Of a stretch of 64,000 bases of DNA, positions 1 through 64,000 are shown one piece after another (the first letter of the stretch is position 1; each line of letters opens with the position of its first letter). The notes below the pieces were generated by a model. The model was given only the letters and a program-made list of their open reading frames with translations, was not told the DNA's origin and searched no databases. The position numbers were made by a program, and so were the translations under genes. Source of the DNA: Minisyncoccota bacterium (lineage in GTDB: Bacteria; Patescibacteriota; Minisyncoccia; Phycocordibacterales; UBA2100). The DNA is taken from positions 114-64,113 of the forward strand of contig JARLIE010000112.1 in the NCBI GenBank assembly GCA_031291875.1. The letters are read 5' to 3'.

Positions 1-2
1 CG

Positions 3-245
3 GTCTACCACTTCGTCTGGCACCGTTTTGCGGATGAAATTATCGAAGAATCGAAACCAATCCTCAAAGGCGAGGATCAAGCGTCGAAAGACAGCCGAGC
101 TGCCGCGCTCTACCAGATCCTCCTGGTATCATTGAAACTACTCCACCCGTTTATGCCGTACGTGACCGAATCTATCTGGCAGGAATTGCCGCGAAAAGAC
201 ACTGACGCGCTCATGGTCTCCTTGTGGCCCGAGCACAACCTATGA
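3..245 (+). CDS. valS: Valyl-tRNA synthetase, C-terminal fragment (5' end off window)
   Basis: The frame-3 translation ...VYHFVWHRFADEIIE...LKLLHPFMPYVTESIWQELP matches the class I aaRS anticodon-binding region, and LHPFMPFITEE-like is typical of ValRS. It ends at TGA 243-245, overlapping the next start (ATGA). Confidence 0.55.
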   Translation, partial: VYHFVWHRFADEIIEESKPILKGEDQASKDSRAAALYQILLVSLKLLHPFMPYVTESIWQELPRKDTDALMVSLWPEHNL

Positions 246-964
246 TCGATTGGTCGACACTCATCCTCGCTGTTTGCGCCGGATTCTTCCCGGCACTCGC
301 GTGGCTCTGGTTTTGGCTTCGCGAAGACAGCGAGCATCCCGAGCCGCGCCGTTTGATCGCACTCGCCTTTGCCGGCGGCATGGTCATGATCGCGGTCGTA
401 ATCCCGATCGAGGAATACGTGCAGACGCTTCCCCTCTTTGTCGCCTCGCAAATCCTGCTCCTCACCGCATGGGCCGGCATTGAAGAATTTTGCAAATACC
501 TCGCTGCTCGAACACTCGTATTGTGGCGCCGCGAAGATGACGAACCGATCGACCCGGTCATCTATATGGTGACGACCGCACTCGGCTTTTCAGCGGTCGA
601 AAACGCGTTGTTTCTCGCCTCGCCACTGGGCGGCGGCACGTTGCTCGCGACAATCCAAACCGGCGATCTGCGATTCGTCGGCGCAACGCTCGTGCACGTC
701 CTTTCCTCATCGGTTATCGGTCTCATGCTCGGCATCACGTTTTATGATCGCCGCAAATGGATGCGCCCGTACGCAGTCACACTTGGAGTTATCCTCGCCA
801 CGCTTTTGCATGGAGCTTTCAATTTCTTTATACTGAATGCAGGATCGCAGCAAACGATCCTCGTGCTCACGTTCGTGTGGGGTGGAGTCATACTGCTCTT
901 GGCCGCACTCGAATGGATCAAGCGTATTCGACCTCGAGCGCAAGGTGCACAAAACTTCAACTAA
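242..964 (+). CDS. PrsW-family intramembrane metalloprotease (alternative start 224)
   Basis: Polytopic membrane protein with the PrsW motifs EEFCKY (EExxK), FSAVENALF and HVLSS. The ATG at 242 overlaps the valS stop. Confidence 0.7.
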   Translation: MIDWSTLILAVCAGFFPALAWLWFWLREDSEHPEPRRLIALAFAGGMVMIAVVIPIEEYVQTLPLFVASQILLLTAWAGIEEFCKYLAARTLVLWRREDDEPIDPVIYMVTTALGFSAVENALFLASPLGGGTLLATIQTGDLRFVGATLVHVLSSSVIGLMLGITFYDRRKWMRPYAVTLGVILATLLHGAFNFFILNAGSQQTILVLTFVWGGVILLLAALEWIKRIRPRAQGAQNFN

Positions 965-994
965 TCTTCATGGGTAATCGGTGAAACTATTTCT

Positions 995-1489
995 ATGGCA
1001 AAAGGAGGATTCTTTTCAAAACTAACTGGTAAGACGGAAGACTACGGCGACTACCTCGACGAGCTTGAGGGGGCGCACGCGAAATTCGAAGGCACCGGCG
1101 CAGAGCGTCACGCACATATCTCCACGCGCGATGAAGACTGGAAGCCGCAAGAAGATCCGGGAGGTGAATTGGCCGTCGACGTGTACCAAACCAACGACGC
1201 GATCGTCGTTAAGGCTTTCATTGCCGGCGTACAACCAACAACCATCGACATTTCCCTCACCCGCGAAATGCTCACGATCTCAGGCCAACGCCAAGACGAG
1301 CGCGAAGTCGAAGAAGAAGACTACTATCAGAAGGAGCTCTTTTGGGGCTCGTTCTCACGCACCATTCTCCTTCCGGAGGAGGTCGATGTCGACCTCGCCG
1401 AAGCCTCCGAAAAGCACGGTATTTTGATGATCCGTTTGCCGAAGATCAACAAGGGCAAACAAACAAAGCTTAAGGTAAGAAGCCGTTAG
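995..1489 (+). CDS. Hsp20/alpha-crystallin small heat-shock protein
   Basis: Alpha-crystallin domain signature: AVDVYQT..IVVKA..AGV....IDISL..LTISGQR.....F.R...LP..VD...A....GIL.I.LPK. Confidence 0.85.
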   Translation: MAKGGFFSKLTGKTEDYGDYLDELEGAHAKFEGTGAERHAHISTRDEDWKPQEDPGGELAVDVYQTNDAIVVKAFIAGVQPTTIDISLTREMLTISGQRQDEREVEEEDYYQKELFWGSFSRTILLPEEVDVDLAEASEKHGILMIRLPKINKGKQTKLKVRSR

Positions 1490-2367
1490 TCCTCGAGAAG
1501 TCCGAGGCGATACACATCGAAGGAATTCTCTCCTTCAAACATATCCGACGGATTCGGAAGGTAGAGGCGGGGGCGTGAGATCTCGTCCGTCGCATCTTTG
1601 AGCAGCCGGTGGAAGACTTTAAAATCCTCGGCGCATTCTTGATAATCGATCACATAGCGTTTGAGTTGCGGCGAGCCGTCAGCGTTGCGCGATTTTTTGC
1701 ATTCATAAATCATGAATCGGCGCACCGGCTTCCCAAACGCTTCCTTAACCGTGTAGTAATTGAAAAGCGCCTGCATCACAAATAGCGTCTTACTCCCTTT
1801 CTGTTTACTAAATTGATCGACGAACTTATGGTCGACGATATCGACGCTTCCCTTTTCGAGTTTGGACTCGACGACGAGATCTGAGATCGCCTTGACCGGA
1901 AGCGGCAAGCCCTCCACCTTGGCCATGCCCGAGAACTCGACACCAAGCACAGTGTGTTTTGGCGGCTTTTCGAGATAGAAATTGATGACCTGCAAGTATT
2001 CCCGTTCCATGCTCGCGCGTTTCGCTTTCTTTGCCGCTTTTGATTTGGCCTTGCCGAAGTTGATGTCGAAATCCGCCGTATCGCGCAAATACTCGAGCCC
2101 AAGTTCGATCGAACCGTCTTTGCCGATGCCCGAATAAAAGTGCTGCAGGGCAAGGTGCGCCGAGCTTCCGATGACGGAAGCCGGATTGCGCGGCGTATCG
2201 TAGATTTTTTCTACATAACGCTTGTACCACGCTAAGGGATTGCGCAGCAGGGCCATCAGTGAAGAGTGGCTCCAGTACTTGATTGGGTACTGCGGTGTGA
2301 GCGCTGCAACTTCAGCGTCGTGCTTCCATTGCTCGAGATCGCTACGAATCTTGGAGGGCACTGCCAT
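1486..2367 (-). CDS. RecB/Cas4-like PD-(D/E)XK nuclease, stand-alone, no Fe-S Cys cluster
   Basis: Motifs SHSSLxxxxxNPxxWYxxY (motif I), ISDLVVE plus VDIVDHK (D...D/ExK), and QALFNYY (QxxxY). Confidence 0.5.
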   Translation of the reverse strand: MAVPSKIRSDLEQWKHDAEVAALTPQYPIKYWSHSSLMALLRNPLAWYKRYVEKIYDTPRNPASVIGSSAHLALQHFYSGIGKDGSIELGLEYLRDTADFDINFGKAKSKAAKKAKRASMEREYLQVINFYLEKPPKHTVLGVEFSGMAKVEGLPLPVKAISDLVVESKLEKGSVDIVDHKFVDQFSKQKGSKTLFVMQALFNYYTVKEAFGKPVRRFMIYECKKSRNADGSPQLKRYVIDYQECAEDFKVFHRLLKDATDEISRPRLYLPNPSDMFEGENSFDVYRLGLLED

Positions 2368-2437
2368 GGCAAAAGTATACCAGCCGCAGCAAGCGGCGCT
2401 TCATCAGGGCTTTTTTGGCCTATGCTATAGTTAATTC

Positions 2438-2959
2438 ATGAAAACAACGACGCTCGCGTGGATCGCTGGCATATTGCTAATCCTGGTTGGTGGCTGGTAC
2501 GTGTGGATGCAAAGCGCACTCCCCGCTCCCCAGCAAGCAGCGATCACGAGCACTACGTCGCCCGACACCTCGAGCAGTACATCGGACCAGAGCACGAGCA
2601 GTCCCAATACAATCCAAAATAATCTTACGCTCGGCACCGATGCTACCTCGACGCTCGGTACCTACCTCATCGGCTACAACGGCATGACGCTCTACGCGTA
2701 TTCAAAAGATTCCACGGGGACGAGCACTTGCTACGACAAATGCTCCGAAACTTGGCCTCCCTATATCGTACCCAACGGCATGCAGCTCAACATCCAATCC
2801 GGCGTAACCGGGGCAAAGGCAGGCACCATCACGCGGGCCGACGGTACTGTCCAAGTTACCTACAATGGCAAACCGCTGTACTTCTACAACGGCGACGTAA
2901 GTTCGGGAGACGTGACGGGCGAAAGCGTCGGCAATCTCTGGCGCGTAGTTAAGCCATAA
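2438..2959 (+). CDS. Secreted/lipoprotein of the 'Yx[FWY]xxD secreted repeat' family (COG4315-like)
   Basis: N-terminal TM/signal peptide and an S/T-rich linker. Two repeats match the family motif: GMTLYAYSKDSTG...CYDKCSETWPP and GKPLYFYNGDVSSGDVTGE...WRVV. Confidence 0.6.
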   Translation: MKTTTLAWIAGILLILVGGWYVWMQSALPAPQQAAITSTTSPDTSSSTSDQSTSSPNTIQNNLTLGTDATSTLGTYLIGYNGMTLYAYSKDSTGTSTCYDKCSETWPPYIVPNGMQLNIQSGVTGAKAGTITRADGTVQVTYNGKPLYFYNGDVSSGDVTGESVGNLWRVVKP

Positions 2960-3025
2960 AAACCACTGAAAGCAAGCGACACCGGTTACGTCTTCATGAT
3001 GTTAGGAGCTCATAATAACTAAACC

Positions 3026-3337
3026 ATGCTTCTCTCTCTTATCGTCGGCATTATTCTCGGGGCCATCGCAGTCGTGTTCGCGTTTCAAAACGTAGCGGTC
3101 GTCACGGTAAGTTTCTTTACCTGGCAAATCAGCGCTTCGCTCGCCATCGTGATCTTGGGCTCCATACTTTGCGGTATTGTCCTTACGCTCCTTGTGCTCT
3201 TGCCGAGCGTTATTCGCGATGAAATCTTTGTGGCGACACTCAAGCGTCAAAAGCGAGATCTTGAAAACCAGCTCGCTCAAACGCGAACTCCGCAGCCCGC
3301 TGCGGCTCCGGCCGGGAACGTCGCGTCCTCGATTTGA
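3026..3337 (+). CDS. LapA/DUF1049-like small inner-membrane protein
   Basis: 103 aa with two TM helices followed by a charged coiled tail (KRQKRDLENQLAQ), the typical LapA-domain architecture. Confidence 0.45.
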   Translation: MLLSLIVGIILGAIAVVFAFQNVAVVTVSFFTWQISASLAIVILGSILCGIVLTLLVLLPSVIRDEIFVATLKRQKRDLENQLAQTRTPQPAAAPAGNVASSI

Positions 3338-3392
3338 TTTCTTCTCGCTTCGGGTATACCGTGGAACCAGCCTAACCAAAAAGGAGGTAGCC

Positions 3393-3803
3393 ATGACCAC
3401 CTGTACCGTTCTTGGCGTTGGGATCTCTAGCTTCGCTCGCGAACAGATTGTCGCGTCTATACACAATGGGTTCGTGCGTCGAGGCCGGACCTGGAATACG
3501 AGCGAGCTGAGGATCGCGGAAAATTGCGAGGAAGCGGTGTCTCTCGCGAGGTCGCATCAGCTCGACGTCGTGCATTTTTGCAACCAAACCGGCATCAAGC
3601 CGTTGCGGTATTCACACAAGTGCGAACAGTTGGCAGCGCTCTTCGAGCTCTATCACGAGCCACCGCTCCTATGTTCGATGGACTACCCGCTGCTGCAGCG
3701 GCTCACGCCAACGTTCGTGCGTCATAACATGCTGATTCGGCACTGTGATCTGAGTGACGGTATTTACCAAAGCTATATACGGCGGCGTCAGAAGACCGCG
3801 TAA
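3393..3803 (+). CDS. Hypothetical protein (136 aa)
   Basis: ATG is 6 nt after a consensus SD (AAAGGAGG). The longer track ORF 3177..3803 is an upstream extension in the same frame. It is followed by a hairpin terminator. No recognisable domain; the N-terminus VLGVGISSF..EQIV is only vaguely WecB/TagA-like. Confidence 0.45.
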   Translation: MTTCTVLGVGISSFAREQIVASIHNGFVRRGRTWNTSELRIAENCEEAVSLARSHQLDVVHFCNQTGIKPLRYSHKCEQLAALFELYHEPPLLCSMDYPLLQRLTPTFVRHNMLIRHCDLSDGIYQSYIRRRQKTA

Positions 3804-3861
3804 CCTGATTTTTCCTCTACGCGACGATCTGAGTGTGAATGGGCATCATTCACACGCGAAA

Positions 3862-3900
3862 CTAAAAGGCCCCGAACATCGGGGCCTTTCGTTTTTGTCT
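3862..3900. terminator. Bidirectional rho-independent terminator (GGCCCCGaacatCGGGGCC, A-tract 5', T-tract 3')
   Basis: A perfect 7-bp GC stem flanked by aaaa and tttcgttttt. It serves the + strand gene ending 3803 and the - strand rpoD ending 3900. Confidence 0.7.
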
Positions 3901-5141
3901 TAGTAGCTGCGCAGCTGCTTCGCGCGTTCGTGGAAGCGGATGCGTTCGAGGGCTTTTGCCTCGATCTGGCGGATACGCTCGCGAGTAACGCCGAATTCGC
4001 GACCCACTTCTTCAAGGGTGTAGCAGATGCCTTCGTCGGTGAGACCATTGCGCATTTCGAGGATCTTTCGCTCTTTGGGCGAAAGCTCATCGAGAATGTT
4101 CATCATCTGCTCGGAGAGGATGCGACGGGAAGCGTCCTGATCTGGCGAGGCAATCGTTTCGTCGGCGATGAAGCTGCCAAGCGTCGAGCGCTCGTCGTCG
4201 TCTTCGCCTACCGGGCTCTCGAGCGAAACGGTGTCTTGATTGATCTTTTGGATGGTGTAAATCTTGTCGACTTCAATACCCATTTCAGCGGCGATTTCTT
4301 CCGGAAGCGGGTCGCGGCCGAGGTGCTGCGAGAGTTCGCGAACCTTTTGCTTGTATTTCGCGATAGTTTCCACCATATGCACCGGGATTCGGATGGTGCG
4401 AGATTGGTCGGCCAAAGCGCGAGTGATGGCCTGGCGGATCCACCAGGTAGCGTAAGTCGAGAATTTGTAACCCTTGGTGTAGTCGAATTTGTCCACCGCC
4501 TTGAAGAGGCCCAGGTTGCCTTCCTGGATGAGGTCGAGGAGCGTAAGGTCCGGAGAGCGGTTGACGTATTTCTTCGCGATGGAAACGACCAAGCGGAGGT
4601 TGGAACGAGCAAGGATGCCACGGGCCTCATCGTCGCCGTCGACGATGCGCTTTGCGAGCGTCTTTTCTTGTTCGCCGTTGAGGAGTGGATACTGACCAAT
4701 TTCGCGTAGATACATTTGGACGGAATCGTAGTTGGAGTCGGAGCGGCGATTCTGGAGTTTTTTGCTTGCGAGGATCGCGTCTGCGGAGTCATCGCCAAGC
4801 ATGCCACCTCCCTCGAGGACGTCGATTCCGGCAGCGCTAAAGCGCTCGTACATATCTTCGAGCAGCGTCATGTTGTCTTCGATTGTCGGGAATTCGCGGA
4901 GGATCTCGTCGAACGTGATATAGCCGCGTTCGCGACCGAGCTTGATCAACGATTCAACTTTGTCCTGGGTCTTCCCTTGAATCAACGACTTCCCTTTCGC
5001 GGCCGGGCGAGCGACGGCTTTTTTTGCAGTTCCGCGCGTAGCGCGAGAGGACGCCGTGCGACGTTTGGTTGTAGAAGTTGCGCTAGCGGCTTTCACACGC
5101 TTTATGCTCTTCTTTTTCGCCTGTTTTTTTGATGAAGCCAT
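3900..5141 (-). CDS. rpoD: RNA polymerase sigma-70 factor RpoD (ATG at 5141; the track ORF extends to a GTG at 5225)
   Basis: Regions 1.2 to 4 are present: [46 protein letters not shown] and [24 protein letters not shown]. There is a basic low-complexity N-terminus. It sits downstream of dnaG, the classic dnaG-rpoD arrangement. Confidence 0.9.
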
Positions 5142-5275
5142 AAAAAATTTTTGACCGCAAGAGAAAGCTGCCCCGAATCTTCGGAGGCCGCTTTTCTGGG
5201 GTGTTTTGTCTTTACTACTCACCACGAGGCCCCTTTATTTCATAGATGGACCTTCCCCGCGACAAGTAATTGGCT

Positions 5276-5304
5276 ATAGTACTCCTCTCTTGACAAAAGT
5301 GCAA
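5276..5304 (-). promoter_or_regulatory. Putative sigma-70 promoter of rpoD (TTGCAC-17-TACTAT) inside the dnaG-rpoD spacer
   Basis: On the minus strand, the -35 TTGCAC and -10 TACTAT are separated by 17 nt. Three CCTGTG repeats lie just upstream at ~5315-5344. Confidence 0.45.
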
Positions 5305-5344
5305 CTTCTCTCTTCACAGGTTATGCACAGGACTTATACACAGG

Positions 5345-6979
5345 TTATTCACCTTCCTCTACCTTGCTGAGTTTCTCGTACAGCTCTGCCGAGCGCTTCT
5401 TCCCTTGCACCTGCCGCAGCAGGAGCTCCCAGTCTTCGGATAACGAGCGGCTTTTGCCGTGCGCCCGCTCCCCCTCAAATCGTAATATTTCTTTTTCTTG
5501 TTCGGGGAGTTGTTCGAGTGCTTTAAAAATTTCTGCACCCGTCGCGTCATGCAGCTCTTGTTCAAACTGCAATACGTCGACGGCAGGCTTCTCAAGCGAG
5601 CGTTGCCAAAGCAAAAGCGCGTAGGCTTGCTTAACCCGGTCAGTCTTTTGTGTAGCAACTCGAGGTACCGCTTCATGCGTGGGCGCGCTTTGCGGTACAC
5701 GAGCGACTTTGCCGAGCGCTTCATTGACCGCCGATTCGGAAACCTTCAATCGAGCCGCAATCTCGCGAGCGTACTGCTCGCGCGCGATCGGTGAACTCAC
5801 GTCGGAGAGAAAAGGTAGCACGGCAATTTCGACCGAACGGCGGAAGTTGTCCGGACTTTTGGCGTGTTCTTCGAGTACATCGAGCAGGAACGTAATAATG
5901 TCTTTGGATTCGCGGATCGCTTTTTTCCATGCATCGGGACCTTCCTTGAGAATGAGATCGGCGGGATCCATGCCACTGGGCAAGCGGGCTACTTTTACAT
6001 TGAGTCCACCCTGGAGGGCGGCACGGGCGGCCCTGCTTGCAGCCTTAATGCCCGCCTCGTCCGCATCGAGCGCGATCACCAAATTATCGGTCATTCGACG
6101 GATGAGCTGGGCATGTTCTTGGGTAAAGGCGGTGCCGGAAACAGCAACCGTGTTACCCCATCCCGCCTGGTGCGACAGTAGAAGGTCGACCTGGCCTTCG
6201 ACCAATACGGCACAGGAAAGCTTGCGCATCGAGAGCTTCGCCTTATCAAAGCCGTACAAAATCCGTGATTTATGGAAGAGCGGCGTTTCGGGCGAGTTCA
6301 AATATTTGGGAGCTTCCGGCGAGGCATTCTCACCGAAAATTCGGCCCGAAAAGCCGACCACTCGGCCCGCAGAATCCGCAATCGGAAACATGATTCGGTT
6401 GCGGAATTTGTCGAGAATGCCGCGATCGCCTTTCTTGCCAACCCCGGCTTCGACGATCTCCCTGTCGGTAAAGCCTTTTTGCTTGAGCTGGTCGCTCGCG
6501 TCGGTCCAGCCGGATCCGGCAAGTCCTAAGCGAAATTCGCGAATGGTCGAATCCGTTATTCCGCGCTCGCGTAAGTACTGCTTCGCGTCGTCCGAAAGTC
6601 GCGAAGTATAAAAAATAGCGGTTGTTTCCAGAAGCTCGAATAGACGTTCGCGCTCGTCCTTGCTGCCTTGGCCCGCACCTGTCGAGTGGCCGCGCTCGTA
6701 GACAATCTCCACGCCCGCTTTGTCGGCGAGGACCTTGAGTGCGCCCCTGAAATCGAGTCCTTCAATCTTTTCGACAAAGGTAAAAATATCGCCGCCTTCG
6801 CCGCAGCCAAAACAGTGATATGTGCCGCGATCCGCCGAAACGAAAAACGACGGGGTTTTCTCGGCATGGAAGGGGCACCGGGCGCGCAGCGTGGTACCGG
6901 CCCTATCGAGCTTCACGTACTGCGAAACCACGTCGACGATTGAAAGCCTGTCTTTGATTTGCTGGACCGTATCGCTCAT
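5345..6979 (-). CDS. dnaG: DNA primase DnaG
   Basis: CHC2 zinc finger (CPFHAEKTPSF...HCFGCGEGGD), Toprim region (VLVEGQVDLL...ALDADEAG), and a C-terminal helicase-interaction region. Confidence 0.95.
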   Translation of the reverse strand: MSDTVQQIKDRLSIVDVVSQYVKLDRAGTTLRARCPFHAEKTPSFFVSADRGTYHCFGCGEGGDIFTFVEKIEGLDFRGALKVLADKAGVEIVYERGHSTGAGQGSKDERERLFELLETTAIFYTSRLSDDAKQYLRERGITDSTIREFRLGLAGSGWTDASDQLKQKGFTDREIVEAGVGKKGDRGILDKFRNRIMFPIADSAGRVVGFSGRIFGENASPEAPKYLNSPETPLFHKSRILYGFDKAKLSMRKLSCAVLVEGQVDLLLSHQAGWGNTVAVSGTAFTQEHAQLIRRMTDNLVIALDADEAGIKAASRAARAALQGGLNVKVARLPSGMDPADLILKEGPDAWKKAIRESKDIITFLLDVLEEHAKSPDNFRRSVEIAVLPFLSDVSSPIAREQYAREIAARLKVSESAVNEALGKVARVPQSAPTHEAVPRVATQKTDRVKQAYALLLWQRSLEKPAVDVLQFEQELHDATGAEIFKALEQLPEQEKEILRFEGERAHGKSRSLSEDWELLLRQVQGKKRSAELYEKLSKVEEGE

Positions 6980-7113
6980 ACCTAGTCATTATGCTCCTTT
7001 CGAAAAAGAAAGCGAAAACCGACGTCTTGACTTCTTTTGGAGTGCTGCCATATTTTGCCTTAGACCGTCTTCCGACGTGACCTAGAGCGAAAATTCCTAC
7101 CGAGGAGGGTTCG

Positions 7114-7371
7114 ATGAGATACGGTATGTATGACGATGACGAAAGTGAAGCGGCACGAAAATTCCTTCGCGAAATGAAGCTCTCACCGAGAGAATGCGAC
7201 GTGGTACTGGGGGTGACGCTTCAAGATCTCACCAATCGAGAAATTGGAGAAAACCTCGGTTTGAGCAAACGAACCATTGAGACACATCGGGAGCACGCGC
7301 TCAGAAAACTGGGCATTCATGGCACCGTTGATCTTTGTAAATTCGTGTTTATTGGAATTGCTCCAAAATAA
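7114..7371 (+). CDS. Stand-alone LuxR/GerE-type HTH transcription regulator (85 aa)
   Basis: LSPRECDVVLGVTLQDLTNREIGENLGLSKRTIETHREHALRKLG matches the LuxR_C HTH. It has its own promoter-like TTGACT-16-CATATT and SD GAGGAGGG upstream, and a hairpin terminator downstream. Confidence 0.7.
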   Translation: MRYGMYDDDESEAARKFLREMKLSPRECDVVLGVTLQDLTNREIGENLGLSKRTIETHREHALRKLGIHGTVDLCKFVFIGIAPK

Positions 7372-7399
7372 TCTGCGAACTGATCACCACTGATCGATG

Positions 7400-7505
7400 A
7401 GCGGGCGACACTGTCGCCCGTTTCGATTTATATACAAAACAATTTCCGAGCGTAATTTTCAGCAGACAAATACGAAAAAGGTCGCCAAAAATGGCGACCT
7501 TTTTC
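7400..7505. terminator. Two convergent hairpin terminators between the luxR-like gene (+) and rpoC (-)
   Basis: GGGCGACActgTCGCCC followed by GTTTCGATTT on the plus strand, and GGTCGCCAaaaaTGGCGACC followed by TTTTTCGTATTTG on the minus strand. Confidence 0.6.
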
Positions 7506-7523
7506 AGCGTAACCCTGTAGAAC

Positions 7524-10500
7524 CTAGCGCTCTACCGTATCGCGATTGCGCTCGATCGACGGAACGTCGACCGGTTGCTGGGATCGGAGATCCGCTTCCA
7601 TTTGCTCGACGAGGTCGAACTTCTTGGAACCGGCGAATCCGGTACCGGCCGGGATAAGGCGACCGATGATGACGTTCTCTTTGAGGCCGACCAGGCGGTC
7701 GACCGCTCCCGAAACCGCCGCTTCGGCGAGTTTGCGAGGCGTGTTCTGGAAGGAAATTGCGGAGAGGAAGGACGCGCGAGTGAGGGAGACTTCGGTGATA
7801 CCGAGGAGCAATTGCTTGCCCTTTGCCGGCTCTTTTTCCGACTCTTTCGCCTCGCGGTTCAAACGCTCGAACTCAAAGTCCGCGACAATTTCGCCGACAG
7901 AAACACTGGTGTCGCCTGCGTTCGTGATCGAAACGCGCGAGAACATCTGCTTGACGATGATTTCAAGGTGCTTGCGCGCCGTTGAAACACCCTGCAATTC
8001 GTAGATGCGAGTGATTTCGCCAATGATGTACTCCTGCGCGCGTTCCTTGCCCGCGAAGAGGAAGAGCTCGTCGAGGTCTGCCGAACCGTCGGTGAGGAAG
8101 TCGCCCTTTTGGACAGAGTCCCCTACCTTCACCACGATCGCGCGAAGTGGGTGGATTCGATACTCGGTTTCTTTCTTGACGCCCTTTGCTGTTTTGGCGG
8201 TAGAAGCGGTTTCCGGAACGATCGTAATGACCGTTTCGTCGCCGTCCTTTTGGATATCTGCGATAACACCAGAGACTCGGGCGATCGCTGCTGGGAGCTT
8301 CGGTTGGCGCGTTTCGAAGACTTCTTCGACGCGCGGAAGACCCATCGTGATGTCACCACCTTGCGTCGCGACACCTCCAGTGTGGAAGGTACGCATCGTA
8401 AGCTGGGTACCCGGTTCGCCGATCGCTTGCGCGGCGATAACGCCTACCGCTTCGCCGACATCGACGAGTTCCTGAGTTGTGAGGTCGAGACCATAGCACT
8501 TTTGGCAAACACCTCGAGCGACTTTGCAGCCGATCGGTGAGCGAACGATCGCTTCCACGACGCTCGTATTCTCTTCGATCGCCTTAGCGTCGTCGCGAGA
8601 GACGAGGTGGCCACGCTTGAAGCCGCCCGCTTCTTCAGCGAGCACTCGGCCCGCGAGACGGTCGGCGAACGAGCCGCCGAGTGTTTCCTTGCCCGGACGA
8701 ACGATCGTGACGCCATCCTTCGTACCGCAGTCTTCTTCGAGCACAACGACATCGTGCGCAACATCGAAGAGACGACGAGTGAGGTAACCGGCGCGCGCCG
8801 TGTTGAGCGCAGTGTCGGCGAGACCCTTACGGGCGCCGTGCGTTGAGATGAAGTACTCGATCGGTGTGAGACCTTCCTTGAGCGAGGCGGTAATCGGGAA
8901 TTCGATGATTTCGCCGCGCGGGTTGGTGATGAGACCCTTCATGCCCGCCATTTGGTGGAGCTGTACGACGCTACCACGAGCGCCTGAGGTGATCATGTCG
9001 TGAACTGGACCGTTTCTGTCGAGCGATTCGACAACGTGCTTGCGCAGGTCATTGGAAACTTTCGCCCAGATTTCGATTGTCATGCGCTTGCGCTCTTCTT
9101 CGGTGAGAAGACCCTGTTCGTAGTTTTCGTTCTCACGAGCGACCGCTTCGCGGCCCGCGTTGACCATTTCTTGTTTAATCTCCGGAACAACGACGTCCGA
9201 GAGCGACCACGTGATACCAGCTTCGGTCGCGTAGCGGAAGCCAAACTTCTTGATCTTGTCGAGGATCTGCGGGATGCCGTCGAGCTTGTAGTGCGTAACG
9301 AGCGAGTGCACGAGGGCTCGCATGCGAGAACTCGTGATTTCTTCGTTGAGGTACGGGAAGTCTGTCGGAAGGACGGAGTTGAAGAGAAGTCGGCCGACGG
9401 AAGTCTCGAAGATCTTGCCCTCGAAGTGCTTGTACTTCGCGCTGTCGGACGGGAGAACCTTGATCTTTGCGCGCAAATCGATCGCGCCAAAGTCGTGGGC
9501 GGTGATTGCGGCATTCGTAGATGGGAACGCTGAGCCTTCGCCCTTCGCGCCCTCCATGGTCTTTGTCATCCAGTAACAGCCGAGCACGATGTCGAGCAGC
9601 TTGGATGCGACAACGACGTCACCAGAACCCGGCTTCAAGACGTTCTTGTTGGCCGACATGATCTTGGCGGCTTCGAGCTGAGCGGCTTCGGAAAGCGGCA
9701 CGTGTACGGCCATCGCGTCGCCGTCGAAGTCGGCGTTGTATGCCGGACAGACGAGCGGGTGAACCTGGATCGCGTTGCCTTCGATGAGAACCGGGCGGAA
9801 CGCCTGGATCGATTGGCGGTGAAGTGTCGGAGCGCGGTTGAGGAGGACATACTTGCCCTTAATCGCCTCTTCGAGAATCGGCCAAACTTCCGGTGCTTCG
9901 TCTTCAATCAAACGTCCAGCGCCACGAATGTTGTACGCGTGTTCGCGAGCAAGAACACCCTGGATGACGAACGGACGGAAGAGTTCAAGCACCATGTGCT
10001 TCGGCAAACCACACTCGTCGAGCGCCAAGTCCGGACCGACAACGATGACCGAGCGGCCCGAGTAGTCGACGCGCTTACCGAGGAGGTTTTGGCGGAGGTA
10101 GCCGTGCTTACCCTTGAGGTAATCAGCGAGCGACTTGAGCGCGCGGCGGCGTCCACCGAAGATACCCAAGACACCTGCGCCGCGGCGCATCGAGTTGTCG
10201 AGGAGTGCGTCCACTGCTTCCTGCAAAATGCGCTTTTCGTTGCGGAGAATGACTTCCGGCGCGTGGATTTGCTGGAGGCGCTTCAAGCGGTTGTTACGGT
10301 TGATGACGCGGCGGTAGAGGTCGTTGAGGTCGGAAGATGCGTGACGACCACCTTCGAGGGCGACCATCGGACGAAGCGCCGGCGGAACGACCGGGAGGCG
10401 TGTCATGAACATCCACTCCGGGCGGACACTCGCGCGGCGAAGGTTCTCAGCCAGCGCAAGGCGCTTCCTGAGTTTGTCCTTCTCTGCGGCACCTGAGTTT

Positions 10501-11225
10501 TCGTACTCTTCCTTCACACGTTTTACGAACGCGGTAAGGTCGATTTTCTTCAAAATTTCATAGAGCGCTTCAGCGCCGATCGCGGCGCGGAACATCGCGC
10601 CGTATTTGACTGCGAACAAGTGGTAGGCGGCTTCATCGAGAACGATACCGATCTGGATTGAATCGATTTCTTTCTTCGCCTTGGTGGCCATGTCCTTGAG
10701 GCGCGTCTTTTCGTCGGCGTTGGAGGCAGCCTTCGTTTTGGTCGCGAGCTCCTGCTCGAGATCCTTCAAAAGGCGGGCGCGCTCGTCTTCGTCGATCGAG
10801 GTGACGATGTAGCCAGCGAAGTACACGACTTTTTCAACTTCGGCAGCGGAGAGGCCGAGCATCAACGCGATGCGCGACGGGATGCCGCGGAGGAACCAGA
10901 TGTGTGCAACGGGGGTCGCAAGGTCGATGTGACCCATGCGCTCGCGGCGCACGATGGCGCGGGTGATCTCGACACCACACTTCTCACAGACGATGCCGCG
11001 GAAACGGATGCCTCGATATTTGCCACAGTAACATTCGTAGTCTTTTTCAGGACCGAACACACGCTCGTCGAAGAGGCCGTTCTTTTCCGGTCGCTGAGTG
11101 CGGTAGGTGATGGTTTCAGGTTTGGTGATTTCACCGTAGGACCAATCGAGAATTCGCTCGGGAGAAGCCAGACGCATCGCGACTGCTTCGAAATCCTGCG
11201 GGATGTTGTCTTTTTTCTTTTGCAT
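7524..11225 (-). CDS. rpoC: DNA-directed RNA polymerase subunit beta' (RpoC)
   Basis: The N-terminal zinc-binding region, [12 protein letters not shown] catalytic motif and trigger-loop regions are conserved over 1233 aa. Confidence 0.97.
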
Positions 11226-11233
11226 ATGCGTGA

Positions 11234-14200
11234 TTACTGGTTAGCCTCATCGCCGATAAATTCGATATCGATGCCCAAGCCTCGCAAGTGTCTGACCAAG
11301 ACATTGAAGGTCGCGGGTGTGTTGGTTTCTTCGATTCGTTTGCCGGAGACGATCGCGTCGAACGCTGCAGAGCGGCCGAGGATGTCGTCCGATTTGATGG
11401 TGAGGATTTCGCGCAGCGAGTATGCAGCGCCGTAGCCGAGGAATGCCCAGACTTCCATTTCTCCAACGCGCTGACCGCCGTTTTGAGCTTTGCCGCCGAG
11501 CGGTTGCTGCGTCGTGAGCGAGTAGGGCCCGATCGAGCGCATGTGGATCTTGTCTTCGACCATGTGGTGCAGCTTGAGCATGTACATGACGCCGACCATG
11601 ACCGGTTGAGCGAACGATTCGCCGGTACGACCATCGAAAAGTACACGCTTGCCGTTCTCGTTGAGACCGGCCTTCTTGAGCTCTTCTTTGATCTCGACTT
11701 CAGTTGCCGAACCGAAGGAAGGAACGACCGCTTGATAGCCGAGCATTTCAGCGGCAAGACCAAGGTGCGTTTCGTAAATCTGTCCGAGGTTCATACGGGA
11801 CGGGACGCCAAGCGGTGTGAGGATGATGTCCACCGGGTTGCCGTTTTCATCGTACGGCATGTCCTCTTCCGGCAAGATGCGGGAAATGACGCCCTTGTTG
11901 CCGTGACGGCCGGCGAGCTTGTCGCCGACGGAGATGGTGCGCAACTGCGCAACTTCCACGTGCACACGCTTGATGACACCGGATTCGAGCTGGTCGCCGT
12001 TTTCGCGTGAGAAAATCTTCACGCCGACGATGCGACCGCGTTTGCCGCCTTCCATGCGAAGCGAGGTGTCTTTCACGTCCTTCGCTTTCTCGCCGAAGAT
12101 TGCGTGCAAGAGACGCTCTTCCGGTGTGAGCTGCGTCTCGCCCTTGGGCGTTACTTTACCGACGAGGATATCGCCGGGGCGTACCTCGGCGCCGATGCGG
12201 ATTATGCCGTCTTCATCGAGGTTGCGGAGTTTAAATTCGGAAACGTTCGGAATGTCATGGGTCGTGACCTCGGGCCCAAGCTTGGTGTCGCGCACCACGC
12301 AGACGAACTCCTCCATGTGAATGGAAGTGAACTTCGCCTCTTTCGCGAGTTTTTCTGAAATAACGATGGCGTCTTCGAAGTTATTCCCGAACCAAGGCAA
12401 GAACGCGACACGAACGTTTTGACCGATCGAGAGCTGGCCGCCGACCGAGGTCGATGCGTCCGCGAGGACCGCGCCCTTCTTAACTGTTTCGCCGACCGAA
12501 ACGAGCGGGCGCTGGTGGAAGGTCGTGAAGCCGTTGGTGCGGGAGAAATTCACGAGCTCGTACTCTTTTGTCTTGCCGTCTTGGTTTTTGACCTTGATCT
12601 TTTGCGCGTCCGAGTAAATCACCTCGCCCGCATCTTCTGCGATAACGAGACGACCGGAGTCTTTAGCCGCAGCGGATTCAACGCCGGTTGCAACAACCGG
12701 TGCTTCCGGTACAACGAGCGGAACGGCCTGCTTTTGCATGTTCGAACCCATGAGCGCTCGGTTCGCGTCGTCGTTTTCAACGAACGGAATCAAGGATGTC
12801 GCCACGGAGAACGGCTGGTTGGTCGCGACCTCGATGTAGTCCACGTCGGTGTTCTTCACGAGCGTCGGCTTGCCATTCTTACGAACTTCACTGAACTTCT
12901 CGGTGAGCTTGCCGTCGTCGTCGCGAGCTGTAGCTGCGTGTGCGATTGCATATTGCTCTTCCTCGAGCGCGTTCATGTACTTGATCTCCTTGGTGATGAT
13001 GCCGTTTTCCACCTTCGCATACGGCGTCTCGATAATGCCGAATTCGTTGGGGCGGGAGTAGAGCGACATGTGCAATACGAGTCCGATGTTCTTACCTTCA
13101 GGGGTGTGGATCGGACAAACGCGACCGTAGTGGGACGAGTGAACGTCGCGCACTTCGAGGCCGGCGCGCTCAGAGGTGAGACCGCCGCGACCGAGCGTTG
13201 AGAGCGTGCGAAGGTGCTCGATCTCGTCGAGGATGTTGTATTGCTGCATGAGCTGCGAGAGCTGGTCGGTCGTGAAGAACTCACGAATCGCGGCCTGGAA
13301 CGGGCGCGGGTTGATGAGCGAGACCGGGAGCGTTGTCTCCGGGTCGACCATCGCCATGCGGTCTTGGATGTTGCGCTTCATGCGAGAGAGGCCGACGCGC
13401 ATGCGCTGTTCGAGCAATTCGCCCGCAAAACGTACGCGACGGAAACCGAGGTGGTCGATGTCGTCCGGTTCCGCGTGCAGGTTGGTGTTCAGCTCCGCGA
13501 TGTGGACGATAATGCGCTCAAGCGTCTCGAGGTCGAGGGTCGATTGCGCAAGGTGCTTCTCGTCGGTCGGGAGGCCGAAGCGGCGGTTGAAGTGGAATCG
13601 ACCGACCTTCGAGAAGTCATATCGTTCCGAAGAAAGAATAGCGTCGACGTGGTCGCGCGCTGATTCTGCGGTCGCAATGTCGCCGTCGCGAAGGCGGCGG
13701 TAGATCTCGACATATGCCTCTTCCACGCTCTTTGCGTGGTCGAGTTGGAGCGAAGCCGCGATGGTCTCGCGAGCTGCTGTCTTGCCGAATTTATTGAGGA
13801 TTTGAGCGTCAGAACCGAGGCCAAGGACACGGAGCAACGAGGTGATTGGGAAACGGCGTTTGCGGTCGATTTTTACGTAGATGCCGCCGTCCGGGTCGGA
13901 TTCAATTTCAATCCAAACACCGCGGGCCGGAATAACCTTCGCCGCGTAGTAGTTTTTGCCTTTGTACGGGATACCTTCAAAGAAAACACCGTAGCTGCGG
14001 GCAAGCTGCGGTACAACAATGCGTTCGACGCCGTTGATGATGAACGTGCCGTGTGGAGTCATCCACGGGAAATCAGCGAGGAAGATTTCCTGTTCCTTTT
14101 TTTCTCCGGTCGTTTTGTTTTTGAGACGAACTACCATCGAAAGCGGCGCCTCGTAGGTGCGCATCAGTTTTTTTGCGTTCTGTTCGTCGATGCGAAGATC

Positions 14201-14410
14201 GGCAAAGCTGAACTTAACGAGTTCGAGCTCGAACTTCTTGCCCGAGTGATCGGAGATGGGAGAGAATTCCTTGAAGACGCGCTCGGCGCCTCCTTCAACG
14301 AACTCGGTGAACGATGCGATCTGGCTCTCGACCAGCGACGGCATCTTTACGAGCGGCTCGCGGAACTTACCGAAGAACTTTTGCGGACGCGCAACTTTAG
14401 CTTTTGACAT
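11234..14410 (-). CDS. rpoB: DNA-directed RNA polymerase subunit beta (RpoB)
   Basis: 1058 aa with RpoB signature regions such as GRHGNKGV..., NMQRQAVPL-like and the fork/clamp regions. It lies immediately upstream of rpoC on the same strand. Confidence 0.97.
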   Translation of the reverse strand: MSKAKVARPQKFFGKFREPLVKMPSLVESQIASFTEFVEGGAERVFKEFSPISDHSGKKFELELVKFSFADLRIDEQNAKKLMRTYEAPLSMVVRLKNKTTGEKKEQEIFLADFPWMTPHGTFIINGVERIVVPQLARSYGVFFEGIPYKGKNYYAAKVIPARGVWIEIESDPDGGIYVKIDRKRRFPITSLLRVLGLGSDAQILNKFGKTAARETIAASLQLDHAKSVEEAYVEIYRRLRDGDIATAESARDHVDAILSSERYDFSKVGRFHFNRRFGLPTDEKHLAQSTLDLETLERIIVHIAELNTNLHAEPDDIDHLGFRRVRFAGELLEQRMRVGLSRMKRNIQDRMAMVDPETTLPVSLINPRPFQAAIREFFTTDQLSQLMQQYNILDEIEHLRTLSTLGRGGLTSERAGLEVRDVHSSHYGRVCPIHTPEGKNIGLVLHMSLYSRPNEFGIIETPYAKVENGIITKEIKYMNALEEEQYAIAHAATARDDDGKLTEKFSEVRKNGKPTLVKNTDVDYIEVATNQPFSVATSLIPFVENDDANRALMGSNMQKQAVPLVVPEAPVVATGVESAAAKDSGRLVIAEDAGEVIYSDAQKIKVKNQDGKTKEYELVNFSRTNGFTTFHQRPLVSVGETVKKGAVLADASTSVGGQLSIGQNVRVAFLPWFGNNFEDAIVISEKLAKEAKFTSIHMEEFVCVVRDTKLGPEVTTHDIPNVSEFKLRNLDEDGIIRIGAEVRPGDILVGKVTPKGETQLTPEERLLHAIFGEKAKDVKDTSLRMEGGKRGRIVGVKIFSRENGDQLESGVIKRVHVEVAQLRTISVGDKLAGRHGNKGVISRILPEEDMPYDENGNPVDIILTPLGVPSRMNLGQIYETHLGLAAEMLGYQAVVPSFGSATEVEIKEELKKAGLNENGKRVLFDGRTGESFAQPVMVGVMYMLKLHHMVEDKIHMRSIGPYSLTTQQPLGGKAQNGGQRVGEMEVWAFLGYGAAYSLREILTIKSDDILGRSAAFDAIVSGKRIEETNTPATFNVLVRHLRGLGIDIEFIGDEANQ

Positions 14411-14562
14411 AGCTTTTTATGTGTAACGAAACGAGCAAGGCCTGCCCTTGCAGCGTTCCCCATATTAAATTGAGCTTCTAAAAAAGTGACCCTCTCAAAC
14501 ACTTCCTTTACTCAAAAGCGGCGTCCGCAACTCAATCTTGGGCCCCGAGCAAATATGTCGCG

Positions 14563-14591
14563 AGTATAAGGGTGATTTATCGCTTCGTCAA
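14563..14591 (-). promoter_or_regulatory. Putative sigma-70 promoter of rpoBC (TTGACG-17-TATACT) with a ~150-nt 5' UTR
   Basis: Near-consensus hexamers with 17-nt spacing on the minus strand, directly downstream of the terminator of the preceding small gene. Confidence 0.5.
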
Positions 14592-14593
14592 GC

Positions 14594-14620
14594 AAAAGGC
14601 CCCGCATTTGCAGGGCCTTT
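14594..14620 (-). terminator. Rho-independent terminator (GGCCCcgcatttgcaGGGCC plus TTTTGCTTG on the minus strand)
   Basis: GC stem-loop followed by a T-tract in the minus orientation. It ends the 14655..14978 gene before the rpoB promoter. Confidence 0.6.
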
Positions 14621-14654
14621 CGTTAACCGCATTAAAAAGATCGCCGCAGTCGCC

Positions 14655-14978
14655 TTAGTCTTCGTCAGTCAGCTCGAACGGGTGCTGCTTCATGCGCTTC
14701 CAGAGCGCCTGTCGGGCACGTTCTTGTCGGCAGTGCCGAATGAGCTGCTCGCCGATGCAGTGCGGAACACTGACAGCGCGGGCCGGACGAAAATCGTCGA
14801 AAAGACCTTCCGATAGCACCATTGCCCTGCCGCGGGGCCGGCGATCGAAATTGATCGAAGCGTCCGAATTCGGACTGCGAGCCTTGGGAGTGCCGCTGTA
14901 CGCTGCATTCACCAAAGCATCGACGGCCGGTTGGGTCCGCTTCCTATCGACGAGCATTTTCGTCTGCATTCCAGTCAT
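14655..14978 (-). CDS. Hypothetical small protein (107 aa), own SD/promoter/terminator
   Basis: SD AAAGGAGAAACGC-ATG. Upstream promoter-like TTGTCA-17-TACCAT; downstream terminator. No recognisable domain; contains HCIGEQLIRHC and an acidic C-terminus. Confidence 0.45.
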   Translation of the reverse strand: MTGMQTKMLVDRKRTQPAVDALVNAAYSGTPKARSPNSDASINFDRRPRGRAMVLSEGLFDDFRPARAVSVPHCIGEQLIRHCRQERARQALWKRMKQHPFELTDED

Positions 14979-15070
14979 GCGCGTTTCTCCTTTTTCTACG
15001 CATGGTCGGTTCAGTACGACCGCAGTGGATGGTACACCCAGCCGCTGTATTTGACAATATAAAAAAGAAT

Positions 15071-15110
15071 GGCGGGCGAACCACAGAGGTTCGCCCGCCT
15101 TACATTGTAC
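15071..15110 (-). terminator. Rho-independent terminator after the 15140..15400 gene (GGCGGGCGAACCnnnnGGTTCGCCCGCC plus ATTCTTTTTTAT)
   Basis: A 12-bp perfect stem followed by a T-run on the minus strand. Confidence 0.65.
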
Positions 15111-15139
15111 CCATGAGCGTTTCCCGGATCACTGCTTGC

Positions 15140-15400
15140 TTAAATGTAAGTCAGCGGTTTGCCATCTGCTCGACGAACTTCGAGCCGACCTCCTTCTTCC
15201 ACGACGATTGCCGGGACGGAAATCCGGTCGCCAAAATCGTACGGTTTGTGCTTCTTCGATTGTCTCGTTTGCGTTTGTGGCGCCGGAACGGGAGCCACTG
15301 GTGCGGTCGAAGGCCGTCCGGACGCCGGATACGACTGCGGACGTCGCTGCGCTTGCAGTAAGGTTGGTTGGCCGAAGAAGCCTCGCGGGTTCCTGTTCAT
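15140..15400 (-). CDS. Hypothetical small protein (86 aa, Pro/Gln-rich N-terminus, beta-rich C-terminus)
   Basis: SD CAGGAG 7 nt before the ATG. A promoter TTGAAA-17-TATTGT overlapped by a perfect 14-bp palindrome lies upstream, and a strong terminator downstream. Confidence 0.5.
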   Translation of the reverse strand: MNRNPRGFFGQPTLLQAQRRPQSYPASGRPSTAPVAPVPAPQTQTRQSKKHKPYDFGDRISVPAIVVEEGGRLEVRRADGKPLTYI

Positions 15401-15461
15401 GTACGCACTCCTGTTGTCGGGAGGGGTTGAACTTGGCGCTTTGCTTTGGCGCGCTGCACCT

Positions 15462-15490
15462 ACAATAACATGTTATTCAGCTTGTTTCAA
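15462..15490 (-). promoter_or_regulatory. Promoter TTGAAA-17-TATTGT overlapped by perfect palindrome AATAACATGTTATT (candidate operator)
   Basis: The palindrome at ~15464-15477 spans the -10 element and spacer, overlapping the last codons of trmD. Confidence 0.45.
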
Positions 15491-16124
15491 GTCCTCGCTT
15501 TTTCCATTTTTCGATCTCCGCATGATTCCCCGAGAGCAGCACTTTGGGCACGCGATACTTTTTCTTTTTCCATTCCAAAACTTCCGGTCGCGTATACACT
15601 TCTGGCGACGAGACGCGCGAGCGCTCCAGCGACTGCGGCTTACCGAGCACCTCCGGAACGAAGCGCGCGATCGCATCGATCATGGTTGCCGCAGGCAATT
15701 CCCCTCCCGTCAGCACATAGGGCCCGACGGTAACTTTTTTCGCTTTCAGAAGCTTTTCGACGCGAGCGTCGACACCCTCGTAATGTCCGCAAATGAAGAC
15801 AATGTCCTTCTTTTTTGAAAGTTTCTGCGCCATCGCTTCGTCGAACTGTGCGCCATCTGTGGAAAAGAAGATTTTCTCAACCCCCTTTCGTTTACCGATC
15901 GCTTTTTGCGTCGCACGAAGCATTGCGTCTGGCTCGAGTACCATACCTGGGCCGCCACCGTACGGGCGACGATCGACGCGGCCGTATTTGTCATGCGTGA
16001 AGTCCTTCGGGTCGTAAAACGAGATCTTTATTTTCTTTTTTTCCTGTGCCTTGCCGATGATCGAGCTTTTGAGGTATGGCTCGATAGACTCAGGAAAGAG
16101 AGTCACGATGTGGAAGTGAATCAT
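15477..16124 (-). CDS. trmD: tRNA (guanine37-N1)-methyltransferase TrmD
   Basis: SPOUT/TrmD signature: HIVTLFPE...YDPKDFT.DK...VD..PYGGGPGMV.. and a C-terminal domain. Confidence 0.9.
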   Translation of the reverse strand: MIHFHIVTLFPESIEPYLKSSIIGKAQEKKKIKISFYDPKDFTHDKYGRVDRRPYGGGPGMVLEPDAMLRATQKAIGKRKGVEKIFFSTDGAQFDEAMAQKLSKKKDIVFICGHYEGVDARVEKLLKAKKVTVGPYVLTGGELPAATMIDAIARFVPEVLGKPQSLERSRVSSPEVYTRPEVLEWKKKKYRVPKVLLSGNHAEIEKWKKRGLETS

Positions 16125-16138
16125 ACAACTAAACTCCA

Positions 16139-16211
16139 GGCGGAAGGCGGGATACTTATTTCGTGACCCGAACGATAGGCGGAAGCGCGAAATAAGTACC
16201 CCGCCTTCCGC
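16139..16211 (-). other. Long RNA hairpin (~24-bp stem, 24-nt loop) in the KH-trmD intergenic region, abutting the trmD SD
   Basis: GGCGGAAGGCGGGATACTTATTTCG ...24 nt... CGAAATAAGTACCCCGCCTTCCGC, with one internal mismatch. There is no T-tract, so it is not an intrinsic terminator. Confidence 0.6.
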
Positions 16212-16219
16212 AATCCCAC

Positions 16220-16549
16220 TTAAATATTTTTCAAATCGTTGATGACGTCGTCGACGGTCGTGTCGCGTTCGTACGGCATCGACTGACCGGCAGCGCGCTC
16301 GCTGCCTTCCGGTTCTTCGATCTTGAGGTTAACGCGGGCGTCGTTCTTCATACCAACGACACGCAGAATCGTGCGGATCGCCTTCGCGGTCGCGCCGGAG
16401 CGACCGATGACCTTACCCATATCGTCTTTATTAACGGAGAGCGTGAGGAGAACACCCATCTCGTCGACCGTGCGGGTAATTTTCACGTCGTCGGGATTTT
16501 CGACAAGCGCTTTGATGACGTACTCGAGAAATTGCTGGTCGCGTTCCAT
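16220..16549 (-). CDS. KH-domain RNA-binding protein (UPF0109/YlqC-like)
   Basis: GKVIGRSGATAKAIRTIL is a KH GxxG-type motif. It sits in the conserved rpsP-KH-(rimM)-trmD neighbourhood. Confidence 0.8.
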   Translation of the reverse strand: MERDQQFLEYVIKALVENPDDVKITRTVDEMGVLLTLSVNKDDMGKVIGRSGATAKAIRTILRVVGMKNDARVNLKIEEPEGSERAAGQSMPYERDTTVDDVINDLKNI

Positions 16550-16611
16550 ATCAGATTTCAGCTAAGCTAATGTATTCAAAATACGAGAATACACGAATAA
16601 TGTCAACAGCA

Positions 16612-16998
16612 CTATTCGGATTTCGCATCCTCGGCAGGAGCTTCAGATGCGGCCTCTTCAGGAGCCGCAGGAGTCTCGGCGACCGCTGCCGCTACGGGCG
16701 CAGCTTCCTCCGCCGGTGCTTCCGGAGCCTTGTAGGCCGGAAGAACGTTGATTTTCTTGCCGGAAATGACCCCGGCGCCGATGAGCATGTTGTGCATGGT
16801 CGCCGAAGGCTGAGCGCCGACAGAAAGCCAGTATTTGACGCGGGCCTCATCGAGCGTGCGAGCTTTCGTGCGCGGGTTGTAGGTGCCGAGCTTTTCAACG
16901 AATTTACCCGCCTTCGGAGAAGCGGTGTGTTCAGTAACGACAATACGGTACGACGCCTGATTGATGCGTCCAATTCGCTGCATTCGGATCTTCAACAT
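16612..16998 (-). CDS. rpsP: 30S ribosomal protein S16 with an Ala/Pro/Glu-rich C-terminal extension
   Basis: MLKIRMQRIGRINQASYRIVV...GTYNP...V.YWLSVGAQPS is the S16 signature. The ~45-aa tail is low-complexity (APEAPAEEAAP). Confidence 0.9.
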   Translation of the reverse strand: MLKIRMQRIGRINQASYRIVVTEHTASPKAGKFVEKLGTYNPRTKARTLDEARVKYWLSVGAQPSATMHNMLIGAGVISGKKINVLPAYKAPEAPAEEAAPVAAAVAETPAAPEEAASEAPAEDAKSE

Positions 16999-17055
16999 AT
17001 GTGGGCCGCAATGTACCAGAAACGACCGAAAACTTCAAGTCTTTGGCTATTTCGG

Positions 17056-19263
17056 CTATTTGGCGACACGTTCGGCCTCTTCCAGCTTCACCGACAAAAG
17101 CTTCGAAACACCGTCTTGCCCCATCGTCACGCCATACAATTCCCCCGCCGCGGCCATCGTCGCGCGGTTGTGCGTAATAACGATGAGCTGCGATTTTTGT
17201 CCGAGTTCGCGAATCATATCCGCGTAGCGTTTGGAGTTGGCCTCGTCGAGCGCCGCATCCGTTTCGTCGAGAATCAAAAACGGCGGTGGATTGACCTGCG
17301 ACATTGAAAAGATAAGCGCGATCGACGTGAGCGCGCGTTCGCCGCCAGAGAGGACCTCGAGTCCGTGCACCTTCTTGCGCGGCAAGTGTACGGAAACGGA
17401 AAGTCCCGCATACATTGAATCTTCCTCCTCGATCACCTCTTCGGTCTCCTCGTCCAGGTCTTCCTTGCGCGCCTTTGCACGACGCGGCTCTTCGATCTTG
17501 AGTGAGGCTTCCCCGCCGCCAAAAAGCTTTTGGAAGAAATTGCGCAACGCATCGTTGATATGTTTGAGGCCGTCTCGGAATTTCTCGTCGATCGTCTTTT
17601 CGAGTTCCGCGATAATGTCTTTGAGTGAAGCGGCGGACGCCTCGAGGTCGATCAGCTCTTTCGCCAAAAATTCGTCTCGTTCCTTCGTTTGGTTGAATTC
17701 TTTTACGACCGCATCGCCGTTGCCGACACCTGATTCTTCTATCTTAATTTTCAAGCGTTCGATCGAGCGGCGGCGCTTATCTTGTTCGCCGCGGTCCTCC
17801 GAAAGAGCGCCTTCCGGAATCTCATCTTTGTCCCAGCTCTGTAATGCGGATCCGACGAGTGCGACCCCTTCGCGAACCTCCTCATCGAATCGCTGCCGCA
17901 ATCCGGCCAACTGCACGCGAGAGGCGTGCGCGGCATCGAGTTTCGAACGAACTTCGCGAATCTTGGATTCAAGTTCGACCGACTCACGCTCCGCGGCAAA
18001 CGACTGCTCGCGCGTCTGCGCAATGCCGGCGCGAGCCATATCGATATCAGTGGATAGTTTCGCCTCTTCCCCTTCGATTTGCTGCAGAGCACTCGAGAGT
18101 CGTTCCACATCACGGCGCACTTCCTCGTTGGTTTGCGGCGCGGAGCCCGAAAGCCCATCAACGAACGCTCGAATACGACTGCGAACGTCGGTAACGATGG
18201 AGCGCAGCGACGCGACATCTTCCGTTCGCTCAACGTTTGAAAGCGACTCGTCCACTTCGCGTACAAATTGGCGCACGTGCGGCACCGGGACGATTGATTC
18301 GACGGTTACATTGGTCGCTTCGAGCGCACCTTCCGCACGGCCGAGTTCGCGGGCAATTTCCTCGCGTCGACGGCGCACTTCCGAAAGCCTGCCCTCGAGC
18401 TCGCGCACACGGGATTGCATATCGGCAACCTGCGTCTGCACGCCGCCGCCCTTTTTGGCGGACGCTTCGTGCAATCGTTCCGTGAGCGCTCGCAATTCGT
18501 ACTCATGCGCCTCTTTTTCCTGCGAAAGCCGCGCGTCTTCCTGGGTGATCCACGCGTGTTCGCGGGCCAAATACTCACTGAGTTTGCTCCCGAGTTCTTC
18601 CTTGAGTTCGCGAGCCTTCTCGATCTTCTCCACCTGCTGCCGCAGGAAGTGCAAATGCGGTGCGAGTTCGCGGCGCAGCGATTTTGTTTTTTCAATGTTG
18701 ATGCCCGTCTCTTCGAGCTTACGTTCGCTCTCTATCTTTTTGTGCTGGTACAGCTTGAGGCCGAGCGCGTCTTCGACCATTTCGCGGCGCTCGCGCGGCG
18801 AGGCGTTGAGGATACGGTCGGCTTCGCCCTGCGAAATGATTTGATAACCTGAGCCGCCGATGTTGGCACCGGCGAGCAGGCGGATCACGTCTTTCAAACG
18901 CACCTGCGAGCCGTTCATCAGATATTCGTTCTGGCCGTCGCGATAGACGACGCGCTCGATCACCACTTCACTGAAATCGATATCGAGGAGACGTTTGGAG
19001 TTATCGAAAACGACTTTCACGCTCGCGCGGTTTTGTCGCGGCATGGCGGGCGAGCCGCCCCAGATAAGATCTTCGCCTTTTTTGGAGCGCATCGATTTCA
19101 TCGACTGCTCGCCAAGCACGAAACGAAATCCTTCGGCGACATTCGATTTTCCCGAACCGTTGGGTCCAACGATCGAGGCGATCGGTGAGGTGAAAACGAG
19201 TTCGGATCTTTTCCCGAACGATTTAAAGCCCGAAAGCTCGATGGATTTGAGGGCCAGGAACAT
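17056..19263 (-). CDS. smc: SMC-family chromosome segregation ATPase, unusually short (735 aa) with no recognisable hinge
   Basis: N-terminal head with IVGPNGSGKSNVAEGFRFVLGEQS (Walker A). C-terminal head with LSGGERALTSIALIFSM...PFLILDETDAALDEAN...LIVITHNR...LYGVTMGQDGVSKL (signature, Walker B, D-loop). The middle is coiled-coil-like only. Gene neighbourhood is smc-rnc. Confidence 0.8.
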   Translation of the reverse strand: MFLALKSIELSGFKSFGKRSELVFTSPIASIVGPNGSGKSNVAEGFRFVLGEQSMKSMRSKKGEDLIWGGSPAMPRQNRASVKVVFDNSKRLLDIDFSEVVIERVVYRDGQNEYLMNGSQVRLKDVIRLLAGANIGGSGYQIISQGEADRILNASPRERREMVEDALGLKLYQHKKIESERKLEETGINIEKTKSLRRELAPHLHFLRQQVEKIEKARELKEELGSKLSEYLAREHAWITQEDARLSQEKEAHEYELRALTERLHEASAKKGGGVQTQVADMQSRVRELEGRLSEVRRRREEIARELGRAEGALEATNVTVESIVPVPHVRQFVREVDESLSNVERTEDVASLRSIVTDVRSRIRAFVDGLSGSAPQTNEEVRRDVERLSSALQQIEGEEAKLSTDIDMARAGIAQTREQSFAAERESVELESKIREVRSKLDAAHASRVQLAGLRQRFDEEVREGVALVGSALQSWDKDEIPEGALSEDRGEQDKRRRSIERLKIKIEESGVGNGDAVVKEFNQTKERDEFLAKELIDLEASAASLKDIIAELEKTIDEKFRDGLKHINDALRNFFQKLFGGGEASLKIEEPRRAKARKEDLDEETEEVIEEEDSMYAGLSVSVHLPRKKVHGLEVLSGGERALTSIALIFSMSQVNPPPFLILDETDAALDEANSKRYADMIRELGQKSQLIVITHNRATMAAAGELYGVTMGQDGVSKLLSVKLEEAERVAK

Positions 19264-19288
19264 GCCCGCTTATTGTAGCAAAAAGATT

Positions 19289-19316
19289 CGAGCCCCGGTG
19301 TCGGGGCTCGGAGAAC
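19289..19316 (-). terminator. Hairpin terminator (GAGCCCCGacacCGGGGCTC plus AATCTTTTTGCT) between the small ORF and smc
   Basis: An 8-bp GC stem followed by a T-rich tract on the minus strand. Confidence 0.5.
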
Positions 19317-19320
19317 TCTG

Positions 19321-19500
19321 TCAGAAGAAGAGAAAGGGCGGCCGGTCGTTTCGTACCGATTCGTCGGTCGCCTCACCCGTTGTGCTGCGCGACGGCACGG
19401 TCAACCAGATAATGAACCCTAAAGCGACGATGCCGCCGAATATCCAGATAGCGATCGCTGCAGGCTGCGGTATCGGATCTAGTAACCAATCCAAGTTCAT
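19321..19500 (-). CDS. Small membrane protein (59 aa), below the ORF-track cut-off
   Basis: SD GGGAGG followed 6 nt later by ATG. Translation MNLDWLLDPIPQPAAIAIWIFGGIVALGFIIWLTVPSRSTTGEATDESVRNDRPPFLFF has one clear TM helix. Stop is TGA at 19321-19323. Confidence 0.4.
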   Translation of the reverse strand: MNLDWLLDPIPQPAAIAIWIFGGIVALGFIIWLTVPSRSTTGEATDESVRNDRPPFLFF

Positions 19501-19556
19501 GGGTGTCCTCCCGGAGATTGTGCTGGTACTAGCGTACCACAGCAGGAGCTACCGCC

Positions 19557-20246
19557 TTACCATCCTTTTGCGGCCAGCGCTTTCTCCGCTGCGGCCTGTT
19601 CGGCTTCCTGTTTCGAGCGACCTTCGCCGAGCGCTATTTTTTCGGTTCCGATATAGGCGCCCACAATAAAGGTTTTGTCGTGATCTGGACCGGACTGGTC
19701 GACGAGTTGATACGACGGCGTAATACCGTGCTTTTCCTGCGCCAGTTCTTGCAGACGACTCTTTGCGTCCTGCCAAAGCCGACGCGCAACAACGTCGTCG
19801 GTCTTGTGAAAAAGCTGCTTCCCGATGAAATCGCGTGCGGCTTGATATCCCTGGTCGAGGTACAGGGCGCCGATCAAGGACTCGAACGCGTTTGCCAGAA
19901 TGATCTGTCGCGCGCGTCCGGTATCTTTGGATTCGCCGCGGGAGAGCAACAGAAACTCGTTCATGCCGAGCTTTTGCGCGGCTTCCGAAATAGATTGCGT
20001 GTTGACGAGCGCCGCGCGATACGCGGTAAGGTCGCCTTCCGGCTTGTCCGGGTATTTTACAAACAAAAATTCAGAGACGACGAGTTCGAGCACTGCATCG
20101 CCGAGATATTCGAGACGCTCGTTGTGTTCTCGGCCCAACTCGCGATGTTCGTTGATGTACGAGCGGTGCGTAAACGCCGTTTCGAGCAGTCGCTGGTTTT
20201 TGAATTGGTGACCGATTCGTGTTTCGAATTTTGAGAAATCTGGCAT
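19557..20246 (-). CDS. rnc: Ribonuclease III
   Basis: RNase III signature ERLEYLGDAVLELVVSEFLF plus a C-terminal dsRBD (GPDHDKTFIVGAYIGTEKIALGEGRSKQEAEQAAA). Confidence 0.95.
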   Translation of the reverse strand: MPDFSKFETRIGHQFKNQRLLETAFTHRSYINEHRELGREHNERLEYLGDAVLELVVSEFLFVKYPDKPEGDLTAYRAALVNTQSISEAAQKLGMNEFLLLSRGESKDTGRARQIILANAFESLIGALYLDQGYQAARDFIGKQLFHKTDDVVARRLWQDAKSRLQELAQEKHGITPSYQLVDQSGPDHDKTFIVGAYIGTEKIALGEGRSKQEAEQAAAEKALAAKGW

Positions 20247-20320
20247 ATGTCAGGTTATACCCTTCAGCTTTCAATTCGCGGAACCACACGTTCCACCAAT
20301 TGCCAGCTGCAAGCTACAAG

Positions 20321-21232
20321 CTAGCTTCTATCCTTTTGCGCGAGAATATTAATTGCTCGGGTGACGACCGGCAGAATGTCATCGTAAAAGTTGAGGTCGC
20401 CCACGGTTGCGAGCGGAAACCACTGTGCATCATCGAGCCCGCCTTCCCGCTTGAGTGTAAGGTCGGCGAATTCGGCGCGCGCCAAGAAGTAGGTCGCATG
20501 GCGTTTCTTCTTGCCGCCCGGCGTGCTTGAGTCGTTGGCGACGTACTCGTTCTCGCCGAGCTGCTCCTCAAGGGTGCAATCGAGCCCAATTTCCTCCCGC
20601 ACTTTGCGCTTAACGCCATCTTCGTGCTTTTCGCCCTGCTGCAACTTACCCTTCGAGAGCGTCCAGTGACCGAATATATCGTGCACGAGCGCGAGATAAA
20701 CCTCACTGGCCTCGCGCGCATAGACGACGGCGCCGATGAGCTCCTCGATCGGCATTTTCCCGCTTTTGGTGGTGGGTTGTTTGCGCGGCGTTCCGTCTGT
20801 CTTGCCCGGCTCACCGAGCTCGATGTATACCGCGCCCAAAACGCCATTGACGAACCGTCCCGAAGAATTCGAGCCGAACGTCTTAGCGAGCTCGATCGCT
20901 TCATTGATGGCGACTTTCGCCGGTACCTGCGCGCGATCGGCATACAAAAGTTCGGTCAACCCGAGTCGCAAAATATTGCGGTCGATCGCGGCAATTTTCT
21001 CCAGGGGCCACTCCGGCGCCGCTCGCACAATGACCTCGTCGATCTCCTTTTGCTTTGCGAGTGCGTTTTGCAAAAGCTCCTTCATGAAAGGCATGTCGGA
21101 GTCGCGAGCGCCAAACTCTTTGGAGTAATCGGCAAGGCGCCCGACGCATTCGTCGAGCTGCATGGAGGGATTTTGGTCGCGTTCAAAGAGTACCTGGAGG
21201 ACGATCGAGCGGGCTAGGTGTCTGTTTGCCAT
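20321..21232 (-). CDS. nusB: NusB antitermination factor fused to a C-terminal NUDIX hydrolase domain
   Basis: Residues ~1-145 are NusB; [31 protein letters not shown] is near-identical to E. coli NusB [30 protein letters not shown]. Residues ~160-300 carry a Nudix box [30 protein letters not shown] (Gx5Ex7REVxEEIG). Confidence 0.8.
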   Translation of the reverse strand: [303 protein letters not shown]

Positions 21233-21280
21233 TGTTTCTAAAGATCAGGTGGGTAAAGAACAAAGAGGAGTTGAGGGAGG

Positions 21281-21544
21281 CTACGTCGTTGCCTCTTTTT
21301 GACCGGTGTCTTGTCCTGATTCACGGAGCGCTTTTTCGCGGCGCTTCAAACGGCGCTCTTCGCGCTTCTTTTGGGCAACAATGTCGATAACGACGCGTCC
21401 CTTGTACATACCCGTAACCGGATTGACGCGGTGCGGGATGTAGAGGTTACCAGCCGAGTCCTTGGCAAGGCGCGCACCTTTGATTGCGTGGTGAGAGCGC
21501 CGCTGGGCGGTTTGGGATCGGTTGCGACGCATTCGAACTACCAT
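21281..21544 (-). CDS. rpmF: 50S ribosomal protein L32 with a basic C-terminal extension (the track ORF is extended upstream; ATG at 21544)
   Basis: MVVRMRRNRSQTAQRRSHHAI is the bL32 N-terminal signature. Confidence 0.75.
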   Translation of the reverse strand: MVVRMRRNRSQTAQRRSHHAIKGARLAKDSAGNLYIPHRVNPVTGMYKGRVVIDIVAQKKREERRLKRREKALRESGQDTGQKEATT

Positions 21545-21609
21545 ATGGGGTGAGAGTATACAGAAAAAAACGATTTTGGCAATGAAGTTCGGTTCCACCC
21601 GGTGAACAC

Positions 21610-22206
21610 CTATATCCGGGTACAGAATGTCACCCGATGCAGCTCGCAAAGCCCAGCTTTTCTGATGTAGCGCCGGTGGGCCTCGGTTCCGTATCCTTTA
21701 TGCTCCCCAAACTGGTAGCCTGTATGCACCGACGCCGCTTCCTCCATATATCGATCGCGCGACACTTTCGCAATAATCGACGCAAAGGCAATCGCCGGAA
21801 TATTCTCGTCACCACGGACGAATGATTCCTGCGACCATTTAGCCGGCACACGCAGTCCTGCATCCAAAAGGACCGAAACACGCGACGGGCGGATGCCGAG
21901 TTGTTCAATCGCGCGAGCGGCGGCCTCATTCGTCGCGTTCACAATACCAATCTCGTCGATCGTCTTTGCGTCCGAGAATGCGTGCGCGTGTCGAAGCCGC
22001 GCATGTGAAGTAATGTATCCAAAAAGAATAGTGCGCTGCTGAGAAGTAAGCTGTTTGGAATCACGTAAAACTGGTTTGCCCTTTTTTGCGACGAGCGAGA
22101 AAGCCTCTTTCCAATCAAGATCCGCCGGGTAGAGCACGACCCCGACGCTCACCGGTCCGGCGAGCGCCCCGCGCCCCGCCTCGTCGATACCGATCAGCCA
22201 TTCCAC
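21610..22206 (-). CDS. rnhB: Ribonuclease HII (probable GTG start at 22206; the track ORF extends to 22386)
   Basis: LIGIDEAGRGALAGPV is the RNase HII catalytic motif. The upstream in-frame part is an Arg/Ser-rich non-homologous extension. TACAAT lies 7 nt upstream of the GTG. Confidence 0.8.
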   Translation of the reverse strand: MEWLIGIDEAGRGALAGPVSVGVVLYPADLDWKEAFSLVAKKGKPVLRDSKQLTSQQRTILFGYITSHARLRHAHAFSDAKTIDEIGIVNATNEAAARAIEQLGIRPSRVSVLLDAGLRVPAKWSQESFVRGDENIPAIAFASIIAKVSRDRYMEEAASVHTGYQFGEHKGYGTEAHRRYIRKAGLCELHRVTFCTRI

Positions 22207-22267
22207 CTCTCTATTGTAGCAAAAGGGACGAGACCGTGATGATGCACGGTCTCGTTTATTCAGAATG

Positions 22268-22726
22268 CTATACGTTCTCTTTCTCGAGCGGCTGCATATA
22301 GACGTCCGCCGCGGTTTGTGCGAGTTCTCGCAGCCACGGATCGGCCTGCTCGAGCCAGCAGTTGGCGCTGACCGGTTGCAAATCAATCCGGTAATACTCG
22401 CAGTACGGAAGTACGACCGAGATGACTGTGCTCATATTTCGAAGGATCGAATGTTCGAGGCCATCGAATGAACCGCTCAAACTCGGCGCAAGATGATTAC
22501 GCAAACGAAGAAGAAAATAGATACGTTCGCGACTCTCACGATCTCGAACCTCCTCGAAAACCGTACTGACGTGCTCATAGAGCGCATACATCCGTCGACG
22601 CTCCTGCTGAGACTCCGGAGTCCGAATCCAGATGTATCTTTTGTTGCGCACGACGAGCGAAGCGAGAAATAGGTCGATAAACCGCTCGATGGTCGGTGCT
22701 TCCGTTACGGCTGATACTGCAGTCAT
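22268..22726 (-). CDS. Hypothetical protein (152 aa), divergent from dnaE
   Basis: SD AAGGGAG 7 nt upstream of the internal ATG at 22726. No recognisable domain. Confidence 0.4.
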   Translation of the reverse strand: MTAVSAVTEAPTIERFIDLFLASLVVRNKRYIWIRTPESQQERRRMYALYEHVSTVFEEVRDRESRERIYFLLRLRNHLAPSLSGSFDGLEHSILRNMSTVISVVLPYCEYYRIDLQPVSANCWLEQADPWLRELAQTAADVYMQPLEKENV

Positions 22727-22838
22727 TTGATGGCTCCCTTCTGCAATCACTCTATCGCGTCATTGAAAATTGGAAAGCTCTGATTCTGGTGTGTGCCGCA
22801 CAAACGGTAGGCGGCCGAGCTTTTGTTATACTTGCCGT

Positions 22839-25800
22839 ATGAGCGTGCGCGGCTTTTGTCATTTGCATACCCACTCGCACTACTCGCTGCTTGAGGCGCT
22901 GCCGCGCATTCCGGATCTTGTCGCCGCCGCGAAAAAAGACGGCATGACGGCTCTCGCCCTCACCGACAACGGCAACATGTACGGCGCGATCGATTTCTAC
23001 AAAGAATGCAAAGCGCAGGGTATCAAGCCCATTATCGGAGTCGACGTTTTCGTTGCTCCCCGCACGAGGCTCGACAAAGAACACAACATCGACGATAAGC
23101 TCGGCCGCCTTATTCTGCTCGCCAAAAATGAAGTTGGCTACAAAAATCTCTTGAAGCTCGTCTCCGATTCGTACCTCGAGGGCTTCTATGTTCGACCTCG
23201 CGTCGACCGCGAACTCATCGAGCGTCATCGCGAGGGATTGATCGCGATCCTTCCCTCCCACGGCGGCGAAGTCGCCTATGCGCTGCGCCACAGTGATCCC
23301 GATCGCGCCTCACAATCGCTCGAATGGCATCAAAAAATATTCGGTGATGATTTCTACCTCGAAATCACACGACACCCGGAAATTCCCGATCACGAAACTG
23401 AGATGAAAAACCTTGCTGAGTTCGCTCGCACGCGCAGTGCGCAGATCGTTGCGGCGCACGACGTCTACTATCTCGACCCTGCGGACGGGCTCGCCTGCGA
23501 CCTCGTCAACAGAATCCGCACCGGCGGCGTACTCGATCGTGAGAACGGCGAGTACCGCATGCGCGACTTCTCCTTTTTGCCGCAAAAGAAAATGCTGCAA
23601 CTCTTTAAAGATATGCCCGAGGCGATCGAGCACGCAGCGAAAATCGCCGAAGCATGCAATGTGGAACTCGATCTCGGCAAATGGGTCTTTCCGAACTTTC
23701 CCGTTCCTGAAGGATCGTCCCACGACGCCGAGCTGCGCAAACTCGTGTTCTCCGGATTCGAGCGCCGCGGCGTCGCGCAGACTCCCGAGGTACTTGAGCG
23801 CGTCGAATACGAGCTCAACGTTATCGCGAAAAAGGGATACTCGACGTACTTTCTCGTCGTTTCCGATCTTCTACGCTACGCGAAGAGCGCGGGCATCCTC
23901 ACCAACACGCGTGGTTCTGCGGCCGGCTCGCTCGTTTCGTATTTGGCGGACATTACGACGGTAAATCCCCTTATGTACGGACTTCCCTTCGAACGTTTCC
24001 TGAACCCGGAGCGCCCATCGCCACCGGATATCGACATGGATATCGCCGACAACCGTCGCGACGACCTGATTCGCTATGCACGCCAAAAGTACGGCGAGGA
24101 TCACGTCGCGCAGATCGGCACGTTCGGAACAATGCTCGCGCGCGCCGCTGTGCGCGACGTCTCGCGCGCGCTTGGCTACTCGTACAACACCGGCGATATG
24201 ATCGCGAAGCTCATCCCGATCGGCAAGCAAGGCTTTCCTGTTTCGATCGAAAGCACGCTTCGCGACGTGCCCGAATTCAAGACGATCCACGACAAAGACG
24301 CGGAGGCGCAGGAGATCATCGATCTCGCGCAAAAGATCGAGGGCAACTCGCGACACGTGGGCGTACACGCGGCCGGCGTCGTCATCGCGCCGACCGCCGT
24401 CACCGATTTCGTGCCGATTCAGTACGATCCCAAGGGCGGCAAGACCATCACGCAATACGACATGCACGCCGTCGAAGACGCCGGTCTTCTCAAGTACGAC
24501 TTCCTCGGTCTGACCAACCTCTCGATCCTCGCTGACGCCGTGCAGCGCGCAAAGGAACGCCTCGGCGTCGAAGTAGATCTCGATTCGTTGCCGCTCGACG
24601 ATGAACGAACGTACGCGATGCTGGCACGCGGCGAGACGCTCGGCGTCTTTCAGCTCGCGGGCGGCGGCATGACGGCCTACCTCATCGACCTGAAGCCGAC
24701 CGTCATCCACGACATCAACGCCATGGTCGCGCTCTATCGTCCCGGGCCGATGGCCTTCATCCCCGAATACATCGCTCGCAAGCAGAATCCGCGACTAATC
24801 AAATATATCGATCCTCGTCTCGAAGCGATCCTCAAAAATTCCTACGGCATTATCACGTACCAGGACGACGTGCTCTACATCGCAATCCAGCTTGCCGGCT
24901 ACTCCTGGCTCGAGGCCGACAAGTTCCGCAAAGCGATGGGTAAAAAAATCCCTGAGGAAATGGCTGCGCAAAAAGAAAAATTCCACAAGGGTGCGCTTGC
25001 GGGCGGCATGAAGCCGGAAGTCGTCAAACAACTCTGGGAACAGATCGAAACGTTCGCCGCGTACGGTTTCAACAAAGCGCACGCCGCCAGCTACGGTAAC
25101 CTCGCGTACAAAACGGCGTACATGAAAGCCAACTTCCCCGTCGATTACATGGCGGCGCTGCTCACTGCCGAATCTGGTGACGTCGAAAAGATCTCCGAAA
25201 CGGTCGCCGAATGCAAACGCATGGGAATTTCTGTATCACCGCCGTCGGTCAATGAAAGTTACGGAACCTTTACCGTCGTCGACGAAAAGACGATCAGATT
25301 CGGCCTCCACTCCGTGAAAAATTTCGGCACGGGCGTAGCCGACGCGATCATCGCAGCGCGCGCTGGCAAGCCCTTCAAAGACCTCAGTGATTTCCTTTCT
25401 CGGGTCGTCGACAAAAACCTCAACAAAAAGTCGCTCGAGGCACTGATCCAATCCGGCGCGATGGATGAATTTGGCGAGCGCGGCCAATTGATGGCAAATC
25501 TGGAGCTGATTTTGGAGTACCATCGCGAACACCTCAAGGCACCCTCCGATATGGGATCGCTCTTTGGTGCCGCATCGACAAGCAGCGCGCCGATTCGATT
25601 GCAGCCGGCGCAACCGGCGAGTCAGGATCAAAAATTGGACTGGGAAAAGGAGCTGCTCGGTCTGTATATTTCCGGCCATCCGCTCGACAAACATCAAGCG
25701 AAGCTTCAGAACGCGAAAAATTCGATCAAGCACGCCAAGGAACACCTCAAGGGGGTCGAGACGGTGATCGCCGGCTTCCTCGAGTCGACCCAACCAATCC

Positions 25801-25997
25801 TCACCAAAAACGGCGAACGAATGCTCTTTGGCCGTATCGCAGATTTATCGAGCTCGATCGAACTCGTCGCCTTCCCGCGCATTCTGAAAGAGAACGAAAA
25901 GCTTTTTGTCGCGGGCACCTGCATCATGCTCAAGGGAAAAATTTCGGAGCGCAACGGCGAGCCGAGCTTCGTCGTCGACAAGGTCCGAGCACTGTAA
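22839..25997 (+). CDS. dnaE: DNA polymerase III alpha subunit DnaE
   Basis: PHP domain (CHLHTHSHYSLLEAL...ALTDNGNMYGA), polymerase core (GRxxPPDIDMD..., FNKAHAAxY) and an OB fold at the C-terminus. TATACT lies 6 nt before the ATG. Confidence 0.95.
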   Translation: MSVRGFCHLHTHSHYSLLEALPRIPDLVAAAKKDGMTALALTDNGNMYGAIDFYKECKAQGIKPIIGVDVFVAPRTRLDKEHNIDDKLGRLILLAKNEVGYKNLLKLVSDSYLEGFYVRPRVDRELIERHREGLIAILPSHGGEVAYALRHSDPDRASQSLEWHQKIFGDDFYLEITRHPEIPDHETEMKNLAEFARTRSAQIVAAHDVYYLDPADGLACDLVNRIRTGGVLDRENGEYRMRDFSFLPQKKMLQLFKDMPEAIEHAAKIAEACNVELDLGKWVFPNFPVPEGSSHDAELRKLVFSGFERRGVAQTPEVLERVEYELNVIAKKGYSTYFLVVSDLLRYAKSAGILTNTRGSAAGSLVSYLADITTVNPLMYGLPFERFLNPERPSPPDIDMDIADNRRDDLIRYARQKYGEDHVAQIGTFGTMLARAAVRDVSRALGYSYNTGDMIAKLIPIGKQGFPVSIESTLRDVPEFKTIHDKDAEAQEIIDLAQKIEGNSRHVGVHAAGVVIAPTAVTDFVPIQYDPKGGKTITQYDMHAVEDAGLLKYDFLGLTNLSILADAVQRAKERLGVEVDLDSLPLDDERTYAMLARGETLGVFQLAGGGMTAYLIDLKPTVIHDINAMVALYRPGPMAFIPEYIARKQNPRLIKYIDPRLEAILKNSYGIITYQDDVLYIAIQLAGYSWLEADKFRKAMGKKIPEEMAAQKEKFHKGALAGGMKPEVVKQLWEQIETFAAYGFNKAHAASYGNLAYKTAYMKANFPVDYMAALLTAESGDVEKISETVAECKRMGISVSPPSVNESYGTFTVVDEKTIRFGLHSVKNFGTGVADAIIAARAGKPFKDLSDFLSRVVDKNLNKKSLEALIQSGAMDEFGERGQLMANLELILEYHREHLKAPSDMGSLFGAASTSSAPIRLQPAQPASQDQKLDWEKELLGLYISGHPLDKHQAKLQNAKNSIKHAKEHLKGVETVIAGFLESTQPILTKNGERMLFGRIADLSSSIELVAFPRILKENEKLFVAGTCIMLKGKISERNGEPSFVVDKVRAL

Positions 25998-26092
25998 CGC
26001 TATACACCTATTGATATTGACTCTCGCGCGAGAAGTCTTATCTTACCCACAGACAGGCAGTTGTGCGTGTCGTGGAATCGGAGAATGGCGTA

Positions 26093-26470
26093 ATGGCTGC
26101 AAAAACATTCGACGCTGCTGCGCTTGCGGTTGTAGCTCAAGGATTGAAGGAGGAAGAAATTCCTTTCGCGGTTCGAGAATTCAGGATTTCGCTCGATCGA
26201 GTCATTCGCTCGATTGAAAACCTCGGCGCAAATCCGCAGGAGTTTGCAGGCCGCCATCGGGATCAGGACGACCCCGTATGGAAACTTGCGAGACATTTCG
26301 CCGGCAAGCAGCCGGTGCGGTGCTGCGATCATGTCTTCACGGAACTTCGGACGTTTCGCAACAGGCTGAAGCGCCTGCGAACGCAAAACCAAACCGAATA
26401 CGACGTTGCAATGATCGTTGCCACGGCCGACTTCATCGACGCATCGGAGCTTTTCCTGGAACCGGTGTGA
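26093..26470 (+). CDS. Hypothetical protein (125 aa)
   Basis: SD GGAGA 8 nt before the ATG. It is followed by a strong terminator GCCGGCgcgtttgtgtGCCGGC plus TTTTCTTTT at ~26505-26535. Strand choice over the antisense ORF 26000..26392 rests on the SD and terminator only. Confidence 0.35.
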   Translation: MAAKTFDAAALAVVAQGLKEEEIPFAVREFRISLDRVIRSIENLGANPQEFAGRHRDQDDPVWKLARHFAGKQPVRCCDHVFTELRTFRNRLKRLRTQNQTEYDVAMIVATADFIDASELFLEPV

Positions 26471-26535
26471 CTGCGATCAACGAAACTAGGACTTTGCTTC
26501 TGCTACCGAGCCGGCGCGTTTGTGTGCCGGCTTTT

Positions 26536-26564
26536 CTTTTGCACTCTTTCCCGCACTTGGTATC
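26536..26564 (+). promoter_or_regulatory. Putative thrS promoter TTGCAC-16-TATCAT with a short leader
   Basis: Near-consensus hexamers ~20 nt upstream of the thrS ATG. There is no room for a T-box leader. Confidence 0.4.
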
Positions 26565-26583
26565 ATCAACCGATATCCAAACT

Positions 26584-28329
26584 ATGGCTGAAATTGAACA
26601 CAAACGACACACTCTCGCGCACCTCCTAGCCGCTGCGGTGCTTGAGCGACACCCCAACGCACACCTCACGCTCGGTCCCGCCATCGACACCGGTTTCTAT
26701 TACGACATCGACTTCGGCGAAGAAAAAATTTCCGACAGCGATCTGCCGAAGATCGAGAAGGTAATGAGAAAGCTGCTTCCGAGCTGGAAAGAATTTACAC
26801 ACAAAGAAGTTTCAGCCGATGAAGCTCAAAAGCTCTTCGCGGGCAATCCATTCAAGCTCGAGCTGATCGATGAAATTACTGCAAGAGGAGAAAAAATTAC
26901 GCTCTATACGTGCGGTGCGTTTACGGATCTTTGTCGCGGCTCTCACGCCGAACACCCGAGCAAAGACATCGATGCGGATTCATTCAAGCTCGATCGTGTC
27001 GCGGGCGCCTATTGGCGCGGCGACGAAAAGAATAAGATGCTCACCCGCATCTACGGTCTCGCGTTCGATACCAAAGAAGAGCTCGACGCATATTTGAATC
27101 AGCGCGAAGAAGCCAAAAAGCGCGACCACCGCAAGATCGCCCGTGAGCAGGATCTTCTCGTCTTTTCAGATCTGATCGGCTCCGGCATGCCGATGTACAC
27201 ACCCAAAGGCAATATCGTCCGCAATGCGATCATCAACTATTCGCGCGAACTCAACGGGAAGCTCGGCTTCGGCGAGGTGCACACGCCCAACGTAAACAAA
27301 GCTGAACTTTTCAAACTTTCCGGACACTACGACGCGTACAAAGAAGACATGCTCTCGGTGCGCTCACAGTACGTCGCGGACGAAATGTTTCTAAAGCCGA
27401 TGAACTGTCCGCAGCACACGCAAATCTACGCGTCACAACCGCGCAGCTATCGCGATCTCCCGATCCGTTATGCCGACTTCGCCAATTTGTATCGCGATGA
27501 GCGCCCGGGAGAACTCTCCGGCCTCACCCGCCTGCGTTCCTTTGCACAAGATGACGGCCATATTTTTTGCCGCGAGGATCAGATCGAACAAGAAGTTTCT
27601 GCCGTCCTCGGCGCGATTCAAGAGGCCCTCAAAACCTACCAGATCAGCTACTGGATGCGCCTTTCGCTTCGCGATCCCAACAATACGGAGAAATATCTCG
27701 GCGACCCTGCCGTCTGGGAAAAGGCCCAAAACATCATGCGCGAACTTCTGAAGAGTAAAAATATCGAGTTCAAGGAAGCGGAGGGCGAAGCCGCGTTTTA
27801 TGGCCCCAAGATCGACATCATGGCAGTCGACGCGATCGGCAGACAATGGCAAATCTCGACGGTGCAGCTCGACTTCGTGCAACCAACCCGTTTCGGACTC
27901 GAGTACACAGCCGAAGACGGCTCAAAGAAAACTCCCGTCATGATTCATCGCGCGCTCATCGGCTCGCCGGATCGATTCCTGGGCATTCTTATCGAACACT
28001 ACGCCGGCGCTTTTCCGCTTTGGATGGCACCTGTGCAAGTACAGGTGTTGCCCATTTCCGAAAAACAATCGCACTATGCGGCTGAAATCGTCGAAGCGCT
28101 GCAGAAAAACGACATTCGCGCGGAACTTTCGGCCGACGACTCGCTCGGCAAGCGCATCCGCAACGGAAAACTGGAGCGAGTTCCCTATTTTATCGTCGTC
28201 GGCGATAAGGAAATGGAAGACAAAACGGTGACGGTTGAGAATAATCGAACTGCTGAAAAATCGACCGTTGCGCTCTCCGACTTTATTCAGTCGACACTCC
28301 AAAAAATTAAAGAGCGCGCAGTCGTATAA
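26584..28329 (+). CDS. thrS: Threonyl-tRNA synthetase (no N-terminal TGS domain; starts at MAEIEHKRH)
   Basis: Second additional domain (HLLAAAV...GPAI..GFYYD), class II core motifs and a C-terminal anticodon-binding domain. The track ORF 26278.. is extended upstream. Confidence 0.93.
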   Translation: MAEIEHKRHTLAHLLAAAVLERHPNAHLTLGPAIDTGFYYDIDFGEEKISDSDLPKIEKVMRKLLPSWKEFTHKEVSADEAQKLFAGNPFKLELIDEITARGEKITLYTCGAFTDLCRGSHAEHPSKDIDADSFKLDRVAGAYWRGDEKNKMLTRIYGLAFDTKEELDAYLNQREEAKKRDHRKIAREQDLLVFSDLIGSGMPMYTPKGNIVRNAIINYSRELNGKLGFGEVHTPNVNKAELFKLSGHYDAYKEDMLSVRSQYVADEMFLKPMNCPQHTQIYASQPRSYRDLPIRYADFANLYRDERPGELSGLTRLRSFAQDDGHIFCREDQIEQEVSAVLGAIQEALKTYQISYWMRLSLRDPNNTEKYLGDPAVWEKAQNIMRELLKSKNIEFKEAEGEAAFYGPKIDIMAVDAIGRQWQISTVQLDFVQPTRFGLEYTAEDGSKKTPVMIHRALIGSPDRFLGILIEHYAGAFPLWMAPVQVQVLPISEKQSHYAAEIVEALQKNDIRAELSADDSLGKRIRNGKLERVPYFIVVGDKEMEDKTVTVENNRTAEKSTVALSDFIQSTLQKIKERAVV

Positions 28330-28374
28330 TCACTCGATTCACGATAGATAAACAAAAACTCCCGCGGTATGCGG

Positions 28375-28415
28375 GAGTTTTTGTTTTCACTTTGGAGCCT
28401 GTCTGCCGTAGAGGC
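28375..28415. terminator. Bidirectional terminator (CTCCCGCggtatGCGGGAG flanked by an A-run and a T-run) between convergent thrS and the repeat-protein gene
   Basis: A 7-bp stem with AAAAA to the 5' side and TTTTTGTTTT to the 3' side. Confidence 0.65.
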
Positions 28416-28446
28416 AAGTGGCGCGATGGCGGCGGACTTTGGTGAA

Positions 28447-29943
28447 TTAGACTCGAGCGATAACGATGCGCGGCGCGCCGCCATCGGTTACAACCTTCAT
28501 CGAGTCGCTGGTCGGGCGGGTGTGCGCGAAACCCGGGAGCGAATCTATGGTCGCTGTCTGCACCGGAGCCGGTTTGGCTGCGACGGTGCTCGCGACGGAA
28601 GTCTCGATCTTGTGTTCGACGACCGGAGCCGCTGCAACCACATGCTTTTCGACAGTCGTCTTGCGAGCGACCAGGGCGAATTTGCGAGCAGGAATCATCG
28701 AGCCCGCGAAAGCCGCCATACCTCCCTTGTAATACACGAGCAGGTAGCCTGCCGAGAAGGCGAAGGCAACGAGCATCGTCCAGTACATCGCGTCACCTGT
28801 CGTTCCGAAGTCGAAACCGGTGTACGGGATCTGCGAGAGCGTTACGGACGGAGTCTGCGGGTAGTAAGAGCCGACGTTCACGTACGTGTTGCACGTAGCC
28901 GTCTGACCGTTGTACCCGTAGACCGTGAGCACGTAGTTCATCGAGCCGTACGGGCGCACACTGAGGCTTCCGTTCGGAGCGACGTTGCCGTAGCTCGAGA
29001 GCGTTGCCGAAGTCGCGCCGTAGCTCTGCCAGGTAAGGTAGGTGTACTGACCGCTTTGGATCGAGTTCGGCGAAGCCGTGATGGTGCAGGAAACGTTCTG
29101 GTAGTTGTAGTTGGTCGGGAACGTGTACTGAACCGGGTACGTGATCGGTGTTTGGGAGACCGGAACGACCGTCGTGACTGTGTTGCCGCTATTGCTGACG
29201 TTGGTAACCGTATTGCAGCTGTAGTTGGTGCAGGTGTTGTTGGTGACGATGTTTGGCTGAGGCTGAACGACCGGCGTAATGATCTGCTGTTGCTGACGCT
29301 GCTGCTGGTACGCGATCGGAATGTTTTGGACGATCGGCGCCGACGGGATGTAGGTCGATCCACCGCCGTACGAGTAACCGCCGGTTGAATAGCCGCCGCT
29401 CGAGAAGCCGTAGCTTGCAGGCGCGGAGATTACTGCTGGGGTCGAATAGCTGGAGGTGGTGTAGCCGGATTCAGTCGCGGTCGTCGGAAATTCCGAGTAC
29501 GTTACGCCGCTTTCGGTGACGCAGCTGGAGCAGTCCGTCGTTGGAAACTCGCTGTATGTCGTGTTCGGAAATTCGCTGTAGGAGCTCGGGAACTCGCTGT
29601 AAGTGGAACAGTCGGTAGAACAACCCGACGGGAAATCACTGTAGGTGCTTCCGCTGTCGTAGCCCATATTGTTCGAACTTCCGCTGTCGTACCCCATGTT
29701 GTACGAGCTGCCGGTTGAGTCATAGCCCACATTGTTCGAGCTGCCGCTTGAGTCGTAGCCCATGTTGTATGAGCCGCTGCCGGAGTCGTAGCCCATATCG
29801 TACGAACCGCCGCTTGAGTCGTAGCCCATGTCTTGTGCATGCGCGAACACGACCGGAATGGCGATCGCGAAGAAACCAATCGCGAGCGTGAACAGTTTCG
29901 AATTTTTGGTCAAGATACTCATAAGTTTTGTAGTGTTTTCCAC
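28447..29943 (-). CDS. Secreted/surface-anchored repetitive protein (498 aa): signal peptide, MGYDSxGSSxN tandem repeats, YSEFP repeats, S/T/Y/Q-rich region, beta-rich domain, C-terminal TM segment
   Basis: Signal peptide MSILTKNSKLFTLAIGFFAIAIPVVFAHAQ (start may be ATG 29922). Seven tandem ~11-aa repeats (DNA period ~33 bp at ~29630-29840) and five xYSEFP repeats. A late hydrophobic helix WTMLVAFAFSAGYLLVYY is preceded by IPYTG. Confidence 0.6.
   Translation of the reverse strand: MENTTKLMSILTKNSKLFTLAIGFFAIAIPVVFAHAQDMGYDSSGGSYDMGYDSGSGSYNMGYDSSGSSNNVGYDSTGSSYNMGYDSGSSNNMGYDSGSTYSDFPSGCSTDCSTYSEFPSSYSEFPNTTYSEFPTTDCSSCVTESGVTYSEFPTTATESGYTTSSYSTPAVISAPASYGFSSGGYSTGGYSYGGGSTYIPSAPIVQNIPIAYQQQRQQQQIITPVVQPQPNIVTNNTCTNYSCNTVTNVSNSGNTVTTVVPVSQTPITYPVQYTFPTNYNYQNVSCTITASPNSIQSGQYTYLTWQSYGATSATLSSYGNVAPNGSLSVRPYGSMNYVLTVYGYNGQTATCNTYVNVGSYYPQTPSVTLSQIPYTGFDFGTTGDAMYWTMLVAFAFSAGYLLVYYKGGMAAFAGSMIPARKFALVARKTTVEKHVVAAAPVVEHKIETSVASTVAAKPAPVQTATIDSLPGFAHTRPTSDSMKVVTDGGAPRIVIARV
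29630..29840 (-). repeat. Coding tandem repeat (~33-bp period, 7 copies) encoding MGYDS[SG]GSS[YN]N
   Basis: Seen directly in the DNA: gtagcccat[ag]ttgt[at]cga[ga]c[ct][gt]ccg... units. The copies are diverged at the DNA level. Confidence 0.7.
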
Positions 29944-29974
29944 TTACTAAAGGTCCCGATAAAATTACTAATGA

Positions 29975-30015
29975 CCCGTCTATTATATATGAAGTAAAGC
30001 CCCCTGTCAAGTGTC
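29975..30015 (-). terminator. Hairpin terminator GCCCCCTGTCaagtgtcctcGACAGGGGGC downstream of the 30043 gene
   Basis: A 10-bp perfect stem followed by TTTACTTCAT on the minus strand. Confidence 0.5.
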
Positions 30016-30042
30016 CTCGACAGGGGGCCTATTTGGTCGCTT

Positions 30043-30576
30043 TCAACGGAGTTTGCGTTCGGCGTTGAGTCGCTCGCAGTCGTTCAGCCGCGCCTTCTTG
30101 TCGAAGAATGCGGGGTCGAGCTTCTGAAGATCGACGTGATCCGGCAGTCCATCGGCCCAGTCCCCTTTGTAGACGACTGCGTCGGCAACGTTTCCGTTCG
30201 CGTCGTTGACGCAGCGGCCGTTGCTCGCACTGTCGTTCTTCAGGGTCGGCGGCAGATTGATCACCGCACCGTCGGCGCCGTACGTGATGACGACACCGAC
30301 ACCATTGGGTGTCTCATGCACATCCACGCCGGGATTGCAGGCCTTGATCGCCTGGTCATCGCCGAGATGGAGCGTGATCATGAAGACATTCTTCTCCGGC
30401 GTGACGTCCGGGCGCGTGAACTTCACCGGCTGACAGCCGACTTGATTCACGGCCGGAGCGGCTTGCTGAGCCGGCGGCATCACGACATCCGGCGTTGCGG
30501 GCGCCGACTGGCCATAGGCAGCGGCACCGAACACGGAAGCGAAGATGGTAGCGACGAAAAGAGCGGATTTGGACAT
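30043..30576 (-). CDS. Secreted hypothetical protein (177 aa) with a signal peptide
   Basis: SD GAAGGAGA. Signal peptide MSKSALFVATIFASVFGAAAYGQ. Its own promoter-like TTGACA is upstream. No known domain. Confidence 0.5.
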   Translation of the reverse strand: MSKSALFVATIFASVFGAAAYGQSAPATPDVVMPPAQQAAPAVNQVGCQPVKFTRPDVTPEKNVFMITLHLGDDQAIKACNPGVDVHETPNGVGVVITYGADGAVINLPPTLKNDSASNGRCVNDANGNVADAVVYKGDWADGLPDHVDLQKLDPAFFDKKARLNDCERLNAERKLR

Positions 30577-30629
30577 TGCTGTCTCCTTCGGTTGAATCTG
30601 AAGGAATGGTATCACATATATTTATATTG

Positions 30630-30670
30630 TCAAGTGCATGAAAAAAGCGGGCAAAGAATGCCCGCTTTTA
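30630..30670. terminator. Bidirectional terminator AAAAAA-GCGGGCAaagaaTGCCCGC-TTTTAGCTTTT
   Basis: A 7-bp stem flanked by A and T runs; ends the 30687..31238 gene. Confidence 0.65.
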
Positions 30671-30686
30671 GCTTTTGCGCGAAAGA

Positions 30687-31238
30687 TCAGCGATACCCGG
30701 CACATGCGCTGCGACCGGGAAATTCCTTGGACGGCACCAAGCTGCCTCCTCGGGCCGTGCATTCCTCAGGATTGCGCGGAGCTCCGGGAACGTACCCTGG
30801 CCCTGCTACAGCGACGTGAACGCCGCCACCGTAGTACCCGGTGCTTGCCGAAGGACAAGGTTGCACGTTGGGAATGTTTTGTCCTGTCGGACAACACACC
30901 GGCAGCGATGGCCTCACGACGATGGGCGGCGCGGGGATCCGATGGATCACCGGCTGCTCGACGACGTAAATGTCCTTGCGGACCGTCACTGTTTCCGGCG
31001 GCGGAGGCGTCACCTCCACCGGCTTTTGCGGTGCGCAGCACGGCACCTTAACCCGGTGCCTGAAATGCCGATACACCGGTACGCGGACAAGTCTCTCCTC
31101 GTACCCGACGACCCGTTTGGAGGTCACCGTACGTTCACAGCATTCCGAGGTATATCCCGCTTCGCCGGCGCGAGCCGACGAGACGAAAGACGTGAGGCCC
31201 GCACACAGGAGGGCCGCGCACAAAATCACGATTCTCAT
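30687..31238 (-). CDS. Secreted Cys-containing protein (183 aa) with a conserved ~42-aa C-terminal domain shared with 31416..31853
   Basis: SD AAGGAG. Signal peptide MRIVILCAALLCAGLTSFVSSARA. C-terminal VAVAGPGYVPGAPRNPEECTARGGSLVPSKEFPGRSACAGYR; the paralog ends VAVATPGYVPGAPRNPSECVARGGAVVPSRMYPGRSACAGFQ. Confidence 0.55.
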   Translation of the reverse strand: MRIVILCAALLCAGLTSFVSSARAGEAGYTSECCERTVTSKRVVGYEERLVRVPVYRHFRHRVKVPCCAPQKPVEVTPPPPETVTVRKDIYVVEQPVIHRIPAPPIVVRPSLPVCCPTGQNIPNVQPCPSASTGYYGGGVHVAVAGPGYVPGAPRNPEECTARGGSLVPSKEFPGRSACAGYR

Positions 31239-31415
31239 CGTATGCTCCTTTGGTCGCCCGATCGCGGGCTACTGTAAAGATCGATGTCCTCCCCTTTTGG
31301 TTTGGACGGCTTGCCTTCTTCCGAAGACTGTTCCGGGAACGGAGTGTTCCATGCCCGAAATGATGTTCGTAAGAGTTTTCGGAAGCGGCGGAGTATTCCA
31401 CCGCTTCCGAAATAA

Positions 31416-31853
31416 TCATTGGAATCCCGCACACGCACTGCGGCCGGGATACATTCTTGAAGGAACTACCGCCCCACCGCGAGCAACGCATTCGCTGGGA
31501 TTTCGCGGAGCGCCAGGCACATATCCAGGAGTAGCGACTGCCACCCTCGGACCGCCCCCGTTGAAGCTCGGACCGCCGCTGTTTGCGACAGCTCCGCCCC
31601 CCGCGTCACTGCCGAGGCGTTGTGCAGCTCGGCATCCGACCCCAGTTGTGTCGCATAGAAGCGCCACGGTAGTCGGAAGGATGTAATTGGTAAGCGCCAT
31701 GAGAATACCGATTGCGACGCCGACCCAGATGAGTGCATTTCTTGCTCCTGCAGGCATTACAGGGTTCTCCTTTTTTCCATGATCGTCGCCTTTCTTTTTG
31801 TCGTCGGGTTTCTTTTGATCGTGACCGTGTCCATGATCGTCGCTCATTTTCAC
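31416..31853 (-). CDS. Single-pass membrane protein (145 aa): His-rich cytoplasmic N-terminus (DDHGHGHD), one TM helix, and an extracellular Cys C-terminal domain paralogous to 30687..31238
   Basis: Upstream promoter-like TTGACT-16-TACAAT and a terminator before it. The conserved C-terminal domain is described above. Confidence 0.55.
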   Translation of the reverse strand: MKMSDDHGHGHDQKKPDDKKKGDDHGKKENPVMPAGARNALIWVGVAIGILMALTNYILPTTVALLCDTTGVGCRAAQRLGSDAGGGAVANSGGPSFNGGGPRVAVATPGYVPGAPRNPSECVARGGAVVPSRMYPGRSACAGFQ

Positions 31854-31869
31854 TCCGTGGAGGCAAAAT

Positions 31870-31915
31870 TAGACTGTCGGTATTGTATCAATAAAATACA
31901 AAAAGTCAAGGCGGG
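31870..31915 (-). terminator. Terminator AGGCGGGaccggaaacggcCCCGCCT plus TGACTTTTTGTATTTTATTG
   Basis: A 7-bp stem and T-rich tract on the minus strand, between the two His-rich membrane protein genes. Confidence 0.5.
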
Positions 31916-31941
31916 GCCGTTTCCGGTCCCGCCTGGATTGT

Positions 31942-32373
31942 TCAATGGTGATCATGCGCTTCGTGCCCACCTCCCCCTGCATCGATCTTGCCGCGTATAT
32001 GCAGCAAGGCCATGAGGAGCGTGATGTCGATGATCGACGTCACCAGGTTGGCAACGATGATGATCCACGCATCCCGCACCGGCGGCCATTTGACCAAGAT
32101 GAAGATGCCGAGAAACACCACCGTGACCGCAAGTGGAATCCACGAAGTGATCACGTCGATGTCGAACTCGGGATCGGTCATCCTCGGCGCGAGGGCAACC
32201 GGCGGGATCTGCGTGATGATGTACATCATCACGAGGAAGATCCACCAACTGTCCGCGATGTGCTCGAAAGCCCACAGCGGAAGGTAACCGAGCAGAAGTC
32301 CGCCGAGGGTTGCCGCCGTCATGGCCGCGAATGCGCCGGAGGCGCAGGCCGAAAACAAAGCCAAAATACCCAT
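31942..32373 (-). CDS. Small 4-TM membrane protein (143 aa) ending in a His-rich tail GGGGHEAHDHH (track ORF extended to 32646)
   Basis: SD AAGGA 9 nt before the ATG at 32373. Four predicted TM helices. Confidence 0.45.
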   Translation of the reverse strand: MGILALFSACASGAFAAMTAATLGGLLLGYLPLWAFEHIADSWWIFLVMMYIITQIPPVALAPRMTDPEFDIDVITSWIPLAVTVVFLGIFILVKWPPVRDAWIIIVANLVTSIIDITLLMALLHIRGKIDAGGGGHEAHDHH

Positions 32374-32666
32374 ATAGTTGATCCTTGTTGTTGTGTCCGT
32401 CGCAGCAGGTATGACCCGAGTAGGCACCGTGATCTCCGGCGCCGCGATCGGCCAAGGCGGTCGAAATACGAGCGCCGTCGAGCTATCGTCCGGCATGAGT
32501 GCCCTCCATTGATTTCGAAGAACAGTGCTCTCGCGTAGTGCGAAAAGCTTCATAGAAATTATATCATCGTATGTAGTATTGTCAAATTTGACCCGTGGCG
32601 ATACCCCACGTATTGTCCAAGCAGCTTGCGAATATTTCGCAAACAAGATCTTTACAGGAGAGTGAA

Positions 32667-32897
32667 ATGGCCGATGCTCCCGCCACTCCCAATGTCGACC
32701 TGGATGCCGGGAAGCTCCTTGAAACGTTGCAAAAGCGGCTTCCGGAGGTTCTCGTGCTTCACCAAAAGGTCCGGATCATTTTCGAGTACGTGACACCGCA
32801 CCCGGTGACTGGCGAAGATGTCCCTATCACGCCTCAGGTCGTCGAGCAAAGGCCCGGCGGCCAAACGCAAACGACGGCCGAGGAAAAACCCGGCTAA
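32667..32897 (+). CDS. Small hypothetical protein (76 aa)
   Basis: SD AGGAGAG 6 nt before the ATG. A bidirectional terminator (AGGCGTCGCaaaGCGACGCCT flanked by A and T runs) lies at ~32915-32948. Confidence 0.4.
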   Translation: MADAPATPNVDLDAGKLLETLQKRLPEVLVLHQKVRIIFEYVTPHPVTGEDVPITPQVVEQRPGGQTQTTAEEKPG

Positions 32898-32961
32898 TAA
32901 ATCGGGACTCAAAACAAAAGGCGTCGCAAAGCGACGCCTTTTTCATTTGGTTTGAGAACAG

Positions 32962-33408
32962 TTACTGCGGACTGATGTTGATCGGAGCCGCGCCGATCGT
33001 GCGCGTGTTGATGACCATTTCGATCAGCAGTCCGATCAAGAACGATCCGACAAGCATGAGCGTAAACGCCGTGATCGCTTCCGCTCGGATGCCGAAGATC
33101 AGCAGCCGGACCCTGTCGTACCACACGAAGCCGATCTGTACGATAAGACATACGGCGACGCCGTTATCGGCAAGCACCGCAAGCCAGCGATCCCGGCGAA
33201 CGACGGTGAGCGCCGATGTCAGCATCTCGAGCAACACATAGATGGTACAGATGTAGGCCATGACGTACCCGTCCGGAGCGCTGCGAGTCAGCCAGAACGT
33301 GTAGTAAATCCAGATGCCGAGCACTACTCCCTGCAGGCAACTGATCGCATTGGCGCCTAGATGCACCGCATGGTGGTGAACAATGAACGAGGCTAGACGG
33401 CCGAACAT
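32962..33408 (-). CDS. Small 4-TM membrane protein (148 aa) with an N-terminal HHHAVH cluster (track ORF extended to 33489)
   Basis: SD GGGAG 9 nt before the ATG at 33408. Four TM helices. Weak topological resemblance to the 31942..32373 protein. Confidence 0.4.
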   Translation of the reverse strand: MFGRLASFIVHHHAVHLGANAISCLQGVVLGIWIYYTFWLTRSAPDGYVMAYICTIYVLLEMLTSALTVVRRDRWLAVLADNGVAVCLIVQIGFVWYDRVRLLIFGIRAEAITAFTLMLVGSFLIGLLIEMVINTRTIGAAPINISPQ

Positions 33409-33529
33409 GGAGAATCTCCCGTTGGATTGAACTGCGCAAAACCTGTACTGAAACGGCTTTGAAGTCAAGCAAAAAAGAAGAAGGCGCACCAGGGTGCGCC
33501 TTCAAAAGTTTGAACAAAGAACAGAATGA

Positions 33530-33949
33530 TCAGTTTCCGCGCGCGCCGTTACGGGGGCACGGACCGGAGTCGCAGTAGAAGATCCCGGTCGAGAGATCGC
33601 GGTGGCCAGTCCAGGGCGTCCTCTGCGGCGCGAATTGCTGGTGGCCGAACATGCCGATGATGCGGTATGCCATGCCGATTCCCGCTGGGACGGGAGTTCC
33701 ACCGCCCACGATCACGCCTTGCTGCTGATTCGGATAGTAGATCTGACCGTTGGGCAGGATCCCGTAGCCGCCCGGCGAAACGGGGCTGATCGTATGACCC
33801 GGATTGCTCCGATGCCACGTCTGCATCCAGCCGTCGTAGTCGGATCCGCACAGACCGCCGACATGAATGTTGCACGGCGGACCAGCGAATGCGGCCGACG
33901 AGAACATGAGAGCGACAGTCGTGATCAATGAGAAAACGATCTTACGCAT
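33530..33949 (-). CDS. Small secreted Gly/Pro-rich, Cys-containing protein (139 aa)
   Basis: Signal peptide MRKIVFSLITTVALMFSSAAFA. C-terminal CDSGPCPRNGARGN is vaguely reminiscent of the PRN..ARGG domain of the 30687/31416 paralogs. Confidence 0.45.
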   Translation of the reverse strand: MRKIVFSLITTVALMFSSAAFAGPPCNIHVGGLCGSDYDGWMQTWHRSNPGHTISPVSPGGYGILPNGQIYYPNQQQGVIVGGGTPVPAGIGMAYRIIGMFGHQQFAPQRTPWTGHRDLSTGIFYCDSGPCPRNGARGN

Positions 33950-34029
33950 TGAGTAGTCCTCCTTTGGAGTCCCGGAATGGAACCTTTATCTGTTTTAATT
34001 ATACACTTTAAAAGTGTATAAGTCAAGTG

Positions 34030-34584
34030 CTAGTACTTCCCTATTTTAAGCGGTGTACCGATCGCCACCGGTGTTCCAATCGAGACCGGAGCGCCGATGG
34101 AGACGGCGCTACCAATCGTGGCTGGCTGCGCGATTTGCACGGCATGAGCTATCTGAACCGGATGCGCGATTTGTGTTGGGGTTGCGATGGTTACGGCGTG
34201 CGCGATCGAGACTGCCGATGCGATAGTAACGGGATGCGCGATTGTGACGGGCGATGCGATTTGTACTGGCGAGGCTATCTGCACAGGTGAAGCAATGGTG
34301 ACAGCGTGAGCGATTTGCACAGCACTGCCGATGGGTACTGCTGACGCGATCTGTACCGCGGAGGCGATAGGCACCGCGCTTCCTATGGCTGCCGCACTTG
34401 CGATAGAGGTTGCGCCGGCGATCGGAACAGCGCTTGCGATTGAGGCGGAGCTAGCAAAAGAAACAGCGCTTGCAATCGGCGCAGCGGAAGCGATCGAGCA
34501 GCCGCAGTCCTGCGCGTACGTTGCGACAGCGCTAAACGGAAGCGCGAGCAACAGCCCCGCAGTTATTTTGGCTCGTATGGTCAT
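34030..34584 (-). CDS. Secreted protein composed of 26 contiguous hexapeptide repeats [I-A/G-x-A/P-V/T-x] (left-handed beta-helix-like), 184 aa
   Basis: Signal peptide MTIRAKITAGLLLALPFSAVATYAQD is followed by IASAAP IASAVS ... IGTPLK. The repeats fit the LbH consensus [LIV]-[GAED]-x2-[STAV]-x. DNA period is 18 bp (~34038-34506). The gene starts 5 nt downstream of the sortase stop. Confidence 0.6.
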   Translation of the reverse strand: MTIRAKITAGLLLALPFSAVATYAQDCGCSIASAAPIASAVSFASSASIASAVPIAGATSIASAAAIGSAVPIASAVQIASAVPIGSAVQIAHAVTIASPVQIASPVQIASPVTIAHPVTIASAVSIAHAVTIATPTQIAHPVQIAHAVQIAQPATIGSAVSIGAPVSIGTPVAIGTPLKIGKY

Positions 34585-34588
34585 ATGA

Positions 34589-35254
34589 TTATTGAGAAAC
34601 TACGCCGACGTAATGCGCGGTGAGAACGAAACGCGCACTGGTACCGGTGAGCGTATCGCAGGTTACGAGCGTGAGTTTTTGGCCCTGCGAAGGGTCGAGG
34701 CTGATGGTCGTGCCGTCGCCTGCATCCGCCTTCACAACGGAATCGACGCTGTAGAGGTACGCTTTGCCGTCGGCGCCATCGAGCTCAATCGAATCGCCGG
34801 GATTGAGGTTCGGGATCTGATTGAACGCTTGGAACATTTTATTGGTCACGATCGGCAGGTGCGAAGAGTGCGCGAAAATCAGCACATTGCCTTTGACGCC
34901 AAGCTGCGCTGAGCTGACGTAGCGGGCCGGTCCCTTATTGAGTAGCGCGTCGAGCGCGTCGACATCGGTAGTCGCAGGATTTTGCACCGGCAAGTCGATC
35001 CCGACCGAAGGAATTTTGATTTCGGTAGGTAAAACACCTTGTGTTGCTGTAGCAGCCGGGGCGTTATCTTCGACACCCAGCTGCGGCAACGAAGAGATGG
35101 CCACCTGATCGCACGTGCCATCGATTTGGCACGGAACGAAGCCGACGGAGTCGGCAGCACTAAGTGAAAGCGCAAAAACAACGACAGTTGTCGCGAGAAA
35201 GACCCCGAACGGAGGACTTTTTTTTGCTGGCTTTGCTGAATTGGCGGCGCTCAT
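34589..35254 (-). CDS. Sortase-family transpeptidase
   Basis: N-terminal TM anchor, IPSVGIDLPV (beta6/7), NVLIFAHSSH (catalytic His region), LTLVTCDT (TLxTC catalytic Cys) and RFVLTA (Arg). Confidence 0.85.
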   Translation of the reverse strand: MSAANSAKPAKKSPPFGVFLATTVVVFALSLSAADSVGFVPCQIDGTCDQVAISSLPQLGVEDNAPAATATQGVLPTEIKIPSVGIDLPVQNPATTDVDALDALLNKGPARYVSSAQLGVKGNVLIFAHSSHLPIVTNKMFQAFNQIPNLNPGDSIELDGADGKAYLYSVDSVVKADAGDGTTISLDPSQGQKLTLVTCDTLTGTSARFVLTAHYVGVVSQ

Positions 35255-35265
35255 AGGTAGCGAGA

Positions 35266-35293
35266 ATAATACATCATTATGTCAATTTGTCAA
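35266..35293 (-). promoter_or_regulatory. Sortase-operon promoter TTGACA-16-TATTAT, with clustered TGTCAA/TTGACA repeats in the divergent region
   Basis: Consensus -35, good -10, and only ~11 nt to the ATG, suggesting a very short leader. Two direct copies and one inverted copy of TGTCAA lie within 35280-35310. Confidence 0.5.
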
Positions 35294-35360
35294 TAAAGCT
35301 ACCTTGACAAAATCAATTCTGTATGCGAATATACGGGCACTAAAAACTAAGCGAAATTCT

Positions 35361-36377
35361 ATGGCAGAACACGCGCATCCCGAATTGCCGACAGCAGACT
35401 CTCACGATACCCACGAAGAGCGCAAGTCTTCCCTCTTGACCGATATTCTCACGATTATCGGTTTTGCCATTCTTTTCATTATCATCATTTGGGGCATCAT
35501 CCACTTGGTCGAGCTCATCGCGAGCTCGTTCTCTTCCAACGGCTCCAAGCCACAAGCGACGATCCAAGTAAGTGCGCCCGCAGAAGTCGTATCTGGGCAG
35601 CCTGTTACGATCTCGTGGAACTACCAAGCGCCTTCGAACGGTTCCTATGCGTTCTTGTATCAGTGCCAAAGCGGACTCTCCTTCCAGATGTCGACCGCAA
35701 AGGACTCGAATATCCCCTGCGGCGTCGCCTACTCGATTGGCAACGCGAGCAGTACCGTTGCCGGTAAAACGGGCTCGATCACGCTCATTCCGATGCTGAC
35801 GAGTACCTCTTCGGTGCGCGACACCGTCTCGCTTGTATTCATCCCGAGCCAGAGTGGCTCCCAAGTGCAGGGCACGGCAACCATGACGATTGACCCGGTA
35901 TCCAAAACGGTCACGCAAGTAAAAACGACTCAGCCGAGCTCTTCCGTGGTGAAAACGCGCGGCACCTCCTACGGCGGCCCCGCGGATCTCTCGGTGCGCA
36001 TCATATCGGCGTACGTGGATCAAACTGGTACCGGTATCGTCACCTTCGACATCGCGAATATCGGCGGTTCGACCAGCGACGCCTACACCTTCAGCGCACA
36101 GTTGCCGACCGCACAGTCGTACCCGTACGTCTCCCCGTTCCAAGCGCCGCTCGCTCCCGGATCGCACGTGACAAGTACCCTGCGCTTCACGGACGTTGCC
36201 TCGGGTGGCGGACTCTTCAGTGTCTCGATTCTCGACGGTCGCGATGCAAATCCGTCCGACGATTACGCTTCGACGCAGCTGAGCGCGCCGTACCAGCAGT
36301 ACGGACCAACGGGCTACAACAATTACAACAACTACCAGCCGGGACCCTACATCCAGTACCCGAACAATACGTACTAA
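35361..36377 (+). CDS. Membrane-anchored extracellular protein (338 aa): His-rich cytoplasmic N-terminus, one TM helix, S/T-rich beta-rich ectodomain, Y/N/Q-rich C-terminus
   Basis: MAEHAHPELPTADSHDTHEE, then TM LLTDILTIIGFAILFIIIIWGIIHLV. No known domain. The track ORF 35115.. is an upstream extension. Confidence 0.5.
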   Translation: MAEHAHPELPTADSHDTHEERKSSLLTDILTIIGFAILFIIIIWGIIHLVELIASSFSSNGSKPQATIQVSAPAEVVSGQPVTISWNYQAPSNGSYAFLYQCQSGLSFQMSTAKDSNIPCGVAYSIGNASSTVAGKTGSITLIPMLTSTSSVRDTVSLVFIPSQSGSQVQGTATMTIDPVSKTVTQVKTTQPSSSVVKTRGTSYGGPADLSVRIISAYVDQTGTGIVTFDIANIGGSTSDAYTFSAQLPTAQSYPYVSPFQAPLAPGSHVTSTLRFTDVASGGGLFSVSILDGRDANPSDDYASTQLSAPYQQYGPTGYNNYNNYQPGPYIQYPNNTY

Positions 36378-36429
36378 TAAAAAAGTAAAAAACCGCGACC
36401 CGATTTTCGGGTCGCGGTTTTTGTTGGCG

Positions 36430-38484
36430 TTAAATGTCGAGTGTCGCCTCCTTCGCGTGCGACTGGATGAAGGATTTGCGAGCAGGTACGTCGGTGCCCA
36501 TGAGCATGTCGAAGACTTGGTCGGCATCTTGTGCGTCTTCGATATCGACTCGCTTCAGAATGCGACGAGTAGGGTCCATAGTCGTTTCCCACAATTCTTC
36601 CGAGTTCATTTCACCCAAACCTTTGTATCGTTGGACTGAGATTTTCGGCTTTCGCTTGGCGTTCGCTGCCTCTTCCTCCACTTCTTCTGGTTCGGATTCG
36701 GATTCCTCCTCGGTCCCTTCTACTTCGATCGGCATCTCTTCGCCGACGAACTTAATGCGTTCTTCGTCGGAATAGGCGTATGCGATCTCTTTGCCTTTAC
36801 GGATCTTAAAGAGCGGCGGCTGCGCGATGTAGAGGAAGCCACCATCGACGACCGGGCGGAAGTGTCGGTAAAAGAGTGTTAAAAGAAGTGTACGGATGTG
36901 CGCACCGTCGACGTCGGCATCAGTTGCGATGATAATCTTGTGATAGCGGAGTTTTGAAAGGTCGAAAATGTCGCCGATTGCGGTACCGAGCGCGACGACG
37001 AGGTTTTTGATCTGCTCGGACGCGAGCATCTTGTCGAGACGCGCACGCTCGATGTTGAGGATCTTGCCTCGAAGCGGAAGTACGGCCTGGATGCGGCGGT
37101 CGCGGCCCGTTTTGGCCGTGCCACCTGCCGAGTCCCCCTCCACGATAAAGAGCTCTGATTCTTCCGCGCTCTTGCTTTGGCAGTCGGCCAATTTGCCCGG
37201 CAGCGTCATGCCGTCGAGCGCCCCCTTGCGCAGAATCGAATCTTTGGCGGCCTTCGCCGCCTTGCGAGCCTTCATTGCGAGCGTCGCCTTGCCGATAATC
37301 GCGCGAGCTTCGTCCGGATGCTCTTCGAGGAATGCCGCGAACGCTTCACCAAATACGGAGGCTGTCGCACCCTGCGCCTCGACACTGCCGAGTTTGCCCT
37401 TCGTCTGACCTTCGAATTGGATTTCACGCAGTTTTACCGAGACAACGGCTGTGAGGCCTTCGAGCACATCCTCACCGGTGAAGCTGTCGCCCTTGTTGAC
37501 CGCGTTGAGGGTACGCGTGAGCGCGGTTTTGAAACCGGTTATATGCGTACCGCCTTCCGGGTTGTAGATGTTGTTGGCGAAAGCCGAAATGCGCGACGTG
37601 ATGTCGTCGACATATTGCAAAGCGACTTCCACCTGAACATCATCGACTTCCTTGTCGACATAAAAGACATTCTTATGGACCGGTTCAAGGTGTTTGTTCT
37701 GGAACGAAACGAGGGAGCGCAATCCGCCCTCGAAGTAAAAGGTGACCGACGGCGCGTCCATGCCGAGTTCGCGCATGTAAAATACGCCGACATCATCGAT
37801 GTCTTTCGCGTCGCGAAGATCGATAATCGAAATGCGAAGTCCACGCACCAGGTATGCCTGCTGGCGCAAGTGGTTCACGATGCGATCCCAGTTGTATTCG
37901 ATGGTCGGGAAAATGGTCGGGTCGGCCTGGAAAACAGTGATGGTGCCGTGGAGGTCGGAACTTGCGAGCTTTTTTACTTTTGCGACGGCTTTTCCGCCGT
38001 TTTTGTATTCCTGCTCGTATTTGCCGCCGTCGCGGTGAACCTCGACGCGGGCATAGGTTGAAAGCGCGTTGACGACAGAAGCACCGACGCCGTGCAGACC
38101 GCCGGATACCTTGTAACCTTCGCCGCCGAATTTACCGCCCGCGTGCAGCGTCGTCATGATCGTTTCGAGTGCTGAGACTTTGGTCTTCGGGTGAATGTCG
38201 ACGGGGATACCGCGGCCGTTGTCGGCGACACGGACCATGTTGTTGGGCAACATTACGACCTCAATGTCGTTCGCGAAGCCACCCATCGCCTCGTCGCGAG
38301 AGTTGTCGAAGATTTCCCAGATCAAGTGATGCAAACCATCGACGCCGGTGGTGCCGATGTACATACCCGGGCGGCGGCGCACTGCCTCCAAGCCCTCGAG
38401 CACTGTAATATCCGCCGCTCCGTACGAAGAACCCCCATTTTTCGGGGCCGATTTCTTCTCTTTTTCTGCCTTAGTTGTAGCCAT
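36430..38484 (-). CDS. gyrB: DNA gyrase subunit B
   Basis: GHKL ATPase (GLHHLIWEIFDNSRDEA, GLHGVGASVVNALS), Toprim (EGDSAGG...PLRGKILN), and a GyrB C-terminal tail carrying an acidic insertion. Confidence 0.95.
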   Translation of the reverse strand: MATTKAEKEKKSAPKNGGSSYGAADITVLEGLEAVRRRPGMYIGTTGVDGLHHLIWEIFDNSRDEAMGGFANDIEVVMLPNNMVRVADNGRGIPVDIHPKTKVSALETIMTTLHAGGKFGGEGYKVSGGLHGVGASVVNALSTYARVEVHRDGGKYEQEYKNGGKAVAKVKKLASSDLHGTITVFQADPTIFPTIEYNWDRIVNHLRQQAYLVRGLRISIIDLRDAKDIDDVGVFYMRELGMDAPSVTFYFEGGLRSLVSFQNKHLEPVHKNVFYVDKEVDDVQVEVALQYVDDITSRISAFANNIYNPEGGTHITGFKTALTRTLNAVNKGDSFTGEDVLEGLTAVVSVKLREIQFEGQTKGKLGSVEAQGATASVFGEAFAAFLEEHPDEARAIIGKATLAMKARKAAKAAKDSILRKGALDGMTLPGKLADCQSKSAEESELFIVEGDSAGGTAKTGRDRRIQAVLPLRGKILNIERARLDKMLASEQIKNLVVALGTAIGDIFDLSKLRYHKIIIATDADVDGAHIRTLLLTLFYRHFRPVVDGGFLYIAQPPLFKIRKGKEIAYAYSDEERIKFVGEEMPIEVEGTEEESESEPEEVEEEAANAKRKPKISVQRYKGLGEMNSEELWETTMDPTRRILKRVDIEDAQDADQVFDMLMGTDVPARKSFIQSHAKEATLDI

Positions 38485-38561
38485 GTTTTAGTGATTTGAG
38501 TATACCAAATGCCCGGGTAGTCCGCCACCGCAAACACCACAGTTTTGAGCCTGCGTATATA

Positions 38562-40346
38562 TTACCGAACCGCAAATCCCTTCGCCGCAACGGCACTCGA
38601 AATCGTATTCATGATCGCGTTGACCTCGGCGTCGGTGAGCGTCCGGTCTAAGGATTGGAACACTAAATGGAACGCGTACGAAATACGGTCGTCTTTTTTG
38701 AATTGATCAAAAAGATCAACGTGCTGCAGGAGCCCCTGCGAGTACTCACCAAAAATCCTGATAACTTCTGTAAACGACTGATCGCTTTGTGGGACCCACA
38801 TCGCGATGTCGCGCACGATAAACGGATATTTCGAGAATGGCTTGTAGCGCGTCGCGGTTGAGGTCGGGAACTTTTCATATGCTGAAGCTGATTTTCCTTC
38901 GAGCCGGTCTTCGCGCACCCCCTTTTCGTCGGCACTACCGAGCATAGTGATCTCATCCCCCTTCTGCCAAATCACGCCGATCTCGAAGAGACGAACCTTT
39001 TGCAAACCAAGCAGCGTCTTGGTGCGTTCGTTTTTCTCGTAGGCCTCCTTGAGACCGTCGATGAGTGTTCGGCGCAGGTAGGGACGCACCCCGTCCACTT
39101 TGTTGGCGACGACTCGATCACCTTTGTCGGCGAAAACTGACGTGACTACCTCGGAATACCCTTGCGCGATAAGGTTTTCGCGTGCCTCTTCGGCAGCATA
39201 AAAATGCTCGTTTACCTGCGGGTGCGCACGAGACGCCGATAATGCGACCGCGGGAATCGTGTCGTACCCGATGATACGGCCGACCTCTTCAATAAGATCT
39301 TCGGCGATTACGAGGTCGAGTCGCTCGAACGGAGCAAATACCGTGAATTGTTCACCTTCGCGCGAAAACGCGAATCGCAAACGAGTGAAGGCGTCTTCAA
39401 TATCCTCGATTCGAAGTTGCGTGCCGAGTACTCGATTGAGCTTCTCGAGCGAGACCGATACGGATCTTGGCGCTTGTGGCTGAGGGTATTCGTCGACATA
39501 TCCGACGACTTCCCCGCCCGCAAGTTCCAGAATCGTGTCGACGACAGCGTGCATCGCATACGAAACAAGCTCCGGCGAAAGTATCTGTTCGAACCGACTT
39601 GAAGCGTCCGTGCGCAATTTGAGCATCTGGGATGTTTTGCGAACGGAGACGCCGTAGAAATTTGCCGACTCTATGATGATGTCTTGCGTTTCCTCCGTGA
39701 TGGCCGCCGGAGCGCCGCCTTTGACGCCGGCAATGCCGATGGGCATATCCGTATGGCCGTCCGCGATCACAAGCATCGAATCCGAGAGCAGGTATTCCTT
39801 GCCATCGAGCGCAACCATTCGCTCGTCTTTCTTCCCTTTGCGAACCGCAATCGCGTATTTACCGTCACGATCAGAGAGCTTGCCTGCGTCGAACGCGTGC
39901 AACGGCTGGCCGATGTGGAACATCACGTAGTTGGTTGCATCAACGACATTGTTGATCGACTTTTGCCCAAGCGATTCCAATCTCTCGCGCAGCCACTGCG
40001 GCGAGGGGCCGACCTTTACGCCGCGGATATGACAAGCGACGTAGCGCGGGCACAAATCTTTTTCCTTGATGTCGACCGAGACACTCGACGTCACTGGCTC
40101 AAGTATCGGCGCTTGCGCGAGGTCGTCGCGCGACATTTTCACATTCAAAATCGCCGAAAGCTCTTTGGCAATACCGCGATGGCACAAGCAATCGTGTCCA
40201 CGATTCGCCGTAACTTTTACGTCGAGGATCTCGTCCTCGATGGACTCGATTTCGAATGCGTGGAATGTGAGTGCATCACCAAGCGCTATCGCGTTCGGTA
40301 ACTCGTCGTCGAAAAACTTTTGCAGCCAGACTCGGGAGATTTTCAT
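38562..40346 (-). CDS. pheT: Phenylalanyl-tRNA synthetase beta subunit (short form lacking the N-terminal tRNA-binding domain)
   Basis: B3/B4, B5 and C-terminal catalytic-like/anticodon-binding domains. Immediately downstream of pheS. Confidence 0.9.
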   Translation of the reverse strand: MKISRVWLQKFFDDELPNAIALGDALTFHAFEIESIEDEILDVKVTANRGHDCLCHRGIAKELSAILNVKMSRDDLAQAPILEPVTSSVSVDIKEKDLCPRYVACHIRGVKVGPSPQWLRERLESLGQKSINNVVDATNYVMFHIGQPLHAFDAGKLSDRDGKYAIAVRKGKKDERMVALDGKEYLLSDSMLVIADGHTDMPIGIAGVKGGAPAAITEETQDIIIESANFYGVSVRKTSQMLKLRTDASSRFEQILSPELVSYAMHAVVDTILELAGGEVVGYVDEYPQPQAPRSVSVSLEKLNRVLGTQLRIEDIEDAFTRLRFAFSREGEQFTVFAPFERLDLVIAEDLIEEVGRIIGYDTIPAVALSASRAHPQVNEHFYAAEEARENLIAQGYSEVVTSVFADKGDRVVANKVDGVRPYLRRTLIDGLKEAYEKNERTKTLLGLQKVRLFEIGVIWQKGDEITMLGSADEKGVREDRLEGKSASAYEKFPTSTATRYKPFSKYPFIVRDIAMWVPQSDQSFTEVIRIFGEYSQGLLQHVDLFDQFKKDDRISYAFHLVFQSLDRTLTDAEVNAIMNTISSAVAAKGFAVR

Positions 40347-40347
40347 A

Positions 40348-41085
40348 CTAAAACTGGTTTACGAACCGAAGGTCGGCGGAGTGCATGAGACGAACGTCGT
40401 CGATGCCCCAGCGCAAAAGCGCGAGGCGATCGAGACCCATGCCGAACGCGAAGCCCTGGTGTTTTTCGGGATCAACGCCCGCGTTTCTGAGCACGCTCGG
40501 ATGCACCATACCCGCACCCATCATTTCGATCCAACGATCGCGCAATTTCTCCGGCGCTTTGTCGCCAACGAGGCGCATATCGACTTCGACCGAAGGTTCG
40601 GTGAACGGAAAAAAGCTCGGACGAAAACGAATCTCGACCTGAGAGCCCTTAAAAAGTTCTTGGAGAAAACGCTCGAGTGTTCCCTTTAAATTGGCGAGGG
40701 TGACATCTTCGCCGACCGCGAGACCCTCGATTTGGAAAAACTCTGCTTCATGAGTCATGTCCGTCGCTTCATTGCGAAACACCTTGCCGGGGACGATGAC
40801 GCGATACGGGGGTTCGACACCCTTCTTAGCCTGCGACTCCATGTAGCGCACCTGTACGGGCGAAGTGTGGGTGCGCAACACCATGCCTGGCTCGTCCTTG
40901 ATGAAAAACGTGTCCTGCATATCGCGTGCAGGGTGATCCTTGGGCACATTGAGTGCGTCAAAGTTGTACCACTCGTTTTCGACGAGCGGGCCTTCGGCGA
41001 AGGTAAAGCCCATAGCAAAAAATATCTGGTTGGCCTCGCGAATCAGCGAAGAAATTGGGTGTATATGACCCCGTTCATCCGACAT
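40348..41085 (-). CDS. pheS: Phenylalanyl-tRNA synthetase alpha subunit (short form)
   Basis: Class II motifs: FAMGFTF, PARDMQDTFF, RTHTSPVQ, GFAFGMGLDRLAL. Confidence 0.93.
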   Translation of the reverse strand: MSDERGHIHPISSLIREANQIFFAMGFTFAEGPLVENEWYNFDALNVPKDHPARDMQDTFFIKDEPGMVLRTHTSPVQVRYMESQAKKGVEPPYRVIVPGKVFRNEATDMTHEAEFFQIEGLAVGEDVTLANLKGTLERFLQELFKGSQVEIRFRPSFFPFTEPSVEVDMRLVGDKAPEKLRDRWIEMMGAGMVHPSVLRNAGVDPEKHQGFAFGMGLDRLALLRWGIDDVRLMHSADLRFVNQF

Positions 41086-41185
41086 TCAGCTAGTATACCG
41101 TACAACTTATTTTGTATCCGCTTCTACGGCCGACCAGCCGTAGGGGCTGACAAAACGGCTTTTTTCTGGTAAAATCCTGCGAACC

Positions 41186-42409
41186 ATGATCGACGCTGCG
41201 GTCACCTATACATTGTTGTTCGTCTCGCTGTACTTCGAGATCTTCCTGCTCGTCGCTTTCTTGCAACGCGCTTTTTTGTCCAATACGAATATTTCCACGG
41301 CAGTTTCGAAGTATCCCAAGGTGGCGATTATCGTCCCTTGCTACAACGAGGAAAGCGGCATAAGCGCGACCATCGCGTCGCTTTTGGCATTGCAGTATCC
41401 GAAGGATGCTTTCGAGGTCATCGTTGTGGATGACGGCTCGAAAGACCGTACCTTTGAGATCGCCAAGCAGTTCGAGGCAGATTCACGAGTGCACGTTTTT
41501 CACAAAGAAAACGGTGGCAAGCACTCGGCAATGAATCTCGGACTCTCGAAGACGAATGCGGAACTTATCGGCTGTCTGGATGCGGACTCTATCGTCGAAC
41601 CGGAGGCGCTCCTCAGTATCGTTTCGATTTTCCAAAACGAGAAGGTCGCCGCCGTCACGCCGGGTATCCACGTCAAAGAAACGGGTAATCTTCTGCAGCA
41701 CATGCAAAAAGTCGAGTATCGGCTTTCTATTTTCAACCGCTTCATGCTGGCGGCGCTCGGCAGCGCGTTCATTACCCCGGGGCCCTTCTCTATCTTTCGC
41801 GCATCGATCGTTCGAGAACTCGGCGGTTGGCGCTACGGCCACTCGACCGAAGACATGGAAATGGCGCTCCGTATGCAGGACGCCGGCTTCTTGATCGCAA
41901 ACGCGCCGAAAGCAATCGTCCACACAGGAACCCCAAAGACCATCCGCAAACTCTTCCACCAGCGCGTACGCTGGACGTACGGCTGGCTTCGCAACGCCGT
42001 TGATTACCGCCACATGATCGGCAATCGCAACTACGGCAATCTCGGCATTATCATCTTGCCGAGCGCGCTCATCTCGATTGGCGCGGCGCTCTTTTTCTTC
42101 TTCAAAATCATCTTGGAGTTCGCGGTGCTCGCGCAGCACGAGTTCCTCAAAATCCAAGTCACGGGCACTGTCCCGCACCCCATGTTCAGCTTCTTTTATT
42201 TCAACACCAGCATGATGTCGATTCTGGTATGGGTCGCCGTCGGCCTCATCCTTCTCCTGGTCGCTTTGGGCTCTTTGATTGGCACGGGCAAACGCACGTT
42301 GCCGATCGGAACCCCACTTTTCGTGCTTTTTTACAGCTTTCTCGTGCCGCTATGGCTCGGGACGGCGGTAGTTCGCGCGGCGTTTAAAACTGGTGTACGC
42401 TGGCGCTGA
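41186..42409 (+). CDS. Membrane-integrated family-2 glycosyltransferase (processive, QxxRW type)
   Basis: VAIIVPCYNEE, VIVVDDGS, DAD, QRVRWTYGW, plus N- and C-terminal TM helices. Confidence 0.85.
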   Translation: MIDAAVTYTLLFVSLYFEIFLLVAFLQRAFLSNTNISTAVSKYPKVAIIVPCYNEESGISATIASLLALQYPKDAFEVIVVDDGSKDRTFEIAKQFEADSRVHVFHKENGGKHSAMNLGLSKTNAELIGCLDADSIVEPEALLSIVSIFQNEKVAAVTPGIHVKETGNLLQHMQKVEYRLSIFNRFMLAALGSAFITPGPFSIFRASIVRELGGWRYGHSTEDMEMALRMQDAGFLIANAPKAIVHTGTPKTIRKLFHQRVRWTYGWLRNAVDYRHMIGNRNYGNLGIIILPSALISIGAALFFFFKIILEFAVLAQHEFLKIQVTGTVPHPMFSFFYFNTSMMSILVWVAVGLILLLVALGSLIGTGKRTLPIGTPLFVLFYSFLVPLWLGTAVVRAAFKTGVRWR

Positions 42410-42412
42410 TCT

Positions 42413-43114
42413 ATGGACCCGGTCGTCAATACCCGCACCGCTCGCTGGAGCAGCTACCTCGTCGCGTTTTTGATTACGGCGCTTATTTTCGCGACCGCAC
42501 TCTATGTCTCCAATTACTTTAACGAGCAACGTGTAGCGGATATCCAGGCGACGGAAAACGATGTTTCCGCGCAAATTCTCTCGACAGAGACACAGTTCGA
42601 CCTTCTGCAGGAGCACCCGTGTTCCGATGTCAGCGAAACGGACCTCGCGCCGAGCGAAATGACCTCACTGGGATCTGAGCTCGATTACCTGGAGGCGCAG
42701 GGCGGCAACCAGGCCGAGATCGCGAGACTCAAGAGCACGTATTCCCTGCTTGAAATCAAAGACTATCTTGCGATGCGCCAGCTCGCGACAAAATGCAGCT
42801 TGAAGCCGGTCTTTATTTTGTACTTCTATTCCAACAAGGGCGACTGTCCGCAATGTGAGGCGCAAGGCGACGTGCTCACCGCGTTTTCGCAGGAATACCC
42901 CATGCTTCGCGTCTATTCGTTCGACTACAACCTGCAGGTCGGCGCGCTACAGACACTCATCTCGATCGACCACGTTGACAACAATTTGCCGGCGCTTGTG
43001 ATCAACGGAAAAACCTACTATGGATTCCAGTCGATGCAGGCTATTCAAAAGATATTGCCCCAATTGAAGACGCTTCAGACGGCTAGTTCGACGGCGAGTT
43101 CTACTGCTAAGTAG
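42413..43114 (+). CDS. Membrane-anchored protein with a CPQC (CxxC) motif in an extracytoplasmic domain, translationally coupled to the GT2
   Basis: The start is 3 nt after the GT2 stop. N-terminal TM helix. FILYFYSNKGDCPQCEAQG resembles a thioredoxin-like CxxC context. Confidence 0.4.
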   Translation: MDPVVNTRTARWSSYLVAFLITALIFATALYVSNYFNEQRVADIQATENDVSAQILSTETQFDLLQEHPCSDVSETDLAPSEMTSLGSELDYLEAQGGNQAEIARLKSTYSLLEIKDYLAMRQLATKCSLKPVFILYFYSNKGDCPQCEAQGDVLTAFSQEYPMLRVYSFDYNLQVGALQTLISIDHVDNNLPALVINGKTYYGFQSMQAIQKILPQLKTLQTASSTASSTAK

Positions 43115-43118
43115 TTGT

Positions 43119-43267
43119 GGAAGTTGGAGTTGGGCTTCGTCGTCTAGGAGTTGATCGGCGGCTCAAAAACAAGCGGTCCGCAGAGTACCTACAAATTAGT
43201 TGGAGTTTGTTGGAAGTTGGAGTTGGGCTTCGCCGGCAATTAGTCGGTCGGTGGCTCAAAAACAAGA
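43119..43267 (+). repeat. Two ~56-bp direct repeats (93-bp period), each ending in GGCTCAAAAACAAG
   Basis: Copy A at ~43119-43174 and copy B at ~43212-43267 are ~80% identical (GGAAGTTGGAGTTGGGCTTCG...GGCTCAAAAACAAG). The terminal motif GGCGGCTCAAAAACAA also occurs, inverted, at the 3' end and flank of the adjacent tRNA-Thr. Confidence 0.6.
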
Positions 43268-43294
43268 CGGCCCCTTCAGGGCCGGTTGTTTTTG

Positions 43295-43367
43295 AGCCGC
43301 CTCCCAGACTTGAACTGGGGACCTTCTCTTTACAAAAGAGTTGCTCTACCAACTGAGCTAAGGCGGC
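43295..43367 (-). tRNA. tRNA-Thr (anticodon UGU), no encoded CCA
   Basis: Manual fold: acceptor GCCGCCT/AGGCGGC (7 bp), D-arm GCTC-AGTTGGTA-GAGC, anticodon stem CTCT/AGAG with loop TTTGTAA, T-arm CCCAG-TTCAAGT-CTGGG, discriminator U. A terminator hairpin plus T-tract follows. Confidence 0.8.
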
Positions 43368-43378
43368 TTGTTCGGCGA

Positions 43379-43816
43379 TTATAGAGCGGATAGCTCTTCT
43401 TCGCCATTGTCGTTCTCCTGCCTCTCTACAGAGGCATCCTCGGAACCGCTCTTGTGTTCTGCGACCTTCTTGAGGAACTCCGACTTCGTTTCGCGCGGCT
43501 CGAAGTTGCGCTTGTGCGAGACGCTGTCGGCGAGGCGGTGGGATTGCTTACCGAGCCAGATCGCAAGATGCCCTGCATCCACCGCAATCCCCTGTACGAT
43601 GCTGGTCGCCGCGTCCAAAAGAAACGGTGGCAGATGCTCGACATCTTTGCGAGCTGCAAGCGCAAGCTCTTTGAGGTGAAGCGCCTGGGCATCGGCCCGC
43701 TGACGGAGATTTCGGAACAGGACTCGCTCATGCGAGAGTTCCCAGCGCTTCAACGTGAAGAGCCCGACAATAAGTATGAGTGCGATGAAGAAAACGATGG
43801 CAGTGGAAATAACCAT
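43379..43816 (-). CDS. Hypothetical membrane-anchored protein (145 aa)
   Basis: N-terminal TM helix and a charged C-terminal region. Translationally adjacent to tsf. Confidence 0.4.
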   Translation of the reverse strand: MVISTAIVFFIALILIVGLFTLKRWELSHERVLFRNLRQRADAQALHLKELALAARKDVEHLPPFLLDAATSIVQGIAVDAGHLAIWLGKQSHRLADSVSHKRNFEPRETKSEFLKKVAEHKSGSEDASVERQENDNGEEELSAL

Positions 43817-43820
43817 GGCC

Positions 43821-44402
43821 TTAGCGTACCGAAAGGCGCTCGAAGCGGGTTACTTCGATCTTCTCGCCGAACTTCTGTACGTACGTGTCAATCAATTCGC
43901 GAATCGTAATGCTGGAGTCTCGCAGGTAAGGCTGGTCGAGCAAGACGCGTTCGGCGAGGTACCCGTCGAGCTTTCCTTGCAACGCCTTCTCGCGAGCCGC
44001 CTCCGGCACATTCTTTACCTCCTCTTCGAAAACATCCTTCGCGGCGCGAATGTCTTCTTCCTTCACGTCTTCGCGAGAGCGGAATTTCGGATTCATTGCC
44101 GCGACCTGCATCGCGATCTCATAAGCCAATTTTGAAAAGTCCTCGTTCTTGGAGACGAAGTCGGTCTCGCAGGAAAGAACGACTGCGCCGAGAACCTGCC
44201 CACCCGCGTGGGTGTAGGCCGCGACCACGCCTGCCGCGAGCTCGCGGTCTGCCTTCTTAGAAGCGATCGCTGAAGATGCCTTGCGAAGAATTACTTTCGC
44301 CTTTTCGATGTCGCCTCCTGCCTCTTCGAGCGCCTTGCGGCACTGCATGATTGAAACGCCAGTATCGTCGCGAAGTTGTTTAAGTGCGTCTGAAACCGCC
44401 AT
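43821..44402 (-). CDS. tsf: Elongation factor Ts (short form)
   Basis: UBA-like N-terminus (VSIMQCRKALEEAGGDIEKA) and TSF signatures (LSCETDFV, AMQVAAMNP). Confidence 0.9.
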   Translation of the reverse strand: MAVSDALKQLRDDTGVSIMQCRKALEEAGGDIEKAKVILRKASSAIASKKADRELAAGVVAAYTHAGGQVLGAVVLSCETDFVSKNEDFSKLAYEIAMQVAAMNPKFRSREDVKEEDIRAAKDVFEEEVKNVPEAAREKALQGKLDGYLAERVLLDQPYLRDSSITIRELIDTYVQKFGEKIEVTRFERLSVR

Positions 44403-44447
44403 AGGTAAAAATGATTATAGTAGATATCCTACCAAACTTTTAAGCTG

Positions 44448-45158
44448 TTATTTCTGCGCGTGCGATGCGCGAGTGGACGCCTTCTTGCCGTCCTGAATCG
44501 CTTCGATAACGCGGTCGATCACGTAACGGATCGCGCGGACCGAAGTGTCGCTGCCCGGAATCGGGAAACGAGAAAGGGAGAAATCGCAGTCTGAGCTCGA
44601 GAGCGCGACGACCGGGATACCGAGCTGTTTGGCTTCCAAAACAGCGGTGTGTTCGTGGCGAGAGTCGACGACGAACATGGCGCCCGGCATTTCCGTCAGC
44701 GAGACGAGGCCGCCAAATCGATTGCGAAGTTCTTCGATCTCGCGATCGATCATGAGGCGTTCGCGCTTCGTGTATTTCTCGAGCTGGCCCGCTTCACGCT
44801 CCTTCTCAAGCGTCAAAAGGCGCTCGATTCGCTTGCGGATATTCTTGAAGTTGGTGAGTGTACCGCCGATCCAGCGGCCGGCAACGTACGGCTGTGCAAC
44901 CTGGTGTGCGGCAGATTCAACGAGGGCGCGAGCCTCCGGCTTGCCGCCGACGAAGAGGATGGCCTTGCCAGAACCGGAAACCGAGGAAAGGAAGGTAGAA
45001 GCTGCATCGAGGCGCTTCTTTGTCTCCTCAAGGTTGAAAATATCGGTTCGGTCTTTGGTTCCAAAAAGGAACGGCGCGGCGCTCGGGTGCCTGCGCGCGC
45101 GGGCGTAGCCGAAGTGCACGCCGGCGTCGTAGAGTTCTTGTACGTCTTGAACTGACAT
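44448..45158 (-). CDS. rpsB: 30S ribosomal protein S2
   Basis: LYDAGVHFGYARARRHP, LFVGGKPEA and the S2 fold. rpsB-tsf operon. Confidence 0.92.
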   Translation of the reverse strand: MSVQDVQELYDAGVHFGYARARRHPSAAPFLFGTKDRTDIFNLEETKKRLDAASTFLSSVSGSGKAILFVGGKPEARALVESAAHQVAQPYVAGRWIGGTLTNFKNIRKRIERLLTLEKEREAGQLEKYTKRERLMIDREIEELRNRFGGLVSLTEMPGAMFVVDSRHEHTAVLEAKQLGIPVVALSSSDCDFSLSRFPIPGSDTSVRAIRYVIDRVIEAIQDGKKASTRASHAQK

Positions 45159-45181
45159 AAGTGCGCCGCAATATACCAAAA

Positions 45182-46165
45182 TCACTCTTCTTCTGCAACC
45201 GCCTCGCCTCCCTGGGCTTTTGCGAGAGCTTCCAGGATCGGATCGAGACCTCCGTTCATGATTTTCGGGATGTTGGACCAGGACTCCTTGATGCGGTGAT
45301 CAGTGATGCGATCTTGAGGGAAATTGTAGGTACGAACCTTCTCTGAGCGATCGCCAGTGCCGATTTGCGAGGAGCGGTCGTCCGCTCGTTTGCGATCCTC
45401 TTCCTCGTCTTTCAGCAACTGCAATTTTGATAGGAGACGCGACATGGCGAGCTCTCGATTTTTCAACTGAGAACGCTCGGATTGCGAGCGGACATCGATA
45501 CCGGTCGGCTTATGGATAATGCGCACAGCTGTTTCCACTTTGTTGACGTTTTGTCCGCCGGCGCCGCCTGAGCGCGAAGTCTCGATTTCGAGATCGGAGG
45601 GATTGATCTCAATTTTCGAACGTTTATAGATCGGCAAAATGGCGACGGAGGCCGTCGAGGTGTGAATGCGACCAGCCTTTTCGGTGGCGGGGACACGCTG
45701 CACGCGGTGCACACCCGTTTCGTAGCGAAGAATGCGGTAACAATCAGGGCCTTTGATCTCGAATTGCGCCTCTTTGTAACCGCCCAATCCGGCGCGAGAC
45801 TCATCAATCGGTTTGACCGTCCAGCCCTTGAGCTGAGCGTATTTCGTGTACATTTGCGCGAGTTCTTCGGCAAAGAGCGACGCCTCGTCCCCGCCGACGC
45901 CGGCGCGAACCTCGAGCACAATTTCGTTGGGCCATTCGCGCTCATTGGGATCGCCGATTATCTTCGTCAGCTGCTCCAGCAGCGCCTGTTTCTGCTTGTC
46001 GATATCGTCGATTTCCTTGTCGGCGAGCTCCTTCATCGTAGGGTCAACCTCGATGAGTTCCTGCGCGTCTTTTTCAGCTTGCAGGAGGCGTTTCCATTCT
46101 TGAACGAGAAACGAGACGCGGTGATCGTCCGCGTAGTCTTCGGGATTGAGCAGCAATTCAGCCAT
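45182..46165 (-). CDS. prfA: Peptide chain release factor 1
   Basis: PAT tripeptide ([14 protein letters not shown]) and GGQ ([17 protein letters not shown]). TATACT lies 6 nt before the ATG. Confidence 0.9.
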
Positions 46166-46214
46166 ACAAAAAGTATAACGCAGCGGCCCCAAAGGGGCCG
46201 CTGCGAAAGAGTCG
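46166..46214 (-). terminator. Strong hairpin terminator CGCAGCGGCCCCaaaGGGGCCGCTGCG plus TTATACTTTTTGT
   Basis: A 12-bp perfect GC-rich stem after rpmE. Its T-rich tail overlaps the -10-like TATACT of prfA. Confidence 0.6.
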
Positions 46215-46475
46215 TTATTTCTTGGTCGTTTTCTTAGCGGCGCGGGCGCGGAATTTCTCGACGCGGCCGGCAGTATCGATCGTCTTTGCGGTGCCCGTGT
46301 AGAACGGGTGCGAGGCGGAGGAGATTTCCACCTGGAAGAGCGGGTATTCTTTGCCGTCCTCCCATTTGTCCGTGCGTTCAGTCTCGATCGTAGAACCGAG
46401 CAAGAAGCGCTTCCCAGCCGTCACATCCTCAAAGATGACGAGGCGGTAGTTTTCCGGGTGAATGTCCTTTTTCAT
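46215..46475 (-). CDS. rpmE: 50S ribosomal protein L31
   Basis: [10 protein letters not shown]...HPFYTG is the bL31 signature. Promoter-like TTGCAA-17-TATAGT lies 9 nt before the ATG. Confidence 0.9.
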
Positions 46476-46548
46476 AACGCGCGAACTATACCGAAAACCA
46501 AGCAGATTTGCAACTTTAGGCGCAGGTCTCGCAACTTACGGTAATGTA

Positions 46549-47085
46549 TCAGCGGTATATTCTGAAAACTTCCCTAGTATCCTGTTCAAAGCCGGACAAA
46601 GGTAACACTTTGGCCGGCTCTTTTTTATAAAATTGAACTCGATACATGAAAATAGTCGTTGGCGGACAAGCGCGACTAAGCCGGTCTTCAAACTCTCGTA
46701 TGAAATCTCTCGGCAAATAGATATTTTTGTATTCAGCCGGTTCGTCTAAGTGATCCAGAAAATTCCCCCATACGAACTTTGGTTTATTTCTCTTAAACAA
46801 GCATCTACCTTTGGCCACCAGGTGCCGAAAAAGACTTTTCTCTATGGCGGTGATATGCAATGTCGGGATCGCCGCCTGCATCCGTATCGCCATAGTTCCA
46901 TAGCAACTTCCGAGGTCGTAGAATCTCCCGTTTGGATTACCGTTCCGAAGGATGTCTTCCGTGATTAGCTGCACCGCTTCGGGAGAGGTTTCAAAGTCTT
47001 CGTCATCGAAGATCAGGTTGTAAATCACTCCTATCGCGATTCCTAGTGCTACGAGCAAGCCGACGATGATCAAAACAAAGGTCAT
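46549..47085 (-). CDS. Membrane-anchored putative class I SAM-dependent methyltransferase (178 aa; alternative start 47115)
   Basis: N-terminal TM helix. FYDLGSCYGTMAI resembles the SAM motif I (hhDLGxGxG), and LHITAIE resembles motif II. Confidence 0.35.
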   Translation of the reverse strand: MTFVLIIVGLLVALGIAIGVIYNLIFDDEDFETSPEAVQLITEDILRNGNPNGRFYDLGSCYGTMAIRMQAAIPTLHITAIEKSLFRHLVAKGRCLFKRNKPKFVWGNFLDHLDEPAEYKNIYLPRDFIREFEDRLSRACPPTTIFMYRVQFYKKEPAKVLPLSGFEQDTREVFRIYR

Positions 47086-47115
47086 GTGCGGGATGATACT
47101 AGATACCGACAGCAA

Positions 47116-48426
47116 TCAACAGGAAATAATCGGCGACGTACTCTGCACGCCGTTGATAACATCGATTTGTTGCTGCATTTTCTGGGTGAGACACATAACG
47201 TCGTTTCCGTAGAATGCGAACGAGGGATTTCTATAGTTACTGCCGGCGAAATATTTGAGAGCTGCCGTTCGTTCCGCCGAAGCAGTTCCGGCTCCTGCGC
47301 CCAAATCTCCCATATAGAGCGCGGTTGCGAAAGTAGCCGTGCGAGGATTCCACGGATTCGGCGGGTTTTGGCCGCTCGCGCTTGCGATACGGCTTTGGTA
47401 GAGCACCCACGTCGAAGGAATAAATTGAGCCGGTCCCATCGCACCTCCCCACCCGTAAGACGGCTTACAGGAGACCTTTTCTGAAGAAGGATCGAGGCCG
47501 AGCTGTGACATGACCTGCAAATACGTCGGAATATTGGTCGGATTCATGGCAGTCGTATAACTGCAGTTACCGACGTTTTTACCGAGATCGCTTTCTTCCG
47601 AAAGAATACCCATGATAAACGCGGGCGGAACGCCGGTGACGCTGCTTGCATCTTTGGCGTAGTTATAAATGTCGCCGAACGAGGTGCTCGAGTTACTGTC
47701 GCGCAGGGAGAAGAGCGCCTGCTCGATTTGCTTCGCGTTTTGTTGCTGGTTGGCGATGAGCTGCTGGTAGAGCGATTCCTGTCCTTTCGTTTGTGCAATA
47801 AGGTTTTGCTTTTGCTGTTCGGTATTCACAAGAGAATCTGCCTGCGCCTGCTGTGCTTGCAGGAGCTGGCTCGCCTGCTCGTTCTCGGCTTCCAGGGTTT
47901 GCTCGCGAGTCGTAAGATCAGTCTTCTGGCTTTGTAGTTGGGTGAATGAGTCACCGAGCGCGGTTTGTATAGCCTGAAAATCGCTAACCTCAGAAAACGC
48001 GGCCGGTAGCGAGCCTTGGAGAAGTTGGATAGCAAGCGGCGTTTCGTTGATCTCGTTCGTTTCGCGCATTATTTGGGCAAGCGAGTCTTGGCCCGCTGAT
48101 ACCTTCGAATTGACGGTCGAGATGCCGGATTGCGCCTGCCCGATCTGATCCTGCAGCTGCTGAATCGTCAGATTGCGCTGTTGAATTTCGAGCTGCGCCT
48201 CTTTAATCTGGGAATCGAGGATGGCGACCTGATTTTCGAGTGTCGCGCGAGCCTGTTGTTGGAGCGCGAGTTTTGATTGGTTTTGCGCGATTTCCTGGTT
48301 GAGCTGATCAAGCTGCGCCTGCAGCGCGGCTTGCTGAGCAGCAGTATTGGCTGCCCACGTGTAGGACGGTGTTATGACGACCATGGCACATGCAAATGCC
48401 GCAAAAAAACGAGCGCGTATGCGCAT
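47116..48426 (-). CDS. Secreted coiled-coil protein with a C-terminal lytic transglycosylase (SLT/MltB-like) domain
   Basis: Signal peptide MRIRARFFAAFACAMVVITPSYTWA. A ~250-aa Q/L-rich coiled coil. C-terminal AFIMGILSEESDLGKN...GWGGAMGPAQFIPSTW (GAMGPxQFxPxTW is an MltB-family motif). Confidence 0.55.
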   Translation of the reverse strand: MRIRARFFAAFACAMVVITPSYTWAANTAAQQAALQAQLDQLNQEIAQNQSKLALQQQARATLENQVAILDSQIKEAQLEIQQRNLTIQQLQDQIGQAQSGISTVNSKVSAGQDSLAQIMRETNEINETPLAIQLLQGSLPAAFSEVSDFQAIQTALGDSFTQLQSQKTDLTTREQTLEAENEQASQLLQAQQAQADSLVNTEQQKQNLIAQTKGQESLYQQLIANQQQNAKQIEQALFSLRDSNSSTSFGDIYNYAKDASSVTGVPPAFIMGILSEESDLGKNVGNCSYTTAMNPTNIPTYLQVMSQLGLDPSSEKVSCKPSYGWGGAMGPAQFIPSTWVLYQSRIASASGQNPPNPWNPRTATFATALYMGDLGAGAGTASAERTAALKYFAGSNYRNPSFAFYGNDVMCLTQKMQQQIDVINGVQSTSPIISC

Positions 48427-48466
48427 ATGAGTAGTACAAGTGTAGCACGGAGAATCTTGCTGCGGC

Positions 48467-48625
48467 GGAAATTCCGGTACCGCTATTTTGCAGGCAGACA
48501 AAACTCGCCCGCGTTTATTATTTCGAACTAACGGCAACGCTATTCCAATGGGTTGTACTCGTATACCCGAACCGCACTGTGCTCGAACAGTTGTCGTCCT
48601 GCAAAATAGCAGTACCGGAATTTCC
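48467..48625. repeat. 28-bp near-perfect inverted repeat (1 mismatch) flanking a 103-bp core; MITE-like element or long regulatory stem
   Basis: Left arm GGAAATTCCGGTACCGCTATTTTGCAGG (~48467-48494); right arm CCTGCAAAATAGCAGTACCGGAATTTCC (~48598-48625). It lies between ctc and the MltB-like gene. Confidence 0.65.
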
Positions 48626-48626
48626 G

Positions 48627-49268
48627 TTATTCCTTGCTCTCTCCCGCACCTTCTGCGGGTTCCGCAGGTTCTGCGCCTGCAACTTCAGCCGGAGCGACAG
48701 GTGTCGGAGCAACCGAGAGGTCTTCTTCGTGGAACTCAGTGACGGAGGCGACGATTTCCTCGGCGTCCGTCTTGAGCTCCGCCGAAGGCGGCAGCGCGAT
48801 TTGCGACGCGAGAATGTGGTCGCCGACGTTCTTGAGCATCGTGAGGTCAACGACGAGGTGTTGCGGGAGCTCCTGCGGAGCGACTTCGATTTCGACTTCG
48901 TGCAATGCCTTCGAGATGATGTGACCGAGCTTCTCAGCCGGCGCTTCGCCCTCGAACTCGAGCGGAATATTGATGGTGATTTTCTTGCCCTTCTCAAGCA
49001 CGTAAAAGTCGGCGTGGAGGAGCTTGCCAGTCACGGGGTGCACCTGCACTTCGTGGATGAGTGTGTCCTTTTCAAGACCTTCGCCCTTGAGGGTCACGAT
49101 GGTCGTCTCGCCTGCTGCACGAAAGACCTGTTCAAACTTGCGAGCATCGACGGAAACCGGGGTTGCCGTTTCGACGCGACCGTAAAAAACTGCCGGGACG
49201 AGGCCCTGCTTGCGAATATCTTCGAGCGATTCTTTCGAATCGCGTGTCTTGACTTCCAAGGTCAACAT
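48627..49268 (-). CDS. rplY: 50S ribosomal protein L25 / general stress protein Ctc, with an acidic Ala/Pro/Glu tail
   Basis: Full-length L25/Ctc: LEVKTRDSKESLEDIRKQGLVPAVFYG... Confidence 0.88.
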   Translation of the reverse strand: MLTLEVKTRDSKESLEDIRKQGLVPAVFYGRVETATPVSVDARKFEQVFRAAGETTIVTLKGEGLEKDTLIHEVQVHPVTGKLLHADFYVLEKGKKITINIPLEFEGEAPAEKLGHIISKALHEVEIEVAPQELPQHLVVDLTMLKNVGDHILASQIALPPSAELKTDAEEIVASVTEFHEEDLSVAPTPVAPAEVAGAEPAEPAEGAGESKE

Positions 49269-49331
49269 GCGCGGGATTATACGGTTTTTTCGCCGATGTG
49301 CAACGGGCGCTCTGCAGGGAGCCTTAGTCGC

Positions 49332-50186
49332 CTATATTCCCCCGAATAATTTTATGAATTTTTCAACCAACTTTTCGACTGCCTGTTCGCCCGGAGCGAT
49401 GTATTTATAGGGAGCGACCTCGTCCGGAAACTGTTGAAGTCCTTGTTCAATACCCTTGCGATAGGCAACGCGAAGGTCGGTAGAAATGTGGATTTCTGCC
49501 GCACCTGCTTTTGCGACAGCGACGAAATCCTCATCCGGCGATCCCGATCCGCCGTGGAGCACGATAGGAAGGCCTGTCGATTGCGCGATTTCCTCGACAC
49601 GCTTCGCGTCGAGCTTTTGTTGCGCGCCACTGCGCAGTACGCCGTGCATGTTGCCAACCGCCGGCGCAATCAGGTCGATACCGGTCTCGCGGGCAAACTG
49701 TGCCGCTTGCTGCGGGTCGGTGAAATCCTTGTCGATGTCCGCAGGCGGTGCATCCAACACCTCTGAACCGGAGCCGATCATGCCGAGCTCGCCCTCGACG
49801 AGCACGTCACGGCCGCAGGCGCGGGCGTAGGCGACGGCTTCGCGGGTCAGCGCCATATTCTGATCGAACGGCAGGTGGCTCGCGTCGATAATGACACTAT
49901 CAAACCCGGCATCGATGGCTTCTTTTATTTTATCGATCGTGTGGGTGTGATCGGCGTTCAAAAAAAGGTTGAGTCCTTCCGCTCGCGCGGCCATCACGAG
50001 CGCCACAGCTTCATGCACGCCGAGCGCCTCGCGTTCGCCTTCGGACACGCCGACAATCGCGGGCATGGCACATGCCTTGGCAGCCTCTTTGACGGCACGA
50101 AATTGGTACGAATCGGAGATATTAAAGTGGCCGATAGCGATGCGCTTACCGCGCGCATCCTCTATTACTTCGCGGAGTGTTTGCAT
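49332..50186 (-). CDS. fba: Class II fructose/tagatose-bisphosphate aldolase (track ORF extended to 50249)
   Basis: IAIGHFN, GVSEGE, LHGGSGSPDED, and His/Glu zinc ligands in the canonical positions. Confidence 0.85.
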   Translation of the reverse strand: MQTLREVIEDARGKRIAIGHFNISDSYQFRAVKEAAKACAMPAIVGVSEGEREALGVHEAVALVMAARAEGLNLFLNADHTHTIDKIKEAIDAGFDSVIIDASHLPFDQNMALTREAVAYARACGRDVLVEGELGMIGSGSEVLDAPPADIDKDFTDPQQAAQFARETGIDLIAPAVGNMHGVLRSGAQQKLDAKRVEEIAQSTGLPIVLHGGSGSPDEDFVAVAKAGAAEIHISTDLRVAYRKGIEQGLQQFPDEVAPYKYIAPGEQAVEKLVEKFIKLFGGI

Positions 50187-50195
50187 GCACAAATA

Positions 50196-50222
50196 GTAGC
50201 ATGCGGGCGGGACTGTTCGTCC
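50196..50222 (-). other. 9-bp perfect GC hairpin (GGGCGGGAC-loop-GTCCCGCCC) between the upstream hypothetical gene and fba
   Basis: Seen in sequence. In the plus orientation it is followed by GTATCTTTTGTTT. It may act as a bidirectional terminator or attenuator. Confidence 0.4.
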
Positions 50223-50245
50223 CGCCCGTATCTTTTGTTTCAAAG

Positions 50246-50674
50246 TCATTCTTGCTGTTTCTTCTCTTTCTCTTCCTTCTGCCGAGCCTTGCGGCGCTTG
50301 TTCCGAGTGCTCGTTTTTCGCAGCTCAAATTCCCCGTTTTCATTTACGAGGCCGATCGTGCGCTGAATCAGGCCCTCATCCCGGTATTCCACCAGAATCC
50401 AGGCCCCTACCGGCAGGTCTTTTGAAGGGATTACCAGCGCTTCATCCGGAATCGTATGATCGATTTCCTCGATCGTGACCCTGCCTGGCGTGACAGCGGT
50501 GACCGAAAACAGCGCGTACTGGTCGACATTCGGCGACTGCATAAATTGCGGTAGGTTCCCCTCGAAAATGGAAACCAACAACCACGGAAATTCGGGTGTC
50601 GGCGTCTCCATCCGAAAGAATACGCGTTGCTTCAGGTTTTTGAACGGCACGCTTTTCGGGATCGGCGTTTTCAT
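50246..50674 (-). CDS. Hypothetical protein (142 aa) with a basic K/R/E-rich C-terminal tail
   Basis: No recognisable domain. Divergent from pfkB. Confidence 0.35.
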   Translation of the reverse strand: MKTPIPKSVPFKNLKQRVFFRMETPTPEFPWLLVSIFEGNLPQFMQSPNVDQYALFSVTAVTPGRVTIEEIDHTIPDEALVIPSKDLPVGAWILVEYRDEGLIQRTIGLVNENGEFELRKTSTRNKRRKARQKEEKEKKQQE

Positions 50675-50752
50675 CTTTGCCTCCTCATGACTTGAATCCG
50701 GCCGGCACTATAGCGCGAGAGGCTGAAAAATCCATGTGGTACCATGAATCGC

Positions 50753-51739
50753 ATGAAATATGATTTCGTCGCGCTTGGCGACATTGTTATCGACGCGTTC
50801 ATCAAGTTAGAAGATGCGGAAGAGTTGGTCGATCACGGCGTGCGTGAACTCTGCGTGCGCTTTGGCGATAAGGTTCCTTATGCCGATGTCACCGAAGTCC
50901 TCGCGGTCGGCAACGCAACCAACGCCGCGGTCGCGGCTCGTAAGATCGGTCTTTCGTCGGCCTTCATAACCTGGCTCGGTAACGACGAGAACGGTAAACG
51001 CTGCCTCGAACAGGTCCGCAAGCAGGGCGTCGCGGACGAATTCGTCACGCTGGAAGACGGTAAAAAAACCAACTATCACTATGTGCTCATGTACGGTCCT
51101 GAGCGCACCATTCTGATTAAGCACGAAGCCTACAACTACCATTTACCGGCGAATTTCGAGCCGCCGAAGTACCTCTACTTTTCTTCCATTTCGGAAAGTG
51201 CGAAAGAATTTCACCATGAAGTCGCGAAGTTTTGTGTCGAACATCCGGAAACAAAGCTCGTCTTTCAGCCGGGAACGTTCCAAATCAAGCTGGGTAAAGA
51301 CGAACTCAAGGATATTTACGCGGTGACCGAAATTTTCTTCTGTAACAAGGAGGAGGCGCAGAACATTCTCGGCACGAGTGAAAGCGACGTAAAGAAATTA
51401 ATGGAAGGCATCCGCGCGCTCGGCCCCAAAATTGTCTGCGTCACCGACGGCCCCAACGGTTCTAACATTCTCGAAACCGACGGAAGCGCCTGGCACATAC
51501 CGATGTATCCGGATCCGGCGCCGCCGATTTCACGCACGGGCGCTGGCGACGCCACGGCCTCGACAACGGTTTCGTTCATCGAGCAAGGACTCTCGGCGCG
51601 CGAATCGTTGATGCGAGGACTCATCAACGCCGCGTCCGTCGTCCAGGGCGTAGGCGCGCAAACGAAACTTCTTTCGAAGGACGAGATCGAAGCTTGGTAC
51701 GCAAAGCGTCCAGCGGAGTTCCAAGCGACTCAATTGTAA
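50753..51739 (+). CDS. PfkB-family carbohydrate kinase (ribokinase-like)
   Basis: N-terminal GG-like (ALGDIVIDAF) and C-terminal RTGAGDATAST (DTxGAGD anion-hole motif). Confidence 0.8.
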   Translation: MKYDFVALGDIVIDAFIKLEDAEELVDHGVRELCVRFGDKVPYADVTEVLAVGNATNAAVAARKIGLSSAFITWLGNDENGKRCLEQVRKQGVADEFVTLEDGKKTNYHYVLMYGPERTILIKHEAYNYHLPANFEPPKYLYFSSISESAKEFHHEVAKFCVEHPETKLVFQPGTFQIKLGKDELKDIYAVTEIFFCNKEEAQNILGTSESDVKKLMEGIRALGPKIVCVTDGPNGSNILETDGSAWHIPMYPDPAPPISRTGAGDATASTTVSFIEQGLSARESLMRGLINAASVVQGVGAQTKLLSKDEIEAWYAKRPAEFQATQL

Positions 51740-51835
51740 AATCCCGAGTTAGCACGCTCTCAAAATGACACCTCCGGGTGTCATTTTGGTTGCTGCGAAA
51801 GTCAAAAAAGAGCTCAGTTGAGCCTTTTTCTATGT

Positions 51836-51863
51836 TTGACAATGTACTATTTTATGCTATAAT
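51836..51863 (+). promoter_or_regulatory. Consensus sigma-70 promoter TTGACA-16-TATAAT for the SleB-like gene
   Basis: Both hexamers match consensus exactly. The 5' UTR contains hairpin CGGAGAatagTCTCCG and SD GGAGGG. Confidence 0.6.
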
Positions 51864-51910
51864 TACCGACGGAGAATAGTCTCCGATTTGTAGCGCGTAC
51901 GGAGGGACAA

Positions 51911-52468
51911 ATGCGGTATATACGTCTGTGGCCGGTGGAGGCAAAACTTCACTCGATCGCGCCGAAATTTACCTGGGCTTGCATCGCCTTCTTCTCGATC
52001 TTCTTCGTGACCTATCTCAGCAAGGTTGAGATCAAAACCAACCAGGCGACGATGTGTCTCGCCGAGAACATCTACCACGAAGGTCGCGGTGAGTCGCTCG
52101 ACAACCAACGCACGATGGGCATGCTCATGCTCGCGAGGATCACCGATCCCGACAAGCAATGGCCGAAGTCGATCTGCGGATCAGCGGCGCAAGACAGAGC
52201 CTACAGCTGGGTGCTCGAATATCGGCTCGCGACAAATCGAGACGAACAGCGAGCGTGGAAAACGTCGCAATCGGTGGCACGCGATCTTATCGAAAACGCG
52301 TGGAGCAAATACAAGCTCCCCGCCGGATGGGAATGCGCTCGCTACTACAAAGTCACGGGGTGGAAGAGCAAATACTTCGCGACGAAGCTTCTTCCGGTCG
52401 GCTCATTCGGCAAGCACACGGCGTACGAAGATCGTAAAGGGTGCCGTATAGCATTGCCGACGAGTTAA
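51911..52468 (+). CDS. SleB/CwlJ-family cell-wall hydrolase (Hydrolase_2)
   Basis: N-terminal TM/signal segment. CLAENIYHEGRGESLDNQRTMGMLMLARI and the downstream NR/W motifs are typical of the SleB catalytic domain. Confidence 0.65.
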   Translation: MRYIRLWPVEAKLHSIAPKFTWACIAFFSIFFVTYLSKVEIKTNQATMCLAENIYHEGRGESLDNQRTMGMLMLARITDPDKQWPKSICGSAAQDRAYSWVLEYRLATNRDEQRAWKTSQSVARDLIENAWSKYKLPAGWECARYYKVTGWKSKYFATKLLPVGSFGKHTAYEDRKGCRIALPTS

Positions 52469-52469
52469 C

Positions 52470-52512
52470 GGCAACGTTCTTTACACAATAGGGTCCGCTT
52501 TCGAGCGGACCC
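52470..52512. terminator. Terminator TAGGGTCCGCtttcgaGCGGACCCTA plus TCTCTATTTTTTAG
   Basis: A 10-bp stem and T-tract after the SleB-like gene (plus strand), convergent with tktC. Confidence 0.65.
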
Positions 52513-52517
52513 TATCT

Positions 52518-53504
52518 CTATTTTTTAGAAATTACTTTTCTCACCGATTCGGTGATTGCAGGCGCGTCGAGTCCATACTCCTTGAGCAATTCCTGCATCG
52601 TCCCCGATTGCCCGAAGCGATCGCGCACGCCGACAAACTCGATCGGCATCGGAGACCTTTGCGCCAACAGCTCCGCGATTGCGCCGCCGAGGCCGCCAGC
52701 TACCTGGTGCTCTTCGACGGTTACGACCGCACGCGCTTGCTGCGCTTCGCGAACGATCGTTTCTTCGTCGAGCGGTTTGATCGTGTGTACGTTGACGACG
52801 GTCGCGCCGATCCCCTGCCCTTCGAGTTCGCGAGCGGCCAGAAGCGCTTGAAAAAGAAGTGGTCCTGTCGCGAAGATAGCGACCTGCGGTGCGTCGTTTT
52901 TCCAAACGACATTCGCTTTTCCGAATTCAAAAGGCGTTTCTGTAGTCGTCATCAAGGGCGTTTTTTCGCGGCCCAAACGGATGTACGCGGGACTCTTGGT
53001 TTGTGCGATCGCAATCGTCGCCTTGCGCGCTTCTTCGGCGTCGCACGGCGATACAATCGTCATATTGGGTTGCACGCGCATCAGTGCGATGTCTTCGAGC
53101 GCCTGGTGCGTCGCGCCGTCCGGCCCAACGGAGATACCTGCATGCGAACCAACCACTTTCACCGGCTGCTCGTTGATGGAAACGGTCGTGCGGATCTGCT
53201 CATTATTGCGACCGGGCGAGAATGTCGCGTATGACGTAATGAAAGGGATTTTGCCGAATGCCGCCATGCCGGAGGCGACCGTCACGAGATTTTGTTCGGC
53301 AACACCGATCTCAACGAACCGTTCGGGAAATTTCTTTTTGAATTCTTCCATGCGGGTCGATTCCGTAAGGTCGGCGCACAGCGCAACGATACGCGGATCA
53401 TTCTGTGCCGCTTCCACTAACCCACTACCAAAACCATCGCGCGTCGGCTTTTGCTCTTTTGCCTCGAAGAGGTCTTCCCGGAGTTTCTGTTCAGGATTCA
53501 ACAT
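52518..53504 (-). CDS. Transketolase, C-terminal subunit (track ORF 52518..53861 is an upstream extension)
   Basis: Pyrimidine-binding and C-terminal domains (GFGSGLVEAAQNDPRIVALCADL, VGVAEQNLVTVASGMA, GSHAGISVGPDGATHQ). Confidence 0.85.
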   Translation of the reverse strand: MLNPEQKLREDLFEAKEQKPTRDGFGSGLVEAAQNDPRIVALCADLTESTRMEEFKKKFPERFVEIGVAEQNLVTVASGMAAFGKIPFITSYATFSPGRNNEQIRTTVSINEQPVKVVGSHAGISVGPDGATHQALEDIALMRVQPNMTIVSPCDAEEARKATIAIAQTKSPAYIRLGREKTPLMTTTETPFEFGKANVVWKNDAPQVAIFATGPLLFQALLAARELEGQGIGATVVNVHTIKPLDEETIVREAQQARAVVTVEEHQVAGGLGGAIAELLAQRSPMPIEFVGVRDRFGQSGTMQELLKEYGLDAPAITESVRKVISKK

Positions 53505-53511
53505 AAGATAC

Positions 53512-54159
53512 TTAGCAACCGACCGTAGCGTATTTCCCCATACCGACAAAGACCGCATTGTGTCCGGAGCTGCATTGCCCGTTGGTGACGGTCCCGCAGC
53601 GACCGCTGTAATTGTCGACGTACCCGGTCGGAAAATCGTCCATATTTTCAGGCGTTCGCCAAACCAAGACGCAATAGTCATCCGCTCCGTAGGTGTCTTG
53701 GTAGAGATACCCTGCATCGCCGCCGATGTTTTTGGGATCGGCAAGCGGAGAGATATACGGCGCGAGAACCTGTGAAAGTGTGCCGATTTGTATTGAGCCG
53801 TTGGGCGTCGAGCAAAGTTGCTTCGGCGCATATGCTCCACTATCGAAGCTGCTCCAAACACCTAACGCACCGCTGCAGCTGTAGGGGTAGTGGCCAGTAG
53901 TGGCATGGTAGAGCTCGAGTGCGTTTTGGAACGATCGCATATCCTCAAGCCGTTTCGCGTCGCGAGATTTGTAGCGACCATTATTTAGGCTCGCGAGAAT
54001 AATGCTCGCAAGTAAACCGATGAGCGCAATGACGACCAAGAGTTCGATGAGGGTGAACCCCCGTTCGAGCGAGGTGATCGTGAGCTTTTTTGCAAGACGA
54101 ATATCAGATTCATTGACGTTTGTCGCAAAATTCCTCGAGAGAGTCTTCATAAAATCCAT
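53512..54159 (-). CDS. Type IV pilin / pseudopilin-like protein with a long leader (prepilin signal ...LERG|FTLIELLVVIALIGLLASI)
   Basis: N-terminal methylation/cleavage motif GFTLIEL followed by a hydrophobic helix. Four Cys in the C-terminal domain. Located between the tktN and tktC genes with 1-7 nt gaps. Confidence 0.75.
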   Translation of the reverse strand: MDFMKTLSRNFATNVNESDIRLAKKLTITSLERGFTLIELLVVIALIGLLASIILASLNNGRYKSRDAKRLEDMRSFQNALELYHATTGHYPYSCSGALGVWSSFDSGAYAPKQLCSTPNGSIQIGTLSQVLAPYISPLADPKNIGGDAGYLYQDTYGADDYCVLVWRTPENMDDFPTGYVDNYSGRCGTVTNGQCSSGHNAVFVGMGKYATVGC

Positions 54160-54160
54160 A

Positions 54161-55021
54161 CTACTGGTGTTCGCTTTGGATTTTACCACCCATGGTTCGC
54201 AACTCATTCAGAAAGACGTTGCCCTCCTCTTGCGTCGGCGGCTTACCGTGCCACCGATAATCACCTTCGATTTCTTTGATGCCTTTGCCGGGGATCGTGT
54301 GGGCGATGATGAGCGTCGGTTTTTCCGCGATCGCCTTCGCCTCGTCGCACGCGGCGATGAATTGCGGGATATTGTGACCGTCGACTTCAAGCACGTGCCA
54401 GCCGAACGCTTCATACTTCTCGCGCAACGGTTCGAGCGGCATGATCGACTCGGTGTAACCGTCGATTTGGATATTATTGCGATCAATAATCCCCGTGAGG
54501 TTCGAGAGCTTGTTGGCACCGGCGAACATGATCGCTTCCCAGGTGTTGCCCGCGTCGTGTTCGCCATCGGACATCGCACAATAAATCCTAACCTTCGAAG
54601 CATCCATGCGCGCGGCGTATGCCATCCCGGCAGCTTGCGAAAGACCTGAGCCCAAAGGGCCGGAGGTGGTTTCGAGTCCGGGCAAGCGAACGCGTTCGGG
54701 GTGCCCTTGGAGACGAGAGCCGAATTTGCGTAGGGTCAGACACTCTTCAACCGGAAAGTAGCCGGCATGCGCCATTGCCGCGTAGCGCACGGGTACGATG
54801 TGACCATTGGAGAGCACGAGTCGATCACGCTGCGGGTGCTCGGGATTTTTGGGATCGTGCACGAGCACGTGGAAATAGAGCGCGGTAAAAATATCTGCCA
54901 TGCCCAAGGGCCCTGCGGTGTGTCCGGAACCGGCGGCAACCAGCATCTCAATGATCGTTTGCCGTAGCTCGTTCGCTTTGCTGGCGAGCGCTTTTGCTTC
55001 GGAATCCGTGAGGGGTTCCAT
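54161..55021 (-). CDS. Transketolase, N-terminal (thiamine-diphosphate-binding) subunit
   Basis: GSGHTAGPLGMADI, SNGH, GPLGSGLSQAAGMA and DGEHDAGNTWEA are TPP-binding motifs. Confidence 0.88.
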   Translation of the reverse strand: MEPLTDSEAKALASKANELRQTIIEMLVAAGSGHTAGPLGMADIFTALYFHVLVHDPKNPEHPQRDRLVLSNGHIVPVRYAAMAHAGYFPVEECLTLRKFGSRLQGHPERVRLPGLETTSGPLGSGLSQAAGMAYAARMDASKVRIYCAMSDGEHDAGNTWEAIMFAGANKLSNLTGIIDRNNIQIDGYTESIMPLEPLREKYEAFGWHVLEVDGHNIPQFIAACDEAKAIAEKPTLIIAHTIPGKGIKEIEGDYRWHGKPPTQEEGNVFLNELRTMGGKIQSEHQ

Positions 55022-55022
55022 G

Positions 55023-55187
55023 CTATTGAGAAAGCTCGAATGTCGGGCTCATGTATTTGAGATAGGGAGAATCGCGATTGATCGCGTTTACGACGGTCGT
55101 CGTCATAAAAATACCGAACGCGAGAATGAAGGCGACGGATATATAGAAGTTGACCTTTTGAGTGAGTGAAAACGAAGATGACATCAT
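55023..55187 (-). CDS. Possible small membrane protein (54 aa) between rpe and tktN; low confidence, no SD
   Basis: Open frame MMSSSFSLTQKVNFYISVAFILAFGIFMTTTVVNAINRDSPYLKYMSPTFELSQ with one TM helix. Its stop is 1 nt before the tktN ATG. Below the ORF-track size cut-off. Confidence 0.25.
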   Translation of the reverse strand: MMSSSFSLTQKVNFYISVAFILAFGIFMTTTVVNAINRDSPYLKYMSPTFELSQ

Positions 55188-55223
55188 ACTTCACGAATGT
55201 GCGCGTTCCCGCGCTTCTACGAA

Positions 55224-55886
55224 TTATAGCCCGCTTTGCGCGCTTGAGACCAACGTTTTATACACACTCGCGGGATCTTCTGCGTGAGAGAGCGCCGAAC
55301 CGACAGCAAAACGTCTTGCGCCGGCGCGGGCGAGCGTCGCTATTTGCGTCACGCCAATCCCGCCGTCGACCTCAATCATGAGTTCGGGATACCTCGCGTG
55401 TAAATCGGCTACCCTGCCGTAGGCTCGCTCATCGAACGGAATCCCCTGTACGCCGATGCGCGGTATAGACATAAGCGTGACGCAATCGCACGAGAGCACG
55501 AAGGGCTCGATCGTCTCGAGCGGTGCGTCGATGAGGAGTGCGATGCCTACCTCCTTCGCACCGTTTGATTTCCAGGCGTCGAACGCATGCTTTGCCTCGT
55601 CTTCGGATTCAAACGCCATCGCGTGGGCGATAATGCGCTTTGCGCCGGCAGCTACGAATGCGTTGCCAACAGCTTCCGGATGTTCAACCATCAAGTGTGC
55701 TTCGTAAAAGTACTCATCCGACTCGGGAAATCGGATTCCCGCCGGCGGCATCCAGGTTACATTCGGAGCGAATATGCCGTCAGCCGCGTCGACATGGAAC
55801 GTACGCGCGAAACCGCGAGATCGTTCGAAAAACGCGTCGATGTCCGCAGGCGAATTGGGTACAACAGTGGGAACAACCTCAATCAT
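55224..55886 (-). CDS. rpe: Ribulose-phosphate 3-epimerase
   Basis: HVDAADGIFAPN, metal-binding His/Asp, and the C-terminal GG..G phosphate-binding region. Confidence 0.85.
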   Translation of the reverse strand: MIEVVPTVVPNSPADIDAFFERSRGFARTFHVDAADGIFAPNVTWMPPAGIRFPESDEYFYEAHLMVEHPEAVGNAFVAAGAKRIIAHAMAFESEDEAKHAFDAWKSNGAKEVGIALLIDAPLETIEPFVLSCDCVTLMSIPRIGVQGIPFDERAYGRVADLHARYPELMIEVDGGIGVTQIATLARAGARRFAVGSALSHAEDPASVYKTLVSSAQSGL

Positions 55887-56374
55887 GCGAGTTCATCGAT
55901 CTGGCCGATGCGGCGCAGGTGGCGTTCGTCGTTCGGGAATTCGGTCGTGAGGAATTCGCGAACCGCGTCTTTGGCCTCGTCGAGCGATATAAAGCGGTAG
56001 CCGAAGCTCAGCGCGTTAGCGTCGTTGTGTTCACGTGCGGATCGGATGACATCCAAATGATTCCCCTGCATGTCGGTTTGTTCTCGGGATGCTTTGCCAT
56101 AGTAGAGCGCACAGCGAACGCCGCGAAAACGATTCGCCATCATCGCTTCTCCTTGGCCAGAGCCGCCGCCGAGAATCGCTCGGCTCTCGATGCCCGCAAG
56201 CGCGTCGGTAGAAAGCTTATGCGCGGCTTTCGAAATGATCGGCGGATAATCATCCGATGGATCGAGCTCGAATGCGCCGCAATCCTCAACGACGTGCCCG
56301 AGCTCTTGTACGAAGCGCATGAGCTCGCCTTTCATCTCAAACCCTCCATGATCGGCCGCGAAGTAGACTTTCAT
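55883..56374 (-). CDS. rpiB: Ribose-5-phosphate isomerase B (RpiB/LacAB family)
   Basis: MKVYFAADHGGFEMK, CG.G.G, and the C-terminal His region. Confidence 0.85.
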   Translation of the reverse strand: MKVYFAADHGGFEMKGELMRFVQELGHVVEDCGAFELDPSDDYPPIISKAAHKLSTDALAGIESRAILGGGSGQGEAMMANRFRGVRCALYYGKASREQTDMQGNHLDVIRSAREHNDANALSFGYRFISLDEAKDAVREFLTTEFPNDERHLRRIGQIDELA

Positions 56375-57391
56375 TTAGAGATGCTTTGTCGTTTCCGCAA
56401 CGTGCTCGACTAACGTGTGCACATACCCCATTTCGTTGTCGTACCACGCGAGAACCTTTACGAGGTTGCCGTCGATCACGCGTGTGAGGCCAAGATCCGC
56501 GATTGAGCCGTACGGCTCGCCGAGGATGTCGGATGAAACGAGTTCTTCTTCGGTGATGGTGAAGATTCCCTTCCAGCGATCCTGTGAGGCGGCGTTCTTG
56601 AGTGCCTGATTCACCTCTTCGACCGTGGTCGGGCGCTTCGCGATAAAGGTGACATCCGCGATAGAACCGGCCGGAACCGGAACGCGCAGTGAAATCCCGT
56701 CGAATTTCCCCTCAAGCGCCGGGTAGGCTTTGGTTACCGCAATTGCGGCGCCCGTGGAGGTAGGGACGATGTTGAGCGCAGCAGCGCGGCCTTCTTTCAT
56801 GTCTTTCTTGGAGGGTCCGTCGACGATCGCCTGGGAAGCTGTGTAGCCGTGCGTCGTGGAAAGCACTGCCTTTTCGATACCGATCGCCTCATCGAGAATC
56901 GCGATGACCGGAGAAGCTGCATTGGTGGTGCAGGATGCGTTGGAGGTAACAGAAACACTAGCGAAACGGTCGTTGTTGATGCCCATCAAGATCGTCGCGC
57001 CGGGAGTGGTGCCGTCGCCGTCCTTGGCCGGAGCTGTGATAACGACGCGCTTGGCGCCCGCAGTAAGGTGCGCGCCCGCTTTGGAGTAGTCGGTAAAAAG
57101 ACCGGTGGATTCAACGACAACGTCGACGCCGAGGTCTTTCCAAGGCAGGTGTGCCGGGTCCTTTTCAGCGAGAATTTTGATCTCCTTGCCGTCGACGATA
57201 AGGGCCCCTTCCTTAAAGGAGACGGAAAACGGCGCCTTTTTGTATACCGAGTCGTATTTCAATAAATAAGCCAAATTTTCGGGGGTCGTGAGGTCGTTGA
57301 TCGCAACGATTTCTATCTCAGAACGTCCGTGGGCTGCCCGTAAAAAACCTCGGCCAATGCGGCCAAAACCGTTAATCGCTATTTTTGCCAT
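56375..57391 (-). CDS. gap: Glyceraldehyde-3-phosphate dehydrogenase, type I
   Basis: INGFGRIGR (NAD binding), SNASCTTN (catalytic Cys), WYDNEMGY. Confidence 0.95.
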   Translation of the reverse strand: MAKIAINGFGRIGRGFLRAAHGRSEIEIVAINDLTTPENLAYLLKYDSVYKKAPFSVSFKEGALIVDGKEIKILAEKDPAHLPWKDLGVDVVVESTGLFTDYSKAGAHLTAGAKRVVITAPAKDGDGTTPGATILMGINNDRFASVSVTSNASCTTNAASPVIAILDEAIGIEKAVLSTTHGYTASQAIVDGPSKKDMKEGRAAALNIVPTSTGAAIAVTKAYPALEGKFDGISLRVPVPAGSIADVTFIAKRPTTVEEVNQALKNAASQDRWKGIFTITEEELVSSDILGEPYGSIADLGLTRVIDGNLVKVLAWYDNEMGYVHTLVEHVAETTKHL

Positions 57392-57457
57392 AGGGCTATC
57401 CTAGCATGGCAATTTTTGTGTCCTTTTAAACGCCTGTGAATGGTGCCCATTCACAGG

Positions 57458-60400
57458 TTACGGAGTTGTTGAGGTCGCACTGGTGCTTGTTGAGCTTGAG
57501 GTAGATGTTGAAGCTGTAGTCACTGGAGTGCTGGTGCTCGTTGAAGATGGCGTCGAGGTACTGCTTGAACTGGTCGAGGTCGCGCTCGTCGAAGTGCTCG
57601 TGGAACTCGTCGAGGTCGCAGCGTTCGGATCGACAACGTTCACAATGCGGGTCGCCGTGCCAGTGAGGCCGTTTTGGTCGGTCGCACTATAGACGATGGT
57701 GTGTTGGCCCGCGACCGAGGTGTCGATCGTGATTTGCGACATCGGAGTCGAGGTGGCGCCATCTACCGATGCAGTGATGCCGAGGTTCAAGTCCCCCGTC
57801 GGACCGGTGATCGTTGCGCCAAGGTCGTTGTACGTTGCACCAACATTCACGCTCGCGGGATTGTTGCCGTTCACCTGCAAGACCGGCGAAGTCGAGACAC
57901 TCGAGCTCGTGCTGCTCGAGGTCGACGAACTTGTGGTCGAACCAGTGGAGCTGCCGCTACCTGCGCCCGAGAGCAGCTGATCGAGCTGCGCCTTGGTTAC
58001 GCACGTCTGTGCGCCGGTCGAGTCGGAGATGCAGAGCTTCTGGGTGTCGACCTCGTTGGCATGGACAACCTTGGCGTAGAAGTCCTGGATCGTGTTGCCC
58101 GCATCCGCAAACCAGCTTGCGAGCGCCGATTTGACCGCCGAGAGGAAGCCTTGATCGAGAACCGGCGTCGTGCTCGTCGAGGAGGTCGCGGAGAACGAGT
58201 ACGGGAAGGCGGTAATGCAAGAGCCGTTGAGACAGAGCTTCGCGTTGGTCGTCGTCGCGGCCGTCGAGGTGCCGATGCCGAGGTCGCCGAACTGATCGAT
58301 GACGACGGCTGGCGTCGAAGTCCCCTCGTAGATCGAGATAATGCTCGGCATGGTCGTCGAGGCGTACGTCGCGTTGAAGACACTATTGATGTCTTGGATC
58401 GACTTCGTGAGGTACGGCGTGAAGCCGGCGTAGTTGAGGAGCAAGGTTCCGTTGTCGGACGACGTGACGAGATCCGGCAAGACCTGCTGTACCTGCTGCG
58501 CGATGAAACCGGAGTGCTGCGGCGTGCCGGTCGTTTCTGATTTCCAGTTGTAGTAGACCGGGTTGAGTTCCAAAATGTCGGTGAGCGCGGAAGAGGTCGA
58601 GATCGAATTGATGTTCTTCTTGAGCGTGATGTCGGAAGAACAGTTCACGCTGCCAGCAGTCGGATTGATCGTACATTCGCCGTTGGCGTTCTCGAATCCG
58701 GCGACGACACCGGAGACATTCGAGCTTCCGACTGTGAGAAGGTACGGCGCCGAGCTCGTGCCGATGCTCAAGCTGTTATTGAAGCTTCCAACGCCGTTGG
58801 AGTTGATTGAGAAGGCTGAGACGGACGAGGTTGCGGAGAAGGTCGAAGTTGCAACGTAGAGGTTGTTGCCGACAGAGCGGAAGGTCCAGGCGTTATCGGC
58901 GGCCGAGCCGTCGGCGAGCGCAAGTTGCGGGCCAGTGCTAGAAGCGATTTCAAGCGAGACTGAAGGAGTAGACGTACCGATGCCAACGTATGCGTTGGTG
59001 CTGCTACCAATCGAGTAGAGCGTGAGCGCCGTGCCGTAGGCCCCGGTCGTGCTGTTGTAAGCATTGAAGTTGAGGTTGGTGTTCAAGGTGGTCCCGACCG
59101 GAATCATTTCAATGTTCCAGTTGGTAGTAGTCGAGATGCTGCCGGTCCATGCGTTGCCGGAGAAACGCAAGCGCGGGGAGATTTGAACTGGTGCGCCAGC
59201 AGTCGCACCGGTGTTGTTCTGTAAAATCAAACCATCACTTGAGGTCGTGACAATGTTTGCGCGCGTAAGTGTTTCAATGTTGTTAACTGCAAGTGTTGAG
59301 TTGGCGGTAAACGCACCGAGCGCCAAAACAGGCGTGCCGAAGTGGGTAGTTGAAGTAAGACCAGTCGTTTGTCCGGTGGTCTGAGCAGTGGAATACGGCA
59401 TCGCATAGCCACCTGGGTTCAATTGCGCGCCCCAGGCGACGATCGTTTGCTTGTCGTTGCCGATCGTGACTAACGCTTTGGTATCAGAGCTCGAAGGGTT
59501 GTTTTGAATAACATCGAATCGTCTCCATTGCGACGTAATCGTCACAACATTGGCGGTACCGGTCGTGGTCGCCGTGCCAGTGCCCCAATCGACTTCAAGC
59601 GAAGTAGTTGCGGTGCCGCTCGCCGCGCGCAAGTAGACACTGAATGTCCAGCTGCCTGTAGTGCCGGCCGCGTTTACGAATTGGACAAGCTTTGATCCGC
59701 TTGCGGTGCCGGCGAGCTGCTGCGCCGTCGCCCCGCCACGAGGGTCGGTTTGCGAAGCAGTGATCGTTTCACTCGTTGCCGTCCACGTCGGACTAGAGTT
59801 GAAGGTTTCGGTTTGGAGCAGGTAGTTTTGGTACAGACCGACGTTTAGGAACGGACTGTCGATGTTGTAGAGCTCGGCGACGCTCGTGGTGCCGTTGAGT
59901 GCATCGATCGGCGCGATTGGGTCGGTGCGACCAAAACCGACATTACCTGCTTGCGAGATATGGAAGACGGAACCGCCGGAAGAGCTGGCCACATCGAGAA
60001 GCTGCGTTGCGGTCGAGAGACCCTGGATCGCGAACGAGGCCGCGTCCGTACTGGTGCCGACGGAGACGACGCCGTTTTGGTTGACCCCTCCGACAAAGAA
60101 CGAAGGTGTCGAACTGCCGGTGTTGGAAACAATGAATGCGGTCGGCAAGTTACCAATTTCTACGGCAAGTTTTGCGTACGAGGTAGTGGTGCCAATGCCA
60201 ACCAGGCCGACCGAAGAGTTTGTCGTCGAAATATTGAAGATCGGAATATTCGAGCTTGAGGTCGCGATTGAGAAAGCGTTTTTGGAGTTGTTCGGGACGA
60301 TAATGTCTGACGACGTTCCGAAGGTAAACGTGCCGTTGTCCTGGATAGTAAAGAGTGGGTTGTTGGAGGCGTCGGCTGCGGCAAAAGCATAGCCGGTGCC

Positions 60401-63400
60401 CAACGTGTCGGGGCCGCTGACCGAGAGCTTGGCCCACGGGCTTGTGGTGCCGACACCGATCGTTCCGGCGTTGGAAACAAAGAGTGTCGAGGTGCCGCTA
60501 ACGATTGCGCCGTTTGCCGCGTAGAACGCGAATTGTCCTTGCGTACCCGCGTTCACGCTCGGCGCGCCGCCGCCGGAAATACAGACGCCGTTATACGCAT
60601 AACAGCCGCTCGTGATATTGATGCCGCCGGTCGTCGAGAAGGTCGAGGTTGCGGTCGAGAAGTTGATGCCGTTGGTGTTGCCGATCGAGAAGAGTGAACC
60701 CGGGGTCGTCGTGCCGATACCGATGCTACCGGTTGAAAGGAAGCTGCCGCTGCCATTGAGACCAGTACCGTAAATAATATTACCGATATCGAGCTGGTTG
60801 GAGGCGGTCGTAGATGCAGCAGTAAGGCTGTTGCCGATCAAAATATTGTTAGTGCCGGTGGTGATACTGGGGTCGCTAAAATCATTTGAACCAAGGACGA
60901 TGTTGTGATTGCCGGTTGTAATCGTGCTTCCCGCAGCATTACCGATCAAGATGTTGTAATCTGAACCAGTCTGAGCATCAATGCCTGCATTGACGCCGAT
61001 GTATACGCCGCCCTGGTTGGAATAATTACCGGTGCCCGCGCCAGCACCGGCACCGATTGCGACCGTATTGGTCGCGGATTGATTATAGAAGAGTGCCGAA
61101 CTGCCGACTGCGACATTGGAATTGCCCGTAGTGTTGTTGGACAATGCACTGTTGCCGAGAGCGGCGTTGTTACCACCAGTGGTATTGAAATACATCGAAG
61201 ACACGCCGATCGCTTCGTTATTGGAACCCGTCGTGTTGTTGAACAATGAATATGCCCCGAAGATTGAGTTGCTACTGCCAGTCGTGTTATTGAATCCTGA
61301 TTGGAGACCGAAGAACGAGTTGGTATTTCCGATAGTGTCGTTATATCCCGATTCATAGCCAACGGTCGTGTTGTTGCTACCAGCTTCATCGTTAACATGA
61401 AGGAGTGACAAGAAACCGATTGCAGTGTTTCCCGTCGAAGAGGTGGCACTCTGGAGCGCGCCGTATCCAAAGAGTGTGTTCCCGGTTTGCGTTGTTGTGG
61501 CGAGTAGGCTTTGGCCGGCCGTGAGCCCAGCGATCGTTATACCGTTCGTGCTCGACGCGGTGAGGAGTGTAGTCCCATTCAATTGGTAGGTTCCGTTTGA
61601 TTGCACGTTGACCGTATTGAAGGCACCGGCACCGGCGTCGGTGAAGCTGCCGACGACCGTCGACGACGCTTGCGAAACGAAGCCTTGGCCGAACGTTTGG
61701 AGCGCGCTCCAGTTGGTCGCGATGGCGTTGAGACAATTTCCGCCAATTGCATAGCAGCCGTTTGCGAGGTTGAATCCGCCGCTCGTGTAGAACGTCGAGG
61801 TTGCCGTCGTGAAGTTGGCGACGTTATTGATCGCGAAGATAGAGCCAGGAGTCGTCGTGCCGATACCAATGTTGCCTGTTGAAAGAATGTTACCAACGCC
61901 TGTATTACCGGTGCCGAAGAGTATATTTTGGATATTGAGCTGACCGTTCGCCGTCGCTGATGGGAGTGCCAAGTTGGAGCCGATCAAAATGTTCTGTGAA
62001 CCGGTCGTAAGGTTGTTGATACCCGGCGTTGATGTTGCTGTGCCAATGATGACGTTGTTACTGCCGGAGGTGATACCGAAGCCCGCTTGGTAGCCGAGCA
62101 GTGTATTGAAGTCGGAACCGTTTCCGAATGAGAGGCCCGCCTGATACCCAACGACCGTGCCACCTTGGTTCGAGAATTGAGAAATGCCGGAAGCTGCGCC
62201 GAAACCGATTGCCACCGTATTCGTCGCGGAAACGTTGCTGTAGCCGGCGCTCAGACCGATACCGACGTTTTGGCTTCCGGTAGTGTTGAGCATGAATGTT
62301 TGCGAGCCGACACCAAGGTTATTACTACCAGTCGTGTTGTTGTAAAACGCATTCGTGCCGAAAGCAGAGTTATTGGAACCTTGATTGTATTTCAACGAAC
62401 CATCGCCCAAAGATGTGTTCGACGTAGTCCATGAACCGCCCAATGATTGAGAATCAGTTCCGATCGCAACATTGTAGGTACCAGTCGCGTTGTCGAGGAG
62501 CGCGTTACTACCGGCTGCAATGTTATATGAACCGGTCGTGTTGTTGATAAGCGCGAGCGAGCCAAGCGCAGTATTCTCGATGCCGCTCGTGTTCAGATTG
62601 AGCGCCCAAGCGCCGAGCGCGGTGTTGTGATCACCGGAAGAGTCGGCAGCAATTGCACCGAAACCAACCGCCGTGTTGTAACCAGTATGAAAGACGGTCG
62701 AACTGCCTTGCAATGCGGCAGTACCAACCGCGGTGTCATACAGGGATGTTGTCGCATATTGGAGTGCGTTGTAACCGATAGCAGTGGCAAAGTTGATAGC
62801 CGAGGTCAGATTTTGTCCTGCATTCAACCCGACCTCTGTTGAACCATTGGTCGTTGACGCATTGAGCAACAAGCTGCCGCCAAGCTGGTAGCCGCCGGTC
62901 GTCGGCGATGTGTTGATGAAGCCAGTCGTCGTGAGATTGCCGCCGATCGTCGCCGCACCGGAAGTCTGCAGGGTTCCGGCTGCGGTGTTGAGAACGCCGA
63001 GACCCAAACCTCCCGTAAAGTAGCCGTTGCCGATAACCGAAAGATTCGTTACCGGAGACGAGGTGCCAATACCGAGGTTGCCTGCGGCGGTAAGGCGCAT
63101 GCGCTCAAGCGTGCTGTCTGTGGTGCCCGGAAGACCGCTGAGTGTGTAGAACGCGAGATCGGTATTTTGCGCGCGCCAGTAGTTGCCCGCGCCGCCACCT
63201 GCGTTGATCGCCAAGTTGACTGCGGCGATCTTCGCGCCGATCGTGTCGTTTTGCACGTCGCGGTAGCTGGAGAAAACTATTTGATCGATTGACGAGGTCG
63301 CATTGAGTGCAACGTTGGTCGGGCCAGGGTTGATTCCACCGATACGAAGCGAAGTGGTCGTCGCGGACGAGTTGTTGTCGAGCGTCGCGAGCTCGAATGG

Positions 63401-64000
63401 ATTACGCGGGTTGGTCGTCCCGAGGCCAAAGAAGCCGCTGCCTTGCTGGAGCACGAGCTGCGAGTTGCCGATAGTGAAGCCTTGTCCCGCGGCGATGGTT
63501 GAGGTTCCGCTTGTACCGGCCAAAGCGATTGTGCCTGCCGTTGTATTGAGAGCGCCAACACCGAGACCACCGGTCGCGTACGCATTACCAGCGACAGAAA
63601 GGTTTGTCGCAGGCGAGGTCGTACCGATGCCGAGGTTACCGTTAGCGTCGAGACGCATGTACTCGCTTTGGTTTTTTCCGAACGTGATTACATCCGAGCT
63701 CTGATTACCAAACTGGATGTACCCCATGTCGGTGTTGTCGACACGACGCTGGATGCGCCATGAAGTCGTCGTCCAGTCGGTGCCGCCGGCACTCGAGCGG
63801 ATCGCGGAGGTAAAGAGGCTATCCACATTGGCGTCTGTAACCATAAGACGAGAAAGCGTCGTTGTGGAATAGGCGGTAGTCGGAAGCGCACCACCACTTA
63901 CGAGGAACTTCGAACTCGGCGATCCGCTTTCGGAAGAAAGACCTACGAGAACCGAGCCGCCGTTCGTCGCGAGTGTGACGCCGTTTGCAAACGTTGAGGT
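57458..64000 (-). CDS. Giant secreted repeat protein (>2180 aa; 5' end beyond the window): tail-fibre-like GIGTTxP repeats, YadA-head-like NxAxG repeats, intramolecular chaperone/peptidase S74 domain, Big-like/S-T-rich C-terminal tail
   Basis: The minus-strand frame stays open past 63844 to the window end. Recurrent NLGIGTTSPxxxLSV modules. Long runs of ~14-aa N[TS]AxG / NNTTGxxN repeats. SSDITLKKNINSI...LNPVYYNWK matches the S74 intramolecular-chaperone Ser-Lys motif. C-terminal SSTSSS/TSTS low complexity. Confidence 0.8.
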   Translation of the reverse strand, partial: TSTFANGVTLATNGGSVLVGLSSESGSPSSKFLVSGGALPTTAYSTTTLSRLMVTDANVDSLFTSAIRSSAGGTDWTTTSWRIQRRVDNTDMGYIQFGNQSSDVITFGKNQSEYMRLDANGNLGIGTTSPATNLSVAGNAYATGGLGVGALNTTAGTIALAGTSGTSTIAAGQGFTIGNSQLVLQQGSGFFGLGTTNPRNPFELATLDNNSSATTTSLRIGGINPGPTNVALNATSSIDQIVFSSYRDVQNDTIGAKIAAVNLAINAGGGAGNYWRAQNTDLAFYTLSGLPGTTDSTLERMRLTAAGNLGIGTSSPVTNLSVIGNGYFTGGLGLGVLNTAAGTLQTSGAATIGGNLTTTGFINTSPTTGGYQLGGSLLLNASTTNGSTEVGLNAGQNLTSAINFATAIGYNALQYATTSLYDTAVGTAALQGSSTVFHTGYNTAVGFGAIAADSSGDHNTALGAWALNLNTSGIENTALGSLALINNTTGSYNIAAGSNALLDNATGTYNVAIGTDSQSLGGSWTTSNTSLGDGSLKYNQGSNNSAFGTNAFYNNTTGSNNLGVGSQTFMLNTTGSQNVGIGLSAGYSNVSATNTVAIGFGAASGISQFSNQGGTVVGYQAGLSFGNGSDFNTLLGYQAGFGITSGSNNVIIGTATSTPGINNLTTGSQNILIGSNLALPSATANGQLNIQNILFGTGNTGVGNILSTGNIGIGTTTPGSIFAINNVANFTTATSTFYTSGGFNLANGCYAIGGNCLNAIATNWSALQTFGQGFVSQASSTVVGSFTDAGAGAFNTVNVQSNGTYQLNGTTLLTASSTNGITIAGLTAGQSLLATTTQTGNTLFGYGALQSATSSTGNTAIGFLSLLHVNDEAGSNNTTVGYESGYNDTIGNTNSFFGLQSGFNNTTGSSNSIFGAYSLFNNTTGSNNEAIGVSSMYFNTTGGNNAALGNSALSNNTTGNSNVAVGSSALFYNQSATNTVAIGAGAGAGTGNYSNQGGVYIGVNAGIDAQTGSDYNILIGNAAGSTITTGNHNIVLGSNDFSDPSITTGTNNILIGNSLTAASTTASNQLDIGNIIYGTGLNGSGSFLSTGSIGIGTTTPGSLFSIGNTNGINFSTATSTFSTTGGINITSGCYAYNGVCISGGGAPSVNAGTQGQFAFYAANGAIVSGTSTLFVSNAGTIGVGTTSPWAKLSVSGPDTLGTGYAFAAADASNNPLFTIQDNGTFTFGTSSDIIVPNNSKNAFSIATSSSNIPIFNISTTNSSVGLVGIGTTTSYAKLAVEIGNLPTAFIVSNTGSSTPSFFVGGVNQNGVVSVGTSTDAASFAIQGLSTATQLLDVASSSGGSVFHISQAGNVGFGRTDPIAPIDALNGTTSVAELYNIDSPFLNVGLYQNYLLQTETFNSSPTWTATSETITASQTDPRGGATAQQLAGTASGSKLVQFVNAAGTTGSWTFSVYLRAASGTATTSLEVDWGTGTATTTGTANVVTITSQWRRFDVIQNNPSSSDTKALVTIGNDKQTIVAWGAQLNPGGYAMPYSTAQTTGQTTGLTSTTHFGTPVLALGAFTANSTLAVNNIETLTRANIVTTSSDGLILQNNTGATAGAPVQISPRLRFSGNAWTGSISTTTNWNIEMIPVGTTLNTNLNFNAYNSTTGAYGTALTLYSIGSSTNAYVGIGTSTPSVSLEIASSTGPQLALADGSAADNAWTFRSVGNNLYVATSTFSATSSVSAFSINSNGVGSFNNSLSIGTSSAPYLLTVGSSNVSGVVAGFENANGECTINPTAGSVNCSSDITLKKNINSISTSSALTDILELNPVYYNWKSETTGTPQHSGFIAQQVQQVLPDLVTSSDNGTLLLNYAGFTPYLTKSIQDINSVFNATYASTTMPSIISIYEGTSTPAVVIDQFGDLGIGTSTAATTTNAKLCLNGSCITAFPYSFSATSSTSTTPVLDQGFLSAVKSALASWFADAGNTIQDFYAKVVHANEVDTQKLCISDSTGAQTCVTKAQLDQLLSGAGSGSSTGSTTSSSTSSSTSSSVSTSPVLQVNGNNPASVNVGATYNDLGATITGPTGDLNLGITASVDGATSTPMSQITIDTSVAGQHTIVYSATDQNGLTGTATRIVNVVDPNAATSTSSTSTSTSATSTSSSSTSTPSSTSTSTPVTTASTSTSSSTSTSATSTTP

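Follow-up and report, generated by a model that had tools for sequence, protein, structure and literature searches.

The locus lies in a stretch of 64,000 nucleotides (hereafter, the window) from a Minisyncoccota bacterium and carries a gene, nusB::nudix, whose product joins a NusB domain to a Nudix-fold domain (Table 1). The open reading frame starts with ATG and contains no internal stops, and its translation matches exactly an NCBI MAG protein named NusB and assigned to a Candidatus Pacebacteria bacterium. The original prediction, that NusB and Nudix domains share a single reading frame, is borne out by the Pfam domain search, which places NusB at residues 7-135 and NUDIX at residues 177-277 of an uninterrupted frame. 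The strand, which had not been specified before, is the minus strand. In the AF2 model, two confident folds, one made of helices (residues 4-139) and the other an alpha/beta domain (residues 162-302), are joined by a disordered tether in which the pLDDT falls below 50 at residues 144-157. With a pTM of 0.55, the model holds no fixed interface between the two domains.

The gene order rpmF–nusB::nudix–rnc–smc is nearly always kept in relatives. Particularly, rnc is the next gene downstream, in the same orientation, at 79 of 80 related loci (median gap 48 nt), and it follows likewise in L086 and L089, which are more divergent; rpmF occupies the equivalent position in these two loci and in L084. 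The promoter-like match upstream of rpmF agrees with the consensus at 10 of 12 positions, such sites being no more frequent in the region than expected from shuffled sequence. No minus-strand terminator-like site was detected between nusB::nudix and rnc, a weakly informative result with counts at chance level. Additionally, the window holds no second Nudix gene by a Nudix-box regular expression in six frames, and no second NusB or Nudix gene among the ~30 other ORFs annotated with Pfam. Rfam gives a single tRNA and no rRNA operon in the window, nor does any boxA occur there at up to one mismatch from an E. coli-type consensus that may not fit this lineage.

Table 1. Features of the nusB::nudix locus, in window coordinates.
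Feature	Coordinates	Strand	Remarks
nusB::nudix ORF	20321..21232	minus	303 aa; coordinates include the stop codon
NusB domain	20822..21232	minus	residues 1-137, seven helices; PF01029, TIGR01951, PDB, Foldseek
Junction motif Y-I-E-L-G-E-P-G-K	20801..20827	minus	residues 136-144, nearly invariant among orthologues
Inter-domain tether	20750..20821	minus	residues 138-161; core 144-157 predicted disordered
Nudix-fold domain, asymmetric ApnA-hydrolase type	20324..20749	minus	residues 162-303; PF00293, Foldseek, family profile
Nudix box	20582..20650	minus	residues 195-217; non-canonical at K210
rnc (RNase III)	19557..20246	minus	74-nt gap downstream of nusB::nudix; Ribonucleas_3_3 1.6e-39 plus dsrm
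rpmF (ribosomal protein L32)	21281..21544	minus	immediately upstream; Pfam Ribosomal_L32p 3.8e-08
Weak sigma-70-like promoter match, TTGCCA-16-TATACT	21555..21582	minus	candidate, just upstream of rpmF

The N-terminal half is a genuine NusB, because it exceeds the equivalog cutoff of NCBIfam TIGR01951 (115.9 bits, cutoff 88.35), matches NusB structures in both sequence and fold, and retains the conserved NusB motif. An unmistakable NusB had been proposed for residues 1-145 on the strength of this motif, and the equivalog score confirms it, with the domain now placed at residues 1-137. In this regard, Pfam PF01029 is matched with an E-value of 1.4e-30 (106.9 bits, cutoff 23.1), a sequence search of the PDB recovers NusB 1tzt (5.5e-17), and Foldseek aligns this half with 1tzw and 1eyv at a TM score of 0.84 on the target. 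The AF2 model shows the all-alpha, seven-helix NusB fold with a pLDDT of 85-98. The motif ending in FVNGVLG is conserved in orthologues, as are two acidic residues, E78 and D84 in our protein, that line up with E75 and E81 of E. coli NusB, positions that we take, from the NusB-NusE structural literature, to belong to the NusE interface. The equivalog score, the all-helical fold and a twelve-residue motif followed, after four residues, by FVNGVL are shared with the NusB proteins of E. coli, T. maritima and M. tuberculosis. Canonical NusB, however, is a single domain of ~130-160 aa, whereas the protein studied here runs on through the GEPGK junction and the tether into a Nudix domain of 140 aa. 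By these matches, the gene is predicted to be the lineage's ordinary nusB, encoding the rRNA antitermination factor.

To our knowledge, the one well-known fusion of an N-terminal NusB fold to an rRNA-acting enzyme domain is the 16S rRNA m5C967 methyltransferase RsmB/Sun, which has the same layout of a NusB-like N-terminal module followed by an enzyme domain. Its partner domain, however, is a Rossmann-fold SAM methyltransferase and not a Nudix domain, and RsmB HMMs match residues 33-135 only weakly (15-45 bits, versus cutoffs of 269-540). As judged from these scores, our protein is orthologous to NusB proper and not to the N-terminal domain of RsmB.

Several observations show that the fusion is real. 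Both domains are present, in proteins of ~303 aa, in all 120 best clusters, which come from independent NCBI, JGI, ENA and Logan assemblies. A relative is encoded by no fewer than 586 GTDB species representatives of Paceibacteria, and the best 80 loci of these all match over essentially the full length. Among long representatives, 40 of 44 carry both NusB and NUDIX, and relatives whose Nudix part has diverged to ~28-30% identity are still fused. The continuous ORF and its recurrence in hundreds of independent assemblies rule out a missed stop or frameshift, so that the sequencing or assembly error considered in the original prediction is rejected. No genuine split-gene relative was found among the relatives inspected: P0128 is a contig-end fragment, and the two genes called in L084 are one frame cut by a lone in-frame TAA where a conserved Tyr is otherwise encoded, with no separate gene start. 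P0208, a candidate NusB fusion with a canonical box, turned out to be a tandem Nudix-Nudix protein.

The junction between the two modules, Y-x-E-x-GEPGK, has a mean pairwise identity of 88.5% over 80 sequences, with seven of its nine columns at least 95% identical. The tether that follows is constrained in length and not in sequence: in 79 of 81 rows it measures 22-29 aa, one further row having 31 aa and another, L078, 72 aa because the wrong ORF was picked there, and its variable part is 31% identical. The near-invariant junction, the constrained tether length and the retention of the fusion at low identity argue for a functional coupling of the two modules.

The original prediction had regarded the architecture as unusual. 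This stands for bacteria in general but not within the lineage, where the distribution over these species points to the NusB-Nudix fusion as the normal state of nusB throughout Paceibacteria/Parcubacteria. The fusion therefore proves to be common, as had been considered, and it is annotated in part: public records have both Pfam domains precomputed and are named only 'transcription antitermination factor NusB'. We found no description of a NusB-Nudix fusion in the literature searched on NusB, Nudix and Parcubacteria/Patescibacteria.

A Nudix domain had been placed at residues ~160-300, in agreement with the PF00293 match (E = 3.1e-12) and the domain limits given here. The model of this half, with pLDDT mostly above 90, has the alpha/beta/alpha Nudix fold, and Foldseek matches it to hundreds of Nudix structures, among which are M. 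smegmatis MutT1 (5e-9) and the Aquifex Ap4A hydrolase (TM 0.86 on the target). Ndx1, CT771 and NUDT2 are matched as well, TM scores on the target being 0.77-0.87 for the ApnA hydrolases. Searching the PDB with a family profile gave values of 1e-28 to 1e-16 for the ApnA group, including the Aquifex Ap4A hydrolase 3i7u (1.4e-28), Ndx1 1vc8 (2.6e-24), NUDT2 (7e-22) and CT771 (9e-22). Profile and predicted fold together thus place the Nudix half with the asymmetric dinucleoside-polyphosphate (ApnA) hydrolases, its nearest relatives being those of Aquifex aeolicus (3I7U), T. thermophilus (Ndx1, 1VC8), human (NUDT2), Chlamydia (CT771) and mycobacteria (the Nudix domain of MutT1/Rv2985).

With these enzymes the protein appears to share the motifs h-W-T-x-[PS]-K-G, x-Y-V-A and Y-[FW]-L-A and a C-terminal helix. 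Its own versions read H-W-T-L-S-K-G (Ser replacing Pro of h-W-T-x-P-K-G), E-Y-V-A and T-Y-F-L-A. Several aromatic and basic positions that characterise ApnA hydrolases are kept (W190, K194, Y230, Y248, W271 and Y283), and W190, T191, K194, Y230 and Y248 are each at least 90% conserved; the conserved residues of these ApnA-type motifs presumably contact the substrate. The known ApnA hydrolases, however, are stand-alone proteins (MutT1 having in addition a histidine-phosphatase domain) with a canonical R-E-x-x-E-E, whereas our protein has R-K-x-x-E-E and is fused to NusB.

The protein does not belong to the RppH family, which leaves the RppH-like decapping put forward in the original prediction unsupported as worded. 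Among the RppH models, NF001936 scores 23.1 bits (cutoff 118), NF001937 13.5 (cutoff 139) and NF001938 12.1 (cutoff 116). RppH has the Nudix fold in common with our protein and may be a functional analogue, BdRppH being a distant structural and profile match, but the RppH catalytic glutamate at the 'RE' position is absent here. The MutT1 8-oxo-(d)GTP phosphatase model (NF052459) was rejected too, with 31.5 bits against a cutoff of 475 and a similarity confined to the Nudix half; the protein has no C-terminal histidine-phosphatase domain.

The Nudix box had been described as canonical (Gx5Ex7REVxEEIGL). It reads in fact G195-KLQQG-E201-KHEDGVK-R209-K210-V-R-E213-E214-I-G216-L217, one residue short of the canonical G-x5-E-x7-R-E-U-x-E-E-x-G-U, with Lys (codon AAA, window positions 20603-20605) replacing the 'RE' glutamate at a position that matters for catalysis. 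Of 81 orthologues, 33 have E at this position, 20 have K and 11 have V, and I, A, G, S, T and N occur as well; therefore, 'Nudix hydrolase' activity is not to be assumed. E201 and R209 are lost in many orthologues as well, and no more than 27 of the 81 possess a fully canonical box, while stand-alone relatives keep the 'RE' glutamate. Within an otherwise well-conserved Nudix domain, no segment is less conserved than the box, which has a mean identity of 48.4% and two of 23 columns at or above 95%. The strongest conservation falls outside it, in HDxFGxWTLSKG, GENEY, GGLDDAxWF, LNFYDD and the GEPGK junction. The domain as a whole is clearly under purifying selection.

Other parts of the putative active site are retained. 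G195 is kept in 78 of the 81 orthologues and E214, the second glutamate of the EE pair, in 80, while E213 is acidic in nearly all (E in 72, D in 7). The distal acidic pair D267/D268 is also conserved, D268 being acidic in 47 of the 55 sequences of a divergent alignment (36 D and 11 E). The conserved acidic positions could allow catalysis to be kept through another base or metal arrangement. The EE pair decays in more divergent members, however, and the ligand could equally be no metal-phosphate at all.

The Nudix fold is used for RNA binding in CFIm25/NUDT21. TRPM2 NUDT9H, NrtR and CFIm25/NUDT21 resemble our protein in having an eroded box, and they put the fold to use in binding ADP-ribose or, for CFIm25, RNA; they nevertheless belong to other Nudix subfamilies, reside in an ion channel, a transcription repressor and a 3'-end processing factor, respectively, and have no tie to NusB or antitermination. 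The NUDT9H domain of TRPM2 is a Nudix domain that lacks the box glutamate and is inactive yet binds its ligand, and the catalytic base varies among Nudix enzymes (PMC4974056).

As to what the fused module does, the original prediction suggested a coupling of boxA-RNA binding with activity on nucleotide or RNA 5' polyphosphates, which is still, we infer, the most attractive reading. NusB and S10 (NusE) form a heterodimer that binds boxA in the nascent pre-rRNA leader. With the fusion protein bound in this way, the tethered Nudix domain would reach a nearby nucleotide-polyphosphate, the likeliest candidate being the 5' end of that leader, either triphosphorylated or Np(n)-capped. The Nudix module would recognise that 5' group, and members with an intact box would hydrolyse it; for the protein described here, with R-K-V-R-E-E, binding or at most slow hydrolysis would be expected. 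As a consequence, the 5' end of the leader would be tied to the antitermination and processing complex, and leader decay would be licensed after RNase III cleavage.

Precedents for such substrates exist: NUDT2 converts PPP-RNA to P-RNA (PMC8616924), and RppH acts on 5' PPP ends and removes Np4 caps (PMC8833179), NpnN being RNA caps in bacteria (PMC8833179, PMC7044304). Free ApnA or other nucleotides would fit the modelled Nudix fold equally well. The same Nudix subtype is fused elsewhere to S1 plus RNase E/G and to a cold-shock domain (CSD) plus NusB, each a single cluster from a single contig, and some of its members bear a Rho_N tail. The coupling idea gains indirect support from these RNase E/G, cold-shock and Rho_N partners and from the adjacency of rnc. 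Altogether, we consider it a real possibility, though at somewhat less than even odds, that the Nudix domain acts as a tethered reader or slow processor of nucleotide-polyphosphates at RNA 5' ends.

Alternatively, and in line with the original prediction, the domain could be a fully active RNA 5' pyrophosphohydrolase, decapping enzyme or ApnA hydrolase that NusB delivers to nascent rRNA and for which the 'RE' glutamate is non-essential. The retention of G195, the EE pair and D268, the perfect box in a third of orthologues, the variable catalytic base of Nudix enzymes (PMC4974056) and the activity of the nearest relatives, ApnA hydrolases of which some act on RNA 5' ends (PMC8616924, PMC8833179), all fit this explanation. 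We nevertheless find it unlikely, given that the box is the segment least conserved, that most species have Lys, Val, Ile, Ala or Gly in place of the Mg-binding glutamate, that E201 and R209 are often lost, that the stand-alone relatives, presumably true enzymes, keep 'RE', and that matches to the RppH and MutT models fall far short of the respective cutoffs. Rather than acting on RNA, the domain may bind a free nucleotide (an ApnA alarmone, ADP-ribose or an NTP) and thereby tune how NusB engages S10/boxA, in a mode comparable to that of NrtR and TRPM2 NUDT9H. An eroded box next to conserved pocket residues, the Foldseek match to the ADP-ribose-binding Nudix domain of NrtR (3gz8) and the precedents of inactive, ligand-binding Nudix domains (PMC4974056) speak for such a sensor, which would tie rRNA synthesis to metabolic state in regulator-poor organisms. 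The AF2 model, however, predicts no stable interface to transmit binding, and elsewhere this Nudix subtype is joined to proteins that bind or cleave RNA and not to regulators, so that we also give this explanation a small chance.

The Nudix domain might instead be a structural subunit that provides protein-protein contacts or acts as a chaperone within the antitermination complex, and it may offset factors missing from reduced genomes. SuhB, an inositol-monophosphatase fold with a non-enzymatic role in the E. coli rrn antitermination complex, is an analogue for this, and the SuhB complex structures 6TQN and 6TQO are listed among the PDB matches. That the strongest conservation lies outside the box and that catalytic residues are dispensable in many members is consistent with this idea. 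The conserved residues, however, fall at phosphate- and base-binding positions of ApnA hydrolases and outline no obvious new surface, and EE and DD are retained, which makes a purely structural role quite improbable. Least credible of all would be an artefact (a missed stop or frameshift, or a chimeric assembly) or a chance fusion without functional coupling in a streamlined genome. Streamlining does favour fusions, and the L084 contig has a stop between the modules, but that stop is the single TAA at a conserved Tyr, the same ORF recurs across hundreds of independent assemblies, and the junction, the tether and the persistence of the fusion at ~28% identity all argue against it; the artefact part is effectively refuted, and we regard the whole as very improbable.

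Returning to the reading of RNA 5' ends, a broader version would have a largely non-catalytic, NusB-borne 'reader' of 5' ends (triphosphate or dinucleoside-polyphosphate cap) throughout an entire class of Candidate Phyla Radiation (CPR) bacteria, physically linking the 5' state of pre-rRNA with antitermination, with processing by RNase III and with turnover of the leader, and with the CSD-NusB-Nudix protein serving in defence-island-like loci and the RNase E/G fusion acting as a 5'-end sensor. We put this forward as a speculative and rather unlikely extension.

NusB is among the most conserved and best understood of single-domain transcription factors, and a lineage-wide enzymatic or ligand-binding appendage to it is not discussed in the literature that we searched. 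Should the Nudix domain be merely a fused housekeeping ApnA hydrolase, the consequence would be a modest correction of annotation, from plain NusB to 'NusB/Nudix fusion protein'. In any case, the series from canonical to eroded boxes within one orthologous family offers a ready opportunity to follow how an enzyme turns into a pseudo-enzyme. If, on the other hand, 5' polyphosphates or Np(n) caps are what the domain reads or trims, rRNA antitermination and processing would be linked to the field of non-canonical and capped 5' ends, hitherto studied separately, and a 5'-end reader would be a principle new to the machinery that transcribes rRNA. Paceibacteria/Parcubacteria are a large group of tiny, uncultured bacteria in which this uncharacterised fusion is lineage-wide, and such a reading or trimming of 5' ends would provide a handle on the control of ribosome synthesis in ultra-small CPR bacteria with few regulators.

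Our results show that nusB::nudix encodes a genuine NusB joined to a Nudix fold of the dinucleoside-polyphosphate (ApnA) hydrolase type through a conserved junction and a length-constrained tether. As the original prediction held, one ORF encodes both domains: the frame is single and uninterrupted, runs for 303 aa from an ATG start to a TAG stop, and both domains are found in it by Pfam. The ORF scores 115.9 bits against TIGR01951, the NCBIfam NusB equivalog (curated cutoff 88.35), solved NusB structures align to residues 7-136 (T. maritima 1tzt, 5.5e-17), and the N-terminal half carries every NusB feature that could be tested. The C-terminal half matches Nudix enzymes by sequence, with M. smegmatis MutT1 as the top PDB entry (3.5e-5); it has the Nudix fold and lacks the canonical box. 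In the AlphaFold2 model (55-sequence alignment, mean pLDDT 90.6), seven helices within residues 4-139 form the NusB fold and an alpha/beta domain spans residues 162-302, with a low-confidence stretch at 144-157 (pLDDT <50); given a pTM of 0.55, no fixed inter-domain packing is predicted. In 79 of 81 aligned rows the tether (residues 137-161) is 22-29 residues long; the other two rows have 31 and 72 residues, the latter from a mis-picked ORF in the related locus L078.

Positions and properties of nusB::nudix, of other ORFs in the window, and of related loci (L) and cluster-representative proteins (P). Identities are mean pairwise values among 80 species-level orthologues.
Feature	Position	Strand	Identity	Description
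nusB::nudix	20321..21232	-		
NusB domain	residues 1-137; Pfam match at 7-135 (E=1.4e-30)	-	65.9%	
NUDIX domain	residues 162-303; Pfam match at 177-277 (E=3.1e-12)	-	58.5%	30/139 columns at least 95% identical
Junction motif	residues 136-144		88.5%	Y-x-E-[LIM]-G-E-P-G-K
Tether, variable part			31.4%	
Nudix box	residues 195-217		48.4%	only 2/23 columns at least 95% identical
K210 codon	20603-20605			AAA
SMC homologue	17056-19263	-		735 aa; SMC_N at both ends (residues 5-720)
ORF between rnhB and dnaE	22268-22750	-		160 aa; no Pfam match
Transketolase ORF	52518-53861	-		pyrimidine-binding + C-terminal, 447 aa
Transketolase ORF	54161-55021	-		N-terminal TPP-binding, 286 aa
Giant ORF	57458-63844	-		2128 aa; Peptidase_S74 (endosialidase intramolecular chaperone), residues 1737-1794; bacterial surface Ig-like domain
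Apparent split	L084 542-1459			GCA_013565675.1, JACCDV010735530.1
P0249	L081 5001-8225, ENA ERZ25069412			1074 aa: S1 + RNase E/G + thioredoxin-like + two tandem Nudix copies
P0217	L087 3605-5338			577 aa: CSD + NusB + NUDIX
P0253				855 aa: N-terminal HATPase_c + STAS-like DUF4325 + CSD + NusB + NUDIX
P0160				358 aa: NusB + NUDIX + C-terminal Rho_N/SAP-like tail
P0195				sigma-70 region 4 + DnaA C-terminal HTH + NUDIX
P0161	L085 4001-4453			stand-alone Nudix, same clade, canonical box

A missed stop or frameshift is excluded as the origin of the fusion, the same two-domain protein being present across NCBI, JGI, ENA and Logan assemblies. An identical protein has an NCBI entry titled 'MAG: transcription antitermination factor NusB [Candidatus Pacebacteria bacterium]', and in the 120 best 90%-identity clusters from these collections all proteins are of about 303 aa and carry both Pfam domains. 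When one genome was scanned for each GTDB species, relatives turned up in at least 586 species; the 80 best of these loci are 52-85% identical and essentially full-length (the shortest match covers query residues 1-297), under titles that include Paceibacterota, Kaiser-, Adler-, Nomura-, Taylor-, Zambryski- and Yonathbacteria and Minisyncoccia. When the Nudix part alone (residues 156-303) was run exhaustively with HMMER against 1.84 billion cluster representatives, 843 clusters were matched at E<=1e-3 and 129 at E<=1e-10; most full-length matches have 280-320 aa, their Nudix part covering roughly residues 150-300. Since NusB is present in 40 and NUDIX in 42 of the 44 long representatives, the fusion is kept down to about 28-30% Nudix identity. 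In the sole apparent split (L084), gene calling gives separate NusB and Nudix genes, yet both lie in one frame, where the conserved Tyr codon (in GAV-Y-KELGEP) is replaced by a single in-frame TAA (…GVLGAV*KELGEP…). The stop comes from a nonsense mutation or an error in sequencing, and the split is not a natural one. Another short match, considered as a split-gene candidate, is a fragment at a contig end. Many GTDB representatives titled 'uncultured Candidatus Saccharibacteria bacterium' (L002, L003, L005, L008 and others, from a co-assembly MAG series) carry the fusion at 55-85% identity and in the same synteny, and that title looks like a blanket label unfit for taxonomy.

nusB::nudix belongs to a minus-strand series of core genes for information processing (rpoC, rpoB, trmD, rpsP, smc, rnc, nusB::nudix, rpmF, rnhB), with dnaE divergent. 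Of 80 related loci, 79 have the RNase III gene directly downstream in the same orientation (median gap 48 nt; the gap in the window is 74 nt), 70 have smc after it and 65 have rnhB upstream; even the very divergent L086 and L089 retain the order L32 - NusB::Nudix - RNase III. The fusion is ancient within Paceibacteria and embedded next to rnc. The window holds no rRNA genes, no further Nudix genes and no boxA of the E. coli-type consensus, which may not fit this lineage. Bacterial SMC proteins typically have about 1150-1200 aa; the SMC homologue in the window and its 696-aa counterpart in L086 fall far below this, which points to a strongly shortened coiled coil/hinge in the lineage. The 160-aa ORF has a tblastn match in 0 of 80 syntenic loci and is either a strain-specific insertion or no real gene. 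Transketolase is encoded as two ORFs about 300 nt apart, and the giant ORF is a surface or fibre-like protein, of a kind often proposed for host attachment in CPR bacteria.

Regarding the Nudix subtype, Foldseek against PDB placed in its top group the M. smegmatis MutT1 Nudix domain (5e-9), Aquifex aeolicus Ap4A hydrolase (TM 0.86 on target), M. tuberculosis Rv2985 ('Nudix diadenosine polyphosphatase'), C. elegans Ap4A hydrolase, T. thermophilus Ndx1 (an Ap6A hydrolase), Chlamydia CT771 and human NUDT2, the ADP-ribose-binding NrtR domain ranking likewise high. A profile of the NusB-fused Nudix family and its stand-alone relatives, run against PDB sequences, favored Aquifex Ap4A hydrolase (1.4e-28), Ndx1 (2.6e-24), NUDT2 (7e-22) and CT771 (9e-22), followed by MutT1 (9e-17), Dcp2 (about 1e-12) and Bdellovibrio RppH (4e-10). 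Both rankings identify the module as an asymmetric ApnA-hydrolase-type Nudix domain, and these hydrolases are its closest likeness among the Nudix proteins compared. The module is not RppH, the enzyme to whose decapping the original prediction compared it: RppH HMMs give only 12-23 bits vs cutoffs of 116-139; membership in MutT1 was likewise rejected (31.5 bits vs 475).

The box quoted in the original prediction as canonical ('REVxEEIGL') is one residue short of it. It reads G195-KLQQG-E201-KHEDGVK-R209-K210-V211-R212-E213-E214-I215-G216-L217, with lysine at the 'RE' glutamate, a position that normally binds Mg2+. Among 81 aligned sequences this position holds E in 33, K in 20 and V in 11, with I, A, G, S, T and N in others, and only 27 match the full consensus. 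G195 is kept in 78/81, E201 in 62/81, R209 in 68/81, E214 in 80/81 and G216 in 74/81, position 213 being E in 72 and D in 7; some more divergent representatives lack E213 and E214 as well. Working Nudix enzyme families normally conserve their box more than any other segment, and in the NusB-fused orthologues the box is the worst-conserved stretch of the folded Nudix domain. Strong conservation is found instead at D185, W190 (invariant), T191, K194, Y230, Y248, W271, Y283, D285 and the GGLDDAxWF loop. Stand-alone relatives of about 140 aa from the same clade keep the canonical R-E-x-x-E-E box, so the relaxation is specific to the NusB-fused branch. These alignments show a Nudix domain under purifying selection with a relaxed catalytic box. 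Among Nudix domains with an eroded box, the closest precedents are TRPM2 NUDT9H, NrtR and CFIm25.

The same subtype occurs in other proteins, whose partners, P0195 excepted, are RNA-binding or RNA-cleaving modules by domain annotation; P0249, P0217, P0253, P0160 and P0195 are suggestive only, because each is a single cluster on one contig. The tandem boxes of P0249 are fully degenerate (…KNDLGL…, …KGELGL…) and may form a 5'-end-sensing pseudo-Nudix on RNase E/G; its gene context (H+-PPase, polyprenyl synthase, argininosuccinate lyase) does not appear patescibacterial. P0217 is flanked by an NB-ARC/STAND NTPase (1867-3567), a DDE transposase and a HEPN_Swt1 gene (7120-8217), a defence-island-like setting for a NusB-Nudix cassette. 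The extra tail of P0160 is found in some orthologues (P0160 and P0141 listed), and P0161 lies among phage/mobile-element genes (integrase, DNA methylase, Rep_O-like).

Taken together, these features lead us to propose, tentatively, that the tethered Nudix domain binds or slowly processes the 5' end of leader RNA. NusB, with S10, would sit on boxA of the pre-rRNA leader, and a tether of about 25 residues would place the Nudix pocket within reach of nearby nucleotide-polyphosphate groups, the best candidate ligand being the 5'-PPP or Np(n)-capped end of the same leader. This ligand is favored because relatives of the ApnA-type subfamily act on such RNA ends, because other fusion partners are RNA proteins, including the 5'-end-sensing RNase E/G, and because the conserved neighbour RNase III releases the leader. 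In this regard, NUDT2 converts PPP-RNA to P-RNA (PMC8616924), and NpnN are bacterial caps, Np4 caps being removed by RppH (PMC8833179, PMC7044304). For the query protein, binding or slow turnover, not efficient hydrolysis, would be expected, since the 'RE' glutamate is lysine and variable in the family, and the Nudix domain of TRPM2 NUDT9H, without such a glutamate, binds its ligand yet is catalytically dead (PMC4974056); intact-box orthologues may be active.

Of the rival readings, a fully active tethered hydrolase seems unlikely, and we consider a free-nucleotide sensor regulating NusB just as doubtful. A purely structural role, by analogy with SuhB in the E. coli rrn antitermination complex, would be less probable still, and an artefact or uncoupled fusion is very improbable for a protein conserved at its junction and in its tether length. 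Binding or slow processing of the leader 5' end is only the leading candidate among these readings.

The architecture, unusual among bacteria in general as the original prediction supposed, is normal within this lineage, and thousands of such sequences are already in databases under the name 'NusB' only. No description of a NusB-Nudix fusion was found in the literature searched, which did not cover all journals and gives absence of evidence only; the nearest architectural precedent is RsmB, a NusB-like domain fused to an rRNA methyltransferase. The proposed new mechanism is a testable hypothesis, and the fusion on which it builds is real, lineage-wide and uncharacterised.

Follow-up and report, generated by a model that had tools for sequence, protein, structure and literature searches.

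The 64,000-nucleotide window (the whole stretch of DNA analyzed here) is chromosomal and comes from the MAG of an uncultured, ultra-small CPR bacterium, a Kaiserbacteria-like member of the Paceibacterota. Within it, two neighboring minus-strand genes, designated A and B, end in a common 36-residue module that contains two cysteines and is under purifying selection at the protein level. In sister lineages, this tail is replaced in a coordinated way by other shared tails on the equivalent genes. Our best explanation, to which we assign a probability of roughly 40%, is that the module may serve as a lineage-specific association tag tethering a secreted protein to a membrane anchor.

Gene A (30687..31238, minus strand; MDR3571179.1, 'hypothetical protein', P4L81_03195) encodes 183 amino acids and carries the ribosome-binding site AAGGAG 7 nt upstream of its ATG. 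A preliminary description of this DNA had proposed that A is secreted, and the sequence bears this out: a predicted Sec-type signal peptide (MRIVILCAALLCAGLTSFVSSARA, cleaved before GE; 31167..31238, minus strand) with an A-x-A cleavage motif can be read from it, and the highest 19-residue Kyte-Doolittle window (2.23) lies at residue 3. The signal peptide is followed by a region rich in Pro, Arg, and Val, where Cys residues occur as three vicinal pairs (ECCE, PCCAP, and VCCP), and then by the C-terminal module (GYVPGAPRNPEECTARGGSLVPSKEFPGRSACAGYR-COOH; 30690..30797, minus strand), with the B-like stretch reaching upstream to 30836 (49 aa). Gene B (31416..31853, minus strand) encodes 145 amino acids from a GTG at 31853 or 143 from an ATG at 31847 (P0019), the ATG, with a GGAG 5 nt upstream, being the more likely start. 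The His-rich N-terminus and single transmembrane helix ascribed to B in the same description were both recovered. The protein begins with a His/Lys/Asp-rich segment (MSDDHGHGHDQKKPDDKKKGDDHGKKENPV; 31758..31847, minus strand), as read from the sequence, that is kept in B-type orthologues (MADAKGGGDHGHGGGG in L007 and MADAKSGGHGHGG in L009), followed by a helix predicted from hydrophobicity (ALIWVGVAIGILMALTNYILPTTVALL, aa 38-64; 31656..31736, minus strand), a juxtamembrane CDTTGVGC, a Gly-rich linker, and the C-terminal module (GYVPGAPRNPSECVARGGAVVPSRMYPGRSACAGFQ-COOH; 31419..31526, minus strand), with the A-like stretch reaching upstream to 31565. The charged N-terminus of B, together with the predicted secretion of the module in A, suggests an N-in/C-out topology for B.

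The similarity between the two proteins is confined to their C-termini, which are the only parts aligned by BLASTP (35/49 identical residues, or 71%, and 42/49 positives, without gaps; E 4e-22). The Smith-Waterman score was 201, compared to a best score of 63 among 2,000 shuffles. At the DNA level, the 36 codons of the core are just 63% identical, and over the 49 codons the differences at codon positions 1, 2, and 3 number 9, 12, and 37, respectively, with a saturated Nei-Gojobori pS of 0.87 and a pN of 0.22. The diverged DNA and saturated synonymous sites indicate that no recent DNA repeat accounts for the similarity, and the codon-position differences, along with the low pN, identify the minus-strand frame as the one under selection. 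The same strand bears the promoters, ribosome-binding sites, terminator, codon-position pattern, and homologues. Two antisense plus-strand ORFs (30136..30819 and 30970..31686) do mirror the repeat, as had been noted, but trivially so, since they merely read the opposite strand of coding DNA that is rich in G+C. A profile built from the two modules and run over all six reading frames of the window detected just A and B (E 3e-33 and 5e-33), with the next-best match at E 1.6. The faint similarity previously suggested for the small secreted protein at 33530..33949 did not hold up, as its local scores of 21 and 18, against shuffle means of 21.7 and 22.1, are no better than chance, and it was not among the HMM matches.

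A and B lie inside a variable surface-protein island (28447..35254, minus strand) bounded by a conserved sortase and ThrRS. All of its genes are on the minus strand, and in gene order they encode the sortase (34589..35254), a secreted hexapeptide-like repeat protein (34030..34584), the small secreted protein mentioned above, two multi-TM proteins (32962..33489 and 31942..~32500), B, A, a secreted 190-aa protein (30043..30615), and a 498-aa repeat protein with IPYTG and a TM segment (28447..29943). The island is chromosomal, vertically inherited, and set in a housekeeping neighborhood. Upstream of B is a sigma-70-like promoter, TTGACT-16-TACAAT with TG (31882..31909, minus strand; a consensus match only). 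No comparable promoter was found upstream of A, and B and A may therefore belong to one transcript. The 177-nt spacer between them (31239..31415, minus strand) is predicted to form a strong RNA structure (MFE -72.7 kcal/mol, z -5.7) and includes a perfect 16-bp hairpin lacking a U tail (31378..31411, minus strand) immediately 3' of the B stop codon. An intrinsic-terminator-like hairpin with a T run, AAAAGCGGGC-ATTCTTT-GCCCGCTTTTTT (30641..30669, minus strand), as read from the sequence, lies 3' of A.

The novelty claimed for the domain was upheld, as neither A, B, nor their relatives matched any family in Pfam, NCBIfam, PHROGs, or PADLOC, even near its curated threshold, PDB sequence searches with the module returned nothing significant, and a literature search found no description of either the module or the island. 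The Pam pili recently described in CPR bacteria consist of Ig-fold pilins and are unrelated to the module. An exhaustive HMMER search over 1.84 billion proteins recovered four remote relatives (P0020-P0023, with E values from 2e-5 to 9e-4), in each of which the motif forms the very end of the protein, and a six-frame HMM search of their contigs yielded further copies. Several members of the family had been overlooked by gene callers or given the wrong frame. The resulting motif, GY[VI]xGAPxxPxEC-xxRGG-(3-10 residue loop)-GR[GS](A)C-xG[YF]x-COOH, includes 12 invariant alignment columns, among them both Cys, which are spaced 11-18 residues apart, and the 36-residue core runs to the stop codon in A, B, and every relative. 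Scored with the 7-sequence family profile, A and B reach 60-62 bits. More broadly, the family can be defined by GY-x2-GAP-x3-[ED]C-x2-RGG-loop-G[RQ]-x(1-2)-C-x-G[YF]-x at the C-terminus, encoded by adjacent genes for an anchored and a secreted protein. The module is known from just six independent loci, the majority on short contigs.

Other searches added little to this set. A first metagenome scan with the module profile and a profile scan of viral contigs gave no match, and a word-index protein search with the 2- and 7-sequence profiles returned nothing, missing even A, so that the index seems unsuited to short queries. A second metagenome scan yielded one real copy that carries an in-frame stop (L004) and a 'GYVPGAPRSP' match that was rejected because its second half is absent (L005). 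The sole match in a scan of genome contigs, from an Acidobacteria MAG (L003), was judged spurious because it is antisense to a 447-aa ORF and reached only E 0.82 with a better profile.

At every adequately covered locus, the module occurs on two or three adjacent genes or twice in one protein. It is present on three consecutive genes in L007, on two in L008 and in the window, on two in L009 together with an A-type gene cut at the contig end, and as two tandem copies within one protein in L006. Each set comprises at least one TM-anchored protein and at least one protein with a signal peptide, and some include a short S-type protein (79-85 aa) that amounts to little more than an anchor, a linker, and the tag. 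The N-terminal parts of the module proteins are orthologous between genomes, while the length and sequence of the loop are genome-specific and common to paralogues, with a 7-residue insertion in the window pair and a 2-residue insertion in the L007 pair. The paralogues of L007 and L009 also have identical 24-nt loop tracts, pointing to gene conversion, which alone could homogenize the copies at these two loci. The window pair has no such tract, which argues that its matching loops are maintained by selection.

Further evidence was provided by four fully syntenic loci that lack the module, despite sortases that are 76-83% identical. At three of the four, the equivalent secreted and anchored genes share other tails, those of the closest relatives including DNVPSWLHVQRE and RRVYKTLGN. 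The tail DN[AV]PSWLH[IV][QR]RE is found on three genes in L014, DNVPxxWxxV on three genes in L015, and L[AV]R[RH]VYK[TH]LG on two genes in L010. When the final 30 residues were compared all against all in an unbiased way, these pairs were the top-scoring ones within their own locus, and any of the observed scores was reached by at most 1/20,000 shuffles. The alternative tails are linear, Cys-free peptides of 12-15 residues, and hhalign found no relation of the DNVPSW tails to either the module or the T4 fibritin foldon discussed below. Across tail types, BLAST aligned only the extreme N-termini (signal peptides) of A-type N-terminal parts; by eye, A-type proteins of the different types have a common composition and a CC[Y]PTG-like motif. 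These results strengthen the proposal, made in the preliminary description, of a shuffled extracytoplasmic module, given that positionally equivalent genes in related genomes bear different shared tails.

Based on these comparisons, we suggest that the module copies may physically associate. Copies on the two or three proteins of one genome would bind one another, so that the secreted, Pro/Arg/Cys-rich A-type protein would be tethered to the B-type protein anchored in the membrane and, in sets that include one, to the short S-type protein. The A/B(/S) assembly would lie on the outer face of the membrane, within the products of a variable surface island beside a housekeeping sortase. The copy number, two at some loci and three at others, points to no single stoichiometry. 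The two invariant Cys most likely close the variable loop by a disulfide. A disulfide is plausible, as an extracytoplasmic disulfide oxidoreductase of the MdbA-like kind is enriched among CPR bacteria (PMC6744442); no MdbA- or VKOR-type gene was found within the window.

AlphaFold2 modeled the module monomer with low confidence (pLDDT 63) as a short helix (PEECTA, with an N-P-x-E capping box) and a mini-hairpin, and a Foldseek search of the PDB with this model gave no match. For the natural tandem pair (pLDDT 51), there was no usable packing and no confident contact between copies. The top PDB profile match of the module was the foldon of T4 fibritin, at an E value of 1.2 that is not significant database-wide. 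A direct hhalign comparison, which was single and post hoc, aligned 18 columns with a probability of 83% and P 8e-6, and a search of Pfam including Fibritin_C gave nothing at E up to 10. Like the module, the foldon is very short (~27-30 residues) and located at the extreme C-terminus, its nine leading residues are almost the same (GY[VI]PxAPR[ND]), and its YVRKDG corresponds to CVARGG in the module, with an equally spaced Val and Gly-containing turn followed by a hairpin-like segment. The three-gene sets (L007 and, for other tails, L014 and L015) would also suit a foldon-like trimer, and a phage tail-fibre chaperone domain is present in a 2128-aa surface protein encoded elsewhere in the window. 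However, the module has no Trp-centered core, few hydrophobic residues, two Cys, and a longer variable loop, and its modeled helix (PEECTA) sits where the foldon has a strand. We thus treat the foldon likeness as a non-significant lead, not as evidence of membership. An extended form of the association model, in which lineage-specific tags, swapped in concert among close relatives, constitute a 'matching-tail' assembly code joining secreted and anchored CPR surface proteins, and the Cys-loop version is a cellular, disulfide-stapled relative of the foldon driving hetero-trimerization of three different chains, might account for these features, but we consider it rather improbable.

A ligand or receptor-binding role, as put forward in the preliminary description, is a serious competing reading. 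A common tail is equally expected if the proteins share one co-varying third partner or host ligand, and it is possible, though on balance unlikely, that the copies bind independently of one another to a single external target, such as a cell-wall polymer, a co-varying surface protein, or a host receptor. Differently anchored proteins would then display the same binding knob, by analogy with the C-terminal disulfide loop of type IV pilins. The module would be well suited to this, being extracytoplasmic, terminal, and compact, with a variable loop that differs by lineage, and it belongs to a hypervariable surface island of an organism from the CPR, a group thought to live attached to hosts (PMC6744442). 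Coordinated tail replacement would also be expected if the partner co-varies. On the other hand, the minimal S-type proteins (57-85 aa, anchor and tag) would hold the knob almost at the membrane surface, and the 12-15-residue linear tails of the sister lineages resemble docking motifs more than receptor-binding domains. Moreover, the conserved proteins of the island, both the sortase and the repeat proteins, do not co-vary with tail type, which disfavors them as a common receptor. The resemblance to the pilin D-region, which lies in a hydrophobic helix at the N-terminus, little extracellular sequence, and a putative disulfide-closed variable loop just before the C-terminus, also has its limits. 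On inspection, the N-termini of B-, S-, and T-type proteins lack Gly-1, Phe+1, and Glu+5, A-type proteins have ordinary Sec signal peptides, and the island contains no pilus assembly genes.

The strictly terminal position of the module and its conserved G-[YF]-x end raise the prospect that it is a recognition or sorting tag read by a sortase-like transpeptidase, a C-terminal processing protease, or an assembly factor, and possibly removed or cross-linked. The window, L007, L008, and L009 all encode a sortase within this island, and the terminal peptides on equivalent genes differ by lineage, both of which would fit such a role. Unlike LPXTG-type sorting signals, though, the module and the other tails have no LPXTG-like motif, hydrophobic segment, or basic tail, and the sortase retains its 76-83% identity across loci with wholly different tails or none. 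The obvious sortase substrate is instead the large repeat protein (28447..29943), whose IPYTG and TM signal is kept in all compared loci, and tail type is not tracked by any protease or other candidate enzyme. We consequently regard a sorting function as doubtful.

Cys and His motifs are unusually common in the island, including DCGC in the repeat protein, the CC pairs of A-type proteins, HGHGH in B-type N-termini, and the HEAHDHH that ends ORF 31942..32646. One reading of this wealth is that the Cys pair of the module forms a thiol-based redox or metal-binding site jointly with the vicinal pairs in A, the CxnC motif following the TM helix in B, and the His-rich ends of two proteins, B and the neighboring 4-TM protein. 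The spacing of the module Cys, however, varies as is usual for structural loops but not for CxxC-type centers, sister lineages carry Cys-free tails on equivalent genes, and the His-rich segments are predicted to be cytoplasmic, across the membrane from the module, making this reading improbable. Finally, the earlier suggestion of a toxin- or bacteriocin-like module, in which small ORFs with a conserved two-Cys C-terminal peptide would be bacteriocin, toxin, or RiPP precursors ending in the active core, can be set aside as highly improbable, because the proteins begin with Sec signal peptides or permanent TM anchors and not with leaders, the neighbors include no modification enzyme, ABC exporter, immunity gene, or defense-system match (Pfam, NCBIfam, and PADLOC), the conserved terminus and variable N-terminus are the reverse of RiPP families, and the island beside the sortase is inherited vertically in a housekeeping neighborhood.

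The closest functional analogy for a lineage-specific association tag is the dockerin-cohesin system of matched docking modules. As with dockerins, a short terminal module is carried by unrelated proteins, and its specificity type would be organism-wide and lineage-variable. Unlike dockerin-cohesin, there is no sequence or repeat likeness, no cohesin-like receptor was found, and the tags could interact directly with one another.

The prevailing view is that CPR/Patescibacteria live attached to other microbes, and how their small unannotated envelope proteins are assembled is almost unknown. The data presented above turn two 'hypothetical proteins' into a testable unit, in which a clear motif defines the 36-residue module and each set follows the rule of one anchored and one secreted member, and the natural swap variants in sister genomes predict its specificity. 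If the tags do associate, this would account for the retention of secreted proteins by a cell without an outer membrane, and would provide a handle for finding CPR surface complexes as well as, possibly, very small orthogonal oligomerization tags. Were the foldon likeness to prove real, it would link a classic phage trimerization device to cellular surface proteins.

The ORFs encoding A, a secreted protein of 183 aa (30687..31238, minus strand), and its membrane-anchored neighbour B (31416..31853, minus strand) are present where the preliminary description placed them, and the similarity it reported between their C-termini is real. BLASTP aligned only the C-termini, with 35 of 49 residues identical, ungapped, at an E-value of 4e-22, and the Smith-Waterman score for A versus B was 201, compared to a maximum of 63 among 2,000 shuffles. 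The DNA encoding this shared Cys-loop module is about 61-63% identical, with 9, 12 and 37 differences at codon positions 1, 2 and 3, respectively, and Nei-Gojobori estimates gave a saturated pS of 0.87 and a pN of 0.22. The saturated synonymous sites, low pN and excess of third-position differences imply an old similarity, preserved as protein sequence in the minus-strand frame; the plus-strand antisense ORFs, previously suggested to mirror the repeat, are a by-product only. The N-terminal features described for the two proteins were also borne out, with a typical Sec signal peptide at the N-terminus of A and a His/Lys/Asp-rich N-terminus followed by a single TM helix in B, which most likely starts at the ATG at 31847 (GGAG 5 nt upstream), giving the 143-aa form found in the protein collection as P0019. 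The initial observation is thus confirmed with the exception of a proposed third copy at 33530..33949, the tail of which is indistinguishable from shuffled sequence, and a two-module profile detected no further copies in the six-frame translation of the window.

The module, described as novel, matched no known domain. Neither A nor B had a match in Pfam, NCBIfam, PHROGs or PADLOC, no PDB sequence significantly matched A, B or the module, and a word-index protein search with a short module profile returned zero matches. A scan of GTDB species genomes produced a sole match, which was antisense and was rejected as spurious. Searching 1.84 billion cluster representatives exhaustively with HMMER recovered, besides A and B, four proteins (E-values of 2e-5 to 9e-4), all with the motif at the extreme C-terminus and one with the motif twice in tandem, and a six-frame search of the relatives' contigs with a 7-sequence profile revealed extra copies that gene callers had overlooked or placed in the wrong frame. 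Family members follow the consensus GY[VI]xGAPxxPxEC-xxRGG-loop-GR[GS]C-xG[YF]x-COOH, with 12 invariant columns that include both cysteines; the loop comprises 10 residues in the window pair compared to 3-5 in the relatives, and the window pair has one extra residue ahead of the second Cys. On one Logan contig (L001, 156-428) B is displaced by an out-of-frame 90-aa gene call, while A-type genes were called in a different frame at L008 7312-8064 and on the opposite strand at L007 10394-10795. Given that automatic gene calls miss family members, the family is under-represented in protein databases. We conclude that the module represents a genuine family that is rare and unannotated, with only six independent module-carrying loci, mostly on short contigs; the taxonomic placement of the Logan contigs rests on synteny and sortase similarity. 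One module copy (289-381 of JGI contig Ga0187876_1019594, L004) has an in-frame TAA in place of the conserved Glu codon (..GAPRNPA*CVARGGIDTGQGCRGYR*) and is probably a pseudogene or an assembly error. This contig has 63% G+C and, by inspection of ORF translations, HicA/HicB-, MoxR- and CoxM-like neighbours; it probably comes from a genome outside CPR, a hint that the module has been transferred beyond this group.

Three types of protein recurrently carry the module. B-type proteins have a TM helix between a His-rich N-terminus and the module (window B; L007 9678-9989; L009 2475-2765); S-type proteins, of 79-85 aa, consist of a TM helix joined to the module by a short conserved linker (P0021 and P0023, from the HMMER search); and A-type proteins have a signal peptide and a Pro/Arg/Tyr/Gln-rich region with Cys pairs ahead of the module (window A; L008 7481-7936; L007 10397-10795, where the contig end cuts the gene). 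A homologue of the L007 A-type gene, L009 3160-3489, is cut before the module. The copies lie adjacent to one another, with B-, S- and A-type genes in a row in L007, B-type, S-type and the cut A-type gene in L009, a TM-type and an A-type gene in L008, and B and A in the window, and L006 encodes one TM protein with two tandem copies, so that membrane-anchored and secreted members are both represented in every set. We found no description of this matched-set organisation in the literature searched. Features of the loop are common to same-genome paralogues (an insertion of 7 residues in the window pair and of 2 residues in L007, and TDLGRGC in L009), unlike the N-terminal parts, which are orthologous between genomes. 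At L007 9678-10258 and L009 2475-3015, 24-nt tracts over the Cys loop are identical between same-genome paralogues in modules that are otherwise diverged, indicating short gene-conversion patches. No identical tract is shared by the window pair, which, together with its saturated synonymous sites, points to selection. Separately, His-rich termini are found on B-type proteins (N-terminal DDHGHGHD, GGGDHGHGGGG or GGHGHGG; 31758..31847 in window B) and on multi-TM neighbours (C-terminal GGGGHEAHDHH at 31945..31977 of ORF 31942..32646 in the window; DDHHPPAH in L007 9094-9552), and may bind metal on the cytoplasmic side.

The module genes reside in a variable island of surface-protein genes. L007 is syntenic with the window through PheS, PheT, GyrB, a conserved divergent gene, the sortase and a secreted hexapeptide-like repeat protein, after which two multi-TM proteins precede the module genes in both; in L008 and L009 the sortase and repeat protein also lie upstream of the module genes. 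The window sortase has 808 homologues at E <1e-30, and four fully syntenic loci (L010, L012, L014 and L015) were picked via sortases 76-83% identical to it. The island ends are conserved in these loci, comprising the sortase and two repeat proteins, the hexapeptide-like one and another of 430-500 aa (window 28447..29943, minus strand; L010 15983-17281; L012 15919-17223; L014 16757-18094; beyond the contig end in L015), and the middle is mosaic, with the Cys-loop module found in none of the four. The 28447..29943 protein and its orthologues contain Tyr/Ser/Asp-rich short repeats, a poly-Gln stretch and a C-terminal region composed of SQIPYTGFD[FL]G, a TM segment, KGG and an unusually long post-TM tail of ~80 residues; they are likely substrates of the island sortase. 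The hexapeptide-like repeat protein (34030..34584, minus strand; IAxxVx, weak Hexapep/LbH matches) carries a [DE]C[GA]C motif immediately downstream of its signal peptide, is always encoded directly after the sortase (window, L007-L015) and may form a left-handed beta-helix on the cell surface. In L015 an rve-family integrase/transposase gene (11208-12077, minus strand) has inserted directly downstream of the gene for the repeat protein, as would be expected if the island were a rearrangement hot spot.

When the last 30 residues of every island ORF were compared all-against-all within each locus, other shared tails emerged. In L014, DN[AV]PSWLH[IV][QR]RE ends two signal-peptide proteins, one of them Arg/Pro-rich and A-like with a CNCDCCYPTG cluster, and a 76-aa TM protein (11299-11874, 13540-14103, 14117-14347); in L015, DNVPxxWxxV ends an equivalent triad that includes a 57-aa anchor-only protein (12212-12694, 14354-14992, 15002-15172); and in L010, L[AV]R[RH]VYK[TH]LG ends one secreted and one TM protein (11269-11703, 13369-13584). 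The tail-pair scores in these loci were reached by at most 1 in 20,000 shuffles, and hhalign detected no homology of the alternative tails to the Cys-loop module. Tail identity is thus common to the proteins of one genome and is exchanged in concert from one close relative to the next, against a background of conserved sortase and flanking surface proteins.

An AlphaFold2 model of the module from a shallow 7-sequence alignment was of low confidence (pLDDT 63), with GYVPGAPR extended, PEECTA forming a short helix, and the second Cys on the second strand of a small hairpin. An N-P-x-E capping box and a GG C-cap, both read from the sequence, fit the predicted helix. The model of the natural tandem protein (pLDDT 51) had the same secondary structure in both copies, with copy-copy contacts unreliable at that confidence, and a Foldseek search of the PDB with the module model gave zero matches. 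A loop-closing disulfide between the module cysteines is plausible, given that CPR bacteria are reported to be enriched in an MdbA-like extracytoplasmic disulfide oxidoreductase as well as sortases (PMC6744442). The top PDB profile matches were all to the T4 fibritin foldon, at an E-value of 1.2 that is not significant database-wide, and a direct hhalign comparison covered 18 columns with a probability of 83% (P 8e-6). Like the module, the foldon is located at the extreme C-terminus, both open with GY[VI]PxAPR[ND], and the Val and Gly turn are equally spaced; moreover, gene triads would suit a trimer such as the foldon. However, the second halves differ, the module lacks the Trp core, the foldon has a strand where the model predicts a helix, and Pfam gave no match. 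We treat the resemblance as a lead that is unlikely to hold, and make no claim of membership.

The window represents chromosomal DNA of an uncultured bacterium, and A matches MDR3571179.1 exactly (locus tag P4L81_03195, "hypothetical protein"), which comes from a 64,599-bp contig in a MAG of Candidatus Pacebacteria/Paceibacterota; PheS groups with Kaiserbacteria proteins in a 90% cluster. The surrounding genes have housekeeping functions (RpoD, DnaG, RpoC, RpoB, SMC, RNase III, NusB, DnaE, ThrRS, GyrB, PheT, PheS, RF, S2, glycolytic and pentose-phosphate enzymes), and Rfam matched one tRNA in the window and nothing else. A 2128-aa protein (57458..63844, minus strand) carries a bacterial surface Ig-like domain and, at aa 1737-1794, a Peptidase_S74 domain, which acts as an intramolecular chaperone in endosialidase and phage tail-fibre proteins; from these domains it looks like a phage-fibre-like surface protein within a CPR chromosome. 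The 177-nt B-A spacer (31239..31415, minus strand) is strongly structured (MFE -72.7 kcal/mol, z -5.7 versus shuffles), with a perfect 16-bp hairpin lacking a U tail directly after the B stop codon (31378..31411, minus strand), and no promoter-like site was seen upstream of A; the structure may be an attenuator, processing site or stabiliser within a B-A transcript. Each of six minus-strand island genes has its own strong sigma-70-like promoter (12 sites versus 3.8 expected). A perfect TTGACA-16-TATAAT promoter with a TG extension (32558..32585, minus strand) lies inside ORF 31942..32646, listed with a TTG start, implying that the true gene start is further downstream.

We propose that the module is a matching association tag: copies on the proteins of one set would bind each other, and the secreted A-type protein would be retained at the membrane via an anchored B-type or S-type partner. 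This best-supported reading of the function, to which we assign a probability of about 0.4, draws on the existence of anchor-only S-type proteins, the presence of both anchored and secreted members in every set, the natural tandem fusion, the homogenisation of the loop within a genome, and the coordinated tail swaps, with which the conserved island proteins do not co-vary. That the module is instead a knob by which these proteins bind a common ligand is possible, if doubtful. A recognition or processing tag is unlikely, as the tails lack any sortase signal, the sortase is 76-83% identical in loci with differing tails, and the conserved IPYTG-plus-TM signal sits on another island protein. We consider a redox or metal site, which the module might also constitute, quite unlikely, and a bacteriocin or RiPP precursor very improbable. 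Returning to the matching association tag, the unrelated tails shared within sister loci suggest that the matching-tail principle is general in the island.

Follow-up and report, generated by a model that had tools for sequence, protein, structure and literature searches.

A sortase gene followed by a gene for a predicted exported hexapeptide-repeat protein in a CPR bacterium

Why would a sortase gene be followed directly by a gene for a protein that consists of little besides a signal-peptide-like N-terminus and a run of six-residue repeats, and that carries no sorting signal of its own? We have addressed this question for a locus within a 64-kb stretch of DNA (the window), in which a sequence-only reading had proposed that a sortase is made together with a secreted left-handed β-helix (LbH) protein. 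On balance we lean towards the view that the repeat protein is an exported, non-enzymatic β-solenoid with a structural or surface role that is co-expressed with the housekeeping sortase of the cell. The features of the locus are collected in Table 1.

Table 1. Coordinates in the window of the sortase and hexad-repeat genes, their parts and the adjoining divergent region.
Feature	Position	Strand or region	Basis
Sortase gene, 221 aa	34589..35254	minus	ORF and Pfam PF04203
Sortase catalytic His129	34868..34870	minus	
Sortase catalytic Cys199, in LVTCD	34658..34660	minus	
Sortase catalytic Arg208	34631..34633	minus	
Sortase N-terminal membrane anchor (predicted), about residues 16-34	35153..35209	minus	sequence reading
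Hexad protein gene, 184 aa	34030..34584 (stop codon included)	minus	ORF and homologs in same slot
Predicted Sec signal peptide, residues 1-24 (MTIRAKITAGLLLALPFSAVATYA, then QD)	34513..34584	minus	sequence reading
Cys27-Gly-Cys29 pair, start of mature hexad protein	34498..34506	minus	
Hexad array, 25 x I-[AG]-x-[AP]-V-x (residues 31-180), and terminal IGKY	34033..34494	minus	
Sigma-70-like promoter TTGACA-16-TATTAT, predicted for the sortase-hexad operon	35266..35293	minus	11/12 positions match
Inverted repeat TTTGTCAA-N10-TTGACAAA	35286..35311	divergent intergenic region	8 nt, 100% complementary
Divergent conserved membrane-anchored protein, start MAEHAHPELP...	35361..36377	plus	ORF and conserved neighbourhood gyrB-X-sortase

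The first of the two genes encodes a real sortase, and it lies directly upstream of the hexad ORF on the same strand. Its product matches the Pfam Sortase model over residues 79-215 (E 3.9e-19; 69.1 bits against a cutoff of 26.6), its catalytic triad is intact, and H129, C199 and R208 show no variation across 23 homologs; the position and strand assigned to this gene by the sequence-only reading are right. The enzyme reaches the cutoff of none of the NCBIfam sortase classes A-F/GN, the best being class E (39.6 bits against 160), with class F at 32.3 against 166 and class C at 27.5 against 160, and the solved structures closest to it match at E 3e-5 at best. The hydrophobic stretch FGVFLATTVVVFALSLSAA, which follows a basic N-terminus, is predicted to anchor it in the membrane.

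The protein encoded by the second gene begins, as had been described, with a sequence resembling a signal peptide, in which an n-region made basic by R4 and K6 leads into a hydrophobic core, and the residues at -3 and -1 are small (T-Y-A, with the predicted cut before Q). A hydrophobic N-terminus with an A-x-A-like site is found in all 40 distinct family members. We infer that the protein is exported by Sec and that its first 24 residues are cleaved off. A C-x(1-5)-C pair shortly past the signal peptide, like that of the window protein, is present in 23 of the 40. Reading the first of these cysteines as that of a lipoprotein fails, since Q-D precedes it instead of a lipobox; a sequence resembling one (ASA and then C) occurs in just a few relatives. 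From residue 31 onwards the protein consists of 25 complete hexads with zero indels over 150 residues. The run is thus uninterrupted, as had been claimed, but the earlier count of 26 becomes 25 full hexads and one partial one (IGKY). Of the 25 hexads, 24 have I at position 1 and one has F; at position 2 there are 19 A and 6 G, at position 4 there are 14 A, 10 P and one S, and at position 5 there are 18 V, 4 A, 2 T and one L. The exposed positions carry Ser, Thr, Gln and His. The mature chain (A 25%, I 16%, S 14%, V 11%, P 9%) has as its only ionisable residues one D, two K and five H, and it ends in ...IGTPLKIGKY, without an end cap. It has no loops, inserts or extra domains, and no transmembrane segment outside the predicted signal peptide. 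The hexad pattern is far beyond chance; in six frames of about 0.5 Mb (the window and related loci) there are no runs of at least five such hexads elsewhere than in the post-sortase gene and one paralog in locus L015.

An array with a period of 18 bp had also been described, but at the DNA level the repeats are degenerate and do not make a clean tandem array. TRF finds short pieces only, at 64-80% match, and the 18-bp units share on average 53% identity in pairwise comparison, with a maximum of 83%. Across these units the major-allele frequency is 0.71 at codon position 1, 0.77 at position 2 and 0.40 at position 3, and all four Ala codons and all four Val codons are used. The scrambling of third codon positions and this breadth of codon use show that the repeats are old and that selection acts on the protein in the minus-strand frame. 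Homologs likewise hold the protein pattern while synonymous sites vary, which bears out the strand and frame assigned to the gene.

The gap between the two genes is 4 nt (34585..34588), one less than had been reported, and this gap together with a shared promoter makes it likely that they are co-transcribed. The near-consensus promoter noticed earlier close to the start codon is present: its -10 box ends 11 nt upstream of the sortase ATG, and the -35 box, the -10 box and the spacing to the ATG are all kept in three related genomes (L002, L003 and L004). Judging from this spacing, the mRNA would be leaderless or nearly so. We also see the cluster of TGTCAA repeats reported for the divergent region, as three TGTCAA/TTGACA copies (35280..35309) that form a perfect 8-nt inverted repeat. 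One arm of this repeat coincides with the -35 box of that promoter, and in the other TTGACA is read in the direction of the divergent gene; TTGTCAAG and ATTGACA are without variation in four genomes, and the inverted repeat may represent back-to-back -35 boxes or an operator. The start of the divergent protein was chosen by inference, since taking the longest ORF would make it overlap with the sortase gene. In 25 of 30 genome loci a homolog of this protein stands at the corresponding position. We note that one such homolog carries a weak CARDB annotation.

The window belongs to the genome of an uncultured CPR bacterium (Ca. Kaiserbacteria/Paceibacterota), and the pairing of sortase and hexad protein recurs in other genomes. 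A secreted hexad-repeat protein is the next gene after the sortase in 51 of 94 evaluable loci, drawn from Kaiserbacteria-type (CPR) genomes and metagenomes, and some other gene lies downstream of about 46% of the related sortases; at one locus (L001) the sortase and hexad genes overlap. Searching in reverse, from the hexad protein, gives the same picture: a HMMER scan of 1.84 billion representatives with a hexad profile found five family members, all of them directly behind another gene, which is a Pfam-annotated Sortase in two cases, a sortase by translation in two and a partial ORF in one. Word-indexed homolog searches, with the single protein or with a 14-member alignment, returned one protein only (P0001), their candidate list probably being saturated by low-complexity proteins. 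The gene order pheT-gyrB-divergent membrane protein-sortase is also conserved in related genomes, and the pairing, conserved as it is within a single lineage in which flanking synteny is kept, could be due to gene order passed down in that lineage and not to functional coupling. Among CPR bacteria sortases are common, as is an extracytoplasmic disulfide-forming system (PMC6744442). The hexad family itself has no Pfam model, no name and no literature, and a literature search found nothing linking sortase with hexapeptide repeats or a left-handed β-helix, nor Kaiserbacteria with sortase.

Across relatives whose sortases are 50-86% identical, the hexads keep I or V at position 1, G or A at position 2 and V at position 5, and in 28 of 40 relatives the array reaches to 8 residues or fewer from the C-terminus. 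The flavour of the repeat differs among them (IASAVx, IGYAVx, VGRxVx and SVTVAx, plus GGYG and EYYEY stretches), exposed positions changing wholesale to Tyr, Arg, Asp or Glu; some relatives, such as P0001, are His-rich and many members have no His.

What fold might such a chain adopt? All 25 hexads fit the LbH consensus [LIV]-[GAED]-x2-[STAV]-x, allowing one F at position 1 and one L at position 5, and they align in register with LpxD by HMM and by hhalign, the latter spanning only the 21 columns of a bare motif. The Pfam and NCBIfam LbH matches all lie under their curated cutoffs (Hexapep 22.8 against 27, LbH_EIF2B 32.5 against 54, LpxD 42.9 against 242.5), and among 14 relatives Hexapep matches one and LbH_EIF2B five. 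The Bactofilin model (PF04519) has no Pfam match in the hexad protein (E <= 1) and none among the 14 relatives (E <= 0.01). To our knowledge Pro at position 4, which 10 of the 25 hexads have here, is atypical of the LbH enzymes LpxA and LpxD. Two AlphaFold runs gave models of low confidence (pLDDT 46.5 and 48.5), both of them a triangular β-solenoid with 3-residue strands every 6 residues. The low-confidence model superposes at 2-3 Å on right-handed helices, best of all on a right-handed bactofilin, and at about 12 Å rmsd on LbH enzymes; its structural neighbours are all solenoids, and Foldseek found no significant match to it in the PDB. The cues to handedness therefore conflict, with the sequence motif pointing to LbH and the low-confidence model to a right-handed helix. 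Of the left-handed β-helix proposed earlier, the fit to the consensus and the register with LpxD stand, but the profile scores stay below threshold and the model is right-handed with low pLDDT. The variable hexad positions show no 3-hexad (lag-3, 18-residue) super-periodicity and a slight 2-hexad, even-lag preference, so that turn length is not settled by this means. The conservation of I/V, G/A and V at positions 1, 2 and 5 across diverged relatives argues for a packed core, and the models predict that the hexad protein forms a β-solenoid.

In the reading that we favour, the two genes would form one operon, whose conserved near-consensus promoter would give rise to an mRNA with almost no leader. 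Of its two products the first would be the membrane-anchored sortase of the cell; the second would be exported by Sec and lose its 24-residue signal peptide, leaving a 160-residue chain of Q-D-C-G-C-S and then 25 in-register hexads I-[AG]-x-[AP]-V-x. With three hexads (18 residues) per turn, this chain would make a triangular β-solenoid of about 8.5 turns, a rod of about 4 nm with a core filled by Ile and Val and an almost uncharged surface of Ser, Thr, Gln, His, Pro and Ala. Such rods would probably self-associate, either laterally or end to end, and the two cysteines near the N-terminus would be available to staple subunits. The tie to the sortase would be co-expression in envelope assembly, not canonical LPXTG sorting. 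The lack of inserts, catalytic loops, extra domains, end caps and a sorting signal points to a non-enzymatic structural protein of the CPR envelope or surface, and the earlier suggestion of a surface fibre or matrix protein is a reasonable one. β-helical adhesins and fibres (tapirins, Candida Awp adhesins, L. reuteri SRRP, autotransporter passengers, and phage and giant-virus fibres with 6/12-residue repeats) are large, multi-domain proteins with irregular coils and an anchor or chaperone domain, whereas the hexad protein would be a bare repeat of 160 residues without an anchor.

It is conceivable, though in our view unlikely, that there is no discrete solenoid and that the protein is a low-complexity, fast-evolving filler of the wall or matrix (extended, amyloid-like cross-β, or silk- or chaplin-like) for which composition and periodicity matter rather than a defined fold. 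Such a filler would be consistent with the low pLDDT of both models, the rapid turnover of repeat flavour between relatives, the hydrophobic and uncharged mature chain and the presence of unrelated Tyr-rich repeat proteins in the same slot at two loci (L011 and L097). What speaks for a fold instead is the strict register held for 150 residues without an indel, together with the conserved positions 1, 2 and 5 and the exclusively solenoid neighbours of the model. The chaplins of Streptomyces are small, hydrophobic, β-rich secreted proteins with a conserved Cys pair that form a surface layer and are tied to class E sortases, and class E is likewise the best, although sub-threshold, NCBIfam match of the sortase described here. 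Chaplins have no sequence similarity to the hexad protein, however, and the sortase tie in Streptomyces runs via long chaplins that bear LAXTG signals, while a sorting signal is present in 0 of 40 hexad relatives.

A further reading, and likewise an unlikely one, makes the hexad protein a direct, non-canonical client of the sortase, either as the acceptor (nucleophile) for an LPXTG-type protein or by being cleaved and polymerised inside its repeats (for example at xPVT then IG), so as to give a covalent surface polymer. The tight juxtaposition of the genes, extending to overlap in L001, would suit a client, as would the intact triad of the enzyme and an association that is found from either gene. 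The most divergent sortase of the family, at locus L031, adjoins a canonical substrate (VPYTG, a transmembrane segment and KTRKR), suggesting that this enzyme family does real sorting. That substrate, which is unrelated to the hexad protein, is the only one that a screen for LPXTG substrates or donors found in about 0.5 Mb of loci, and the 64-kb window holds none. An LPXTG-like motif with a hydrophobic segment and a basic tail is absent from the hexad protein and from 40 of 40 distinct relatives, and none of the relatives has a C-terminal membrane-retention segment; the earlier remark that there is no LPxTG-type C-terminus is confirmed, the protein having neither a transmembrane segment nor a basic tail there. 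We know of no sortase site of the form P-x-T-I, which also counts against a client. In many members the sole Lys residues fall in the last 25 residues, at exposed hexad position 3, and a conserved C-terminal Lys looked promising as the acceptor in the first 20 members. In the larger set this Lys is present in 24 of 40 and missing in 16, among them L037, L038 and L049, which are closely related to the window protein, and the idea was demoted. Like the sortase-assembled pili and LPXTG proteins of Gram-positive bacteria, the hexad protein is predicted to be exported by Sec and its gene adjoins that of a sortase, but it lacks LPXTG, a hydrophobic tail, a basic C-terminus, a pilin motif and Ig-like domains. 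The Pam pilus of CPR bacteria, which is built of Ig-like pilins by donor-strand exchange, is unrelated to it.

A more ambitious form of the solenoid reading, which we regard as improbable, would make the protein an extracellular counterpart of the bactofilins: an uncapped β-helix with 18 residues per turn that builds a filament or sheath by end-to-end polymerisation, is stapled by N-terminal cystines and is assembled or tethered in a non-LPXTG manner by the co-encoded sortase. A sortase-associated surface polymer of this sort would be new and specific to CPR bacteria of the Kaiserbacteria type, and it might serve in host attachment. The likeness to bactofilins (BacA; PDB 2n3d) is structural only and comes via the low-confidence model; bactofilins are cytoplasmic, cytoskeletal proteins with disordered tails, whereas the hexad protein has a strict 6-residue repeat and a predicted signal peptide, the latter speaking against residence in the cytoplasm.

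We give very little credence to the possibility that the protein is an enzyme remnant, namely a degenerate or minimal LbH acyltransferase or member of the γ-carbonic anhydrases with a spurious signal peptide. With LbH proteins (Hexapep PF00132; LpxA, LpxD, GlmU, PglD, γ-carbonic anhydrase) it shares the hexad consensus, the LpxD register and the implied triangular prism of 18 residues per turn, and it gives sub-threshold matches to LpxD, LpxA, NeuD, GlmU and Hexapep models. These matches are far under their cutoffs, as the LpxD score illustrates, they are patchy among the relatives, and the hhalign alignment is short. Unlike these proteins, moreover, it is predicted to be exported rather than cytoplasmic, a hydrophobic N-terminus being kept in every relative; it carries neither inserted loops nor a domain at either terminus, shows no pattern of catalytic His or metal ligands and often has Pro at position 4, and the model superposes poorly on LbH enzymes. 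We attach equally little weight to an ice-binding (antifreeze) or metal-binding (His-ladder) β-solenoid: Ser, Thr, Gln and His do occupy the exposed positions and some relatives are rich in His, but a regular flat array of the T-x-T kind is absent, exposed positions are replaced wholesale between relatives, many members have no His, and the matches in structure are of a generic solenoid kind and come from a low-confidence model. That the ORF is an artefact, non-coding or with the true gene in another frame or on the other strand, where shadow ORFs lie at 34027..34290 and 34331..34588, is refuted for practical purposes by codon-position variability that fits the minus-strand frame only, by an orientation, signal peptide and repeat register common to dozens of homologs, and by the finding that matches to the shadow ORFs occur only where they overlap a homologous hexad gene.

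CPR bacteria (Patescibacteria) are mostly uncultured and dependent on other cells, and their envelope proteins are largely uncharacterised. The locus defines a compact and easily recognised family (a signal peptide, often a Cys pair, and then pure hexads) that is found in about half of Kaiserbacteria-type genomes beside the housekeeping sortase. If the hexad protein is merely a co-transcribed wall protein, this would be a useful annotation and no surprise; if the sortase acts on it, sortase chemistry would extend beyond LPXTG signals. If it is a surface β-solenoid rod or filament, it would represent a new component of the envelope, or of adhesion, in the Kaiserbacteria-type lineage, and also a natural, minimal, cap-free hexad solenoid that would interest protein designers.

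We find that the sortase gene of the window (PF04203, 69.1 bits vs a Pfam cutoff of 26.6) is followed after 4 nt (TAA-tcat-ATG; the sequence-only reading had counted 5) by a gene for a secreted-type protein of six-residue repeats. Residues 1-24 of this hexad protein resemble a Sec signal peptide (MTIRAKITAGLLLALPFSAVATYA, with QD after the predicted cut), and a Cys-Gly-Cys comes after it. From residue 31 onward the hexads run in unbroken register, as had been noted, though there are 25 full copies rather than 26, and then come IGKY and the stop. Position 1 is Ile in 24 hexads and Phe in one; position 2 is Ala (19) or Gly (6), position 4 Ala (14), Pro (10) or Ser (1), and position 5 Val (18), Ala (4), Thr (2) or Leu (1), while positions 3 and 6 carry Ser, His, Thr and Gln, Ser, Thr, Pro, respectively.

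Coordinates of features of the window and of the related sortase locus L031
Feature	Position	Strand	Description
Sortase ORF	34589..35254	-	221 aa; basic N-terminus, one hydrophobic anchor, sortase domain
Hexad-protein ORF	34030..34584	-	184 aa
Promoter-like TTGACA-16-TATTAT	35293..35266	-	11/12 consensus positions
Inverted repeat TTTGTCAA-N10-TTGACAAA	35286..35311		perfect, 8-nt arms; between divergent sortase and membrane-protein genes
Divergent membrane-anchored protein	35361..36377	+	homologs in 25/30 loci; Tyr/Asn/Pro-rich C-terminus
Promoter-like TTGACT-17-TATAAT	34026..33998	-	strong, 11/12; begins 4 nt past hexad stop
Next gene	33530..33949	-	139-aa secreted Gly/Pro-rich protein; Shine-Dalgarno AAGGAGG
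Terminator	33503..33480	-	10-bp stem, after gene 33530..33949
L031 gene cluster	851..3648		sortase, then 133-aa protein, 181-aa VPYTG protein, 274-aa protein with C-terminal membrane anchor

The sequence-only reading had proposed looking for such pairs in other genomes, and they recur. The window sortase, searched against GTDB genomes (one for each species), matched 30 loci (41-86% identity), all from Candidatus Kaiserbacteria, Paceibacterota or other Patescibacteria MAGs, with a conserved gene order of pheT - gyrB - divergent membrane protein - sortase, and at about half of them the gene after the sortase encodes a signal-peptide protein of hexads. Together with 80 further loci from metagenomes, that gene contains at least 4 in-register hexads at 51 of 94 evaluable loci. 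The reverse search also leads to sortase neighbours: when the hexad profile was run exhaustively with HMMER against 1.84 billion representatives, only 168 matches reached E <= 1e-3, including five short genuine relatives that all sit directly after another gene, which Pfam annotates as Sortase for P0012 and P0005, which translation confirms as a sortase for both P0001 and P0023, and which is a partial ORF for P0003. The remaining matches are LbH (left-handed beta-helix) enzymes and very large fibre-like proteins with related repeats. The strongest non-family matches (P0002, P0004, P0006 and P0009) are 3-4 kaa in length and carry long stretches of STLSVANAVTLS-like 6/12-residue repeats, and some have C-terminal ends that we take to resemble tail-spike intramolecular-chaperone domains. 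Across ~0.5 Mb (window and loci, six frames), runs of at least 5 hexads occur only in the post-sortase slot and in one paralog at locus L015. The hexad itself varies, from I-A-[SH]-[AP]-V-x in the window to I-G-Y-[AP]-V-x, V-G-R-x-V-x and S-V-T-V-A-x in relatives, many of which carry an additional N-terminal stretch that is acidic, Tyr-rich or GGYG-rich. At L011 (1022..1630) and L097 the post-sortase slot is taken by a repeat protein of another, Tyr-rich kind (SYDTSDSYRVGV... / ...MTGVYYxSY); secreted repeat proteins seem to be interchangeable in this position.

His129, Cys199 (LVTCD) and Arg208 of the window sortase are invariant among 23 homologs, and we presume that the enzyme is active. 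None of the curated class models fits it (best class E, 39.6 bits vs a cutoff of 160), and its nearest solved structures reach only E 3e-5. A direct, non-canonical sortase reaction on the hexad protein is possible, but none of 40 distinct family members has a sorting signal, and the candidate Lys is only patchily conserved (24 of 40 have one within the last 25 residues). In 28 of the 40, no more than 8 residues separate the end of the array from the C-terminus. No canonical sorting-signal substrate was found within the 64-kb window; the sole credible one in all sequence examined is the 181-aa L031 protein (VPYTG, hydrophobic segment, KTRKR), encoded ~640 nt downstream of the sortase that diverges most from the others; no other locus showed a classical arrangement of sortase and substrate. 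The hexad protein's association with the sortase is best accounted for by co-expression in the service of envelope assembly. The pairing of chaplins with class E sortases offers a parallel in concept only. Elsewhere in the window, a 498-aa secreted protein (28447..29943, minus strand) with DMGYDSSGGSY-type N-terminal repeats shares with homologs in 9 related loci a C-terminal end (...LP....DSM.......APRIVIAR) that is not a canonical sorting signal.

The hexads fit the LbH consensus and align in register with LpxD by HMM and hhalign, the latter over 21 columns of bare motif only. Every Pfam and NCBIfam match to the protein falls below threshold (among 14 relatives, Hexapep is found in one and LbH_EIF2B in five), AlphaFold models from alignments of 2 and 6 sequences have low confidence (pLDDT 46.5 and 48.5), each with 3-residue strands at 6-residue intervals, and Foldseek gave no significant match to the AlphaFold model. 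We therefore predict a triangular solenoid of ~18 residues per turn whose handedness is unreliable; the fit to the LbH consensus noted earlier stands. An uninformative test found no 3-hexad periodicity at the variable positions. A remnant of an LbH enzyme is unlikely: the family shares the motif with those enzymes but scores below their thresholds and has none of their enzyme features. Bactofilin resembles the low-confidence model in shape, but is unrelated in sequence and occupies the opposite cellular compartment. An ice-binding protein is likewise unlikely.

The array had been described as having an 18-bp period in DNA, where it is in fact degenerate: TRF detects only fragments, and units average 53% identity (maximum 83%). 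Major-allele frequency is 0.40 at third codon positions vs 0.71 and 0.77 at first and second, and each of the four Ala and four Val codons occurs, as is characteristic of old repeats held by protein-level selection in the minus-strand frame and not of a recent slippage array. This pattern disposes of the concern that the gene had been read on the wrong strand; an annotation artefact is unlikely.

The near-consensus promoter reported upstream of the sortase is present, and both boxes and the 11-nt spacing from -10 box to ATG are kept in three related loci (L002, L003 and L004), which suggests that the promoter is genuine and its transcript leaderless or nearly so. The clustered TGTCAA repeats are likewise there, as TGTCAA/TTGACA copies forming the inverted repeat, whose arms are invariant in four genomes; read most simply, it is a pair of -35 boxes set back to back to serve the divergent genes, and it could instead be an operator. 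The divergent membrane protein, one homolog of which has a weak CARDB annotation, probably starts at the ATG at 35361, since the longest ORF, which begins at 35115, would lie partly within the sortase gene. Beyond the hexad gene, the second promoter is predicted to serve the Gly/Pro-rich protein gene, for which no homolog was found in related loci. Two small secreted proteins of the window (31416..31853 and 30687..31238, minus strand) share a conserved C-terminal motif, G-Y-V-x-G-A-P-R-x-x-x-E-C-x-x-R-G-G...C, with two Cys; proteins with this motif, which have no Pfam match, also occur in the related contig L001 (3763-4533, 4469-4918, 5081-5740), and in the window as in L001 the copies are close to the sortase locus.

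We propose that the hexad protein, made with the sortase from one transcript, is exported and forms a non-enzymatic beta-solenoid rod of ~8.5 turns and ~4 nm, with Ile and Val in its core and hardly any charge on its surface, and that it has a structural or adhesive function in the envelope of CPR (Patescibacteria-type) bacteria. Repeat ends without caps suggest that it self-associates. A C-x(1-5)-C pair lies just past the signal peptide in 23 of the 40 members, and self-association through the Cys pair is suggested because extracytoplasmic disulfide machinery is common in CPR bacteria (PMC6744442). The family is covered by no Pfam model, carries no database name and appears in no paper that we found. 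We class the protein as a lineage-specific beta-solenoid repeat surface protein linked to a sortase gene, which would be of high significance only if it polymerises outside the cell or depends on the sortase for its assembly.
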